Shown piece by piece: positions 1-64,000 of a stretch of DNA of 64,000 bases. The DNA is taken from NCBI RefSeq assembly GCF_964194155.1, contig NC_135898.1:34162001-34226000 (forward strand), in the 5' to 3' direction. Within the stretch, counting starts at the first letter, position 1; each line of letters opens with the position of its first letter. The translations under genes and the position numbers were made by a program. The notes beneath the pieces were generated by a model. It did not search any database and was not told the origin of the DNA. It worked only from the letters and a program-made list of their open reading frames with translations. The DNA comes from Cetorhinus maximus. Its lineage: Eukaryota.

Positions 1-185
1 CCAATGAATTATCTACCCCAGAGAGCTGTGGATAATCAGCTGTTCAGTATTTTGGGTATATAAGGAATTAAGGGATAAGGGAGAGTACAGGATGGTGGAG
101 TTGAGCCAGATGATCAGCCAGGATCTTGCTGAATGGCAAAACAAGCTCAGAGTCATATGGCCTATTTCTGATCTTATTTCTTTTG
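1..185 (+). mobile_element. CR1-type LINE 3' tail fragment
   Basis: GGAGTTGAG..GATCAGCCA.GATCTTG.TGAATGGC..GGCCTA.TTCTG motif, shared with the CR1 3' ends at 5480-5560, 58650-58735 and 63110-63170. Confidence 0.7.
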
Positions 186-700
186 TTCTTATATTCTCCC
201 CTACAGTATGAAAACATGCAGAGCATGAGTTCCCTTTTAAAGAACCCCATGTTATGAAAAGAGCAAAGCACTTTCCCATGCACTCACTGTAAGGCTGCTG
301 GAAACCAGAGTACGTACAGTAGCTAGTTGTACTCAGGAGGATACGACGAGAGACTTTGCTGGAAGAAGGGGCACAGTGACTTCGGCTACCAGGGAATAGC
401 AGACAAGTTCAAACAGTACTGTTTGGAGAGGGAATGCAGATTGCTGTACGTAATACCTTGGCTAATGGACAGCTGTTTCAAGAATATACCATAAGCAGCC
501 AAAGGGTTCAGATGAAATGACTTCTGATAAAGTCATTGGTGTTTCCAACAGCTAGCAGAGTGCAGAGTGCAGTGGAGAATACAGTCCATCAGCCATTTGC
601 TGAATCCATTTGGAAACTGGTTTCTCTCAACCTTGGAACCGTTGGGAACAATTAACTGATCAAGACTAATGTAGAAACTTGGAACAATCCATATTAACTA

Positions 701-780
701 GGGGAGGTGGTGGCGTAGTGGTAGTGTCACTCGATTAGTAACCCTGAATAATGCTCTGGGGGCCAGGGTTTGAATCCCAC
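701..780 (+). promoter_or_regulatory. tRNA-derived Pol III type-2 internal promoter at the LINE 5' end
   Basis: A-box TGGCGTAGTGG (711-721) and B-box GGTTTGAATCC (767-777, one C>T change from GGTTCGAATCC). Confidence 0.7.
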
Positions 781-3700
781 CACTGCAGGTAGTGGAATTT
801 GAATTTAACAAAACCGAATAATGCCCATGAAACCAACAACCCATCTGGTTCACTAATGTTCTTTAGGGAAAGAAATCTGCCATCCTTACCTGGCCTACAT
901 GTGACTCCAAACTCTCAACAACGTGGCTAACTTGGAAATGCCCTCAGTTGTATCAATCCACTACCAAATCTATAAGGAATGAAACCAGACAGGCCACTCG
1001 GCAATGACAACTGCAAACCCTGTCGACCTTGCAAAGTCCTCCTTATGAATATCTGGGGGCTTCTGCCACAATTGGGCGAGCTGTCCCACAGACTAGTCAA
1101 GCAACAGCCTGACATAGACACACTCACAGAGTTGTACCTTACAAATAATGTCCCAAACACCATCATCATCATCCCATCAGCAGGGCAGACCCAGCAGAGA
1201 TGGTAGCACCATGGTATACATCGTGGAGGGAGTTGCCCTGGGAGTCCTCAACATCAACTGGACGCCACAAAGTCTCATGGTATCAGATCAAACATGGGCA
1301 AGGAAACCTCCTGCTGATTACCACAGGCCACCCCCACTCAGTACAGTACTCCACCATGTTGAACACCACTTGAGGAAGCACTGAGGGTGACAAAGATGCA
1401 GAACCTATTCTGGGTGGGGGATTTCAATTTCCATCAGCAAGGGTGGCTCAGTAGCACCACTACTGACCAAGCTGGTTGAGTCCTAAAGAACATTGCTGCT
1501 AGGCTGGGTCTGCAGCAGGTGGTGAGGGACCCTACAAGAGGGAAAAACATGCTTGACCTCATCCTCACCAACCTGCCTGCCGTAGATGCATCTGTCCATG
1601 ACAGTATCGGTAGGAGCGACCATCGCACAGTCCTTGTGGAGACGAAGTCCCGTCTTCACACTGATGATACCCTCCATCGTGTTGTTGTGTGGTACTACCA
1701 CCATGCTAAATGGGATAGATTTAGAACATGTCTAGGAACTCAAGACTGAGCATCCATGAGGCACTGTGGGCTATCAGCAGCTGAACTGTAAAACACAATC
1801 TGTATCCTCAGATCCTCATGGCCCGCCATATCCCCCACTCCACCATTACCACCAAGCCAGGGAATCAATGAAGAGTACAGGAGGGCATGCCAGGAGCAGC
1901 ACCAGTCATACCTAAAAATGAGTTGTCAACCTTGTGAAGCTACAACACAGGACTGCGTGTGTGCCAAACAGCATAAGAAGCAAGCAATAGACACAGTGAT
2001 TCCACAACCAACAGATCAGGTCTAAGCTCTGAAATCCTGCCACATTCAGTTGTGAATGGTTGTGGACAATTAAACAACTCACTGGAGGAGGAGGCTCCAC
2101 AAATATCCCCATTTTCAATGATGGGGGAGTCCAACGCATCAGTGCAAAGATAAGGCTGAAGCATTTGTTACAACCTTCAGCCAGAAGTGCCGAGTAGATG
2201 ATCCATCTCAGTCTCCTCTGGAGGTCCTTAGCAAGACAGATGCCAATCTTCAGCCAATTCGATTCACTCCATGCGACATCAAGAAATGGCTGAAGGCACT
2301 GGATACTGCAAAAGCTATGGGTCCTGTCAATATTCTGGCAAAAGTACTGAAGACTTGTGCTCCAAAACTTTCTACACCCTAGCCAGGTTGTTCCAGTACA
2401 GTTACAATACTGGCATCTACCTCACAATGTGGAAAACTGCCAAGGTATCTCTCACCCACAAAAAGGACGAATCCAACCTGGCCAATTACCACCCCATCAG
2501 TCTACTCTCGATCATCAGTGAAGTAAAAGGGGTCATCAACAGTGCTATCAAGCGGCACTTGCTTAGCAATAATCTGCTCACTGATGCTCAGTTTGGTTCC
2601 GCCCGGCTCACTTGGCTCCTGACCTCACTACAGCCTTGGTTCAAACATGGATAAAAGGGCTGGACTCTAAAGGTGAGGCGAGAGTGACTGCCCTCGACAT
2701 CAAGGCAGCATTTGACAGAGTGTGGCATCAAGGAGCCCTAGCAAAACTGGAGTCAATGGGAATCATGGGGGAAAACTCTCCGCTGGTTAGAGTCATACCT
2801 AGCACAAAGGAAAATGGTTGTGGTTGCTGGAGGTCAATCTCAGTTCCAGGGCATCACTGCAGGAGTTCCTCAGGGTTGTGTCCTAGGCCCAAACATCTTC
2901 AGCTGCTCCATTAATGACCTTCGCACCATCACAAGGTCAGAAGTGGGGATGTTCGCTGATGATTGCACAATGTTCAGCACCATTCGCAACTCTTCAGGTA
3001 CTGAAGCAGTCCATGTCCAAATGCAGCAAGACCTAGACAATATCCAGGCTTGGACTGACAATTGGCAAGTAACATCAGTGCCACACAAGTGTCAGGCAAT
3101 GACCATCTCCAACAAGAGAGAATCTAACCATCGCCCTTTGACATTCAATGGCATTACCATCACTGAATCCCCCCCCAACATCAACATCTTGGGGGTTTCC
3201 ACTGACCAGAAACTGAATTGGACGAGCCATATGAATGCTGTGGCTACAAGAGCAGGTCAGAGGTTAGGAATCCTGCAGCAAAGTAACTCACATCCTGACT
3301 CCCCAAAGCCTGTCCACCATCTACAAGGCACAAGTCAGAAGTGCGATGGAATATTCTCCACTTGCCTGGATGAGTGCAGCTCCAACAACACTCAAGAACC
3401 TTGACACCATCTAGGACAAAGCAGCCCGCTTGATTGGCACCCCTTGCACAAACATTCAGTCCCTCCACCACCACGTACAGTGGCAGTAGTGGTTACAATC
3501 TACAAGACGCACTGCAGGAACTCACCAAGACTCCTCAGACAGCACCTTCCAAACCAACAACCGCTATCATCTAGAAGAACAAGGGCAGCAGATACATGGG
3601 AGCACCACCCCCTCCAAGTCACTCATCATCCTGACTTGGAACTATATCGCCATTCCTTCACTGTCACTGGGTCAAAATTCTGGAACTCCCTCCTTATTGT

Positions 3701-3826
3701 GACTGTGGGTGTACCTACACTACATGGACTGCAGCTGTTCAAGAACGCAGCTCATCACCAGCTTCTCAAGGGCAATTAATGCTGACCCAACCAGCAATGC
3801 CCACATCCCATGAATGAATAAAAAAA
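701..3826 (+). mobile_element. Near full-length decayed non-LTR retrotransposon (CR1/L2/Jockey group): tRNA-like head plus a single APE-RT ORF
   Basis: APE motifs: KVLLMNIWGL, PTRGKNMLDLILTN, SDHRTVLV. RT motifs: NYHPISLLS, ALDIKAAFDRVWHQG, GVPQGCVLGP, FADD. Multiple frameshifts and stops. The 3' end is CCCACATCCCATGAATGAATAAAAAA. Confidence 0.92.
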
Positions 3827-4729
3827 TTTAAACATCAATATTCTGTAGACATGTATACAATGGGAGCCACATGCTTGATGGATTTATATGGGATTTAATC
3901 AACTTCTTCAAATGGGTCCCAACAATTACTGAGGTTCAGATTAAAATTCCGCTTGATAACCTCGCCAGTTCAGAATTTTTTTCCCCATAAGCTATTACAT
4001 TTACACAAGGAGTTATCCCACCCACATTTCAAATGATGAACAATAGAGTTAGCAATTTCTCTGCTTAAGTGCAGACCTGACCAACTTCTATCTTTTGCTT
4101 TCTCCCTACTAGTCATCTGCAGGTTCTCCAAGACCAAAACTGCACCTGGCCCACTGTCTGTGACATCTCTGGGTTTACATGGAAGCCTGTAATTTAATCT
4201 CAAAATGTTTTCCACCATCCTCTGCTCCATGGCAACAGGAAAAACCACGCCCTATATCCAAGTCAAAATCTTTATCAGCGATCTCTAATTACCATTACTT
4301 TTCAACTGAGATACAAAGGGACAGGTTCCATCACACCTATTTACAACTTGATACCGATGACATCTTTCTAGGTTTTAGAGGCTTGGGGTCTTTTCACTGT
4401 GGGCTTAGAAACAGGTGTCATTGCCCCCAGATGCTAGCATTTGTCATCTCCCTTTCAAAACCATAATGTGACTTCCTTCCGATCTAACAGCTAAAACAGC
4501 CAGGTTTACTGCCAGTCAGATACCAGCCGAGGTCACATGGTTCCTTTCATTTAACCTACTTTGAAAGATACAGTTCTGAACCATGATAATCTTATAAACC
4601 AAAAGATATAGCCCTAGAACGTATTAATCGTATAAACTTCACTTGCATCAGAAGCTAGAAAAATTATCAGCCAATCTCGACAGTGAGAGCAGCCAACATC
4701 AAGTGATCTAGCCAGCATCAAAGAAGAGG

Positions 4730-4965
4730 GAGCAGCCAGCAGTTTCAGAAAAGGCCAATCAGCCGACAGAAATTGCTGGAAATATACAGCAAGTGAGTCA
4801 GCTGTTGAAAAAGAAAAACAAATTACCATGTTTGAGGCATTTACTCATCAACTAATTTCAATTGAAGGGTAGGTATACAGCTGAAAAAATCAAAACCTAT
4901 GATTGTTCTTCACAGTAGCTGACTAGCCTGCAATGCATGAGGCATTTTGTAGATTTCCGGACTCA
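4730..4965. mobile_element. Old head-to-head inverted pair of the Penelope-type hammerhead repeat
   Basis: A minus-strand copy (GCTGGAAATATACAGCAAG..CAGC at about 4775-4805) is followed by a plus-strand copy (TTGAAGGGT..CTGAAAA..CACAGTAGCTGACTAGCCTGC). Both are highly degenerate. Confidence 0.45.
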
Positions 4966-4968
4966 CAA

Positions 4969-5565
4969 CAGGGATGTCTTGCTGCAAATGTACAGGGCCT
5001 CAGTGAGACCACACCTGGAATATTGTGTGCAGTTTTGGTCTCCTTGTCTGAGGAAGGATGTACTTGCTATGGAGGGAGTGCAGTGAAAGTTTACCAGACT
5101 GATTCCTGGGATGGCGGGACTGACACATAAAGAGAGATTGAGTGGATTAGGATTATATTCGTTGGAGTTCAGAAGAATGAGGAGGGAGGATCTCATAGAA
5201 GCCTATAAAATTCTAACAGGACTAGACAGGGTAGATGCAGGAAGGATGTTCCCGATGGTGGGGGAGTCCAGAACCAGAGGTCACAGTCTGAGGATATGGG
5301 GTAGACCATTTAGGACTGAGATGAGGAGAAATTTCTTCACCTAGAGTGGTGAGCCTGTGGAATTTGTTACCACAGAAAGTAGTTGAGGTCAAAACATTGT
5401 ATGCTTTCAAGGAGGAGTTAGATATAGCTCTTGGGGCGAAAGGGATCAAAAGGTATGGGGAGAAAGCAGGAGCAAGCTATTGAGTTGGATGATCAGCCAT
5501 GGTCGTAATGAATGGCGGAGCAGGCTTGAAGGGCCAAATGGCCTACTCCTGCTCCTAGTTTCTAC
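4969..5565 (+). mobile_element. CR1 LINE 3' fragment (RT C-terminus and 3' UTR)
   Basis: VRPHLEYCVQFWSP, ERLSGLGLYSLEFRRMR, RTRGHSLRI, followed by the CR1 tail. Confidence 0.9.
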
Positions 5566-5640
5566 GAAAGGTCATCAACCTGAAACATTGACCATATGCT
5601 GCCTGACCACTGAGTGTTTCTAGCATTTCCGGTTTGTGCA
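5562..5640 (+). mobile_element. Degenerate Penelope-type hammerhead repeat
   Basis: GAAAGGTCATCAACCTGAAACATTGAC..ATGCTGCCTGACCACTGAG matches the family seen at 39993, 41182 and 43323. Confidence 0.55.
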
Positions 5641-5763
5641 ATTCCAAAGAGTTTTCCTTAACCATTTCTAGCATTAGCAATTTTTCTTTAAAATTTTAAT
5701 GTGAACCAATACAACTTCGAAAGTAGCTCAACAGTTTCATTGCATGCCATTTCATAATCTTAC

Positions 5764-5840
5764 CAAGATACCATGAGATCTGCAAAAGCTTCAAGTACGG
5801 TGTAAAGGGCGAAAACAATCCAGTACATCATCCAACGAAC
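5764..5840 (-). CDS. REEP3: REEP3-like coding exon 3 (VRWMMYWIVFALYTVLEAFADLMVS-W)
   Basis: Acceptor cctctttcAG, 77-nt exon, donor GTAAGA. VRWMMYWIVFALYTV matches REEP3 better than REEP1/2 (VKWMM) or REEP4. The paralog call is from memory of the family (about 0.8). Later exons are outside the window. Confidence 0.93.
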
Positions 5841-7377
5841 CTGAAAGAGGGAAATGCAGAACAAGATTGTAATAGTCAAAAATGTCAAATTGATTTAACA
5901 AAAGCAATACCTTGATCTTTTCCATGAGGTAAGCAAAAATGATTGCGTTAGCACTCATGAAACCCAAACTCTGCTTACACCTATAGTTTCATGAAGTGGT
6001 CAAACAGGTCACTTTAGATCAGCAAGGCAGAGTAAAAGCAAGTTGCTGATCCAAATTGCTGTACTTCAAAATGTCTTTGTTTGGAATGGGGACAGGGTGG
6101 AAGAAAGTGCCCATGGTACTCCACATCGTGTGCACTGCAACTCAATGGAGGTGCTGTAGGCAAGCACTTAGCAGAACCTAGAAACATTGGAAGAAAGAAG
6201 GTGGATAGAGAGGGGAAAAAAAAGAGTTGCTACCCGAGGCCCCTCATGTCTGCTTGTGTACTTTCTAGTGTCTGGTTTCAGCAGTTTCCCATCAAATGTA
6301 AGCTGCATGGCCTGAACATATGTTGGACAGAGAGAAAGCCACTAACAGTGGCAAAAAGGAATTTACCCATCCACTATGTGTGCCACATAATGGTTACCCA
6401 TGTGTGTGAATAGCATACATGTAACTCATAACACCCAGCTGCAAAATAATGTGGTGTGATAGATTTAGGGAATTAAACAACATTTCCTAGGCACACTTAT
6501 CAAATGTATTACATAAATGCATACAATCCAATATCAAGTAACAACTTAACATTCAAGTGAGCATCCTTGCGAGATGCATACAAATCTGTGAGCATGTTTA
6601 AAATACATTCCAATCCACAGCTCAATACCAAACACTTACCTGTCATTATCATGGAAATGGAGTTGCAATGCACACACTTTCCAAGATACACAAGATCATT
6701 GCTGCTATGTTCCATAATATCTTAAAATCTATCACTTAACCTTGGAATTTCAGAGTTGTTTCTTAGAAGTTGTGTGATGGCAGTCAGTTCAATCCCTCTT
6801 TGCAAATAAGGGGTTATTTTAAGCTCAAGTCAATGAAGTAAAATACATGCGTGCCACGTCGAAATTGCTACTGGGACAAGCAATGTTAGGCTTTAATTGA
6901 TGAACTTTCCATGAACTTGGCCATCTGTTTCTCTCATGCTACCGTTATAGTAATGGTATGGTTCAATACCAGAGCCTGTTTGGTGCTGGCCTTCGGTGAT
7001 GAATTGTGCTCCTAGCTCCCAGGAGCCAGCAAAGCAAGGCATATGCAGACAGTACTTGGACAGCCAGCAAAATCTCACTATTTATAGGGCTTGTTGGTCC
7101 TTCCCTTTCTCCAAGCTTGCAAAAAATACTTGCATACGTTTAAGATGGAACAAAGGTTGAACCCAAAACATTAATCCATTTATTTACAGATTTTGACAGT
7201 GCTGCTGTGTAGTTACAGCACTTGTAGATTTTGTGTTTATTTTTACAAAGGTTCCATTTACCCTTACATTACAAAGTAAAGAACAGTTCTCAGGAAGCTT
7301 TAAAATATTAATAAGAGCAGACTGCCTGGAGCTATTGTGCAGCTGGTATGAAGCTTAAATGATGTAAATTGATTTCA

Positions 7378-9170
7378 CCAGGGTCAGGGAAAAAAATCAT
7401 GGGGCCCTGGTGCTCCTCGTTCCGGGCCCCTTCCTCCCCCACAATCACGCATGGTTTTTCTCCCCTTTTAATATTCACCAATCACAGAAAGGTGCTAGCA
7501 AAATGGTAATGCCCATTGCTAGCATCTGGGTACAAATATCGTCCAATACATATGCTGCATGAGTCATTAATATTGAGCGCAGCAATGATATAATATAGCG
7601 CATTGCCGAGAGCGCGAGAAGGAAGGAAGAGCCACTGGGGACATATAATTATTTATATATAAAATGCAGAAACATCCCCACCTCAGACACCTTGGCAAAC
7701 TGGCTCTCGGTCCCCAGTCCACAGCTTTGGCTCTGCTGGCATCTTCCCCGGCCCTCCCCACTGGGACCAGAAGACAAAGGCAGTTGGGGGCCCCAGGATT
7801 GGCTCCCAGCAGCCGGCCACTGCCTCGGGCTCCCTCCCAGGGAGCCTCCGATGCGCTGTTTCGATCCCACTCCAGCTTTTCCTCTCTTGTCTCTTTCCAC
7901 ACTTGTACACTCCAGGCTCCATAATAGTTCCTGGGTGCTTGGCTTTCAATTGCAGTCAGAACCCTGGGTGGGGTTAGTACATTTATTCATTCATTCATGG
8001 GATGTTGGCATCGCTTGCTAGGCCAGCAATTATTGCCCATGAGGTGGTGTTGGCAAGCTTTACCCAACACATCTATGCCCACACTGTCCACAGTGGATTC
8101 TCACTCAACTCAAGCAGGGTGAGACATTCCTGACCAGTCTTTCAAGTCTAGAGAAATCTTGCGGCTGTATTGAGGACAACCCAGGTTCAGCCTGTGTGCG
8201 AGAACTGCACTGTAGCAGCTCAAGATACTCCCAACTTCTGATGAACTGTACACTCTCCACTCTCTATCCTTGTTCGTTGTGCTGATGAGAACATCGTGAC
8301 ATTGTACCCTTGACTAATAACAACATGCTCAAAATTGCTGGGTTACCACTCTGCCACCAGAAGTGACAAGGGGAGAGACCTCTGTCTGCCAGGTTCCCAG
8401 GCTGTTAATTACCTCCAACATCCTAGTGATGGGGTCATTTTAATATTCAGACAGAATATTGACCCAACTGTGTCAGCTAGGGAGTTGGTGACAAGGCAGG
8501 ACTTAGCAGCCTTTGAATTCTTGAGCCAAGGAACAGTATGCAGCAGGATTATTTCTCCAAAATGAAATAAGTGAAGGATAGCTACCTAATACAAATTATG
8601 TGCATAAAATTAAACTTAATTACTTACAGAATTGCAGAGCCCAGGTGTGATTCAGAGGGGAATAGCTCAATCATTTCCATTCTGGCCAGGGCTTAGGTCA
8701 CCACTATATGGTGCCTTTAATATTGGGTGCGAGGGCACATGTCTGTAGAGATGCAATAAAGACATCTTCTCTTGCTGGTAGAAAATCGAAGCAGCACCCT
8801 ACCATTCCGATGGCAAAGGGCCTTAATAGGTCAAAGCTCTCAGAAAAAGGATGCTACTTGCCAACAGGGGATCAGATACACTGTAGTCTGAAGGATTTTG
8901 ATCCCTCAGGAATTGATTGCCTCTACGTCTCCCTCTAGTGTCTCTCTCCCCTCTCTCACACCTCCCCACCCCACACCAACATGAAATGAAACCCTGGGAG
9001 CAGCAGCAACAATAACAACGAGACACGTGGATGACCAGAATGTTGCAGATCACCCTGGATCAGCTCTCGCTGCTCGGTCTGGACGACACAAAGTCCATTT
9101 ACGACAATGAGCCCAGGCCTCCCTAGCTCTCAGAGTTTTGCACCTTGTACACTCCTCTCTCCCAGGCCTT
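7378..9170 (-). mobile_element. Relic hAT DNA transposon (Tip100/ZMYM1-like transposase fragments)
   Basis: Minus strand encodes SQGYN (8315-8301; compare hAT GQxYDG) and AHRLNL (8199-8182; hAT CxxH-region motif) in the expected order. There is GC-rich GGGCCCC subterminal-like sequence at 7400-7430 and 7785-7795. No intact ORF; boundaries are approximate. Confidence 0.55.
7981..8060 (-). mobile_element. 3' tail of the 701-3826 LINE/SINE family
   Basis: Reverse complement of GGGCAATAATTGCTGGCCTAGC..CATCCCATGAATGAATGAATAAAT. Confidence 0.65.
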
Positions 9171-10079
9171 GATTCACATCTGACATGTAAACCAGCATTG
9201 AAAACATGTTAGCTTCATTTGTTGTAAAATCAAACCAACAACAATATTTTATGCTACAAATTATGTGGAAAACAGTCAAATAGGAAAGATTTTACACCAC
9301 AGTACAAATATGCAAATGATAAATGTCACTTGAGTCTGTGGCTTGACCACAATCAATTACAAATATATAAACAAATAGAATTATTACACCACTCCTTTCC
9401 ATTCAGCTGTCCCAAGCTCTCACACATACCTTACGTCAGGACTTAGCTATGGTCACTCTCCCAGTGAGGCATTCAGCACGTGGTGCAGTGTTGTTATCAA
9501 ATTGCAAATTTACACGAAGTTCTGAAGAAGTTCAAACTGTTCCCATTTAGGAAAGTATGACCTCTACACATCTCCCCCCCTGAAAATACAGACAAACAAG
9601 AATTTGCCATGTTTCAAATTGTGGGCATGAAGCTGCATCCATACCCATCTTTTGAGAAATAATTTCTAACCAAAAACTCAAACTTTGCATTGGTTGTGCA
9701 AATTGATAGTCCCTTGTTGATGGTGGAGTTTCAAGCACCAATGCATGTGCAATTAAAATTTCTGACCCCTCATTTTAGGGCACAAAATTCCTCTCAATAA
9801 AAGCAGTGCTCTACCACTGTCCAAGATGTCTCAACACAAACATGGTCCCTTCTCTATCCTTTCCCATAAAGGGAAGATACAAAGCAAGTTTGGCAGCTGA
9901 CACAGAATTAACTTAACAATCTTATTAGTCTTGCTTTCATTTCATGTAAAGTATTGGAAGAGCTAAACTTGAGAAAACAAAAAGAATAAATCAACTTATA
10001 TTTATAGCTTATTCCTCACAAGATTCCATAAACACCTATGAGGCAAGTTGCCATATAGTATATTTCTGGTGCTTTTGTT

Positions 10080-10310
10080 TGAGGGACAAGTGTTAGGCCA
10101 GGCAACTTTCCAACTCTGAATGGTGCCATAGAATACTTTACATACACTCTAGGTAGACAGAATCTTAGTTCAATGTCTCATTCAAAACAATGCAGCACTC
10201 CCTCAGTACCACATTGAAGGGCCAGGTGAGGTTCCGTGTTTAAGTCTCTGGATTGAGGTTTGAGCCCACAACCTTCTCAGAAGGAACAAAGAGTTCCTAA
10301 GGCTGAGAAT
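10080..10310 (-). mobile_element. DeuSINE-like tRNA-derived SINE
   Basis: Reverse complement similarity to 50319-50700 (GTCTCAT.CAAAA..ATGCAGCACTCCCTCAGTAC, GAGCCCACAACCTTCT). Confidence 0.65.
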
Positions 10311-11010
10311 CACTGCGGTTTCAGAAGGGGAAGCTCCTGCCTCACTAACATCTTCAGCTTCTCCACAGAAATGGCAACTCGATTAGATTGCACTAATACC
10401 CACAATGGGGTGTATTCCAATTTGCACAAGGCTTTTGATAAAGTTCCACACAAAAGACTTAATTAAATTCAGCTGTGGAAAGCAGTTACACAATATAAAT
10501 TCTGCACAAAAATCAATCGCAGTCACATAGTTGTGGGGTCTCCAGCATGATTGACAGGGAAACTACACATCATCTCCAACCCAGTTAGAGATATCTGTGC
10601 CACTATATGCAGCCACTCAAATAGGCATAGCAGCAGATGAAATTTAATGGAGATAAGTACAGTACTGCATAATAGGAAGGAAACAAGGCAACATTTATAC
10701 TCCATAAATGGCACTAAGACAGCCACAGACATCTAAATGTCTCAGTAGGTTCCATGTTACAACATGTCCAAACACTGCAAAGCAGCAATCAAGTTATTAG
10801 GATGTGGAATTACATGGCCAAAACAGTCAAATTCAGGGCAGAGGAAATAATATTCAAACTGTAAAATGTTGTTCAGGTCAAATTACATCATCAATACCAC
10901 ATCCAACTGGTCCAAGGAAACAAGGGAGACATTCAAGCGCTGGAGGCAGAGCAAAAAAAAAAAGAAAAGCCACGAGCCTGATCTTCATGTCAGGGGTTAG
11001 GAGGGGAGAC
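10310..11010 (+). mobile_element. Old CR1 RT fragments
   Basis: GFRRGSSCLTN and KAFDKVPHKRL motifs, followed by further degenerate CR1 sequence. Confidence 0.7.
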
Positions 11011-12859
11011 TGAGGTTTTTCAGCCTTGCCTCCCTCATCTGTAATTATCGTGGTCCGACTGTATGCCTTCCAGCACTTTATTCTTGGTTTCATCTTTTTC
11101 AAGGACACACAGTAGTAAAAAATTCCACACCAGGATATTTCCTGCAATGTAAATGAAGAACTTGTTTGCTTCTTTGTTCAATAATCTATGGAAAAGGCCA
11201 ATGACAGAAAGCCTGCTGTTCTGTTTTGCATAATCCACAAGTAACAATAGGTCAGCCAATACTGAATCTAGAAATTAATATGTAACTTGAATGCAGCCAT
11301 TAGTCCACTTACTTTAAACGGGGCAATATTTACATGAAAATAAATCTGGCATAGGAACACTTAGCATCTGGTAACACTGTCACCAATAACTACTGTGCTT
11401 TGGCATTGAGACGAGTAATTAATTAAACAGTATTCAAAACAGCAGTTGTGATTGCTGTAAAACTACAATTTTCATTAAAAGATTGCTGCCCAGGTCACGT
11501 TCATCTTGAGCTTTGGGCCAGGAAAGGATACGGGAGCTTGGGGATTTTGTCAGTCTCAACCATAACTCCAGAGCAAACCTCTCCTTCTGCAACAAATGAA
11601 AAAAAAATCTGCCAATTCTGAGAGTTCCTGCAGGGCTGAGGGCAGAGCTTTTATCCATCCATTCCTTGGACACCCATAGTAAAAGGAGGCAGGATGCCCC
11701 ATTACCAGGCATTCCTGCACCCTAGGCTTACAAGGATCCAGTGTAACCTCAGAAGCCAATATGTTGAGGTGTAACAAACTACAACCCCAGCACAAATGGA
11801 TTCTGTTTAGGGAATAGATGGTTTGGGGGAATGTGGATATGGGTTCCAGGGGTCTGAAGGATACTCAAAGGTGAGATAACCTTTGCTTCCTCCCTTAAAA
11901 AAAAGAACGGTAATACTTTGCTTACAAAGCTAGCCACAAAAAGCTCTATTTCGTTTCTAGCTGAGGGCCAGTCACCCCTCCTCCCAGCCACCCATGGTAC
12001 ACCTTTTCCCCACAAGGGAACTTGGATGCAGTCAGAAGGAATGGGTAGGTGGGTGGACACATCCCAGTGCTTACAGCAAGATGCATCTGTGTTTTTGGGC
12101 CCAGGATCTCAGGCATTCCTTCTGTGGAATGCAAAGGAGGAGATACTGATTTAGTTTTACAACTTAAAACTAGTCATATTCGAGACAAGAAAAACTGTTC
12201 CAGTGTTACTTCATTATCCTTGATCAGATCTTAAAGCATCTTTAATAATACATTTGGAAGATATGACAACAAGGGTTAAACATAAAAGCACCATCCTTAA
12301 TCCTCGTTTGCACATTAAGTTCCATAAATAAAAAGCGGTTACACTCAGATAAGCACAGTATACCCTCCATTACACAACTGGTGCTCACCATTTCAATATT
12401 CCAACTACATCAACGCATTGCACAAATATAATTACTCATTTCTCGATGACTGAATAGAAAATAAAAATGGTTGGGGGGGGGGAGGGGGAGAAAAGAGAGA
12501 GCACACCAGCCAACTCAACTGTGTGAGAATTCAGCCGGAGAGCAAAGCCCCTGTGGCAAAAAGTGTGTTGTGGCAGAGTGCTCATTTGCAGTGCATTTAT
12601 TCAACATACAGGTTTCAGAAACTTTCACTTTGTTTCCACTTAATAAGCTTGCCAAAAATGTTTCTAAGACACGACACAGCTGTTTTCTCAGCCCACTTAC
12701 AAGATTTCTTTCACACACACTATAATTGCTTCAGAGGGAGAAATGGAGTGATAGATTCCTGTGTTGTTCCTGTTTTGTAGGCAAACAAAGCAGCAAATCT
12801 GTACATGTATGGTCTCCTAAACATTAACTGAAATAAACCAATCGTTAATCTAAAATCCT

Positions 12860-12950
12860 CTTCATCTTCAGAGATGCTGCCTGACCTGAGTATTTCCAGC
12901 ATTTTGTTTTTTCTCATTCAGATTATCAGCAACCTCAGAATTTTGCTTTT
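12860..12950 (+). mobile_element. Penelope-type repeat tail
   Basis: AGATGCTGCCTGACCTGAGTATTTCCAGCATTTTGTTTTT. Confidence 0.6.
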
Positions 12951-12964
12951 GGGTAGCTAATCTG

Positions 12965-13190
12965 TTAATAGTGGGATAAATGCTGGCTAAGACACTGGGA
13001 GAAATCCCTGCCTTTCAGATCATGCTGAGGATCTTTTGCAGGCAAATGAGGCCTCATTTTAACATCTCATCACAAGTAAGAGTATTTTCAACAGTGCACC
13101 ATGTCCAAGTAGACAAAATGTCAAACTAGATTACAGGACTTGAATGCCTGCCTTCTGACACAAGAGCGTTAAAAATCTGAACCAAGCTGA
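12965..13190 (-). mobile_element. DeuSINE-like SINE (old)
   Basis: TTTAACATCTCATC and CCTTCTGAC..CTGAACCAAGCTGA reverse-match the SINE at 50319. Confidence 0.5.
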
Positions 13191-13931
13191 TACAACATTG
13201 CTTGTGGATATCATTTGTTCAGCTGTTCTTTTAAAAAAAAATTGAGAATGTTTGGAGTCTTGCACGGAAAAACCCTTGAATTTGCCTACTGATACCAGAT
13301 TCCTCCAAGAATGAAAGGGATACCATGAAACATCTTACTGACAGAAACAATTCACTCTCTCCTTGTCCCCTTTCAAGAGCTTTGCACAGCTATTTATAAG
13401 AAATTGAAAGCATCACTAATAACTATGAGCAAACAGCATTGAGCAACGTAAAAATAAAGGGTGTACAATATAATTAAAACTTCTGACACAAGGTTTTTCA
13501 AACACCAATTAACTGAAATGGCTACTGGGCTAAAATAGATTTAGATTTCAATTACTTGTTTAGTAAGATAAATTTCTCTTCAAGTGAAACAAATCACTGA
13601 AAATGGAAGCCACAGTAAACTAACTTCAGACTACTTAGCGGGCAGCCAAAACAGAATGTTACAGCAGAGGAGACGGCAACTCGGTCCATCGTTCATGTCC
13701 CAGCTCTTTGAAAAAGCAGTTCAATTAGTCGCATTTCACAGCTCTTTTCCCAGAACCCAGTAAAAATAGTTAGTGTTGTATGAAGTGAAGCAGTGGGACA
13801 AAATGTTAATTGCAATGGTGAGCGAGGTCTTATAGCAGAAAACTATCAAATATTCAGTTCAAGATTTATTTATAGGAAAAAAATAGCAAATAAGGAATCG
13901 GACTTATCATGAACGCTGAACTTTACAAGAC

Positions 13932-15006
13932 CGTTATGTTTTGAAATGTACCTTTAACTCAAGTAAACAGAAAATTCTGGATAAATAGCTCAACTCAGAG
14001 ACATACTCATGTGATCTAGCTGTTACAGGGCGAGAAGCTCAAACAGAAACCCACTGAAGCGTGACAACCTTTGACCCAGAAGCAGGAACACTAAGGAAAA
14101 TATGTAATTACTTGAAAATGTTTGGGGAATCTTAGTTTTTTTTTTAAATGTTTGAAAAGGGACTAAGAGTTATCTTAAAGGGATCAACTATAATTTCTGG
14201 ATAAGGAGGAGTTCTGGCCCATGTGACCTGGTGACCCATTACCTGGAAGCAGTATCAACAGGAAGGAAGTTAAAATACCGAGACTGCGTGGCTCACAGAC
14301 AGACAGACAAAACAAATAAAAGAACCAAATTTGTATGAGAAACAAAGCTTTCTACCAAAAGGTCTGTCTTCTGTTTGGCAGTAAGAAAAAAAAACAGAAT
14401 TCCACAAGCTCTTGGGGAAGTGATGTACAAGCGACTTAAAAGGCACTGAATCCTAAACGTGGTGTAAATAGCTTAGACATGTGAAAGAATCGAGAGTTGA
14501 TATCAGAGGCCCAGGTTGTGAACCGGGTATTGTTGGCTGGTTGAAATGGGACTCTGCAAATGTATGTCATCAGGACCGACATGACTGGAGTAAGAGGGGA
14601 TTCACAGACATTTACCTTGTTAGGATTAACCTGGACCTCAGATGGAATACGACTACTGGTGAACGCGACTCAAGGGCCACATCGGTTGAGTGGGAAAATG
14701 GGAGATCCTAAGTACTCTAGAGGCTGAGTTAGAGAACTTTGGAATTGCATGTGGTGGCACATGTGTTGGGGGGAGTGATGTGGGTGCTTTTGGTTTTTAA
14801 GACATAGTTTTGTGGTACCACCTATTTAAAGAAAAATTTACCCTTTTTATTTGAAGTATCATTTGCCTGTTAATTCATTTAATTTACATTAATTCTGATT
14901 CATGTTGAAGTACAAGTTACAAAAAGTGAAATCTTGTTGATAGTTTCTTCATGGTGTGGTGGTTCATTCAGTAAATTTGGTTATTTTAGCCCACAGGCTC
15001 CTAACA
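13932..15006. mobile_element. Possible solo LTR (about 1.1 kb)
   Basis: Begins CGTTATG and ends CCTAACA, and sits between old CR1 fragments. I found no convincing TSD. Confidence 0.3.
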
Positions 15007-15560
15007 GGCTGCATTAGCAGAGGGATTGAATCCAAGTCTAAACAATCTGTATTTTTGGTGTATAAGATGCTGGTCAGGCCCGATCATGAGTGTGTATAAA
15101 TATAATCTAATTGTGGGAAGAACGCAGAAGTGAGAAACAGGAGTGACTGAATATCAAGATGATAGGTCAAGGAAATCAAGCTCATTTTCTTGACAAAGGA
15201 GGAGGTTGTGAAGCAATCGATTTAAAGAAGAAGGATAAACAGATAATCCATGCAAGTTATTCATTGTAATGAAAATGGTTCAAATACCTAAGAACACTGG
15301 GGGTGGAGGGGGCAGGAGTAAGAGAATGGTAAGCTCTATAATCAAGGGAAACGGAGTGGCATTTTCCTGCCCAGAGTAATAGAGCTGTGAAAGATTTGAG
15401 GAAAATCACTGGAAAGCATCCAAAACAACCACTGCAGTTACAGAGGCATTAATTATGCATGACATACAAAGACTTCTGAACCTGAGGAGATGGAGTACAA
15501 GGAGTCGGGGATGAGAGTGGCTGAAAACAAAAAGGTCTGAAAATTTTTTCTGACAAGGAA
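15007..15560 (+). mobile_element. Old CR1 3' fragments
   Basis: GCISRGIE and YKMLVRP-like motifs, followed by degenerate CR1 3' sequence. Confidence 0.5.
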
Positions 15561-16659
15561 TCATGTACACTTATGGTGCAAAGCAGCAAAGTGACTGCAT
15601 CATGAGGGGCCAGCAAATGATTGTACTTATGACCTGTAGTGAAATGCAAATGGTTCTAGGCCACTTCAAATGGGTGAAATTATTAGACTTCAAGTGGGTA
15701 GAAACACTAGCTTCCCCTTTTAATAAAAACAAAGTGCCGGAAATACTGAACTCATATTTGATTCGAAACATTTAAATGTTTCTCTCTCCACAGATGCTGC
15801 CAAGTCTGTTGAATATTTTTTATGCTTAGTTTTTATTTAAGATTTCCAGCATTCACAGTTTTTGTTTTTATTTCAATTTTCCCTTAACCTTCTAGACTGT
15901 GGACCAATGCATTTGTACAAAATCACCAGTGAACTCAACATTTCAACATCACAGCTTGTCATGCAGTTAGTACATGTAATACAGGATGGAGTCCATACTA
16001 AAATCAACATGACCTTGCTGGATTATGTACATCATAGGCAGGGAAGCTTCAGTAAGGAGGTAGGATATCCACCACCCACGAGCTAAAATTCTGAAAATTC
16101 TCAGTTCATCACCTATGAATATAAGGTAATTCAGTCCTAGTCAAAGCAACTAAAGTTCAGGATATGACTCTTCCTTAGTTCCTTGGAATTTTCTCTCAAC
16201 TTGATTTTAAATACAATTCCCAATTTACAAAAATAAACAAAGATCAAATTCATCTCAAAATCCAACTATTTGATGCAATGAGACAGGACCAGACAGACTG
16301 AAGCCATTTATCTAAGTTAATAACAGACCAAATCAATTTCTGCATGGTTGATCATACCTCTTCTCATGTGTTATTGCCTCCCCACCCACCATCACACATT
16401 TATTTACTTGAAGGTTGCAGTCAAGATCCTGAAGGCCTAGCAATCTATCCACTTGTCTCACGAGTCAGGAAGTTCCCAGGTTCAATTATTTATCTCTGCT
16501 GAACTGACTGACTTGAACAGATTCAGTGAAACTATGCTACAGCCAAGAACCAACACAGTTTGATGCAAGACTGGAGGAATGAGGGTATCCATATTCTCGA
16601 ACAGTATATCATTCCTCACTTACAATATCAAAATATCACTAGGCTGATCATAGACCTAT

Positions 16660-17754
16660 GCTCATAAGACAGTGCATGGAATCCCCTTAAACAGAGAGAA
16701 GGGTCCCCAAGTATTGACATGACAATCCCAGGCCAGCTTCAAAAACAGAGAGCCTTGTGCATCCATTGCAATGGCCGGCCTGGTACAGACCCCCACCCAT
16801 CCGCACTCTGTCTGCGGTTTGCAGATGATGTGGATTCTTTTTCTATAGAAATTAAACCCCAAGCTACATTCACACTCACATGATCAAGACACTCTAAAAA
16901 CAAACAATGAAGTTTCACTTACCAGTCCCCTGTCTGCCTGCCCCTCTCCACAGCCCAGGGCTTGCAGAGTGAAGTCGAGCATACAGCTGCCCTGAGTAGC
17001 ATTTTAAACGTTAACTGGGTATTCATAAACCTCTCCTGTGCCCAATAATGCAGGGCCATGGGCCGGGGAGAGGCAGACTCTCTCTCTCTGCTGGCTGCTG
17101 CCCACAAAGACACTGCCTCAATACAGGCAGCGCCCCGGTCCTGCTCCTAGCCTCATTACTAGTGAGGATTTTCCAGGCTAAGACTCTCTCCTCCTTGCTT
17201 TGGCCACTTGGAGGCACCGGCAGCCAAGGAGCTGCCAGACATCCCGCTCCAGGTCCTCACTCTGGGTTTCAGGCCGTCTCTTGCCTTCTCTTTCTCTTAT
17301 TCAGCTTCTTCTCTTCCGAGTTACAGAGGATGTCTGACTGGCTGTTAGGCATCTGGTCAAAGCAATTGGTCTCCTGCATGACGGTGATGGGACCAGTGCC
17401 AGCTCCACCAATTACAGGTTCCCTCCCTCCAGCACTTGCTGCTCCTCCACTCATAGATTCGGTCACCAGAGGAGCAATAAAAGCACGAGAGAAAACCTGT
17501 AAATGGAAGAGTTGGAGTAGCGAGCTTGGAAGAGACAGAATCTGTGATTGGAATAGCAGCTCATTACAGGTTCTGTTACTACCATGCTCACTGCTCCGCA
17601 TTATTTTCCCATTCTCACTGATGCTTGCACTTTCAATTGTTCAGCCCTGTCTGGTCTACAGAGGAGGCGGATGTCGGGAGATATATTTAGAATGGCAGAA
17701 TTCCAAAATCCAGATGTCAGAAAGCTGCCAAACAGCAGAAATTTCTCATCCCTG
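16660..17754 (-). mobile_element. Possible hAT transposon end with remnants of a spliced internal gene
   Basis: Minus strand starts CAGGGATGAGAAATTT at 17754, similar to the Ac/Ds-type TIR CAGGGATGAAA. The interior is GC-richer and has an acceptor (17497), a donor (16922) and a second acceptor near 16843. The partner TIR was not found. Confidence 0.35.
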
Positions 17755-18029
17755 AAGGAGTTTCTTTCACAGCAGTTGATAGTACAAGTGGATTCAAAAG
17801 ATAATTCAATACATCTCAGCAGAAAGAACTCAGAAAAAGTTCATGAGGTCCATCCAGAGTGTATTGTCTTATTATGGCCAAATAACAAGACAATAAACAC
17901 TCTTACATTCTTAATAAGTTAATAAAATCTTACATTCTTAATTCTGAATGAATTAAACTCAACTTAGTTGTGTAAAACAGCTTCATATGTACACAAAACT
18001 GGCATTCAAGCTGTAGGTTTATACCAGCT

Positions 18030-18550
18030 GTTAGCCAAGCCTCATTAAGAGCACTCACCTGAGTTCGATGATCTGAGGTTCAAGTCCCACTGCAGAGACT
18101 TGGAACACACAGTCTAGGACAACACTCCAGTGCAGTACTGCGGGAGTACTGCACCATCAGTTTTGGATTAGACATTAGATCCCCACTCCAGCTCTCCCAG
18201 GGTTCCATCCAAGCTGCACAACTGTACAGCAACCCAAATGTTCCAGCACAGGCATACACAAGTCAGCTCCTTTAAGCAGCCGTATATATGTGGGGTTATG
18301 CAAAAAAACTTAAAGGGTCCGCACATGCCAAAGAAAATTAGAGGGTATGTTGGTGTGGGGTGTAAAGATCCCATGGCACTATATAAAGACAACTGGAGGA
18401 AATTCCACCAGCATCTTGATCAATATTTCTCGCAATGAACATCACTAAAATGATTTAGTTGACGATTTCTCTCATTGCTGTTCGGAGTTCTTGCTGTGCA
18501 CAAATTTGCATATGCATTTGTCCACATGTCAGGTGTACTTCAGAACAGTC
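18030..18550 (+). mobile_element. DeuSINE-like SINE, interrupted at about 18170-18360
   Basis: GGTTCAAGTCCCACT B-box and CTCCAGTGCAGTACTG.GGGAGT.CTGCAC, resuming with GTAAAGATCCCATGGCACTAT. Confidence 0.6.
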
Positions 18551-21500
18551 CCAAGGATATGAATTGTGCTGTGTATCCGCAGGTTCTAGCTTCTTATAAA
18601 AAAGATAGCCAAGAGAATGATTGATCCACAATGATATTGAAGTCCATATATATATTATGCCATTTCTCACCAGGCCACAAGGAGATTCCACAGGTCAGTG
18701 TCACCACAAGGTCTATTCTAGATTGTATATTCTCAGAATCTACGGTGATGCAAATACTGTGGAACACGAGCCTCATGTTGACAGAGCTCATCAGTTACTG
18801 ACTGTACACCTAGCTAAACATAGCCTGAAGCCTTGTCCTTCTGTCAATTGTAGAGGCTAATGTTACTTGCAGATGTTCCCAACACTATACATCAAAATAC
18901 ACAACACAGACAAACAGGCAGTCTATGAACAGTTTGTAACCAAAATTGCGCCAGCATATTTCTAGAATTCAAGCAGGGGGAGATGATATATGCATCATCG
19001 AAACTTAAAATGTTCAAAAAGTAATTTGGAAAGAATGATTATATTTTTAGCAACAAATCCATCAGGCAGAAAGGATTATTCTCAAACTTTTCTATTAGAT
19101 CTGGTGTTAAGTTAAATATCCCATTACTCCCTTCTTCCAAGAGTAATAGATTTGTCTGCATACAAAGAAAGACACTGGGACTGCTGCAGAGAGCAAAAAA
19201 CCTCAATGTTAGAGTGCAAGAGAAAACAAGCACAAAGGAGAGTGCGAGCGAGATAATGAGATGTTTATCCTAAAGGTATGGTCTTAATATTTTTGATAAT
19301 ACTGTTTGGCTCAATACAACCCTATTTGTATTTGACTCAATACAAAGAGCTACAGTATAAGGAGACACTGAATACCTGCATGATTCACAATGATAACGAT
19401 CAAAGACTTATTGGTCCAACAAGTCATGATTTTGCTCCAAGGAAATTAATTAACGGTACACACCCATGGATAGCACATCATGAACTAAACACAATGCCAA
19501 TTTCAATGTACGTTAGTATCTACCTAAACCAGTTAATCAATTATTTCATTGTTGAAAAAATTACTTTTGCCAATACCCATTATTTTTGAATTAGAGTTGG
19601 ACCTGAAGACAGAATCATGATAGGCTTTGAGATTGCTCACGTCAACATCACCAGATGGATGTGTGCCCCGAGAGTGATTCAGAACTATACATTATTCTCA
19701 CTCAGAATAGCTGTTCTATTTTTCCTACAACTTTGTAGCAATACTAAAAGCAAACTAAGAGCACATTTAGTATCTCACCCACAATCTCAATATAAACCAA
19801 ATTCTCAGGTGAAAAGGGTGATGTGCAGCCTTATTGTCCAGAACCACTTTACAAAGCAATTTTGCCTGTTCAAACTAACCAGCTCATAGGGTACTTTAGC
19901 AACAGGCATTAAATGGTGGCATAAAGATACATGCATGGCCAGCTTGAATTCTTCAGATAGATGATCTTGTATTAACTCTCAGGGCTTCCTCAGAAAATAT
20001 TGCTGCTACAGAGGAATTGCTAAATATTTCTTTAACCACTGTGCAAATATTAGTTATGTAAATCCCCAATTTGACTGCAGCACCTTGCTACCTGCAACAG
20101 GCCCAAATGGTCAAAGAATGAACCAAAAACAAAAACATCTAATTAACTTAGTCTTGCAGTTGACATACATCTGACTTGTCCATGCAATACAAAAGTAGAA
20201 TTCTCAAAAATCACTCAATGAAGTCACCCATGGAAACTTCTAATACCGCAAATAATTTTCTCCCCAACAAAGGCAAGCCCATCGGTCAAGCACCACTAGT
20301 TTGCTTTCTGCTTCCTAACTGCAGTTGGATCCAAATGATTTTTGGGCTCCAGTAAATGCATGGCCAAGACCCTGCACTCCCTGTTAATATGGCAACACCT
20401 TGTTAAAAACAATTGCTCGTTAAACAGGAGACAGGCATTGATTATCCCATCTAAACAGAATAAAAAGATATAGCTGGAACACTGTGTGGAAGCTACTTGG
20501 AAGCCAGTAGCACTGAATCTTGAGTCTTGAAAATAAACCAGCTTGAACCAAAAGACCTACCTGGATTAATTCTTCCACCACAACCTCTTGTGATTAACAT
20601 TCCCAATGCATGCACCAACCCATAGCCTCTAATTCCTTTCCCTTCCAACACCAGCACTGTCCTTGTTTCTGGAGCAAGAACAACACTGTCCTTGTTCCTG
20701 AAGTGCTCACTGCCCTGGTTCTCCCCATCACTCCAAGATCCACCCCAATGCTCCAAGTACTCTGTTTCTAGAGTGCTCTTAAGGCTCAGATTTCCTAGAT
20801 TGCATTCCCCAAAATAGCCAAAGGCCCAAAAAACCTCTCGACTGCCACTTGCCATGCACCAACCCCACACCCTCACCCCACTCCTGGTAATGCCAGGACT
20901 CCCCTTTCTAATTATTTCCCAGTCAACAATTTCTCCTGTGTGTCCATTCCCTGACAGCTTCTCAGTCTACTGACAGTAATTACCTTTACTTGGTACACCT
21001 CACTTCATAAGCTTGTGCTTCTGGCTTTGGAAATATTAATTTCACTGTTACATAGATGAATCAATACATGCAAGGGCCGTTTACATTAATAACAAATCAG
21101 TGAGAATGGAACAGTTAAAGAAACTGATATTTGGGGGGGTGGGGGGTAGGTGTCAATGAGAGGAAAGCGCAGAAAAAATTAGCAGGAAAGAACAAGATAG
21201 ACACAAAAGAGACACTTTTTAATCTTCCTCTGCAAACATCTTGGGAAAGGAGCCAGTCATAAAAAGTAACTTGAACATAGACACAAGATTATTCTAATGC
21301 AGCCACACAGAGGAGCCAAAATGGACTTTAGCAGCTTTCCACAGCAAGGGGCAGCTGAAAAAAAAACTTGTTACTTGGATGAGACAAATGTTTTTGGACT
21401 GCAGTTATAATATCTGGCGAGTTGACAAGCGTGAACAGTATGTTGGGGAACAAACCACCGGCCTCCCGAAAACAAAGTTCAGGAAGAAAGAAGACACATG

Positions 21501-23479
21501 TGCTTGGACAGGATTAACAACTGTGAGCCTCAAGAGTCTCTGTAGCTATCATCAAGAAACGGAGTGGAAAATACACTGCACTGAATATGAGAGAGAAGTA
21601 TATTATGTCTAATGAATGTATTTACAGTAATGTTTCTGGGCATCTTCATGTTTGTAGAAGTTGAGTTTATGTCAGCTAAAAGAACAGTGATGCACAAACA
21701 TGAGCTCAGTGAACAAACCAGGAACTGAAACATTTCCAAACTTCAAGGTGGTTCTGTTGCTCCAAATAGACAATTTGACAGATTTCACAACGTTGAATGC
21801 CACCTCTCACTTATAACAAGGAAGAGGCACGCAAAGCAAACAGGATTGACTGAAACAGCTGCAAGTGAACAGACTTGTCATGACTTGTTTACAAAACATG
21901 TCTGAAATTGTGGAATGCTAACTTACTGATAATGGGAATCGCATCAAGTTAAAACACCCTTTGTGGGGCTGCAGTTCGGCTGGCTTTGCTGCAGCTCATG
22001 TAAACGAACAACTTCCTCAGGGTTAAGCATCAAATACCCTCACTATCTAAAACCAAAATTAAACTTATCTTGGCCTTCACTGGGTCAACTCTAAGTCTGA
22101 AACTAATGTCTCTTCATAAAAACACATGCAAATCCAAGGAGCAGTCCCGAATAAATACTGTTTAACAACTAACATCTGTGGAATTGAAAGCCAACGCCAA
22201 ATCCAATGCGTGTGTGGCGATTCCAGGAGCCTGTCCATCTCTGATCAGATTGCTGTATTTTCCCTGATTTCACTCACTGTTTAACAACTGAAATAACATA
22301 CCAGAGAAAAAAAATTATTTTTCTCCGCAATGGCAGCACTGTTTCCCTCTGGTTAGTTGACATTATCAGGGAGTCTCTGGGAGTTTGTCAATAGTTCTGG
22401 CTGGGGAGCCACCCACACACAGCATGTTTGCAAACCACTGGTATGCACCATGTAAAAAAAGAAATCCAATTATTAGGTTAACAAAAACAATGATTTAAAA
22501 CTGCACTCACAGAAAATCTCACACTCAAAAACCTTGCTACAATATTTATTTAGAAGTGAATTTAGAATTAGCCCATGTTGTTTTAATGGAACATGCATAG
22601 AATCATTCCTGCCAGCTACAGTATAACATGAAGCCATCCTGCAATATTCCAGGCTACAGTCATATATTGAAACCAAGTACCATATCCATTAAGCGTTAAT
22701 TATATTACAACAACTAAGCCTGATCTAGTTAAACCAGACATTAGACAGGCTACAGTGATTTGTTTCTTCTTGCTAAAGCTAGTAATCTGCTTCTTCATGT
22801 GCAAGTCAACCCATGCTGTGCATTTCCAGAATTCACGGTTTGCCATATATCACCGTTATGTTCAGTAATTGCACATCTACTTAATAAATCACACTGCAAT
22901 ATCTGGACTGCTTTGGGCCAAAATGTAATGAAATTGGCATTTCCCAAGAGTGTACAAACAAATCCTACACAGGGCTTCAGTGGGCAGAGATTTTGCAGCT
23001 CAACACATGTTCCTGTAACTTGAGATTCAGCAAATGATGGTTATCAACATGATGTTTAAATTTACTGTGTAAAAGGCATGGAGCTCCAATCAACAATACT
23101 GCTTATGCCAGCAGCTGGCCAGAGAGGGACCAACAGATGGTGAAAAGTTGTCACCAGGATTTCAGTACATCACTCTGTGAATATGAATTTTTATACTACG
23201 TTCACTTCAGCTCAGATCAACCACCAGCGGTACAATTATAGATTTCCAATTTCCACATTTGGGTGGTGTTTGGTAACCACACTTAAAGCTTGTAATAACA
23301 ACTCAATCAATGCTGGCTGAAGAAATGTGAGGTCATGAACTAAGAGCATCATAAAACTGGGGGAAAAAAGTAAAGTATCCATCCAGAATCAAAGTTTTAC
23401 AGTACAGGAGACTGATTAGCCTATCGAATCTCAGCCAGCTCTCAAAGAGCTACCACTTACTGCCATTCTGTAGCTGTTT

Positions 23480-23700
23480 GCCCACTTTCATTTAAAAATG
23501 TTTTCTCTTCTGTCATTTAGTCTCTTCTGCCTTCCACCTCAAAGACCTTTTCATGAGTTCCTTGCTCCCCTACCCTTTTTCCCTCCTCTGTATTTGGTTA
23601 AAATCTGTTACATGTTACATTTTTCCAGTTCTCAAACATCAAATCTTGTTCTCTCACCACAGATGCTGCCTGACCTGAGTAGTTAGAGCATTTGTTTTAA
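23480..23700 (+). mobile_element. Penelope-type 3' region with the hammerhead core deleted
   Basis: Pyrimidine-rich stretch, then TTTTCCAGTTCT..AAAC, then CACAGATGCTGCCTGACCTGAG. Confidence 0.5.
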
Positions 23701-25299
23701 TTGCTATTATTCTTAGTTCCAGTGGTGGCATGATCACCATTCCCAGCCTGTTACAATAAACACAATGGAGCATGCCCTGACTGGCAGTTTTGCTTGCAGT
23801 TAGTTCACAAGCAATATTAACAATCAAGTCTTTATTCACTTCCTCTCAGTGCCATTGTTACTGCTCTCACTTTCTCCATCATAATTGGTTCTATTGGTTT
23901 AAAAAAAAGCATAAAAATCAACCTAGTCTAAGCAGGACCACAAAATTTGCTATTTTGTATTACAAGTCTTATATGTAACGAACAATGCCTCATTATCACA
24001 CTTACTTTGAGTATCACAATATGTTGGTCTTGCCTGGACATTACTTCTAGCAATTGGTATTATAGACAGATTGCAATAAGTTCCTTTTAGCCCTCTCCGT
24101 GCACTCTCCAAGTTTTATATCCCAGGTTTAGTCTGCTTAGTTGTGACATTGCAGGCAATTTTTGATTTTAGATTTAAGTTTGTTAAAACTAAATTTCACT
24201 ACATTGTTGCTCTCTTTATGCATGTTTTATTTTTAACATTATGTAACTTTTGTTTCCAGTCAGCATGGCATAAGTTTTCTCCAAAATAAGTTACAAAAAG
24301 TATTTTCTGAATGTTTCCACCACAAGGTTATGGGTCTCAAGTTCCACTTGTGTATACAGTAGGTTACATTAAAACTTAATAATTGAAATCTCAGATGGGA
24401 TTAGGTGTTTCAGTAGCATTCAAACTCACCTCCCTTTCATGAGGCTATGTACAAGACTAACCTGCTGTGAAAAAGGCAAGAACCAAGAGTTTGAAAAATC
24501 TTGGGATCCAAGATATGGAACATGATCTTTGGAATATCTGTACTTGCGTTAAGTTGACTTAATTGTGCAGTTTCATAGTATTCACCTATGCAATCTACAC
24601 TTTGTGCCAATGGATACGAAAAAGACCTTGGAGAGAATTTATAGCAACAGAGAGATTAAGGAAAACAAATCTCATCAAGAGGAGGCAAGCAAGGTAGTGT
24701 TTGGTCTGAGAGGGCTACTTTATGTTTTAAAGTAAACTTTGAACAAAAAAGGGAGGGAAGATACCAGAACCACAGATATGTAGCATAACAACCCAAACTT
24801 TTTATTCAATACGCTGGATACTCCAGTATTGCAAAAATGAAAATGCTCCTCCAGTTACTCACAGCCACTATTTTTCACCTTGCCTTTCTTATTTAATTCC
24901 GTTCTCACCTACCAAGCTACCAGCAACTTTTAATCTAGATCACTTGGGTCAGTCTCTCATATTATACAATAATTCATGTCTAATAATGCTTCTTTAACAC
25001 TGATAACTTTTGCCAATTTTGGGCAGGGAAAATCAAGAGCAAAAATGTTGCACTTCTCGTGCAGTGAAAAAGTAATTCCACATAGGGAAAAGAAGTCTGA
25101 GAGACTGAATTCTGAGAGTTGGGCATCCAATTATAAGCAACATATCAGAGATAGTGGTGCAGTTGATAAATTTTAAACTGACTTTTGCATCAATTTCGAG
25201 TTGACAATTTATGAAACAAGTGATATCAATTACAAAAATGGTCACCATCAAGCAAAGTAGAAAGAACATTCAGAGACAAATTGTGGCTATAAAGGATAG

Positions 25300-25890
25300 G
25301 AATATAGCAGCAGTAGACTATTCAGCCCCTCACGTCTACTCCACCATGCAACTCCATTTACCCATATTTACTCCTTATACTTTGACATTCTCAGCTTTGA
25401 AATTTTCAATTGACCCCTAAGCCTCAACACATTTTTGACTACCCTTTGTGTGAACTACTCCTCACTGGCATCAGCATTGAACAGCCTAACTGGTTCTTGA
25501 CTTTCCCACCATAAGAATGAGTTTTTCGATCCACCCTATCAAATCCTTTAATTATCTTATACACCTCAAATCAGACCACCCCAAAATCTGCTACACTCAA
25601 AGGAATACAACCCGACTCTATACAGCTTTCCTCTTAATTAACCCTTTTAGCCCTGGTAATGTGTCCTCCTGAGGCAGGTGCCCAGAACTGAATGCAATAT
25701 GCCAGATATGGTCTAAGCAGAGCTTTATACAATTAAAGCATAAAGTCCACAGCTTTATATTCCAGCCCCCCTGAAATTTATACCACTATTCCATTAGCTT
25801 TTTTGATTTTTTTTTGTACTTATTGACTAGTTTTTGTGATTTCTGTAAATGGACCCTGAATCACTCTGCTTCTCCACAGTTCCTAGCTTC
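25300..25890 (-). mobile_element. CR1 3' fragment (old)
   Basis: GGTGCCCAGAACTGAATGCAATA..CAGATATGGTCTAAGCAGAGCTTTATA is the reverse complement of the LYKAL.RPxLxYC.QFW motif region. Confidence 0.7.
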
Positions 25891-26093
25891 AATGCACAAG
25901 GGGCAAAATAACAGCAACAATAGGTACAATGTTTAACTAAAACGAACTGAGGCTTACTTACATGAAACTAATTTCCCTATAATTCTAGTGAATAGTATTG
26001 GTTTTTTTTTTACATTTTTGTAGTCCAGTTTTGTTTTTAAAAAGTAAAGATCTTTTAGAAAGATCTCATCTCCCTGATCCCCCACCACCTCAC

Positions 26094-26302
26094 TGTTAAC
26101 AAGATCACAGTCGGTTGGTGAAGTCAAAACCAAGAGACAAGGAGCTTTTCTTCACTCAAGAGTTTATTGACTTTGTTCAGTCTCAACACTCCTCACACAC
26201 ACCCAGTGTCCCAGCTGTCCCCGATTTGGGTGTTCCAAGTACTTAATTAAACAATGCCCTTCACCTGTGTATCTTAGCAAAATAATTAATATACTATAAA
26301 CA
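26094..26302 (-). mobile_element. Solo LTR of the GalEa-like Copia family
   Basis: TG...CA ends with a 5-bp TSD CTCAC/CTGAC (one mismatch). The reverse complement aligns with the LTR at 60495-60639 (AAGATACACAGGT.AAGGG; GAGACTGAACAA.GTCAATAAACTCT; AAGAAAAGCTC; TTTTGACTTCACC). Confidence 0.85.
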
Positions 26303-26514
26303 CTGACCACCACTTGAATTTTTTTTGTGGATATATTAAAGTGAAGGATGTTTATACTGGGTCTGAAACTTTGCCCTGTTCAGGCATCGAGTTCAGCATG
26401 ACGCTCTCAAGTACAGAATAAACGTATTCTGCTCAATCCAAAAGCCTTATCCCCTTGTTCTTTCGAGTTATCAACAGTCACAGATTGCAACTCTTTTGAG
26501 TACAATCACAGTTC

Positions 26515-26600
26515 TTGGTTTCCGGGAGTGGGACATGAACCCACAACCCTCTGATTCAAAGGCGAGGGTGCTATGAACTGAGCCACAGCTGACACCTCCT
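26515..26600 (-). mobile_element. tRNA-derived SINE head (DeuSINE-like)
   Basis: Reverse complement is GTCAGCTGTGGCTCAGTTCATAGCACCCTCGCC..GGTTGTGGGTTCATGTCCCACTCC, the same head as at 50319. Confidence 0.7.
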
Positions 26601-26861
26601 TATCCCCTTGTAATGGCACTGCACATTTATGCAATAACATACACACACCTGACAGAGTTTTCATGCTTAAATTCATACAAAAAACTGCATCACCTTTAAC
26701 TATTCATAATTACATTTTTGGAAACAGAACAGGGATTTAAAACTAGAATTTATAATAGTAAAGTGCAACCAAGCCTTTTCAGTTTAAATAGATTCTTTAG
26801 GTAAAGGAATCAGTGATCACATTTGTATAAGTTGTCAGACCCAATTCAAAGAGGTACTTAC

Positions 26862-26934
26862 ATATTCCTTTACGTTTTTGGTTTTTACAGCTTTGTACGA
26901 AAAGTAAGCAGGATACAAGGTCCCAAATACAAGG
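26862..26934 (-). CDS. REEP3: REEP3-like coding exon 2 ([25 protein letters not shown])
   Basis: Acceptor ttttttaacAG, 73-nt exon, donor GTAAGT. The phase matches exon 1 (GT+C = Val). The peptide is the conserved REEP1-4 N-terminal segment. Confidence 0.95.
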
Positions 26935-27029
26935 CTGTTAAAAAAGGAAAAACAGTTAGAAGATACATAGTACATATAACTCAGAGTTATACACACATGC
27001 ACCGAAGTAATGGTAATTAGCTGTAGTCC

Positions 27030-27220
27030 ACAAAGGACCATAGGCTTCTCTCTCAACTGGAGAGAGACAATTAGTTATATAGCTTGAGGGGCAACCATTC
27101 CACATCAAGCATTAAGCAAGCCAAGGAAAAGGCTTCCATAGCCAGTACAGGGATTGAACCTGTGCTGTTGGCATCATTCTGCACCACATTCTAGCCCATC
27201 TTGCCAACTGACCCATGGGT
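27030..27220 (-). mobile_element. tRNA-derived SINE (different family)
   Basis: Reverse complement has a B-box GGTTCAATCCC and an upstream A-box-like sequence; no proper cloverleaf. Confidence 0.45.
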
Positions 27221-27759
27221 GGCCTTTGACATAACAGAAGCTTTGAAAATTTGTAGGGAACAAGTCTTGTTTTTTAAAAACACAGTTTTCATCTTGCAGC
27301 ACCAGGAGAATCCATTCAGTCTGCTCTGCCATTTTGCCAAAGGTGGCAGCTCTCCACTCTTCCTTGATACTCCCCCTTCCTAGTACTGATCTCCCTTGTC
27401 AAGTCTCAATTCTATCTTCCAAAGCACAACACTTCTCATACAACTCTGTAGAGGCACATTTTTTGTGGATTGACTTGTAACTAGTTTAGTTCTAATTTTA
27501 ACATTACATCCCCTTGTTCTATGAGGGTAGGAGTTATTATCTCACTTTAACCCATCAGATCCTAAACCTAGTATTGTGCACAAATTAAATATAGTCTTTC
27601 CTAAACAAAAGAGTTTTTCATACATGTACAGCAATGCTGAAGCGAGTAATCAAAGTACCCCAAACCAAAAATAAAGTTAGAACATGTGCAGGATGATAGA
27701 TGCATTTATGCAACTACAATACATAAGGAGTACTACAGTGACACCATTTTAACAACATG

Positions 27760-28390
27760 CAGTCCAGCCATGTAAATATGGTGGCTACAAGAGCAGGTCA
27801 AAGGGTGGGAATTGAGGTGAGTAACTCACTTCGCAACTCCCCAAAGCCTGTCCACCATCTACAAAGCACAAGTCAGGGGTGTGATGGAAGATTCTCCACT
27901 TGCCTGGATGAGTGCAGCTCCAACTACACTCAAGAAGCTCGACACCATCCAGGACAAAGCAGCCCGCTTGGTCAGCACCCCACCCACCATAAACATTCAC
28001 TCCCTCAATGCACAGTATTAATTGTGTACCGCCTACTAGATGCACTGCAGCAGTTTGCCAAGTGTCCTTCAACAGCACCTTCTAAACCTGCAACCTTTGC
28101 CACCTAAAACAAGAGATACATGGGAACACCACCACCTGAAACATTTTCACCCCACACCCCTGCAAGCCACACACCATTCTGACTTGGAAATACATCGCCG
28201 CTCCTTCACCATCGCTGGGTCAAAATCCTGGAACTCCCTCCCTAACAGCACCTTGGGTGTACCTACACCACATGCACTGCAACAGTTCAAGAAGGCAGCT
28301 CACCACTACCTTCTCAAGGGCAATTAGGGATATGCAATAAATGATGGTTTTTCCAGCAACACTCACATCCCATGAAGGAATAAAAGAAAA
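27760..28390 (+). mobile_element. 5'-truncated second copy of the 701-3826 LINE family
   Basis: Colinear with 3225-3826 (HVNMVATRAGQR, SKSWNSLPNS, HHYLLKGN*, CACATCCCATGAAGGAATAAAA). Confidence 0.9.
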
Positions 28391-28934
28391 TTTGCATATT
28401 ATTTAACCTCTGCCACCATTGTGCCTAATTTTGCAGTTTCTCTCTTCCAAAGTTTGCAATGAATTTATCAAACACAGCACAGTCGGGCAACTGCTCTGTT
28501 TCCATTCAGCAGCTGCAAGTGTCATCCTGACCTGATTGACTGCGAAGAATATTAGCTTGTACTACGTAATGCTCCAGATCATCCAATTTACCTTCAGACC
28601 TGTACTTCCACATCTCACTTTGCTTTCTGACCAAAGCTCACCACAGCCTCTGCTGCCTGCGATGTGCCTTTCTCCCCCTCCCTGGCTTCCATGGTGAAGT
28701 CCAGTATTTTCTGTGTTCTACGGGTAACCAAAGCATAGCACAAAAACTGACCAAAAACTCACTCACTATTCTCCACCTTATCATTAACAAACTCATATCA
28801 ACATTATAATACATATGAATAGGTACTAGGATTACATGATCAACTATGTCTACTAATTTAACAGCCAAAAACACAATTAGCCACGTGGCAAGCGGACAAT
28901 TTACTGAACAATAGTTTAAAAACAACAGCTGTAC

Positions 28935-31900
28935 AAAAGAAAGTAACTAGGAGCAGGAGTGGCAATTCAGCCCCTCAAGTCTACCCCGCCATTCAATACT
29001 ATCATGGCTGATCTCATTTCGGCCTCAACTCCAATTTCCCACCTTCTCCCCATAACCTTTCAATCCGTTACTAATTAAAAATCTGTCTATCTCCTCCTCA
29101 AATTTATTCAGCGTCCCGGCATCCGCTGCACTCTGAGGTAGTGAATTCCACAGATTCATGACCCTTTGAGAAAAGTAATTCCTCCTCATCTCTGATTTCA
29201 ATCTACCACCCCTTAGCTTAAAACTATGGCCTCTCATACTAGAATGCCCCACAAGGGGAAATATCCGCTTCACATCTACTTTGTATATCCCCTTTAGCAT
29301 CTTATATACCTCAATTAGATCTCCTCTCATTCTTCTAAACTCTAGCGAATATAGGCCTAAACTGCTCAATCTCTCCTCATAAGACAAGCCCCGCATCTCT
29401 GGAATCAATCAATCTAGTGAACCTCCTCCGAGCCACCTCCAATGCAACTACATCCTTCCTCAAGTAAGGGGACCAAAACTGTGCACAGTACTCCAGGTGC
29501 GGTCTCACCAATGCCTTGTACAGTTGCAACAACACTTCCCTATTTTTATACTCTATTCCTTTAGCAATAAATGCCAAAATTCCATTTGCCTTCCTTATTA
29601 CCTGCTGTACCTGCATACTAGCTTTCAGCGATTCATGCACGAGGACACCCAGATCCCTCTGCACTGAAGCATTCTGAAATTTCTATCCATATAAAAAATA
29701 AGTCGCCTTTTTATTCTTCTGACCAAAACGGATAACCTCACACTTATCAACGTTAAACTCCATCTGCCAAATTTTGGCCCATTCACCTAACTTGTCCATA
29801 TCCATTTGTAAATTTCTTATTTCTTCATTGCAACTTACCTTCCCACCTATTTTGGTGTCATCTGCAAATTTAGCTATAGTGCCTTCTATCCCTGAATCCA
29901 AGTCATTAATATAGATTGTAAATAGTTGGGGCCCAAGGACCAAACCCTGCGGCACCCCAATAGTTACAGCTTTCCATCCAGAAAAAGACCCATTTATCCC
30001 GATTCTGTTTTCTGTTCGTTTGCCAATCCTCTATCCAAGCTAATAAATTACCTCTAACTCCGTGTGATCTTATCTTGTGTATTAATCTTTTGTGCGGCAC
30101 CTTATCAAAGACCTTCCGGAAGTCCAGATATACTACATCTACAGGATCCCCATTATCCACTTTGCTTGTCACATCTTCAAAGAACTCTAGCAAATTAGTC
30201 AAACACGATTTACTTTTCATAAAACAATGCTGACTCTGATGGATTTCATTTTGACTTTCCAAAGGTCCCATTACTACTTCCTTAATAATGGATTCCAACA
30301 ATTTCCCAATGACAGACGTTAAACTAACTGGTCTATAGTTTCCTACTTTCTACCTCCCTCCCTTTTTGAATAAGGGCATTATATTAGCATTTTTACAATC
30401 CACTGGAACCTTTCCAGCATCCAGGGAATTTTGGAATATTATAGCCAATGCATCCACTATCTCTGCTGTCACTTCCTTGAAGACCCTGGGATGTAGGCTA
30501 TCAGGTCCTGGGGACTTGTCACCCTTTAATCCCAATAGTTTGCTCAGTACTTTTTCTCTGGCGATGGTAGTTGTTCTAAGTTCCTCCTTCTCTATACCCT
30601 CTGCACTACCTGTTATATTGGGGTGGTACTCGTGTCCTCCATCGTGAAAACTGTGGCAAAATATTGATTGCGTCTCTGCCATTTCAGCATTCCCCATTAT
30701 TAACTCCCCAGTCTCATCCTCCATGGGACCAACATTTACTTTAGCTACTCTCTTTCCTTTTATATACTTGTAGAAGCTTTTCCTATCAGTTTTTATATTT
30801 TGCGCTAGTTTTCTTTCATAATTTACCTTTACTCTTTTTATTATTTTTTTAGTAACCCTTTGCTGATCTTTAAAAGTCTCCCAATCTTCCAGCCTGCCAC
30901 TGACCTTTGCAATTTGGTATGCCTTAGTTTTTGCCTTTATGTTATCTTTAACTTCCTTGCTTAGCCATGGATGCTTTTTCCCCCTCTTACCAGCTTTCTT
31001 CCTTTTTGGAATATATTTTACTTGGGAGGAATTGAATATCTCTTTAAATATCTGCCACTGTTCATCAACTGTCCTATCTTGTAGTCTTCCTGCCCAATCC
31101 ACTAGGGCCAAATCTACCCTCATGCCTATGTAGTTACCTTTGTTTAACTCCAGAACACTAGTGTGGGACTCATGTTTCTCGCTCTCAAACTGAACTTGAA
31201 ATTCTAGCATGCTATGATCACTCTTCCCTGGACTATGAGATCATTAATTAATCCCATCTCATTACACAAAACCAAATCCAGAATAGCCTGCTCCCTGGTT
31301 GGTTCCACAACATATTGCTCCAAGAAACAACCTCTAATACACTCTATGAACTCTCCCTCGAGGCTACCCTTGCCAATTTGATTAGCCGAGTCTATATGCA
31401 TATTAAAATTACCCATGATTATTGCCGTGCTTTTCTTACATGCTCCCAGTATTTCCTGTGCTCAACTGCTGACCTACTGTTTGGGGACCTATAGATTACT
31501 CCCACCAGGAACTTCTTTCCCTTGCTATTTCTTATTTCTATGCAGACTGACTCTACGTCTTGCTCTCCAGTGCCTATATCATTCCTCACTATAGCACTGA
31601 TCTCTTCCTTTACTAACAAAGCTACACCACCTTCTTTTCCTTCCTGCCTATACTTCTGAAACACTACCCTTGGATATTCAACTCCCAAATCTGTTCTCCC
31701 TGTAACCACGTCTCAGTAATCACCACCAAATCATACCTATTTAGCTCTATTTACGCTGTTAACTCATTAGTTTTATTCTGAATGCTATGCGCATTCAGAT
31801 ACAAAGCCTTGAAGTTTGCCCTTTTGTCAATTTTCCCTACTCTTATATGATTCTTTGGTGCAATATGGCGTTCACACACTCTGTCCCTTCCTTTGACTTT

Positions 31901-32366
31901 TTGGTAGCAATCAGCCTCATCACTAACCTGCACTCTTCGCCTCTCCTTAAGCCTTGATTTTTTACATTTCAATGCAACTGAACCCTTCCCCGCCCCCTCA
32001 CTATTTAGTTTAAAGCTCTATCTACAACCCTAGTTATGCGATTCACCATGACACTGGTCCCAGCATGATTCAAGTGGAGCCCATCCAAATGGAATAGCTC
32101 CCTCTTTCGCCAGTACTGGTGCCAATGTCCCATGAATTCGAACCCATTTCTCCCACACCAATCTTTGAGCCACTCATTTACCTCTTTAATCTTATTGACT
32201 CTGTGCCAATTAGCTCGTGGCTCAGGTAGTAATCCGAAGCTTACTACCTTTTTGGTTCTGCTTTTTAATTTAGCCCCTAGCTGCTCGTATTCCCTCAGCA
32301 GAACCTCTTTCCTCATTCTATCTATATCATTGGTACCTACATGGGCCACGACAACTGGCTCTTCCC
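28935..32366 (-). mobile_element. CR1 LINE with nearly complete ORF2 (APE+RT) and the 3' part of ORF1; frameshifted
   Basis: KALYLNAHSIQNK, GVIYRSPN, PTREQAILDLVL, KSPGPDSLHPRV, YLDFRKVFDKVPH, PQGLVLGP, KFADDTK, VRPHLEYCAQFWSP, and the CR1 tail at about 28940-29050. Confidence 0.95.
32005..32366 (-). pseudogene. CR1 ORF1 SGNH-esterase domain fragment
   Basis: HVGTNDI (block III) and DGLHLN..G (block V) motifs, typical of the esterase domain in CR1 ORF1. Confidence 0.85.
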
Positions 32367-34759
32367 AAGGAGAGACAAATATCTATTCCTGACTTACTTA
32401 ATTGTAGGTATTTTCGCATTATGTACATAACATATCCCCTCTCATCTAAACATAAACACCATTTTCTCTAACTGAACTATACTGGACTTCAAAGTAAAAA
32501 CACACCATTTGTCAACACACTGGTGAAAAGCAGACATTACTTTTATGGCAAGAAAAAGAGACATTGGGCGATTTATTTATGACTCGATATATGCCCATCT
32601 GCTTCTATTCCAAAAATTACAACATGCAGGAATAATTCACACACAGACTGGATTCCTCATTCCCAGCAAATAATTCCGTTTAAGCTATTCAGGCATACCT
32701 TCAACATTATTCCATATTTAAGCCTTCACAATTATTTTCAAGCTTTGGTAGAAGCAACAGCATTTAGAAATGCTTGTTCCACAAAGCAATACAATGTTTG
32801 CTACGACCTCAAGAATTGCATATCTCAAATGGCTTTAAAAACTTATAAGTACTCAGTTCAAACCTTGCCAATATGTGGACATGAGAGCATACATCTTGTG
32901 TGCAGACTAATGGCAGCTTGCCCAGAAGAACCAGATGGGAACAAAGCCAGGCTTTCACTCGTGCTTCGGCTAAAACTTAAGTCTTCCATAATGTAAGACT
33001 TACATATGAAAGTTAGCACAGTGCTCGCACACAACAAACCCTTGACACGTCATTTTTTTTCCCAACCAGCTACTGGACTCAGCCAGAAGATTTTGTATTA
33101 TTGCCACAGTTATAACGATAAACTTGGATACAACCACATCTGTTACCCAAAATGTGCTAATAATAGTGCAAGTTTGAATGAACAAAGTGCTCTGTACATT
33201 TCTACAACAGAGAAGACCTTACTCCCTTGTTTATGGAAAAATTCTCTTGCAAATCATATATAATAAATACCTGTCACGTCCAGATTATTGGGTATTTTAA
33301 TTGACTCCAAATTCAGACATTAACATGAGTTGGTAAAAAATCTGCATCAATATAAACAGAGTTGCAACATGGTTAACAGTTTATTTTCTGTACAAGTCAG
33401 CATCTTATAACATCAGGCTTTCCTGCTATGCGTATTAGAGAATCACAGTTCCTGTTTCAACTGAAGGACTAAAAAAAAATGGAAATCCATACATTTATTC
33501 CCATGCAAAAGGGCAATATTTGGAATAGACAAACAGCAAGAATAATTCAACAAGAAACTGGAGCAGGTTCAATCGTTCCCATCAGTTAACAGAAGTCAGT
33601 GTTAATGGGCAGGTACAATCAACAGCACTGGCCTGAAAAATGTCACTGTTACTCTACTTTGAATAGTTTCAAAAATTGTTGTGGCAGTATATTTAAAGTA
33701 ACCTGAAAATTTACAGATTATGAAAGTCAAATTGAACTCTCTCTCACATAAAAAATTGCATATCTATCCATCAGCAGGAGAAGCTTAGTCCATTCCAACT
33801 ATCTACTTAAAAACTGAGTTTTTAAGTTATTTGCTTCAGTTGCAGCCACTTTTGTAGCCAGGTGTAGTTATAAATGATTTTTCACAGGAGTAGAGAAATC
33901 CGCAAATAAAAGGAAAGCTCATTTTGCCCGACTAATTACCATGGACTCGCCTTAAATGCAAAACTCCTTGTTAGAACATGCATGGCATGAACAAGTATTT
34001 AAAGTCAACCAACAACAACAAAAATCATGGGTGGGTTTCAATTAAGAGAACTTGACCAGCCTGATAAGTTACTTCAAAAGTAGGCTGATTTAGATTCAGC
34101 ATGACATGCACAAGGGAAGGACACACATCTATCTGATCACAAAGCCCCCTGAATGAAACCTCTTCACTTACAGGGAAAGAACATGAACACAACCTGTCCA
34201 AAACTCCCTCTCCCCACTCCTTGTTGCTCTAGTTAAGCAGAGACAGCACACAGACCGCTTTGCTAAAAATTCTTGGCTGAAATCCTAACAGATAACACAG
34301 CAAACAGGAGACAAGTAGGATCCAACACCTCAAAGAGGAAACATAGGATTTCCTGATTTTAATCGAGAAATTTTAATGCTGTAATCTCATTTTACAGCTC
34401 TAATTTGTACATTGGACTTAATATCAAGTAAACCAGTAATCCCAAATAATCAAACAATAAGTCTTTATACATCATTGCACAGCAATCCAGTTTGCTGATA
34501 AAATTAACCCTTGAAGGGCTAGTCACATTGCTACTAGTGAATTAAGTAAACTCGTTACTTTAGCAGGGATTGAACTACATTTCTGGATTAGTAAAAAATT
34601 GGCCATTTGGGAATAATGAAAGGAGTGAGTCACTACTACCATCATGTTTCATCTGGGTGTGGGATGGGAGGAGGAGGGAATAAAAGAGAACACAGTTCTT
34701 CCAATTGTTGGAATGTGCATATGAACAGCAGGCGAGGATGGGATCAGACACAACTAAGA

Positions 34760-34974
34760 TGACAAAGCAAATATCATGGATGTTAAAAACACAAAATGCT
34801 GGAAATGCTCAGCAGGTCTGGCAGCATCTCCAGAGAGAAAGAAAATCATAGTTAATGCTTCCGATCTGTGACCTTTCATCAGCACTGGTTGAACCCAAAA
34901 TGTTAACTCTCTCTCTCTCCACAGGTGCTGCTAGTTGTGCCAAGTATTTTCAGCATTTTCTGATTTAAGTTTTG
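34760..34974. mobile_element. Head-to-head inverted pair of the Penelope-type hammerhead repeat
   Basis: A minus copy (CTGATGA core at 34882-34876, then AAGGTCACAGATC) abuts a plus copy (AAAATGTTAACTCTCTC..CACAGGTGCTGC). Flanked by ACTAAGA at 34753-34759 and 34975-34981. Confidence 0.7.
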
Positions 34975-35044
34975 ACTAAGAGACCCTCTTCCTCTAATAT
35001 GGAGACGATATCAACCTAACTTGTAAAAAAAATCTTCATGCCAT

Positions 35045-35821
35045 TGTTATGACACAGCAGTTGGTAAAAGCTGAGTTGCTTAAGTCCAAGAGGGAAACTT
35101 GAACAACTGTCATAACATATATTTTCAAGTGGTTTGTTTGAGATGTAGCTCTGAATTCAGGAATAAAACCACCAAGTCTTGAGGTTTTTTTAATATAAAA
35201 CTAAATTAAACATAAATGAATTTAACAATAAATTAAACACATTCACATCTACAAATTACTACAATAACTTTTAAACAAATCCCTAAATTAATCACTCGCA
35301 AGTAAATCTTCACCAAGGCAACAATAACCCATATACTTTAAACAGAAAGCAGGCAAAACACATTTGACCTTACAAATTCAAAATGAGGTTCCTTGAAATT
35401 TGGTTCCTCTGCAGACAGTTGTAGGCTTACAGGCTGGTTAGCTCTTAAATGACCCTGGACTGACACACACAAAGTCCTTTCTGTTTATACCTTTGAATGT
35501 AAATTTTCCATTGTATTACTAGGTTTTTTAAATCTTACCTCTCCTGTCAATAATCCTTTAATTCCACCAATTTTATTAGTAATATAAACACATTGCTTGG
35601 TATCTCCCAGCTAGGTGCAAGATTTCACCCATTCTTTTGAATGCAAATTTACACTTGATCTTTTAATGTCCTTATGTTTACCTAGTTAACATCTCAAAAA
35701 TACTATACATCAAAGTACCCAGACTAGCTGGCTTTAATCCAATTAAGCCACACAGACACAGACTCTACTTCAAGTCCAATTTAAAAATAATTTCCAATAA
35801 CATTAATATCTCTTCATGACA
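35045..35821. mobile_element. Solo LTR, 777 bp
   Basis: TGTTATGA...TCATGACA inverted termini with a perfect 5-bp TSD GCCAT (35040-35044 and 35822-35826). Confidence 0.85.
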
Positions 35822-37007
35822 GCCATGCTTTTAATTTCCCTCTTTAAAATTATACAATCATGATATGTGGTGATGTATCAAATGGGAGGATGCAGGTAGG
35901 CACTTGCAAAAATCCTCAAAGCAAGTTCCTGCTTTTCGTTTTCGCATGAGTAGCAGAAAGCACAAGTATCTTCAAGCATCTCTTCAAGAGACAGACAAGA
36001 GCAAGAAGAATAAAAACTACAAAGCAGTTTTTCTGATTTTGTTTCAAAGAACTTAAATATGCAGCCAGATCCGAATCTTTTTAAACACCACGGCTGGAAG
36101 TCCCACACGACTGCGCTGGTTTTTGCAGCATAATTCCTGATATCGGCACATAAAGGTTCCTGAATTTTAAGTCGAATATGTGTTCAGTGAAACTCAAGTG
36201 CCTGCGATACTTTGCACTGGATTTAAAAATATTAGAAGCCAGCCCTGCCTGCAAAACATGGCCACAACCCCCAGGGTGCCTAGAATTGGACACAATGCTC
36301 CAGCTGGGGCCTAACCGGTGTTTTAAAGGGTTTAGCAATAACTGCCTTGCTTTTATACTCTATTCTTCATTTAATAAAGCCAAGGGTGAAGTAACTACCA
36401 TTGTGGAGTTTCCGCTAATTGTAATCACTTGCAGGCTTCCGACAAGTCGCTAAAAATTAAGCTGGATCTTTTGGATGCAACGACACCGACAGGTAGGTTT
36501 TGAATGATTTTTTTTAAAAATTGCTGAAAGAACTGACTATTGCACCCCACTTTAACTAGAGAATAGCTCTGGATATTTTTAAACGTCTGTCAGTAATTTA
36601 AAATAGGGTTACACACAGGTGGTGGAGTGACAGATTTAAAATATTTGTGGTAAATCCATTTTCAACTACAATAGTCCAATTTTACAAAGGCAATGCTCTT
36701 AAATGTAAAAAAAATTTTAAAAGCAAAATTTTTCAAACAAAAGGAGTGCTTTAAAACATTCCGCTGGTCCAGGGTAAATTTTACATTTGCTGATATGAGA
36801 AATGAGTTTAAGCCAAACATCCGGGGAAATAAACACTCAGCAAAATGGCACAATTTGTGCCAGAATCACTAATTCCACCCTCACATTGCAGCATTGTAAT
36901 TAACGACAGTGAGACAGAAGCAATTCTGCTTTCAACTGCAATGTCATAGAAATTTTGTACCTCGATTAGGTTTCAGCCATGACTCCAATTAGCTAGAAAA
37001 TCATTGC

Positions 37008-37472
37008 AGGTACTGTAGCACAGTGGTTACATTACAGGACTAGTATTTCAGAGATGTGGGCTAAATGATTCAGAGATGTGGGTTAAATAATTCAGAGATG
37101 TGGGCTAAATGATTCAGAAGCACGAGTTCAATTCTAACTACAATATCAGAGGAATTTAAATGCAATTCATCAATTATATCTGAATAATAAAAGCTGGTAT
37201 CAATAATGGTGACCATGAAACTACCGGATTATTGTATAAACCTATCTGACTTATACATGTCCTTTAGGGAAGCAAATCTGCCAACCTGGTCTGACCTAAA
37301 CATGACTCCAGACCCATAACATGGTTGAGGTTAACTGCCCTCTGAAGTGGCCAATAAGGCACAATTGTATTCAAGGCAGCAGCTCACCACCGCTTTCTCA
37401 AGGGCAATCAGGAACGGGTAGAAAAAAGCTCGTCTTGACAGCAATGCTCACATCTATGAATGAATTTAAAAA
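37008..37472 (+). mobile_element. tRNA-headed SINE sharing both the 5' region and the 3' tail of the 701-3826 LINE
   Basis: A-box TAGCACAGTGG (37016-37026) and B-box-like GAGTTCAATTCT (37124-37135). 37261-37310 matches 861-909, and 37370-37470 matches 3738-3826. Confidence 0.8.
37047..37118 (+). repeat. 22-bp tandem repeat, about 3.3 copies (TTCAGAGATGTGGGCTAAATGA)
   Basis: Units start at 37047, 37069 and 37091, with a partial unit at 37113. Confidence 0.9.
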
Positions 37473-38009
37473 ATGATAATTGCACGGTTGCTTATATAAA
37501 TGCAAAAGGTCTGCAATGGCTTTTTGATTTCATAACATAAGTGGCTGCAATTTTGTAGTATCTCATATTATTCAAGATGCTTCTTATAATACACAAATTT
37601 GAATGATTATACAGACTACAATAATCTAATGAAATATGCAACACATTTACGTGATAATAGTAATACTAACGAGCTACCTGAATCCAAAAGGTAGAAAAAC
37701 AAATCCCAACTCTGTTATTTTAAAAAGTGGCGCTTTAGGCTTTAAATAACGTTCATCAACTTCTCAGCCACTTGCATGCATCATATCCTTGACACAGAAA
37801 TAGCTAATTTATTATGTTTTAAATAGATGTTTTGCAAGGTGGCCGAGAAGATGGATGAATTAGTTAGTTTGTGGCTTCATTCAAAATTCTAACAAGAGAC
37901 CTCCCTCCTCTCATTCCTTCCTGACTGCTGGTTATTTTATAAAACATTTCCTATTCAGACTAGTTTCTTTTCCCTTCCTCTCCTGAATTTGTCTAGTACA
38001 GCATGCTAG

Positions 38010-39195
38010 GTACATAGGAAATAGGGGTAGCCATTCGGCCAAAGAGTCTGCTCCACTCTTCAATGAGGTCATGCTGATCACCTGCTTTACCTCCACCTTC
38101 CTGCACTAGCCCACATCCCTTGATTCTGAGTGACTGTCAAATTATGATTTACTACACCCCTGTGAAGCACCTTGGGATGTTTTATCATGTTAAAGGAGCT
38201 ATACATATGCAAGCTGTTGCATCTAAAAATGTTGATCTAACTTGAATATACTCAACGTCTTAGCAACCACAACTCTCCAGTTCACAATTCTTTGACTGAA
38301 GGAATTTCATCTCATCTCAGTCCTAAATAGCCTATATTTCAGCACCAACAGGAATATCCTCCCAGTATACAAGTCCCTTAAGAATTTCATACTTTTCAAT
38401 CAGATCACTCAATCTCTCTGCAAAGGACAACACTCTCTCCCCAAGAATCAATATGGTGAATCTGCATTGCATTCCCTACCCTTGGCAAAGCTGTACAAGG
38501 TATGGTCTCACCAAGGCCCTTATAATTGCACCAAGACTTCATCACACTCATGCACCTAACCCCATTGGCATAAAGGCTAACATATCTTTTGCTTTTCTAA
38601 TTGCCACTGTCCCTGCATGTTAGCCTTGTGATTTGCATACAAGGATACCCACATCCCTCTGAATATCAATATTCCAAAAATATTCTGCTTTTCTATTTTT
38701 CCCTACCTTTGGGTTACCACATTTCTCTACATTGTACTCCATCTACCATTTTCTTGCCCTCTCACTTAACTGATTTACATCCTTTTGCAGTCTGGGTTCT
38801 CCTCACAGCTTACTTTTCCACCGAGCTTTGTACTGTCAGCAAACTTGGATACGTTATACTCAGTCTCCTCATTTACTCAGTCTCTTCATCTAAGTTATTG
38901 ATACAGATGTTATGTAGCTCAAGCCCGAGCACTGATCCTTGCAGAACCCCATTGGTTACAGCCTGCCAACCCAGAAATGATCTGTTTATTTCTGTTTTCT
39001 GTCAGTTATCCAATCCTCAATCCATGCTGATATTTTTTTCCTAATCCCATAAACACTGTCTAACAATCTCATGTGCTTCACCTTTCCAAATGCTTTCTGA
39101 AAATGCAAGTACACTATATCCACTTGTTCCCCTTAATCTAACCTGCCAGTTACATGGCAAAAATCTCAGATTTGTCAAACATGATCTTTTCTTAA
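38010..39195 (-). mobile_element. Old CR1 3' half
   Basis: CR1 tail at 38010-38130, GGTCTCACCAAGGCCCT (ALVRP), AGCACTGATCCTTGCAGAACCCC (GVLQGSVL). It contains a short L2/SINE tail at about 38150-38220. Confidence 0.75.
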
Positions 39196-39991
39196 ATGCA
39201 TGACATTTCCAAGTTTCACAGGTATCACTAGGCTTTCCTAACTGGATCCAATACTCTGTTCACTTGCTATCTATACATTCCAACAAAAGTCAGAGAACAA
39301 TAATAAGCAAATAATCTAAGGTTATTTCTTGTACTTTGTACTATGCCGACAGAACAAATGCAGCTGACTGCACAGATCAGGAATCAAACTAAGGAATTTC
39401 TGTTCTGTATGATTCACTGTGGTAACTGAATCGACTTGATATTGATCAAAAGGTATTCAAGTCAGGTGAGGTGTCAATCTGTTATGAAGAATAGGTGTAT
39501 GAAAACATTGGTTCTGTCATCCAGTATTACTTCAGGGCTGAAAACCTGTTTGGTAATATTGCTACCATTTTTATGGAGTGGTTTTGATAAGTTCTTTCTT
39601 GTTCCATTATTTCCTGCAGGAGCTAATTATGCAGTAATATGGACATTTTTTTCAATAAAAGCATCAAACCTAATAGTTTTTCCTTGCAAGCCAAATCATT
39701 GGTGTCAGTGTAAGTTTAGACACCTCATCCTTCTTCCTTATGTTGTAAAATAGCATACAGGAATATTTCAAATGCTGGCATTAACTTTTAAATATTCCAC
39801 CTCTGGTTTCAGCTGCCCCAGTCCCTCAAAAAAAAGTTACAATAAAGCAGATTGCGTTTTAAGTGTGTCCCACCATCTCAGTGGAAGTTCAGAATATTTC
39901 CAACTTCCATAGCTCTAACTTCAAAACATCTCAGTGACTTTTCAGATTCTGGTTTCTACTGCTGTGGCAATTAGACTGGAACATCCTCAGA

Positions 39992-40088
39992 TCTGTTGAA
40001 GGGTCATGAGGACTCGAAACGTCAGCTCTTTTCTTCTCCACCGATGCTGCCAGACCTGCTGAGTTTTTCCAGGTAATTCTGTTTTTGT
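39992..40088 (+). mobile_element. ~100-nt hammerhead-motif retro-insertion (Penelope-type), copy 1
   Basis: CTGTTGA-A-GGGTC-ATGAG-GACTC-GAAAC-GTC, then a tail. Flanked by CTCAGATCT at 39986-39994 (overlapping the element start) and 40089-40097. Confidence 0.75.
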
Positions 40089-41028
40089 CTCAGATCTACA
40101 GTTGTCTGTGGGGCAGATTTGCACAATTTAACCCAATGTATGCTGCAGTCTTAATATCTATAACTGTCCAATCATTGCATTTGAGAATTCAAACTATCTT
40201 CTTCTTTCGGCTTGAGCCAATACACCATTGCTTTAAAGCCAACTTTACCAAAACCTAAAGAAAATTCTAAGAAGGTCCAGATGGTTCTGGTAAAAAAAAC
40301 TTCCAAGTGCAATGTCTGAATCATCTAAATGGTCATCCTAAATCTGAAGAATGTTATAAATTGCCAGTTCATCTCCCATATATCTGCCAATCACAACTCA
40401 GTATTCTACTTATGACCCTAGTACTGTAATACATTTTTCAGGAGAATTTTTAAGTTGCAAGTTCTGTAGTGTCACTACAATTGGCCCTTCATTCCTAGCT
40501 ATGATCAGCAACTGGCAATTACTGTATAAATCAGAAACATAGCACACAACTAAAGAATACTGGCAGGAATAGGCTACTTAGCAGGTCTGGGATCCCATGC
40601 AACTTGAGAAAAAGTAGGCACAGCACTTACACCGGGTGACAGTAGAGAATCATAGGACCTGGGATTGGCTCATGCAAGGGGCCAAAGCTGGGCAGGTTGA
40701 TGCCTGAATTATTCACAAGAATTGAGATCATGGGAAGAGAAGGGTCTGGGATTGCTGCGGGTGAGTGATCAGAAGGCATTAGATAAAATTTGGGCCTTAA
40801 TATTGGGGTGAGGAAATGTGGGACATGGAGTCTGCCAGTCATCTGCAAATGGAATTTTGAGAGCATGGGGGAAGGATAGTCACTTTTTGGAGCATTTACG
40901 CACATGGGGATTGGAGGCAAATGAGGTTGGGATTCAGAAGCATGGCAACGGTCTGGATTTGACAACACAACGAATGGGTGGGGGGGTCGGGGGGGAGGAA
41001 GGTTAGGGGTTTGGAGAAGGGAAAAATA

Positions 41029-41447
41029 ATAATAGTTCAGATCACAGAGAGCTCCTTTATCAGCACAGACAACAGCTGCAGCAAGGAAGAACAAGCTGCT
41101 TCAACTATAGTAGGATCAAACTGCTGACGTTGCACAAGCCCTACGATGACTCTGCCTGAAAGCAAAGTGGTTTCAGGTGTTCTGTTGAAGGGTCATGTTG
41201 GACTCGAAACGTCAACTCTTTTCTTCTCCACCGATGCTGCCAGACCTGCTGAGTTTTTCCAGGTAATTCTGTTTTTGTTTATAATAGTTCAGATGTTTAT
41301 ACTAGAGTAACATGAGCACAGAGAGCTCCTTTATCAGCACAGTCAACAGCTGCAGCAAAGAAGAGCAAGCTGCTTCAACTATAGTAGGATCAAAGTGCTG
41401 ACGTTGCACAAGCCCTACGATGACTGCCTGAAAGCAAAGTGGTTTCA
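41029..41447 (+). repeat. Direct repeat of 147 bp (41029-41175) and 167 bp (41281-41447) flanking the hammerhead insertion
   Basis: Both copies run from ATAATAGTTCAGAT to GCAAAGTGGTTTCA. They differ by a 22-bp indel, a 2-bp indel and a few substitutions. Confidence 0.95.
41176..41280 (+). mobile_element. ~100-nt hammerhead-motif retro-insertion, copy 2
   Basis: GTT-CTGTTGA-A-GGGTC-ATGTTG-GACTC-GAAAC-GTC-AAC; nearly identical to copy 1. Confidence 0.75.
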
Positions 41448-43314
41448 CCAGCAACAATGGGAGAGAAAAGGGAACACTACTGTAAGCACAATAGCAAGAC
41501 AAAGTGGATGCTGTCACGCCAGGGGAAGATAAATGACTGCAATATCTAGGAAAGCAGCACCACCTCTCCCTTCTTGATCGTGTGAAGCAACAAACAATGT
41601 ACGAGAACCACTTGGAGGTCCTACTTACATTGATTATTTGCAGCAGCACAAGACTGAAATCAAATTTATAGGTTTTTGTAAAATTATTCTTCATTGGAAA
41701 TGGAAATTAGAGAATGCAAAGCAACAAGTGAACACAGCCTTCAGAATTAGCTCAAGATTTAATCCAGTCAATTACTTCCCATTACAATGGAAGAGAACCA
41801 TATCTATTGACCAGCTGATGGTGAAGGAAACAAGATCATTTCACAGAGTAAAGAAATTAATGCCCCCTTAGGCAGCAGCAGCTCTGAACAGAGATGACTT
41901 TGTCATATTTACTGGAAAGTCACAGAATTCTATTAACACTGCAGCCGCAAAAATGCAGGGGCACAATGCAAGAGAGGATAAGACAGTATGCATTTCACAA
42001 GCTCGTGAGATTTGTCAGTCTGTCACAGGGTTCCATATGAGTTTGGGGGGCGGGGGGGGGTCATACCATTGTTGGGCTTCAGGTGAAGCAGGGTTAGAGA
42101 GCAGGTGGACTAGTGTGTACATGTAATTCAGTCCCCGTTTTAAAGTCACAGATTTCTATCCTTACTTTTGTAATTCCACTATAAATAACTAAGTCCACAT
42201 TTATAATGCTAACAGCCTACATAAAACTAGTCACGCTGCAATTACAACTCAGTGTCTCCATTTACAAGTATAATTACAGCGTGTGACAAGATCACATAGG
42301 CAGTTTCCAATATAAATGTGGATGTAGGGAGTTGTAATACAAAAAGCTGAGAGTCTGAATGACTCAGATATAACAGAAGTAAAAATAACATGGACTCCAC
42401 AGTTCTAGAGGATTCTTAGCAGCAATCTATGCCAACTTTCTACTACTTGACCAGTTTTGTAACTGTTTTACATACTGTTTTATTTCCCCAATGGATTCTA
42501 TTCATTGAAATAGTCAAATTCAAACAAATAAATTCCCTGTTAAAGCAGAGGATATGCTGTTTTGCAAGTTCAGGAACATTAGGTAACATGACAGATTTTT
42601 CTGCTGTCCTTTTTAAGACCACAGGGTACACAGAGGTCAATGTGGGGTAAGTAGAGTGCAGTATTTTACTGTAGGTCAGCAGCTGATAATTAAACCCCGG
42701 CTCCTGAACAGCATCAGCACAGGCTCTAAAACCCAAATGGCCACCTTATCACTGCCAAATGAATGGCTTTGATTTTGCTTCAGTAATGGTAGCAAGCCAG
42801 TCAGAATTCACTGCCTTTGCTCCTCTGAAACTGGAGTCTGGCCATGCACAATTAAACATGGAAATCCCAAGTTGCTCTCAGTGATCCTATAGTTTCCTGT
42901 GCTGCATTGCATTCTGTTGAAGCCACCAGTATGCAATCAAGTAGAAGTCACTAAACTGATGAGAACTGTGCTGTTCAAATTGCTGCAAAAACCTGAAAAA
43001 GTTACATCTTGTTGAATGAGGGTTACTGGGTTTTTATGGCATTCTAGGCTCATAACTATTGATAAGAAACAGCTATGGCACTGAAAAGCTAATTTTAGAT
43101 TTGTTAAATGTCAAGTTTCTCCAGTAAGATTTTTTTTTTTTAAATCACATTTTAATTTTTTTTTTTTAAAAAGTTGGATATTTCAGCTTCCACCTTCACT
43201 CCATCAATGTGCCCCAATCATTCACTCTCTAAAATAATTAAAAACCAAAGGTTAATCAGTGCATTTTACTTGCTCATTTGCTGTTCAAGGAGACTTGAAC
43301 ATCATGGAATACTT

Positions 43315-43414
43315 CTTCAAGGTCTGTTGAAGGGTCATTCGGACTCGAAACGTTAACTGTGTTCCTCTCCGCAGATGCTGCCAGACCTACTGAGTTTTTC
43401 CATTTTTTGTTTTT
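43315..43414 (+). mobile_element. ~100-nt hammerhead-motif retro-insertion, copy 3
   Basis: CTGTTGA-A-GGGTC-ATTCG-GACTC-GAAAC-GTTA-AC with a perfect 14-bp TSD ATCATGGAATACTT (43301-43314 and 43415-43428). Confidence 0.8.
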
Positions 43415-44371
43415 ATCATGGAATACTTAACCGGCTCGCTCGATAACATCATTGTTGCCTGGTGACCTCATTTGTAAAGGGGAAATCCACACAAGAGATA
43501 ACTAGATCTCTTTTGGCTAGCTTTCTTCCTAGTCAGTGGCAAGTGCGCTTATTTTGCTGCTGACTGCAAAATTCAGGGCAATGGGGGCTATTTAAAAAGA
43601 TGGAATGACCTACAAGAGGCAGCATCCATAATCCATATTAATAAGTAAATGGTAAGTACTTGGAAGGAGTACTTAAAAGCATATGGAACAGGCACAGAGC
43701 ATTCAGAAATCTGGCACCTGTGTGATGAGCCAAATAGCCATTTTCTATTCAGTCAAATTCTGTGATCCTATTCAACATTCCAGTTTGCACAACTCTATGA
43801 TTACTCGAAAGAACCCATACCCAAATACTGTAGTAGAAGGATCGAGTACATTAAGGGCTAATCTGAGACTGAGTGCAGTACTGCTCACTGGTGATTAAGG
43901 TGGCAGCTGACCTAGAGCTTAGATCAGCAGTGTAGGGCTAGATAGCAACACGTAAGGACATGCCTGGGAGTCCTCTCCATATCTTTACCCGCCACTGTAA
44001 ATATGTACATAGTTCAGTAATGTTAGCAGAGGCTTGTTGCTAATTTCAACAAGATTCCTCAATGGTGTCCAAGCAGTATACATCACAGTTAGTGACAACA
44101 CAACAAAACAAATACTAGGCAAGGGCAGAATTGGGCTCAGTGGTGTTGGATTTCTTGGTCCAACGGCCAAATGACCCTCACTGTCTTAAAATACAAGAAT
44201 GAGGTGCCTGAGCTGGCATAGAATGAGAAATTTAGGAGAAAATAAGAAATCGACAAAAGAAAACAATTATATTGTTATAGTTTGAGATAGTAATCACACT
44301 AATTTCATGGAATGATACAGTACAGGAGACCATTTGGCCTATCATGCCTGTGCTAGCTCTTTGAAAGAGCC

Positions 44372-46910
44372 ATCATGAGAACATAGCAAAGAGAAGTAGG
44401 CCATTCGGCCCCTCGAGCCTGATTCTCCATTCAATAGGATCATGGCTGATCTGTTTGTATTGAGTTCCACATTCCCATCTACCCTGATAACCTTTGATTC
44501 CCTTACCTAACAAGAATCTATCTACCTCTGCCTTGAAAATGTTCAATGACCCCACTTCCACTGCCTTCTGAGGCAGAGAGTTCCAAAGTCACACAACCCT
44601 CAGGAAAGACTTCTCCTCATCTCTGTCCTAGAAGGGCGACGCCTAATTTTAAAACAGTGCTCCCTAGTTCTGGACTCACCCACAAGAGGAAACATCCTTT
44701 TCGTGTCCACCTTGTCGAGATCATTCAGGATCTTAAATATTCCAATCAAGTCGCCCCTTCTTCTAAACTTCAGTAGCTACAAGCCCGGTCTGTCCAGCCT
44801 TTCCTCATAAGACAACCCACTAATTCCAAGTATCAAACTAATAAACTGCCTCCAATGCATTTACATCCTTCCTTAAATAAGGAGACTGCACATAGTATTC
44901 GAGATGTGATCTCACTGTATAACTAAAACTTTAATGCCCTGTATAACTAAAACATAACATCCTTACTTATTTGTTCAATTCCTCTCATAAAAGGATAGCT
45001 ATCCATTAGCTTTCTTAATTATTTGTTGTACCCGCATACTAACTTTTTGTGACTCATGTACCAGGACACCTAGATCCTTCTGCACCTCGGAGTTCTGCAA
45101 TCGTTCTTCGTTTAAGCAATACTCTGCTTTTTTATTCTTCCTGCCAAAGTGAATAACTTCACATTGTCCCACATTATACTCCATCTGCCATATTTTTGTC
45201 CACTCGCTCAACCTATCTATACCATCTGCAAACTCCTCATGTGCTCTTCACAACATACTTTCCTACCTATCTTTGTACCATCTGCAAATTTAGCTACTAT
45301 GCCTTCGCTCACCTCATCTAAGCCATTGATATAAATTGTAACAAGTTGAGGCCCAAGCACAGACCCCTGCAGGACTCCACTCATCACATTCTACCAATCA
45401 GAAGACGACCTATTTATGTGTACTCTGTTTTCTGATAGCCACCCAACCTTCTATCCATGCTAATATGTTACCCCCTACACCATGGCCTTTTATTTTCCAT
45501 AATAACCTTTGATGTGGCACTTTACCAAATGCCTTCTGGAAATCTACAGGCTCCCCTTTATCCGGAGCACACACATTATTCGTCAAAGAACTTTAATAAA
45601 TTGGTTAAACATGATTTCCCTTTCACAAAAACACGCTGACTCTTCCCATTACTTTGAGTTTTTCTAAGTGCCCAGCCAAAACCTCCTTCATGGTCAATTC
45701 TAACACCTTCCCCACAACAGATGTCAAGCTAACTGGCCTATAGTTTCCTGCCTCCCTCCCTTCTTGAATAGAGGGATTATATTTGCTACTTTCCAATCTG
45801 ACGGAACCTTTCCAGAATCTAGGGAATTTTAGAAAATTAACACCAACACACCTACTACCTCAGCAGCCACCTCTTTTAAGACCGTGGGGTGAAGTCCATC
45901 TGGAACCAGAGGCTTGTCAGCCCACAGCTCCATCAATTTGCTCAGTACCACTTCCCTCATGATTGCAATTTCACCAAATTCCTCTCCCTTCCACCTCCTG
46001 ATTTACAGCTATGACTGGAATGCTTTTTGTATCCTCTATCGTGAGGACAGAAGCAAAATATTTGTTCATTTCCTCTGGCATTTCCTCATTATCTATTAAC
46101 TCCCCATTCTCACTCTCTAGAGGGAGGACCAACACTCACTTGACTTACTCTTTTCCTTAAACACCTGTAGGAACTCTTGCCTTCCGTTTTTTCATTTCTA
46201 ACTAGCTTCCTCTCGTTTTCTAATTTCTTTCTCCTGATTTTAGTCATTCTCTGCCGTTCTTCATATTCTGACCAATCATCTGACATGCCATTCATCTTTG
46301 TGCAGTTATCTGCTTTTTCCTTAAGTTTGATGCTTTCTTTAACTTCTTTCGTTAACCATGGATGGTGGGTCCTCCCTTTAGAATTTAGAATTTTTCTTTC
46401 TTGTAGCAATATATTTATTCTGAAATATCTCTAATTGTTTGCCACTGCTTCTCTATTGATCTATCTCCTAGTCTAGTATCCCAGTTCACTTCAACTAGCT
46501 CAGCTTTCATTCCCACGTAGTTGCCCTTATTTAAGTTTAAAATGCTCATCTTAGACCCACTCTTCTCCCTTTCAAACTGGATGTAAAATTCAATCATATC
46601 GCTGCTACATAAGGGTGCCTTTACTCTGATGTCATTAATTAATTCTGTCACATTACACAATACCAAGTCTAATACAGCCAGCTTTCTGGTTGGTTCCAGA
46701 ATGTGCTACTCTAAGAAACTCTCAAAAGCATTCTATGAACTCATCCAGGCTACTACTGCCAATCTGATTTTTCCAGTTCACATGTAGATTAAAATCATCC
46801 ATGATTATTGCCTTTATCACAAGCACCCAGTATTTCTTCCTGTATTCCACATTATGGTTACTGTTAGGGGGTCTATAGACCACTCCCAAGAGAGACTTCC
46901 CCCCCACTCA
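44372..46910 (-). mobile_element. CR1 LINE ORF2 (decayed), nested in an older CR1 tail
   Basis: GVVYRPPNS, WLTKEVKESIK, WQMEYNVGQC, DLGVLVHESQK and a CR1 tail. The host element is split at TTTGAAAGAGC (about 44370) and TATCCAATTAGTCCCAC (about 46933). Confidence 0.9.
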
Positions 46911-47329
46911 GTTTCTTCAGCTGCACTTGTTTTATCCAATTAGTCCCACTTCCTTGCCCTTTCCCCAGAGCCCTACAATGTTTTCTCCTTCAGATATTTA
47001 TCCAATTCCCTACCAAAAGTTATTAAAATCTGCTTCCACCACTCTTTCAAACAATGCCTACTCACCTCACCTCTGGTTCTTTTGTTAATTATCTTGTGAT
47101 AACAAATGTAATTTGCCATATAAAATTACTTAATTGCATTTTCCAGGCAAATTCCACTTGTTTTCACCTTTCTATTCCAACAATTCAATCTGACGTACCA
47201 GTTAAACATAAGGATGACCAAAAACTTCATTTTCAGTCCCCCACCAACTCTGTACCTTTGCTTAGATCCCTCTCCTTAGCCTAGCTTCAAGCTAAGCTTT
47301 TAACTCAGTATCCTTTCCTTCACAAAGGC

Positions 47330-47855
47330 AAGGACCACCAGCCACAACATTAACTATGACATCACTACTTAGCCCATCTACTGATACAACTGATATACAC
47401 CTTTGTCACCTCCAGCCTCAACTATTTCAACATTTACATCCTTGATTTAAAACTCTACTGCTTGCATCTGCACACAAATCAGATCCGGCTCACCCAGCAC
47501 CCCTGTACTCACTGACCTACATTGACAGCTGGTCCCAACATTTCAAATTCTCATCTTCAGATTTAAATTTCTTCATGGTCTCATACCATCTTATACTCTC
47601 CAACACCCTCCCATGGAACTCTCCATTCATTGGACTCCCACTTCCCTTTATCCCCCCATTGGCAGCAGTGCCATCAACCAACTAGGACTCTCACTATGGA
47701 GGTCCTGACCCAGACCCCAACACCTTCAAGACTCTCAACACCCAATTTTAGTCAGCCTTCCCAATTATCTCAATCTTTGGCTCTGTGCAATTTCTTATGT
47801 CTCTGAAGTATCTTGGGGCGTTTTGCTGCAGTATAGCTTCATAAATGCAATTTTA
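47330..47855 (+). mobile_element. L2-type LINE 3' fragment (old)
   Basis: CCTTTGTCACCTCCAG, CCCCTGTACTCACTGACCTACATTG (P.L.DLH) and an L2-like tail TGAAGTATCTTGGGGCGTTTT..ATAAATGCAA. Confidence 0.55.
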
Positions 47856-48589
47856 ATATTGGCTATTTTAAGAAAGTTAATATACACAACTTCGCATGGA
47901 AACTCCACAATAAAAAAAACAATGTATTTATATTCCATGATAGCCGATGCAGCTCAGGTGTCATGGGAAATGTTTTAATGGATAAGCAGAGCTCTTAGTT
48001 AGGACAGTGAAGATGTACAGATGCCAACACTACTAGGTCAGTTGTGTTAATGTGCAAAGTTAGCACTCAAGGTCATTATTACATTTGTTGCCATGAGTGA
48101 AAAAAGTCCCAGATCACACAGCTAAAGGTAACGTCAACAAAGTTTATCCAACACGCCCCGAAAAAGACAGGCAGAAATAAATGGGTGTTTCATAGTTAAT
48201 GGGTAAATTCAGTGAACAATATTCAAAGCTGGTTTGCCTTTTTAAAATTTGGATTCCTATTTGGGTCTCCATTTGAAAATCACCGCTCGGCTCCAATTAA
48301 TTTTGTGAAGACAAAACAGTCGTCAAAATTGGACTTTGTTTTTTGTTATGACTAAAACAGTTCCACATCCCATGGCGTGATGCCAAAAATCTAACGCAAT
48401 TAATTAGCATCCTACAACAAAAAAAAGCCATTTTGTATCGTGGATGCTGCGCAAATGTTTGAACATTTTGCTCAGTGGAGATGATGTTAGTCAGTCCATG
48501 AGCAATCACTTATTTATAAGATCTGGAATGAAAACATATAAACCCAGAGTGTTACTGAACACCTTCCCACAGAATGGAGTTGTTAATTT

Positions 48590-49075
48590 TCTAACAGAGC
48601 GGCCTTTGGCGGTGGCCGGGTTCAGACTCACGGTGCGGCCTGATGCTCACCAGCCAGCCCCACACTGAACTCAGGGCCTTCCACAAGCGGCTGGCCCGCC
48701 TGCGAGTCACCCAGGCCGCCGAGCCCGAGTCACCGGCGGGCTGCTTGTTGCTGCTGAGACCCAGCAGTGTCCTTTCGCTCCGCCACTGAGTAAAGCCGCA
48801 CCTCGCCCGGCCCGCGATCGTTCTCACTTACACCACAACCCTCGAGATGATCCACGACACCATGGCCCTGGCTGCCAGTTGGTCTCTCGCTCGCTCTCCG
48901 CTCGGTGAAACGCGCGCCCCTCCCTCACAATGACACCCCACCCGGGCCGGGAGACCTAACCCAGGCCTCATTGGCCAAACTGGACATCTCCAAGGTTACG
49001 CCTCTGGATTCCAGCTCTGATTGGCCAGACCGCCTGTCAATCAGTGCATTGCCCCGTCCTCCAATGTTTCCGGTG
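48590..49075 (-). promoter_or_regulatory. CpG-island promoter/first exon of the REEP gene with CCAAT boxes
   Basis: The clearest CpG-rich stretch in the window (e.g. CGCGCGCC, CCCGCGATCG), surrounding the ATG. It has ATTGG/CCAAT motifs at about 48970, 49020 and 49061, and no obvious TATA box. Confidence 0.75.
48832..48863 (-). CDS. REEP3: REEP3-like receptor expression-enhancing protein, coding exon 1 (MVSWIISRVV + 2 nt)
   Basis: Minus strand reads GGGCC-ATG GTG TCG TGG ATC ATC TCG AGG GTT GTG GT|GTAAGT. It has a strong Kozak context, 32 coding nt (the conserved REEP1-4 exon-1 size) and a canonical donor, and it lies in a CpG-rich island. Confidence 0.92.
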
Positions 49076-49264
49076 GAGCAGACTCTTACAAAAAAAAACA
49101 ACCTTGTCCTTCTCTCAGTGTCAGGGAAGCCAAATTTATCATCAGAAAGTGCAGTGACAAGAACAGCCAAACCTCTGCAGCTTTTAAAGAGCGAGATGGA
49201 TTAAATGGGTTGCCACTGGAGATTTGGGAAAGGCAAAATCATTTACAATCAATGGCATGATACC

Positions 49265-49965
49265 GATAAACATAGAGGGACAGAAAGAGGGATTTGATGG
49301 AGTTCACAGATTTATGAAGGTGGTTGGACAGGTAGATAAGGTGAACAAAAAGGCATATGGGATATTGCCTTTATTAGACAAGGCATAGAGTATAAGAGCA
49401 GGGAAGCTATGTTAGAACAGTACAAAACACTGGTTAGGCCGCAGCTAGAGTACTGCAAGCAGTCCTGGACTCTAGGAAAGAGAGGGTTTGGAGGAGATTT
49501 ACGAGGATGTTGTTTGGACTGGCGAATTTTAGTTATCAGGAAAGGCTGGATAGGCTAGTTTTCTTTGGAATGACAGAGGATAAGGGGAGATTTAATTGAA
49601 GGCTATAAAATTATGAGGGGTCTAGATAGATTGGATAGGGAGATCCTATCGCCCTTGGGTGATGGGTCCATATCTGGGGTGGCGGGCTGGGGAAATAGGT
49701 TCACAGTAAGAGAGAGGAGATATAGAGGCAATTCAAGGGGAAGCACCCAGAAGGCAGTGGGGATCTGGAACTCACTGCCTGAAAAGATGGTCAAGACAGA
49801 AACCCTCAAAAGTTAAAAAATACTTTGATATGCACTTGAAGTGGCGTAACCTGCAAGGCTATGGACAAAGACCCAGAAATTGGGATTAGGCTCCTTATTG
49901 GCCAGTGCAAACACAAGGGCTGAATGGCCTCCTTCCGTGCTGTAAGTTTCTATGATTTTCTATGA
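49265..49965 (+). mobile_element. CR1 3' fragment just upstream of the REEP promoter
   Basis: YKTLVRPQLEYC, RGDLIE, MRGLDRLD, IWNSLPE, followed by the tail. Confidence 0.85.
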
Positions 49966-50318
49966 ATTTTTTAATCGTACTCCAAATGGCAAATTACTTT
50001 CTCATCTGATCCATGTCATTAATTAAACAGTGTCAACCACTCATTTTGGTTTAAAAATATCATTCTCATATATCCTCCCTCATTATTTAGCTTCCTTCAG
50101 AGTTAAAAGCTTACACCCACACCTTTGTCAGTTCCAAATCTGACGATTCCAATGCTCTCTTTGATGGCCTCCTGACTTGACTGTGTATAAACACCAACTT
50201 GTCCAAAACTTTACCATACATATATTGTCCTGAATTAAATCCCATTTGCCCATCACCCCTGTTTATGCTGAGCAACATTGGCTGTCATCCAACATACCAA
50301 ATTTAAAATCCTCATTAA

Positions 50319-50700
50319 AGAGTCAGCTGTGGCTCAGATGGTAACACCCTCACCTCTGGGTCAGAAGGTTGTGGGTCAAAGCCCCACTCCAGAAACTTGA
50401 GCATACATTCCAGTACAGTACTCAGGGAGTGCTGCACTGTTGGAGGTGCTGTCTTTTAGATGAGACATTAATCCAAGATCCTATCTGTTTTCTATGTTTA
50501 AGGTAAGAGATTTCTTAGCACTGTTTCAAAGAAAAGCAAATGGTTAACGCTGATGTTTTGGCCAATATTTATCCTTCAATCAACATCACAAAAACAAATT
50601 ATCTGGTCATTTCTTGTGGGACCTTGCTGCACGCAAACTGACTGTTGCATTTCCAATATTATACTACACTTCAAAAGTACTTCATTGCCTACAAAATGTA
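50319..50700 (+). mobile_element. DeuSINE-like SINE (tRNA head plus Deu domain) inserted into L2 fragments (about 50100-51080)
   Basis: GTGGCTCAGATGG A-box and GGAGGTGCTGTCTTTTAGATGAGACATTAATCCAAGATCC, which resembles the Deu-domain core. Confidence 0.7.
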
Positions 50701-51379
50701 ATGCAGATAACACAGAAGATGTGCTTTTTTTCTTTTCAAATCCTTCCATAGTTCCACACACACCATCACTGCAATCTCTTCTAGCCCAGTTAACCCTTCA
50801 CCTCAAGCACAAAACATTCCATTCCCCCTTTGGTCCTTTGCGATCCTACCTCCCCTTACTCCACCGTTAATGCAAAGCATTCAGCCTGGGTCCTCCACTC
50901 TTGAATTTCCTCTCTAAAACCTTCTACCGTTCCACTTTTCTCTCCTTTTAAAATCCATCTCTTCAGCAAGCTTTAGGTCACCCTGTCCTATTCCCTGGTA
51001 TCCTAGCTCAGCATTTGTTTCCTTACACTGCTTTGTGAACTACCTTGTAACTTTTTTTGTTAAATGTGCTGCAAATAATATTGAATTAGTTTACCAGCTA
51101 TCTCTCTCTTACTGATAACATTATCTGGTCTCTGCTGCAAATTCTTCTATTAAAATGTAAAAGTTAATATAATATAGGACTTTAATTTTTTGAAGATGCA
51201 GTATCATATTCTACATATTAAACAATATGAAATAATGGGACAAGTTCACCTGGTGTCTTACAATACATTGTAGCAATTGCCCTACCTACTCTCTTACCAA
51301 CATTTCCACCTAGCATGCTTGCTGGGGGCTAATCTTTTTCGTCCTCAACTCACTCACTCCTCACCCTCCTATTACTGAC

Positions 51380-53232
51380 CTGTGTAATCTGCCAGCAAAT
51401 CAGCTGTCACTGCCTCTCTCCACATCTCCTACCAGATTGTTCATTCATTTGTGAACGAGGCTCTTGCTGTCCATGAGCTTATTGTGGATAATTGCATCAA
51501 CATCATGGCCTTAATAGAAACCTGGCTGAGGGGTTATGACACCTTCCCCTTCAATGAACCCTCCCACCTAGCTACACCTTCCACCACTTGCCCTGCCCAA
51601 ACCCCCATGGTGGTAGTGTGGCTCTTATCATAAAATCACACCTCAGTCTGTGCCTTTACTCCTCTGGCTCCTTCACCTTTGAGCATTTCACTGAGTTCCA
51701 TCTCTCTTGCTCTTATATTTAAAATACTCTTCCTCTACCTCTCAACCAATTTTCTCACTGGACATCATCACTTCTTTCTTTCCTCAGCCTCTACAGTGAG
51801 CAACTTCTCATCCCCAGTGATTTGAACCTCCATCTGAACTCATCATGTTTTCTCCTCATAGTTCACTGCCATCCCATCCTCCACTAAACTCTCCCTCCAT
51901 ATAAACCTATATTTACAGCCACCCCCATGACCTTGCCATCTCAAATGGTTTCACTACTCCCATTATGTCAATCGCTGGTAAAACCATCTCTGATCCCTTC
52001 CTTGCAACACTCACCACCCATATCCCTCTTCCCCGTCCCATCCCTACTTCCTCTTGCGTCCTTTCTCCCAATTCACTTACAACTGAACTTTGAAAATCCC
52101 AACACGCTAGCCTTTGGTGTTAAATTCACCATGATAACTGTGCAGTTGCCAATCTCTTAACCAGACCCTCACCTCCACCTCCAATACCCTACTCCCCATT
52201 ACAAGCAATAGTTTCTTTCACCCCAGTCATTTCCTGATACAGCTCTCATCTCCATTCCCTTAAGCCCAAGGGACACAGACTTGAGTGGATATAGCAGATA
52301 AGTGCTTTAGCCATCCACTGCCAGCTCTGGCTGGACCACATAAAAAGTACTGGGTCCTGCTCTTCTTTGCCAAACCTGCTCACTATTCCAGGATCTTTCT
52401 GGAATGCAAAGATAACCCTGCTTCTCTTCCAAACTAAAAACCAGCTTCTTATATCCCTCTCCCCTGCCTTCTCCACTCTCACCCCAATAAGAGAAAGGAG
52501 TTCATGGGCTTCTTTGTGACTAAAATTGAGACATGCAATAAGATGCCTCTGCCACTTCCCTCCCTTTCTGTAGCACACTGCACCAAACTTCAAGGTTTCA
52601 CCCTGCTCTAGCCCTGAGCTCTCATCTTACTCTGTCTTCTCTCCTGTCTCCCCTCATGCTCTCTCCAGGCTCACCTTGTCTAAGAGACCCACCTTCTGCT
52701 CCCTTGACTCCATTCCCAGTAAACTACTAACCTCCCAATTTCCTTTCCTGGTCCCATGTTCATTGATATTGTTCACAGTTCTCTCTCCTCAGCTCATGTT
52801 TCCCTCCATTTCAAATCTGCCGTCAACATCCCACTCCTCAAAAAAAAACTATTCTTGTCCCTCCATCCTTGCAAATTACCATGCCATCTCCAACCTCCAT
52901 CCAAATTCTGCTGCCTGTTATCTAAATGGCATAAGTCTGTTCACACGTCACTTGTACTGGTTCCCAGTTTGGCAATGCCTCTATTTTGCAACTGTCATCT
53001 ATGCTTTCAAATCATTCAGTGACCTCACTCCTTCTTACCTCTAATCTTCTCTAACCCTACAACACTCCATGATATCTACACTTTTCCAATTCTGCCCTCT
53101 TTGACCAAGTTTTTGGCCATCTGTCTTAATATTTCATTATATGATTCAATGTCAACTTTTGTTTGATTACATTCCTGTGAAGTGCTTTGGCATGTTTTAC
53201 TACATTTAAGGTGTGATATAATTGCAAGTTGT
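51380..53232 (+). mobile_element. L2-type LINE, heavily decayed and internally deleted
   Basis: APE-like ELIVDNCINIMALIETWL, CSLDSIPSKLL, LANYHAISNL, LYWFPV; pyrimidine-rich sense strand; L2-type tail CCTGTGAAGTGCTTTGGCATGTTTTACTAC..TGCAAGTTGTT. Confidence 0.75.
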
Positions 53233-53744
53233 TCTTCTTGTTTTATAATTAAAGGAGTGTACAGAAAATTGGATTGCATGCATACTTTTAAAATATATTT
53301 CAGAACTAACCAAACTGATTTTCAAAAGTTCATACAGGACCAAGTATACCATGTAGCATTGGGAAAATCATTTCCAAGAGTAACATGGAAAACTTTTAAG
53401 TCAAATTTCTGGAACAAATCATTCCAGCAAATCAATGTCTTCCTATGTGATGACAAGTCCCCTTTAATGAATACTAAAAAAGCTTCAATAATCCATGAAA
53501 GTATATGTTCTTTTAATAATGTCTTTCTTATTTGATATATTGTAATCAATCAAGTGAATTATGAACTACAGAAATTCTATGCTATTGTAATCAGTCTAAG
53601 TGGAATAGAGCCACACTTCTTTTCTGTGTAATTGATAGTTGATCTATCAGTAAAAAGTCTAACATAATACCTTTATCTTGCTACTTAATCTTAGTTATGA
53701 CATTCACCATTATTCAGAGAATAATCAGAGGATGGTCTGAAAAG

Positions 53745-53900
53745 TTCAACATCTCATCCCAAAGACAGAACCTTTGACAATGCAGCACTCCCTCAACTCT
53801 GCACCGAACAGCCAGCATAAATTATGTGTTGCATTACCTGATTTGCCATTTGAACACACAACTTTCTGACTCAGTGGCAAAAGGGTTCCCACTGAGCCAA
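53745..53900 (-). mobile_element. DeuSINE-like SINE 5' part
   Basis: AACATCTCATCCCAAAGACAG..ATGCAGCACTCCCTCA..ACTGAGCC reverse-matches 50319-50470. Confidence 0.65.
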
Positions 53901-53914
53901 TCAAATCCCCTTTG

Positions 53915-54260
53915 TTAATAGCACAGAGGGAAGCCATGCAGCCTATGCTGTCGGTTTGAAAGAACTATCGAATTAGTTCCACTCCTCTGCACCTACTCCA
54001 GAGCTATGCAATTTCTTTCCCTTGAAGTATTTATCCAATTCCCATTTCTAATTAGTATTGAACCTGCTTCCATCGCCCACTCAGGCAGTGCATTCCAAAT
54101 CATTACAAACTGCAGTTTAAAAAAATTCTCCTCACTTCCCTTTGTTTTTTTCTTGACAATTAGCTAAAATCTATGTCCTCTGGTTACTGACTCTCCTGCC
54201 AGCGGAAACAGTTTCTTCCCATTTACTCTATCAAAGCCCCTCATAATTCTGAGCAGTATT
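53915..54260 (-). mobile_element. CR1 3' tail fragment
   Basis: TCAGGCAGTGCATTCCA (reverse complement of WNALPE) and the tail motif shared with 44310-44370 and 46933-47050. Confidence 0.6.
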
Positions 54261-54457
54261 TTAATTAATTACCTTTCAGTGCTACAATTACCTAGTGCAT
54301 TTTAAGATGACAGAATTTCAACCCACGTGTCAACTTTATTGCAAATTATATGAAAAACTATTCTTCACAATTGGGATTACACGTTTCAGTAATACAAAAG
54401 CAAAATCCTTGTAGATGCTGGAAATCTGAAAAAAAACACAGAAAATGCTGGAAATAC

Positions 54458-56389
54458 TGTTACAATCTCTGTATGAACCGATAACTTTTAAAAAGAGAAT
54501 AGAATTTCCAGTTATTAGCTGAAAGAGTGACCCAGCAAGATTTCGCATTTTAAAACTTTTACTGTAATAAATTACAAAAAAATCACTATTCACTAAGCAC
54601 TGTTTTCTTTTTGTAGGCCACTTATACTTTAACTACAGAAAGCGACATTGCTTTTATATACTTATCATCCATCATACTCTCTGTGGAATACAGTCCTAGG
54701 GCAGGCTTTAGTTGCTCCCATCTTCCAGTGGGTTCCTGTATCCCTGTTTCGCTGGATAGTAACTTCAAGTGACCTTCTCCAGGTGCTTTCCTCAGTTTTC
54801 TAAAAGTTTATTAAATCCACCACCAGCAATAAAGACTGATCCGATGATTCTTCTTGCCCCAACCATACCAGATCTAACAACCGGGATGGGAGGAGTGCGC
54901 ACCTGATCTAGCCCCACTACCCTGCAGGCCGTACTATTCATTTAAAAGTTTAATTTTCACGCCAAAGTAGCCAATTGTCTGTTTCCCATACTGATGCCCA
55001 GAATAAAAAAAAAGTCTTCAACCAGGCTTCTTTAGATAAACCCAGAACGATTGTTTATTATAAAACAAAACTTTTTAACAAGTTGTAGGTACTGGTTAAC
55101 ACACAATTGTAATCGGGAAGTATAACTATCTATCTCTTCCTAAAGAATTCCTCCAGTACACACACACAGAGAAACCAAGGACAAACAGATAGAGTCTCTC
55201 CGCAGAGGTAGGCTTTAGAGGATGGGTGTTGTAAAATAAAGTTCATAGGGTCTCGACGCTGTCAACCTGGAGTTCCCTCATGTGAAGACGGGCCAGTGGT
55301 CCTGGTGGATGTCTAGAAGTTCTCACCAACTAGTCTAAGCGTTGCAGGTCCAAATACAGACCAGTTACACCCAGATGAGGGTTCTCTGGCTACAAGTTGA
55401 TAGCCACACACATTTTAGGCAAAATAGAGAGAGAGAGATCCAGTTAGAGTAGCCTTCCTTACTCAGTTTGTTCCCCAACAAGACTGCCTTCAAAACCAGC
55501 AATTTCACAACTTAAGTTTTTTTCTCTCTCCCATGTGATTTCCAGCGAGTTACCAACCTTTGCCTTTTCAGTTTTTTTCCCCATCAATTAAAGTAACTGT
55601 TGATCAAAACAACCAGATCTTCCTCAATTACCATAAAGATCAGGTGATTTCTTGGAAGAGGCCAGCTTGTTGACAGTTCCAAGATGAACTTATGACCTTT
55701 AAAAAAAAATTCCAGGTTAGCATCCAAATGTACAGATAATGCCATGTCCATCCATTTTGTAAAATGAAAATTCACTCTTGAGAGATCTGATTGTAACACA
55801 GAACAAGTCTCCTGGAATCTGGAGAGGACTACAGGATGCATCTCTTTGACAAGACACTCTCTCCCTCATGATTCTGGCTGTGGTAGCTCACAAAGTCAAG
55901 CAGCCTTTTCTCTCTGCAGACCACACCGAACTTCTGCTATCTGTTGTCTGTGATATTCATTGATTTGTAGGGAAACCTGTAACCTGATTTCAAAAATTGC
56001 TTACTCTGTCCTCTTCCCCATGACAAGGTGAAACACATTAGCCTTGCATCCAGGTAGAAATGCTAATTAGCTATTCTTTACCTCAACTCCCTTTCATCTT
56101 AGGAGTAACTGGACAGTTCACAGCACAACTGTTTACAACATTGTTCTGGGACTCTGGAGATTCCACCTACTCATTGCAAACTCAGAGACTGGTGTCATTG
56201 TGTGCTAGGATAAATACCTCACTTTCTTCTCAGTGAAACAATCTAAATCCTCCTTTGATCTCGAACAATTAAATCTCTCAGGCTTACTGTCAGGCAGACT
56301 GCAGAACAGGTCACATAACCTCTTTCAATTACCCTAAATTTAAAGCTACAGTCCCAAAATATAATATTATAAACCTTATAATTGTAACA
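54458..56389. mobile_element. 1.93-kb LTR-like insertion (solo or composite LTR)
   Basis: Perfect 9-bp inverted termini TGTTACAAT...ATTGTAACA and a 4-bp TSD ATAC (54454-54457 and 56390-56393). It splits a Penelope-type repeat (GCTGGAAATAC | TCAGCCAGTCTGGCAGCAT). Confidence 0.85.
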
Positions 56390-56465
56390 ATACTCAGCCA
56401 GTCTGGCAGCATGTGTGGAGAGAGAAACAGTTAACTTTTTAGGTCTGTGACCTTTCATCAGAGGT
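56390..56465 (-). mobile_element. Hammerhead-bearing half of the Penelope-type repeat split by the LTR (other half 54390-54457)
   Basis: Minus strand reads CTGATGA-AAGGTCACAGACCT-AAAAAGTTAAC; the GAAAC motif has decayed. Confidence 0.7.
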
Positions 56466-58544
56466 TCATTTAAGGTTTCAGTCACAACTAACCAAGTCGA
56501 TTGGAGGGCAGGACTGAAGCATGTCCCAACTAATACCATAGGAGGGTAGGTTGTTAGGGTAAATGAGTTAGATTAGGTGGTCAGATCCAATCAATAATCT
56601 ATAACTTTCTCTCACTGTTGACTGCACACAAACTTCAGGCAGATGATGATTTGTGGAAATTGCAACTCATTTAGTATTTGTCCATTGCATTATACACAAC
56701 AAATAAACTGCTAATTACAGCTTTAAAACATTTTCCTCTAAAAAATCTTTCTAGGGTATGTCCAACTACCATCTTGTCTGAAGGTTTATTTTTGGAAATG
56801 AGGAGGATCTTACTTAGGTGAATTCATGAACTGTCTTTATTTCCATTCCTGTAAAATGCACTTACAAAATATTCAGGAGTTAGGAATAGAATCGAGGGTG
56901 AGGTGACAGGAGATTTGGCAACACTGTTTGGATTCATCCCTGGAGGCTTCATCAAATGACTCCCCCACTGCAACCATCCCGCTCAGTTAAACAGCCTTTT
57001 CCCTTCCATTTCCAACATTTTTATAACTGATAGGTGAAGTGTTCAAAGAAAATGAAAAGAGACACAATCATTTTTACTGCCTGTTATGATTTTTCTTCCA
57101 GGTTACACACAGCAATGTCTTGGTGATTACTTGTTCATTTCTGGAGATTCCAGGACAGTCTTAGAGAGCTGGTAACCCTGAGCTGAAGTGATGACGACTT
57201 TTACAAAAACAAAATGCAAAGATTCCCATATTACTTCAAGTGCTATTGTGTTGTAAACATTTGCTTCATTTGTGCACTGAGTGCAGTACCCATTTATATA
57301 AACTGTAATTTGGATAGTCTTTTCAATTTGCTTCCATTCTTGTGATCGAGCCCCCTTTGTTCCTATGCATTAACTGGGGAGAAAGCACACACCATTTATA
57401 TTGGAGCAGTTAACATCATGGTGAAATATAAGGAGTGACTTTATTAATAAGTGCATAATAGATGGCAAACCCCAGGCAGAAGTCAGAGCTATGCAGGGGC
57501 ACAATATGCACCTGTTTGGTGCCTGTTCCCACAAGAACACAAACACAAGAATACAAGAATTAGGAGCAGGAGGAGGACATTCCGCCTGTGCAAACGATGT
57601 TGCTACACATTTGAGATTTTTTTCTAATGGTTTTGCTGATGCAATGAGTTCTATTTCCAGTGCACTAAATGGTTTAATGGTGATAATAGTGGATAAATAT
57701 TTAATGTGCCAATATGAGATTCCCGTTGCTCTTTTAACACCTGTTATTTTAAATAGGTTAACATAAGCTCAAATTGCAAATGAAGGAATTCCACATTATC
57801 ATGCTAAGAGTTCATCTACATCCAGCCTCAGCTTTTAAGCCTTTAAAAGAAGAAAATGTTTGAAATATATCGTAATTTATTGGCATTTAAAAGGAGACAA
57901 GCTGATGTTGGGGGATCAGAACACAGAACTAAGATCATGTTTCAATGATATTGCTTAATACTTTTCTCATGTGGCTAATTATAAATAAAAATAGGTTATT
58001 CAAAATGTGTATCCAGTTAATTCTTGAATACCACTGAGCTACAGGTGAGGATTTAGTCCAGTTACGCAATAACGAGGAAGTGGCTAAATCTGGACCCACT
58101 GGTTCCCACCTGTCCGGAGAATGCCAGATCCTTGCCATCAGGTCCCCTGTCTGAGTTCTCTCTCTCTGTCTGCAGGACTAACTGCTCTCCCAGACTCCAT
58201 GAGGGTGAAATTCAGCTTGAGCACTAATGCAAAATGTGCAATAGTGCATTGACAACTTCGGTTTCAATGGAAAAAAAGAGAGGAATGGCTGTCTTTCCTT
58301 CCACAGTTCATGGAAAAAGGAATAGGCAGCAAAGCAGTGTTAATGGGCAACCTGTACACTATCATTCATTTTGTTCTTCCATCCAAGATAAATGTAATGT
58401 CCAGTGCATATAACTACATTTCCAAATGGCTATGTTCAGCTTTTCTCTGCCCCCAAACCCCACCTCCTGGGTTGAGGCCCACCACTGTTCCACCCAGCTC
58501 CCACTGCCCAAATCAGTGTCAGTCTTGGCCATGTTCTGTATGAG

Positions 58545-58740
58545 TAAAAGAGAGCTGTGGATGCTCAGTCTTCGAGTATATTCAAGACAGAGATCGACAG
58601 ATTTTTTTGGGTACTAAGAGAATCAAGGGATATGGGGATAGTACAGGAAGGTGGAGTTGAGGAAGAAGATCAGCCATGATCTTGTTGAATGGCAGAGAAG
58701 GCTTGAAGGGCCAAATGTCTGAATCCAGCTCCTTATGTCA
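58545..58740 (+). mobile_element. CR1 3' tail
   Basis: TTCAAGACAGAGATCGACAGATT..GGAGTTGAGG..GATCAGCCATGATCTTGTTGAATGGC. Confidence 0.8.
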
Positions 58741-60494
58741 TATTGATATGAGCAAAATGATGGGGGAAATCAATCAGGGGTAACGTGTTAAATGACAGAA
58801 TGGAACACCATGAGCTAGACATTCAGGATAAATTGAACATACCCCTGCTCAGTGCGATTGCGTGTGGGGGAATTGCATTTGTTGCCCTATCTCAATCTTC
58901 ACTTTGCTTCTGCATAAATTCAATGAAAGCATTACTAATAAATTAGTGAATAAATTATCCTAAGAGTGCCAGGAAATTCTTGTTTCAGCTTAAATTGTCC
59001 AATGAGAATAAGAACACTATTGCTCAAATATTTGATCAAAGAATCTAATTAAGACATTTAATGTCCCAGTTAATATGGTGTACTATCCTCTGACATGAAT
59101 AAAAGTGTACCATTTTAATGTTTATGATATTGGTTATAGTGTCGAAAAATATCATGTAGAAACGTGTACACTTCCACCAAAGAATCATTGGATAGCATTA
59201 GGAATGGGAACTCTGGATTATTTTCCCCTCTTGAGCTCAGATGAACAGAGGTGAATTGTAGCATCACTGAAACTCACTTCCTGGTATGCATGGCTCAGCT
59301 AAAAACTTCCTCCAGCAACTATTAGTTCATTGAACACTTTTATGATATGCTGATTTCTCACAAATTACTTATCCAGAGTCAGAATCATTGAATACAAATC
59401 TGTTCCAATCATGCAAGGTGTAATTGTACTGTTATTTTATAGAGTTTATGGTTTTTGGTTCATCTGCAGTTAATGGTTTGATTTTATTAGTTTTTGCATT
59501 GATATAACACAAAAGTAAAAACTACAGCTTAAACATGTAATTAAACTTTCCATACTGTTCATCAGCATCTGATCAATTCCTTGAACCCCTCAATTAATGT
59601 GAGTGAAACTGAGGCATAATTCATTTTCAAATGTTTCTGGAGAGAACACTTTAAAATTATTCAATGTAATCAAAGTCCTTTCAGCTCTTGGCTATCGTTA
59701 AAAATTTAACTTGCATTTGAATACGAGTGTTACTGAGCTGAGTTCTGTGGATGCATTGATGCAATTAAGACCTCTGCATTGCCTTACCAGAGAGGGAGGT
59801 GAATTTCGAACTTCAGTGAAAAGCTGTTGAATGTCTGTTTCTCCCCATCTTAAATTAACAAGCCACTGAACAAAATTGCACACTCAGAAATTTCATGTTC
59901 CAAAGCTGCACCTTCCTGCAATTTTGTTAACAGGTTGTTAACTTCTTGGCTTTATGCTGCCAGTTTGGATAACTCTAAAGGAGGTACCAATGTGCATGAA
60001 TTATCTGTTGTGGTTCTATTCCTACCTGTCCTTTTGAAGACAAAAATTTTGCCTGGTTAATTTGTTGGGAATAACAAAGCACCATGTTCTGCTACTACAA
60101 ACAGTTACAAGCCTTGGGTCTCATCTGCATCAACCACTAGAGCTACCAACTGAGGCTTAGCCCGCAGTTAGAAAATTGCGGCATGCTCTTCGACATCGAG
60201 CTCAGCTTAGTGCCCACAAATGATCCATCATCATGACTCATTTCCATCAATTTTGAGATATCCCTGGCCTCTGCCCTGAGATTTCTTTCTCATCACCATG
60301 ACCCTTGACTATGTCTTCCTTTATCACCCAAGGTTAGACCACTTCAATATTCTGTTTTGCAGCATCCACACTTCTGCTTTCGACAAATTACAAGCCACCC
60401 AGAATGTTATAGCCTGCATACTTGCCTGCAGTAAGGTCCATATCCTGATTACTTTTACCTTTGTCTGTCCCCAGTGATATGTTCATGGCCTTAC

Positions 60495-60639
60495 TGTTAA
60501 TGGTAAGTTACTTATATTGTAAAGATACACAGGTAAAGGGAGAGCTATGAGACTGAACAATGTCAATAAACTCTCTCAGTAAAGAAAAGCTCTGTGTCTT
60601 TGATTTTGACTTCACCCACTTGCTTGGATTCTCTTAACA
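60495..60639 (+). repeat. 5' LTR (145 bp)
   Basis: TGTTAA...TTAACA termini with an internal AATAAA; homologous to the solo LTR at 26094-26302. Confidence 0.85.
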
Positions 60640-60640
60640 C

Positions 60641-60665
60641 TGGTAGCACGGTAGCAGAGAATGGG
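60641..60665 (+). promoter_or_regulatory. Primer-binding site complementary to initiator tRNA-Met, with a partial duplication
   Basis: TGGTAGCA-CGGTAGCAGAGAATGG, one nt after the LTR. The complement of the animal tRNAi-Met 3' end is TGGTAGCAGAGGATGG. Confidence 0.8.
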
Positions 60666-62660
60666 TAGCCTAAAGGTGAAGATTGGAAACTAAGACTTAT
60701 TTTCAGACAGAATGTTGTAATTGGGGTTACTTTGGAGAAGAATGGCTAAAGCCAAGTGTAAAGTATTGTTGTATGATTTTCTACTGTTGTTCTGTGAAGC
60801 TGAACCTTATGACCAATGGAAGAATGAAATGGATATGTGGACATGGGTTACATCTTTACCAAAGAAAAAGCAAGGTATGGCCTTGGCACTTTCACTTCCC
60901 AACAGAAGCAGGATCAGGTGCAAAGTATTTTCGAAGCCAGAGGCTCATCATTTGGACACTGAGGAAGGTTTGGATAATCTTAAAATGCATATGAGGCATG
61001 GTCAGACTTTGATAAATTTAGAAGGATGGATGGTTAGTCCATAGAAAAATATGTCATGGAATTTAACATGTTGTATACAAGATTGCAGAAATTCTATCTG
61101 GAGATTCCAAATTCATTCAGTACTTGCTTTCAATTGTTGTATTGTGCTAAAGTATCGAACATGGATAGGCTCCTGGTCTTGACTGGAGTTAGATTCTCAG
61201 GAAGAGATATGCTTTTGGAACAGATGTCTGAAGCTTTAAAAAGATTTCTGGGGAAACATTCATTCCCAGCCACTTTCAAAGCACTAACGGGACATTCAGC
61301 CGTAACGTAAGAGATTCAATGCTGGCAACATTTCGAGACTGTTTAGATATGGGGCATCAATACGAAAGGAGAACCACAAACAAAAAAAAATGAGGATAGA
61401 GACCCTTTTGGTAGCTCTAGCAGACAACAGGGATTGGGTAACTATGGCAGGAGAATGAACCCCAGGAATAACCAAGGAATGGTAAACAGGTGTTTCAGAT
61501 GTGACTCAGAACACCATTACATGATGAATTATCTAAAACGGGATAGCAGGGTTGTTGAAATGAAACATGACAAGGAAGGATTGGAAGGGGAAGATGGCAA
61601 TACTGATTCGTCAGAAGGAATTATACTGGTCACCAGAAGCTTTAGTCCAGTAATGGGTGTTCTAGTTTCGGACTCATTCAATTGTGCTGTGTTAGGCAGT
61701 GTGTGCACATCCACAGTATATGGAATGGATTGTTAAACTGTTACCTGGATTCTCTTAAATAGTAAAGACCGAAGTAAGGTTAAGGAATATGAAAATTTTA
61801 CTTACTTCAGGTTCAGAGACAATAACACATCGAAGTCACTAAAGAGAATGATGATTCTGTGTAAGAAAGCAGGGACCATTTTATCAGTACAGATGTAGTA
61901 TCCTGTGAAATGCCCTTAATGTTAAGTAAGCCGTCTATGAAAAAGACTCAAATTAAATTAGATGTGGAACATGATAAGGAAATTGTTTTTGGGAAACCTG
62001 TAGATTTGCAGTTTACACAATTAGGACATTTTTATATCCCCTTAACAAGACCTAATATTTCTAATCACAATGCTAAAGAGGTGTTGACGATATCAGGGGT
62101 TAGGAGTTTAAAGGAAAAAAGGAAAATTGTTTTCAAATTACATTAGTAGTTTGCCCATCCATCTTGTCATAGGTTAAAAGTTCTACTAAAAGATGCAGGG
62201 GTAATGGATGATGATGATGATGAATATACTAAACTTATAGAAGAGATCAGTGAGAAATGCAATTTATGTTAAAAATAGAGGAGGACAGCATCATGGCCCA
62301 TAATGAGTCTCCCATTAACAAGAGGCTCTAATGAAATTTTGACAACAGACTTGAAAGTATGGAATAAGGACCAAAACATTTTTCTCTTACATTACATTGA
62401 CACGATAACTAGATTCAGTCTGTCAACAATAATATATAGTTAAAAGAAAAAGGTAATTGTGGACAAGATAATAGATAAATGGATAGGAGCTGGACTGGGA
62501 GCATCTGCTAAATTCCTAACTGACAATGGTGGGGGAAGGGGGAAATTTGCCAACCATGAATTTAAAAGTATGTGAAAATATGAACATTGTAGTAGTGAAC
62601 ATAGCAGTGGAAAGTTCCTTTAGTAATGGGCTTTGTGAAAGAAATCACACAGTAATTGAA

Positions 62661-63175
62661 CTGTGTTGGTCACCTTATTTAAGGAAGGATGTAAATGCAT
62701 TGGAAGCAGTTGAGAGAAGGTTTACCAGACTAGCACCTGGAATGGGCAGGTTGTCTTATCAGGAAAGGTTGGACAGACTAGGCTTGTATTTGTTGGAGTT
62801 TAGAAGAGTAAGAAGCAAAACTTGATTGAAACATATAAAGATCCTGAGAGGTCTTGACACGGTAGATGTTTCCTCTTGTGGAAGAATCTACAACTAGGGA
62901 TTACTGTTTAAGAATAAGGGGTCGCCCATTTAAAACAGAGATGAGGCAAAAAAATTTTCTCTGAGGGTTGTGAGTCTTTGGAATTCTCTCCCTGAAAAGG
63001 TGGGGGAAGCAGAGTCTTTGAATATTTTTAAGGCATAGATGGATAGATTATTGGTAAGCAAGGGGGTAATAGGTTATTGGGGGTGGGCAGGATGCAGATT
63101 TGAAGTTACTATTAGATTAGCCATGATCTTATTGAATGGTTGAATGGCCTACTCCTGCTCCTTGTTCGTATGTTC
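62661..63175 (+). mobile_element. CR1 3' fragment inserted into the Copia integrase
   Basis: The integrase motif ERNHTVI switches abruptly to CR1 WSPYLRKDVNALEAVERRFTRL. After the CR1 tail, integrase-like sequence resumes (QLVYGRNP, DHPSALEG). Confidence 0.9.
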
Positions 63176-64000
63176 ACTAAATCTTAACTGACCAACTGAA
63201 TTGTAAACTGACGTCTGCCCTGGTGTGTGAAGAATGTGAAGAATTCACTTCAAATGGCTGGGGGCTATCGTCCCTAACAATTAGTTTATGGGAGAAATCC
63301 AAATATAACTTTGGTGATTTGGGATCACCCATCAGCCTTGGAAGGGAACTCAATGGTTGGTTCAATTTTTTCTGAGTACTTGAATGGCCTGCATGCAGGA
63401 AGAAGAGCATTTATCAAGGCTGAGATTTCAGGGAAAATTCAACAAGCCTTATGGCACCGCATAAGGCCATCAGAAATAGATTTTAGTCCAGGGGACATGC
63501 TAAATTACAAAAGAGAAGGACAGAAAGAGTGGAAAGGCCCAGGTAAGGTTATCAGCAGTGATGGAAGAACGGTAATTTTACAACATGGCAATCAGTAATT
63601 TTATAACATGGCAATCAAACAGTTAGGATACATTCCTAGAGGCTAACTGACACTGATTATACATTGACAGAATCTGAACAGGTAATAGAAAGTGAAGAAG
63701 CACCATACGCTTCTCATACACATATTTTGGACAATTATAAGGAGCAGATTATGGAAGATAAAGAGATAACTGAATATGAGCAAAGTGATAACGAAACGCA
63801 GGATAAGACCATTTATCCCAAAGGACAACAACCAAAGTAGGCATTAGAGTAACATATATTCCAGTAGGGACCAATGTATGGAGGGATGCCACCGTTATAG
63901 GGACAGCAGGAAAAGCCACCGGCAAATACAAACTTTGGCTGAATGTGCAAGATGAGGGACAGAAGGCAAAACCCATGGATTGGTAAAATGAGGTAAAGAT

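What the first reader, a model, noticed from the sequence alone, without database searches (positions are those of the whole stretch)
39986..43428. Cluster of three young ~100-nt mini-retroelements, each carrying a minimal type I hammerhead-ribozyme motif
Seen: three near-identical, same-orientation inserts lie within 3.4 kb (39992-40088, 41176-41280, 43315-43414). Each reads CTGTTGA-A-[GGGTC loop GACTC]-GAAAC-GTC/GTTA followed by a ~65-nt tail ending in a T-rich run, and each has its own flanking direct repeat (9, about 150 and 14 bp). The stem II arms are invariant while the loop varies (ATGAG, ATGTTG, ATTCG), which is the pattern expected of a conserved RNA structure. Established: Penelope-like elements and non-LTR retrozymes carry minimal type I hammerheads (CUGANGA..GAAA) with a palindromic mini stem III, proposed to cleave as dimers. 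Inference: this is a non-autonomous, retrozyme-like family mobilised by a Penelope RT. All three are antisense to the REEP pre-mRNA, which would avoid cleaving it.
Basis: partly seen in the sequence, partly recalled or inferred. Interest (0 to 1): 0.7.

Follow-up and report, generated by a model that had tools for sequence, protein, structure and literature searches.

The report
Penelope retrotransposon stubs with altered hammerhead
These three inserts are short end pieces of a very common Penelope-type jumping gene rather than a separate mini-element, and the hammerhead RNA motif they carry has one normally fixed letter changed, so it likely cuts poorly and the pieces were likely copied from uncut RNA.

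Summary
The three inserts, their flanking duplications and their antisense position in REEP intron 1 are real. They are not a separate retrozyme family. The same ~100 nt ends a Neptune-type Penelope-like element (RT, Cys linker, GIY-YIG) about 350-410 nt after its stop codon; window copies are 93-98% identical to such ORF-linked ends, and their three loops mark three ORF-bearing subfamilies. One 33-mer of the family has 54,749 exact matches in the genome, so a same-strand triple is expected about 50 times by chance. The motif has minimal-hammerhead layout, but core A6 is U in all three and stem I is broken in two. Short copies start at the motif's first bases (542 of 11,375) far more often than at the cut site (at most 38 of 9,745): likely run-off copies of uncut RNA beginning at an initiator-like site. 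Across U6/C6 subfamilies the other 20 core, stem I and palindrome positions never change (flanks 20-25 of 101), so the motif is still constrained. Antisense bias in eight other genes is weak (27:18, p=0.23). The scan found the same family traits before, in this genome and others.

The parts
39986..39994 (+). left target-site duplication of copy 1 (last 3 bases double as element -1, C3, U4)
39992..40088 (+). copy 1: solo pLTR end, U6 core, ATGAG loop, no tail; stem I mismatched; predicted cut after 40023
   Evidence: (95/97 identical to ORF-linked L028)
40089..40097 (+). right target-site duplication of copy 1
41029..41175 (+). left copy of the long (147-bp) duplication flanking copy 2
41176..41280 (+). 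copy 2: 3 untemplated bases, then element from -3; U6 core, ATGTTG loop, 3-bp stem I, no tail; predicted cut after 41213
   Evidence: (99/101 to L028, 98/100 to L065)
41281..41447 (+). right copy of the long duplication (4 substitutions, 2-bp gap, 22-bp extra at 41295-41316)
43301..43314 (+). left target-site duplication of copy 3
43315..43414 (+). copy 3: 9 extra bases (first six read as an inverted scrap of the core), U6 core, ATTCG loop, GUU triplet, older subfamily; stem I mismatched; predicted cut after 43354
   Evidence: (86/92 to ORF-linked L005, L061)
43415..43428 (+). right target-site duplication of copy 3
26935..48830 (-). intron 1 (approximate bounds) of a REEP-family gene that hosts the three copies in antisense
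34785..34967 (.). older head-to-head inverted pair of the same family; the minus arm (sense to REEP) has an A6 core but a decayed GAAA strand

Best explanation
The three inserts are independent solo insertions of the last ~100 nt (pLTR end with a minimal hammerhead-shaped motif) of an abundant Neptune-type Penelope-like retrotransposon, likely made when the element's RT started inside its RNA and ran off the uncut 5' end of a transcript that likely begins at the motif's first base. Shown: identity with ORF-linked ends, copy numbers, two alternative 3' ends, a pile-up of 5' ends at -5..0, rarity of starts at the cut site, U at core position 6, broken stem I in copies 1 and 3. Inferred: GIY-YIG nicking and target-primed synthesis giving the duplications; internal RT start at about +98 (no tail) or +133 (tail), by analogy with the anole Poseidon element; transcription start at an initiator-like TCAGTT/TTAGTT (about 60%); A6U makes the motif a slow cutter at best (about 70%); these three copies are inert passengers in a REEP intron (about 85%).
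For: ORF link: 528-residue frame in L057 with RT (RVT_1 E=2.7e-6), C-x4-C-x2-C linker and GIY-YIG (E=2.6e-4; over cut-off in L007) ending 361 nt before the core; 67 listed rows (some overlapping loci) have the ORF end 351-407 nt upstream of a core. Window copies 93.5-98% identical to ORF-linked ends; each of the three loops also occurs in ORF-linked copies. No PLE ORF in the window. 54,749 exact matches of a tail 33-mer. 108 of 209 copies carry the optional ~35-nt tail, head-to-head inversions are common: both PLE hallmarks (PMC8557442, PMC11167929). 5' ends: 12 of 58 copies not selected for the core start at -5..0 and none at -108..-6; core-selected 22 of 134 vs 15 over those 103 nt. Genome-wide 542 of 11,375 begin at -4/-3 by a three-foreign-base test vs 38 of 9,745 at the cut site, and only 1 of 8 inspected was a clean solo start. 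A6C lowers the Mg2+ rate from 0.30 to 3.6e-6 per min at 0.3 mM (PMC7151607) and single changes in the CUGA turn gave low activity (PMC9901934). Hammerhead mutants did not affect insertion in vitro (PMC11167929).
Against: No RNA 5'-end data: only assembled contigs were offered. An extra cap-derived G was not clear (hand tally of the first 100 rows: -5 G 16 of 51, p=0.25; -4 G 21 of 49, p=0.04), so RT stalling at the structure's edge remains possible. The other core positions are still constrained in U6/C6 subfamilies (0 of 20 vs 20-25 of 101, p=0.013-0.042), which argues the motif still does something. A6U itself was not measured in any paper I could read; Lunse et al. 2017 was not available. 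The A6 subfamily also shows no cut-site starts (6 hits, none clean, no denominator), so lack of a cut footprint does not single out A6U. Clade rests on the linker, not on an RT tree. The 147-bp duplication is unusually long and was not checked against reads.
Confidence: 0.72

Rival explanations
1. The U6 motif is still a working, protein-assisted (or metal-selective) dimeric hammerhead in the active element, used at a step that leaves few genomic traces; the three stubs are by-products.
For: Subfamily majorities defined on flanks alone change only at positions 6, 7, 17, loop II and one compensatory stem II pair; 0 of 20 core/stem I/palindrome positions vs 20-25 of 101 flank positions. Stem II 99.5% paired with 3 cells changed on both sides. 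The anole PLE hammerhead cleaves only with its protein (PMC11167929); A6C stays active in Mn2+ (PMC7151607).
Against: Few independent events along one ladder-like lineage. The 5' strand of stem I overlaps the initiator-like sequence, so promoter constraint could explain part of it. Cut-site starts are rare. Covariation score not above shuffles (91 of 500).
Confidence: 0.3
2. The ~100-nt pieces are ordinary random 5' truncations, with RT stalling or switching template at the edge of the folded motif, not at a transcript start.
For: PLEs are known for heavy 5' truncation (PMC8557442); many breaks are inversion junctions with microhomology; cap G not clear.
Against: The pile-up lies at the far (5') edge of a weak 4-bp stem and on an initiator-like sequence; monomers fold no better than shuffles (z -0.45 to +1.3).
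Confidence: 0.25
3. One reading: a separate non-autonomous retrozyme-like mini-element that self-cleaves as a dimer, circularises and is kept antisense in introns.
For: Discrete ~100-nt size with own duplications; one head-to-tail trimer of 94-nt units exists (L171); REEP holds 6 antisense and 0 sense solo copies.
Against: No private sequence: 93.5-98% identity to ORF-linked ends; units start before the core, not at the cut site as circle-derived monomers would; tandem arrays at 1 locus among 209 copies; core A6U and broken stem I; sense-strand young copies occur in introns (4 of 14 young solos outside REEP).
Confidence: 0.05

Closest known systems
Minimal hammerheads (min-HHR) in pLTRs of metazoan Penelope-like elements (Cervera and De la Pena 2014, PMC4209133; parts 1-2 of 4 read)
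   Same: Type I layout, 4-bp stem I, extra base between 9 and 10.1, G10.1-C11.1, palindromic 15.2/16.2 with no stem III, mostly solo and truncated copies, opposite-strand pairs.
   Different: Core position 6 is U (or C) in the young subfamilies; stem II is 5 bp; the text read names fish, coelacanth, frog and reptiles, not cartilaginous fish.
Neptune-clade EN+ Penelope-like elements (PMC8557442, passages; PMC3846280, passages)
   Same: RT, CX2-5CxxC linker, C-terminal GIY-YIG; pLTR, optional 30-40 bp tail, inverted 5'-truncated copies, initiator-like sequence in the pLTR.
   Different: Nothing structural found; very high copy number and a sharp short-copy size class. Clade not tested by tree.
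Anole Poseidon element PAc (Frangieh et al. 2024, PMC11167929; parts 1-2 of 4 read)
   Same: Two alternative 3' ends downstream of the hammerhead; uncut RNA as template.
   Different: Different PLE clade; here inferred from genomic copy ends only.
Metazoan non-LTR retrozymes (PMC7229834, passages; bioRxiv 10.64898/2026.07.22.740005, part 1 of 5 and passages)
   Same: Short, non-coding, type I hammerhead, Penelope-related.
   Different: Retrozymes are tandem arrays giving ~170-400 nt circles, usually with canonical cores; these are dispersed solo ~100-nt ends with a minimal, altered core.

Membership tests
EN+ Penelope-like element | RT plus C-terminal GIY-YIG in one ORF linked to the repeat | tested here: met
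   (in other loci; none in the window)
EN+ Penelope-like element | Optional 30-40 bp tail and inverted 5'-truncated copies | tested here: met
   108 of 209 copies with tail; 12 inverted pairs among 63 events
EN+ Penelope-like element | Full pLTR-ORF-pLTR tandem unit | not tested
   longest frames seen were 5'-truncated (528 and 539 residues); no targeted search for a complete copy
Neptune clade | CX2-5CxxC linker before GIY-YIG | tested here: met
   C-x4-C-x2-C in L007, L057, L064; Nematis shares this motif (PMC8557442)
Neptune clade | RT phylogeny with reference clades | not tested
   no labelled reference set at hand
Minimal type I hammerhead | Conserved core CUGANGA...GAAA...UH | tested here: not met
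   position 6 is U in all three copies; other core bases present
Minimal type I hammerhead | Stem II with G10.1-C11.1 and extra base after A9 | tested here: met
Minimal type I hammerhead | Stem I closing the motif | tested here: not met
   met in the family (4 bp) but mismatched in copies 1 and 3, 3 bp in copy 2
Minimal type I hammerhead | Stem covariation across the family | tested here: inconclusive
   3 cells with both-side change (5 of 500 shuffles), covariation score not above shuffles (91 of 500); one compensatory pair between subfamilies
Minimal type I hammerhead | Self-cleavage as dimer | not testable with these tools
   indirect only: few genomic starts at the cut site
Non-LTR retrozyme | Head-to-tail tandem repeats of the hammerhead unit | tested here: not met
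   window copies are 1.2 and 2.1 kb apart with unrelated spacers; 1 tandem locus among 209 copies
Non-LTR retrozyme | Sequence lineage separate from the autonomous element | tested here: not met
   loop variants shared with ORF-linked copies
Non-LTR retrozyme | Circular RNA monomers | not testable with these tools
   only assembled contigs were offered

The most novel reading that the evidence does not exclude
A vertebrate Penelope lineage replaced the invariant hammerhead A6 with U and then C, kept every other core base through many subfamilies and tens of thousands of insertions, and places this motif at the very 5' end of its RNA; the motif is a deliberately slowed, protein-switched ribozyme, and the ~100-nt stubs are a genomic map of the RNA's start and of the RT's internal start sites.
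Probability: 0.25. Interest if true: 0.6.

Novelty: new variant of a known kind. Interest (0 to 1): 0.33.

Why it matters
The cluster itself is ordinary. What would matter is the family: why Penelope elements keep hammerheads is open, and this genome holds co-existing young A6, U6 and C6 subfamilies with otherwise identical cores, a ready-made comparison for cleavage assays. The short-copy size class, if it marks the transcript start, would extend the in vitro finding of internal RT initiation on uncut RNA to a second clade in vivo.

Tried and rejected
Rfam scan: no hammerhead match. DNA search of the genome with the unit returned nothing because common words are skipped; pattern searches replaced it. 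Folding of monomers: no better than shuffles; predicted folds pair the core strands with each other in both U6 and A6 versions, so misfolding is not specific to U6. Solved-structure search with the RT-EN frame: none. Orientation bias: not significant outside REEP; spans were inferred from same-strand spectrin-repeat exons, and the C16 span rests on two exons (without it 25:18, p=0.36). Cut-site footprint, tested after earlier scan notes suggested one: not seen in the U6 subfamily (38 of 9,745, mostly inversion junctions or deletions) nor in the young A6 subfamily (6 hits, none clean). Cap-G signature: inconclusive. First constraint test was circular because subfamilies were assigned with core letters and 48 of 95 copies were dropped; redone on flanks only (64-85 of 95 copies in clusters). 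Expression: 22 runs hold part of an ORF-linked copy, all as contigs, most only guessed to be RNA; not used as evidence. No reads were laid on the window, so empty alleles and the long duplication are unchecked. Not in print, as far as searched: searches found no paper on a CUGUUGA core or on shark PLE hammerheads; Lunse et al. 2017 could not be read and one supplement file of PMC4209133 was not searchable, either may describe such variants; supplements of the bioRxiv preprint were not seen.
Full report
Observation. The three inserts are present as described, with core C3 at 39993, 41182 and 43324 on the plus strand. Flanking duplications are 9 bp, 147 bp (4 substitutions, a 2-bp gap, a 22-bp insertion in the right copy) and 14 bp. 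A REEP-family gene runs on the minus strand: exons at about 48863, 26930 and 5830 were found with recalled peptide motifs and a PF03134 exon lies 1.3 kb beyond the window start. The copies are antisense in intron 1. Seven older fragments of the same repeat lie elsewhere in the window on both strands. Rfam reports no hammerhead.

Family size. Exact genome-wide counts: a tail 33-mer 54,749; the core pattern with any two bases at positions 6-7 21,944, of which U6U7 14,229 and A6 1,876; reversed-pattern controls 0. These core counts fix stem II as GGGUC/GACUC, so older families, which mostly have A6, are not counted. In 797.5 kb of eight other gene spans there were 17 young events (80 bits or more; 0 control hits), about 21 per Mb; a same-strand triple within 3.4 kb is then expected about 53 times in the genome. 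Copies 1 and 2 belong to young subfamilies, copy 3 to an older one, so they are separate insertions.

Identity. In other loci the same unit follows an ORF end by 351-407 nt (67 listed rows, some overlapping). L057 holds a 528-residue frame with RT motifs, a C-x4-C-x2-C linker and GIY-YIG (GIY-YIG over the Pfam cut-off in L007). The closest named proteins are from sharks and rays at 61-68% identity, so the host is likely a cartilaginous fish. The linker places it with Neptune or Nematis (PMC8557442, passages); no RT tree was made. Window copies are 95/97, 99/101 and 86/92 identical to ORF-linked ends, and the loops ATGAG, ATGTTG and ATTCG each occur in ORF-linked copies, so the loop variation marks subfamilies of the parent element. 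The window has no PLE ORF. The family has two 3' ends: 108 of 209 copies carry a ~35-nt tail; the window copies lack it. Head-to-head inversions are common (12 of 63 events). Both are described PLE traits (PMC8557442, PMC3846280, passages; PMC11167929, parts 1-2 of 4).

The motif. Layout matches the minimal PLE hammerhead of PMC4209133 (parts 1-2 of 4): 4-bp stem I, extra A after A9, 5-bp stem II, ACGU palindrome. On 44 distinct motifs stem II is 99.5% paired with 3 both-side changes (5 of 500 shuffles), while the covariation score is not above shuffles (91 of 500). Two defects matter. Position 6 is U, not A. A6C lowered the Mg2+ rate about 100,000-fold at 0.3 mM but spared Mn2+ activity (PMC7151607, passages and Table 1; also PMC3088659, passages), and single changes in the CUGA turn gave low activity (PMC9901934, passages); A6U itself I found unmeasured. 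Stem I is mismatched in copies 1 and 3 and 3 bp in copy 2. A tree of 95 copies with positions 6-7 masked (141 columns, many open forks, midpoint root) shows A6 groups at the base, a ladder of U6 subfamilies and C6 nested inside; mean pairwise differences fall from 0.146 (AA) through 0.082 (older UU) to 0.017-0.040 (young UU, CU, CC), with one young A6 subfamily at 0.031. With subfamilies clustered on flanks alone, non-A6 majorities differ at 0 of 20 core, stem I and palindrome positions against 20-25 of 101 flank positions (p=0.013-0.042 over three thresholds; 64-85 of 95 copies clustered), and stem II changes only by one compensatory pair. So the lineage spread without A6 yet kept the rest.

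How the stubs form. Among 58 copies not selected for the core (the three window copies included), 12 begin at -5..0 relative to C3 and none at -108..-6; among 134 core-selected copies 22 versus 15 (the middle of that output was cut, the tallies were seen; some long values are artefacts of inverted partners). Genome-wide, 542 of 11,375 exact cores have three foreign bases just upstream of -4, versus 38 of 9,745 at the predicted cut; of 8 of these 38 inspected, 5 were inversion junctions, 2 internal deletions, 1 a clean start. The young A6 subfamily gave 6 hits, none clean, with no denominator. Position -4 is the A of TCAGTT/TTAGTT, an initiator-like sequence (consensus recalled; pLTR initiators are described in PMC2377424 and PMC3846280, passages). 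In the anole element RT starts at two internal sites downstream of the hammerhead, uncut RNA is the main template and hammerhead mutants still insert (PMC11167929). I infer that a transcript starting at -4/-3 is copied from +98 or +133 to its 5' end and inserted as a ~100- or ~135-nt solo. A cap-derived G was not clearly seen, so stalling at the motif remains a rival.

Orientation. Outside REEP, 27 solo copies were antisense and 18 sense (p=0.23), young ones 10 and 4 (p=0.18), plus 11 inverted pairs that put one arm in sense; REEP has 6, 0 and 1; all together 33:18 (p=0.049). A weak bias is possible, but sense copies are tolerated, and splice-like signals in the tail would be an alternative cause.

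Retrozyme test. Non-LTR retrozymes are tandem arrays giving ~170-400 nt circles (PMC7229834, passages; bioRxiv 10.64898/2026.07.22.740005, part 1 of 5 and passages). Here one tandem locus was found among 209 copies (L171), units begin before the core rather than at the cut, and there is no private lineage. The inserts work like Penelope by-products and are not retrozymes.

Literature and earlier scan notes. Searches found no paper on this core or on shark PLE hammerheads; Lunse et al. 2017 was seen only as summarised in PMC6765202 (passages); PMC6155905 (passages) gave background. The scan's own unreviewed notes report the 5' pile-up and the A6U/A6C cores in this and other genomes; my counts for both came first. 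Their cap-G and cut-site leads were tested here and not confirmed for these subfamilies.

Verdict. Real sequence, ordinary cluster, known kind of element with a variant core. Interest 0.33.

Noticed in passing
L171 (G000:C1:12481892-12482925), minus strand: Head-to-tail trimer of 94-nt units of the family, the only retrozyme-like array seen; shared private changes suggest local duplication after insertion.
   Followed up: partly
window 41029-41447: The duplication around copy 2 is 147 bp, far longer than the 8-16 bp seen at other solos, with a 22-bp stretch present only in the right copy.
   Followed up: partly
window 40068-40080 and equivalents in each copy: In element sense the tail holds splice-like signals (pyrimidine run then CAG, followed by GTAA; older subfamilies end TTTCAG), a possible cause of any antisense bias that needs no ribozyme.
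   Followed up: no
L056, L057, L064, L073: The youngest-looking C6C7 subfamily carries long unbroken RT-EN frames and the one compensatory stem II change.
   Followed up: partly
L059 minus strand, near 3278: One A6-subfamily copy begins exactly at the predicted cut site (1 of 188 copies).
   Followed up: partly
window 2232-3779, 27742-28107, 29025-31240, 32005-32382: Decayed CR1/L2-type LINE RT and endonuclease fragments in the REEP introns (labels recalled from the translations).
   Followed up: no
window 61347-63598: Fragments that read like gag/protease/integrase of an LTR-type retroelement (label recalled); observed only.
   Followed up: no
window 17015-17922: Overlapping open frames of 120-246 residues on both strands inside REEP intron 2; not identified.
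   Followed up: no
L057 503-1225: A 33-bp tandem repeat giving open frames on both strands next to what reads like a solute-carrier first exon (label recalled).
   Followed up: no
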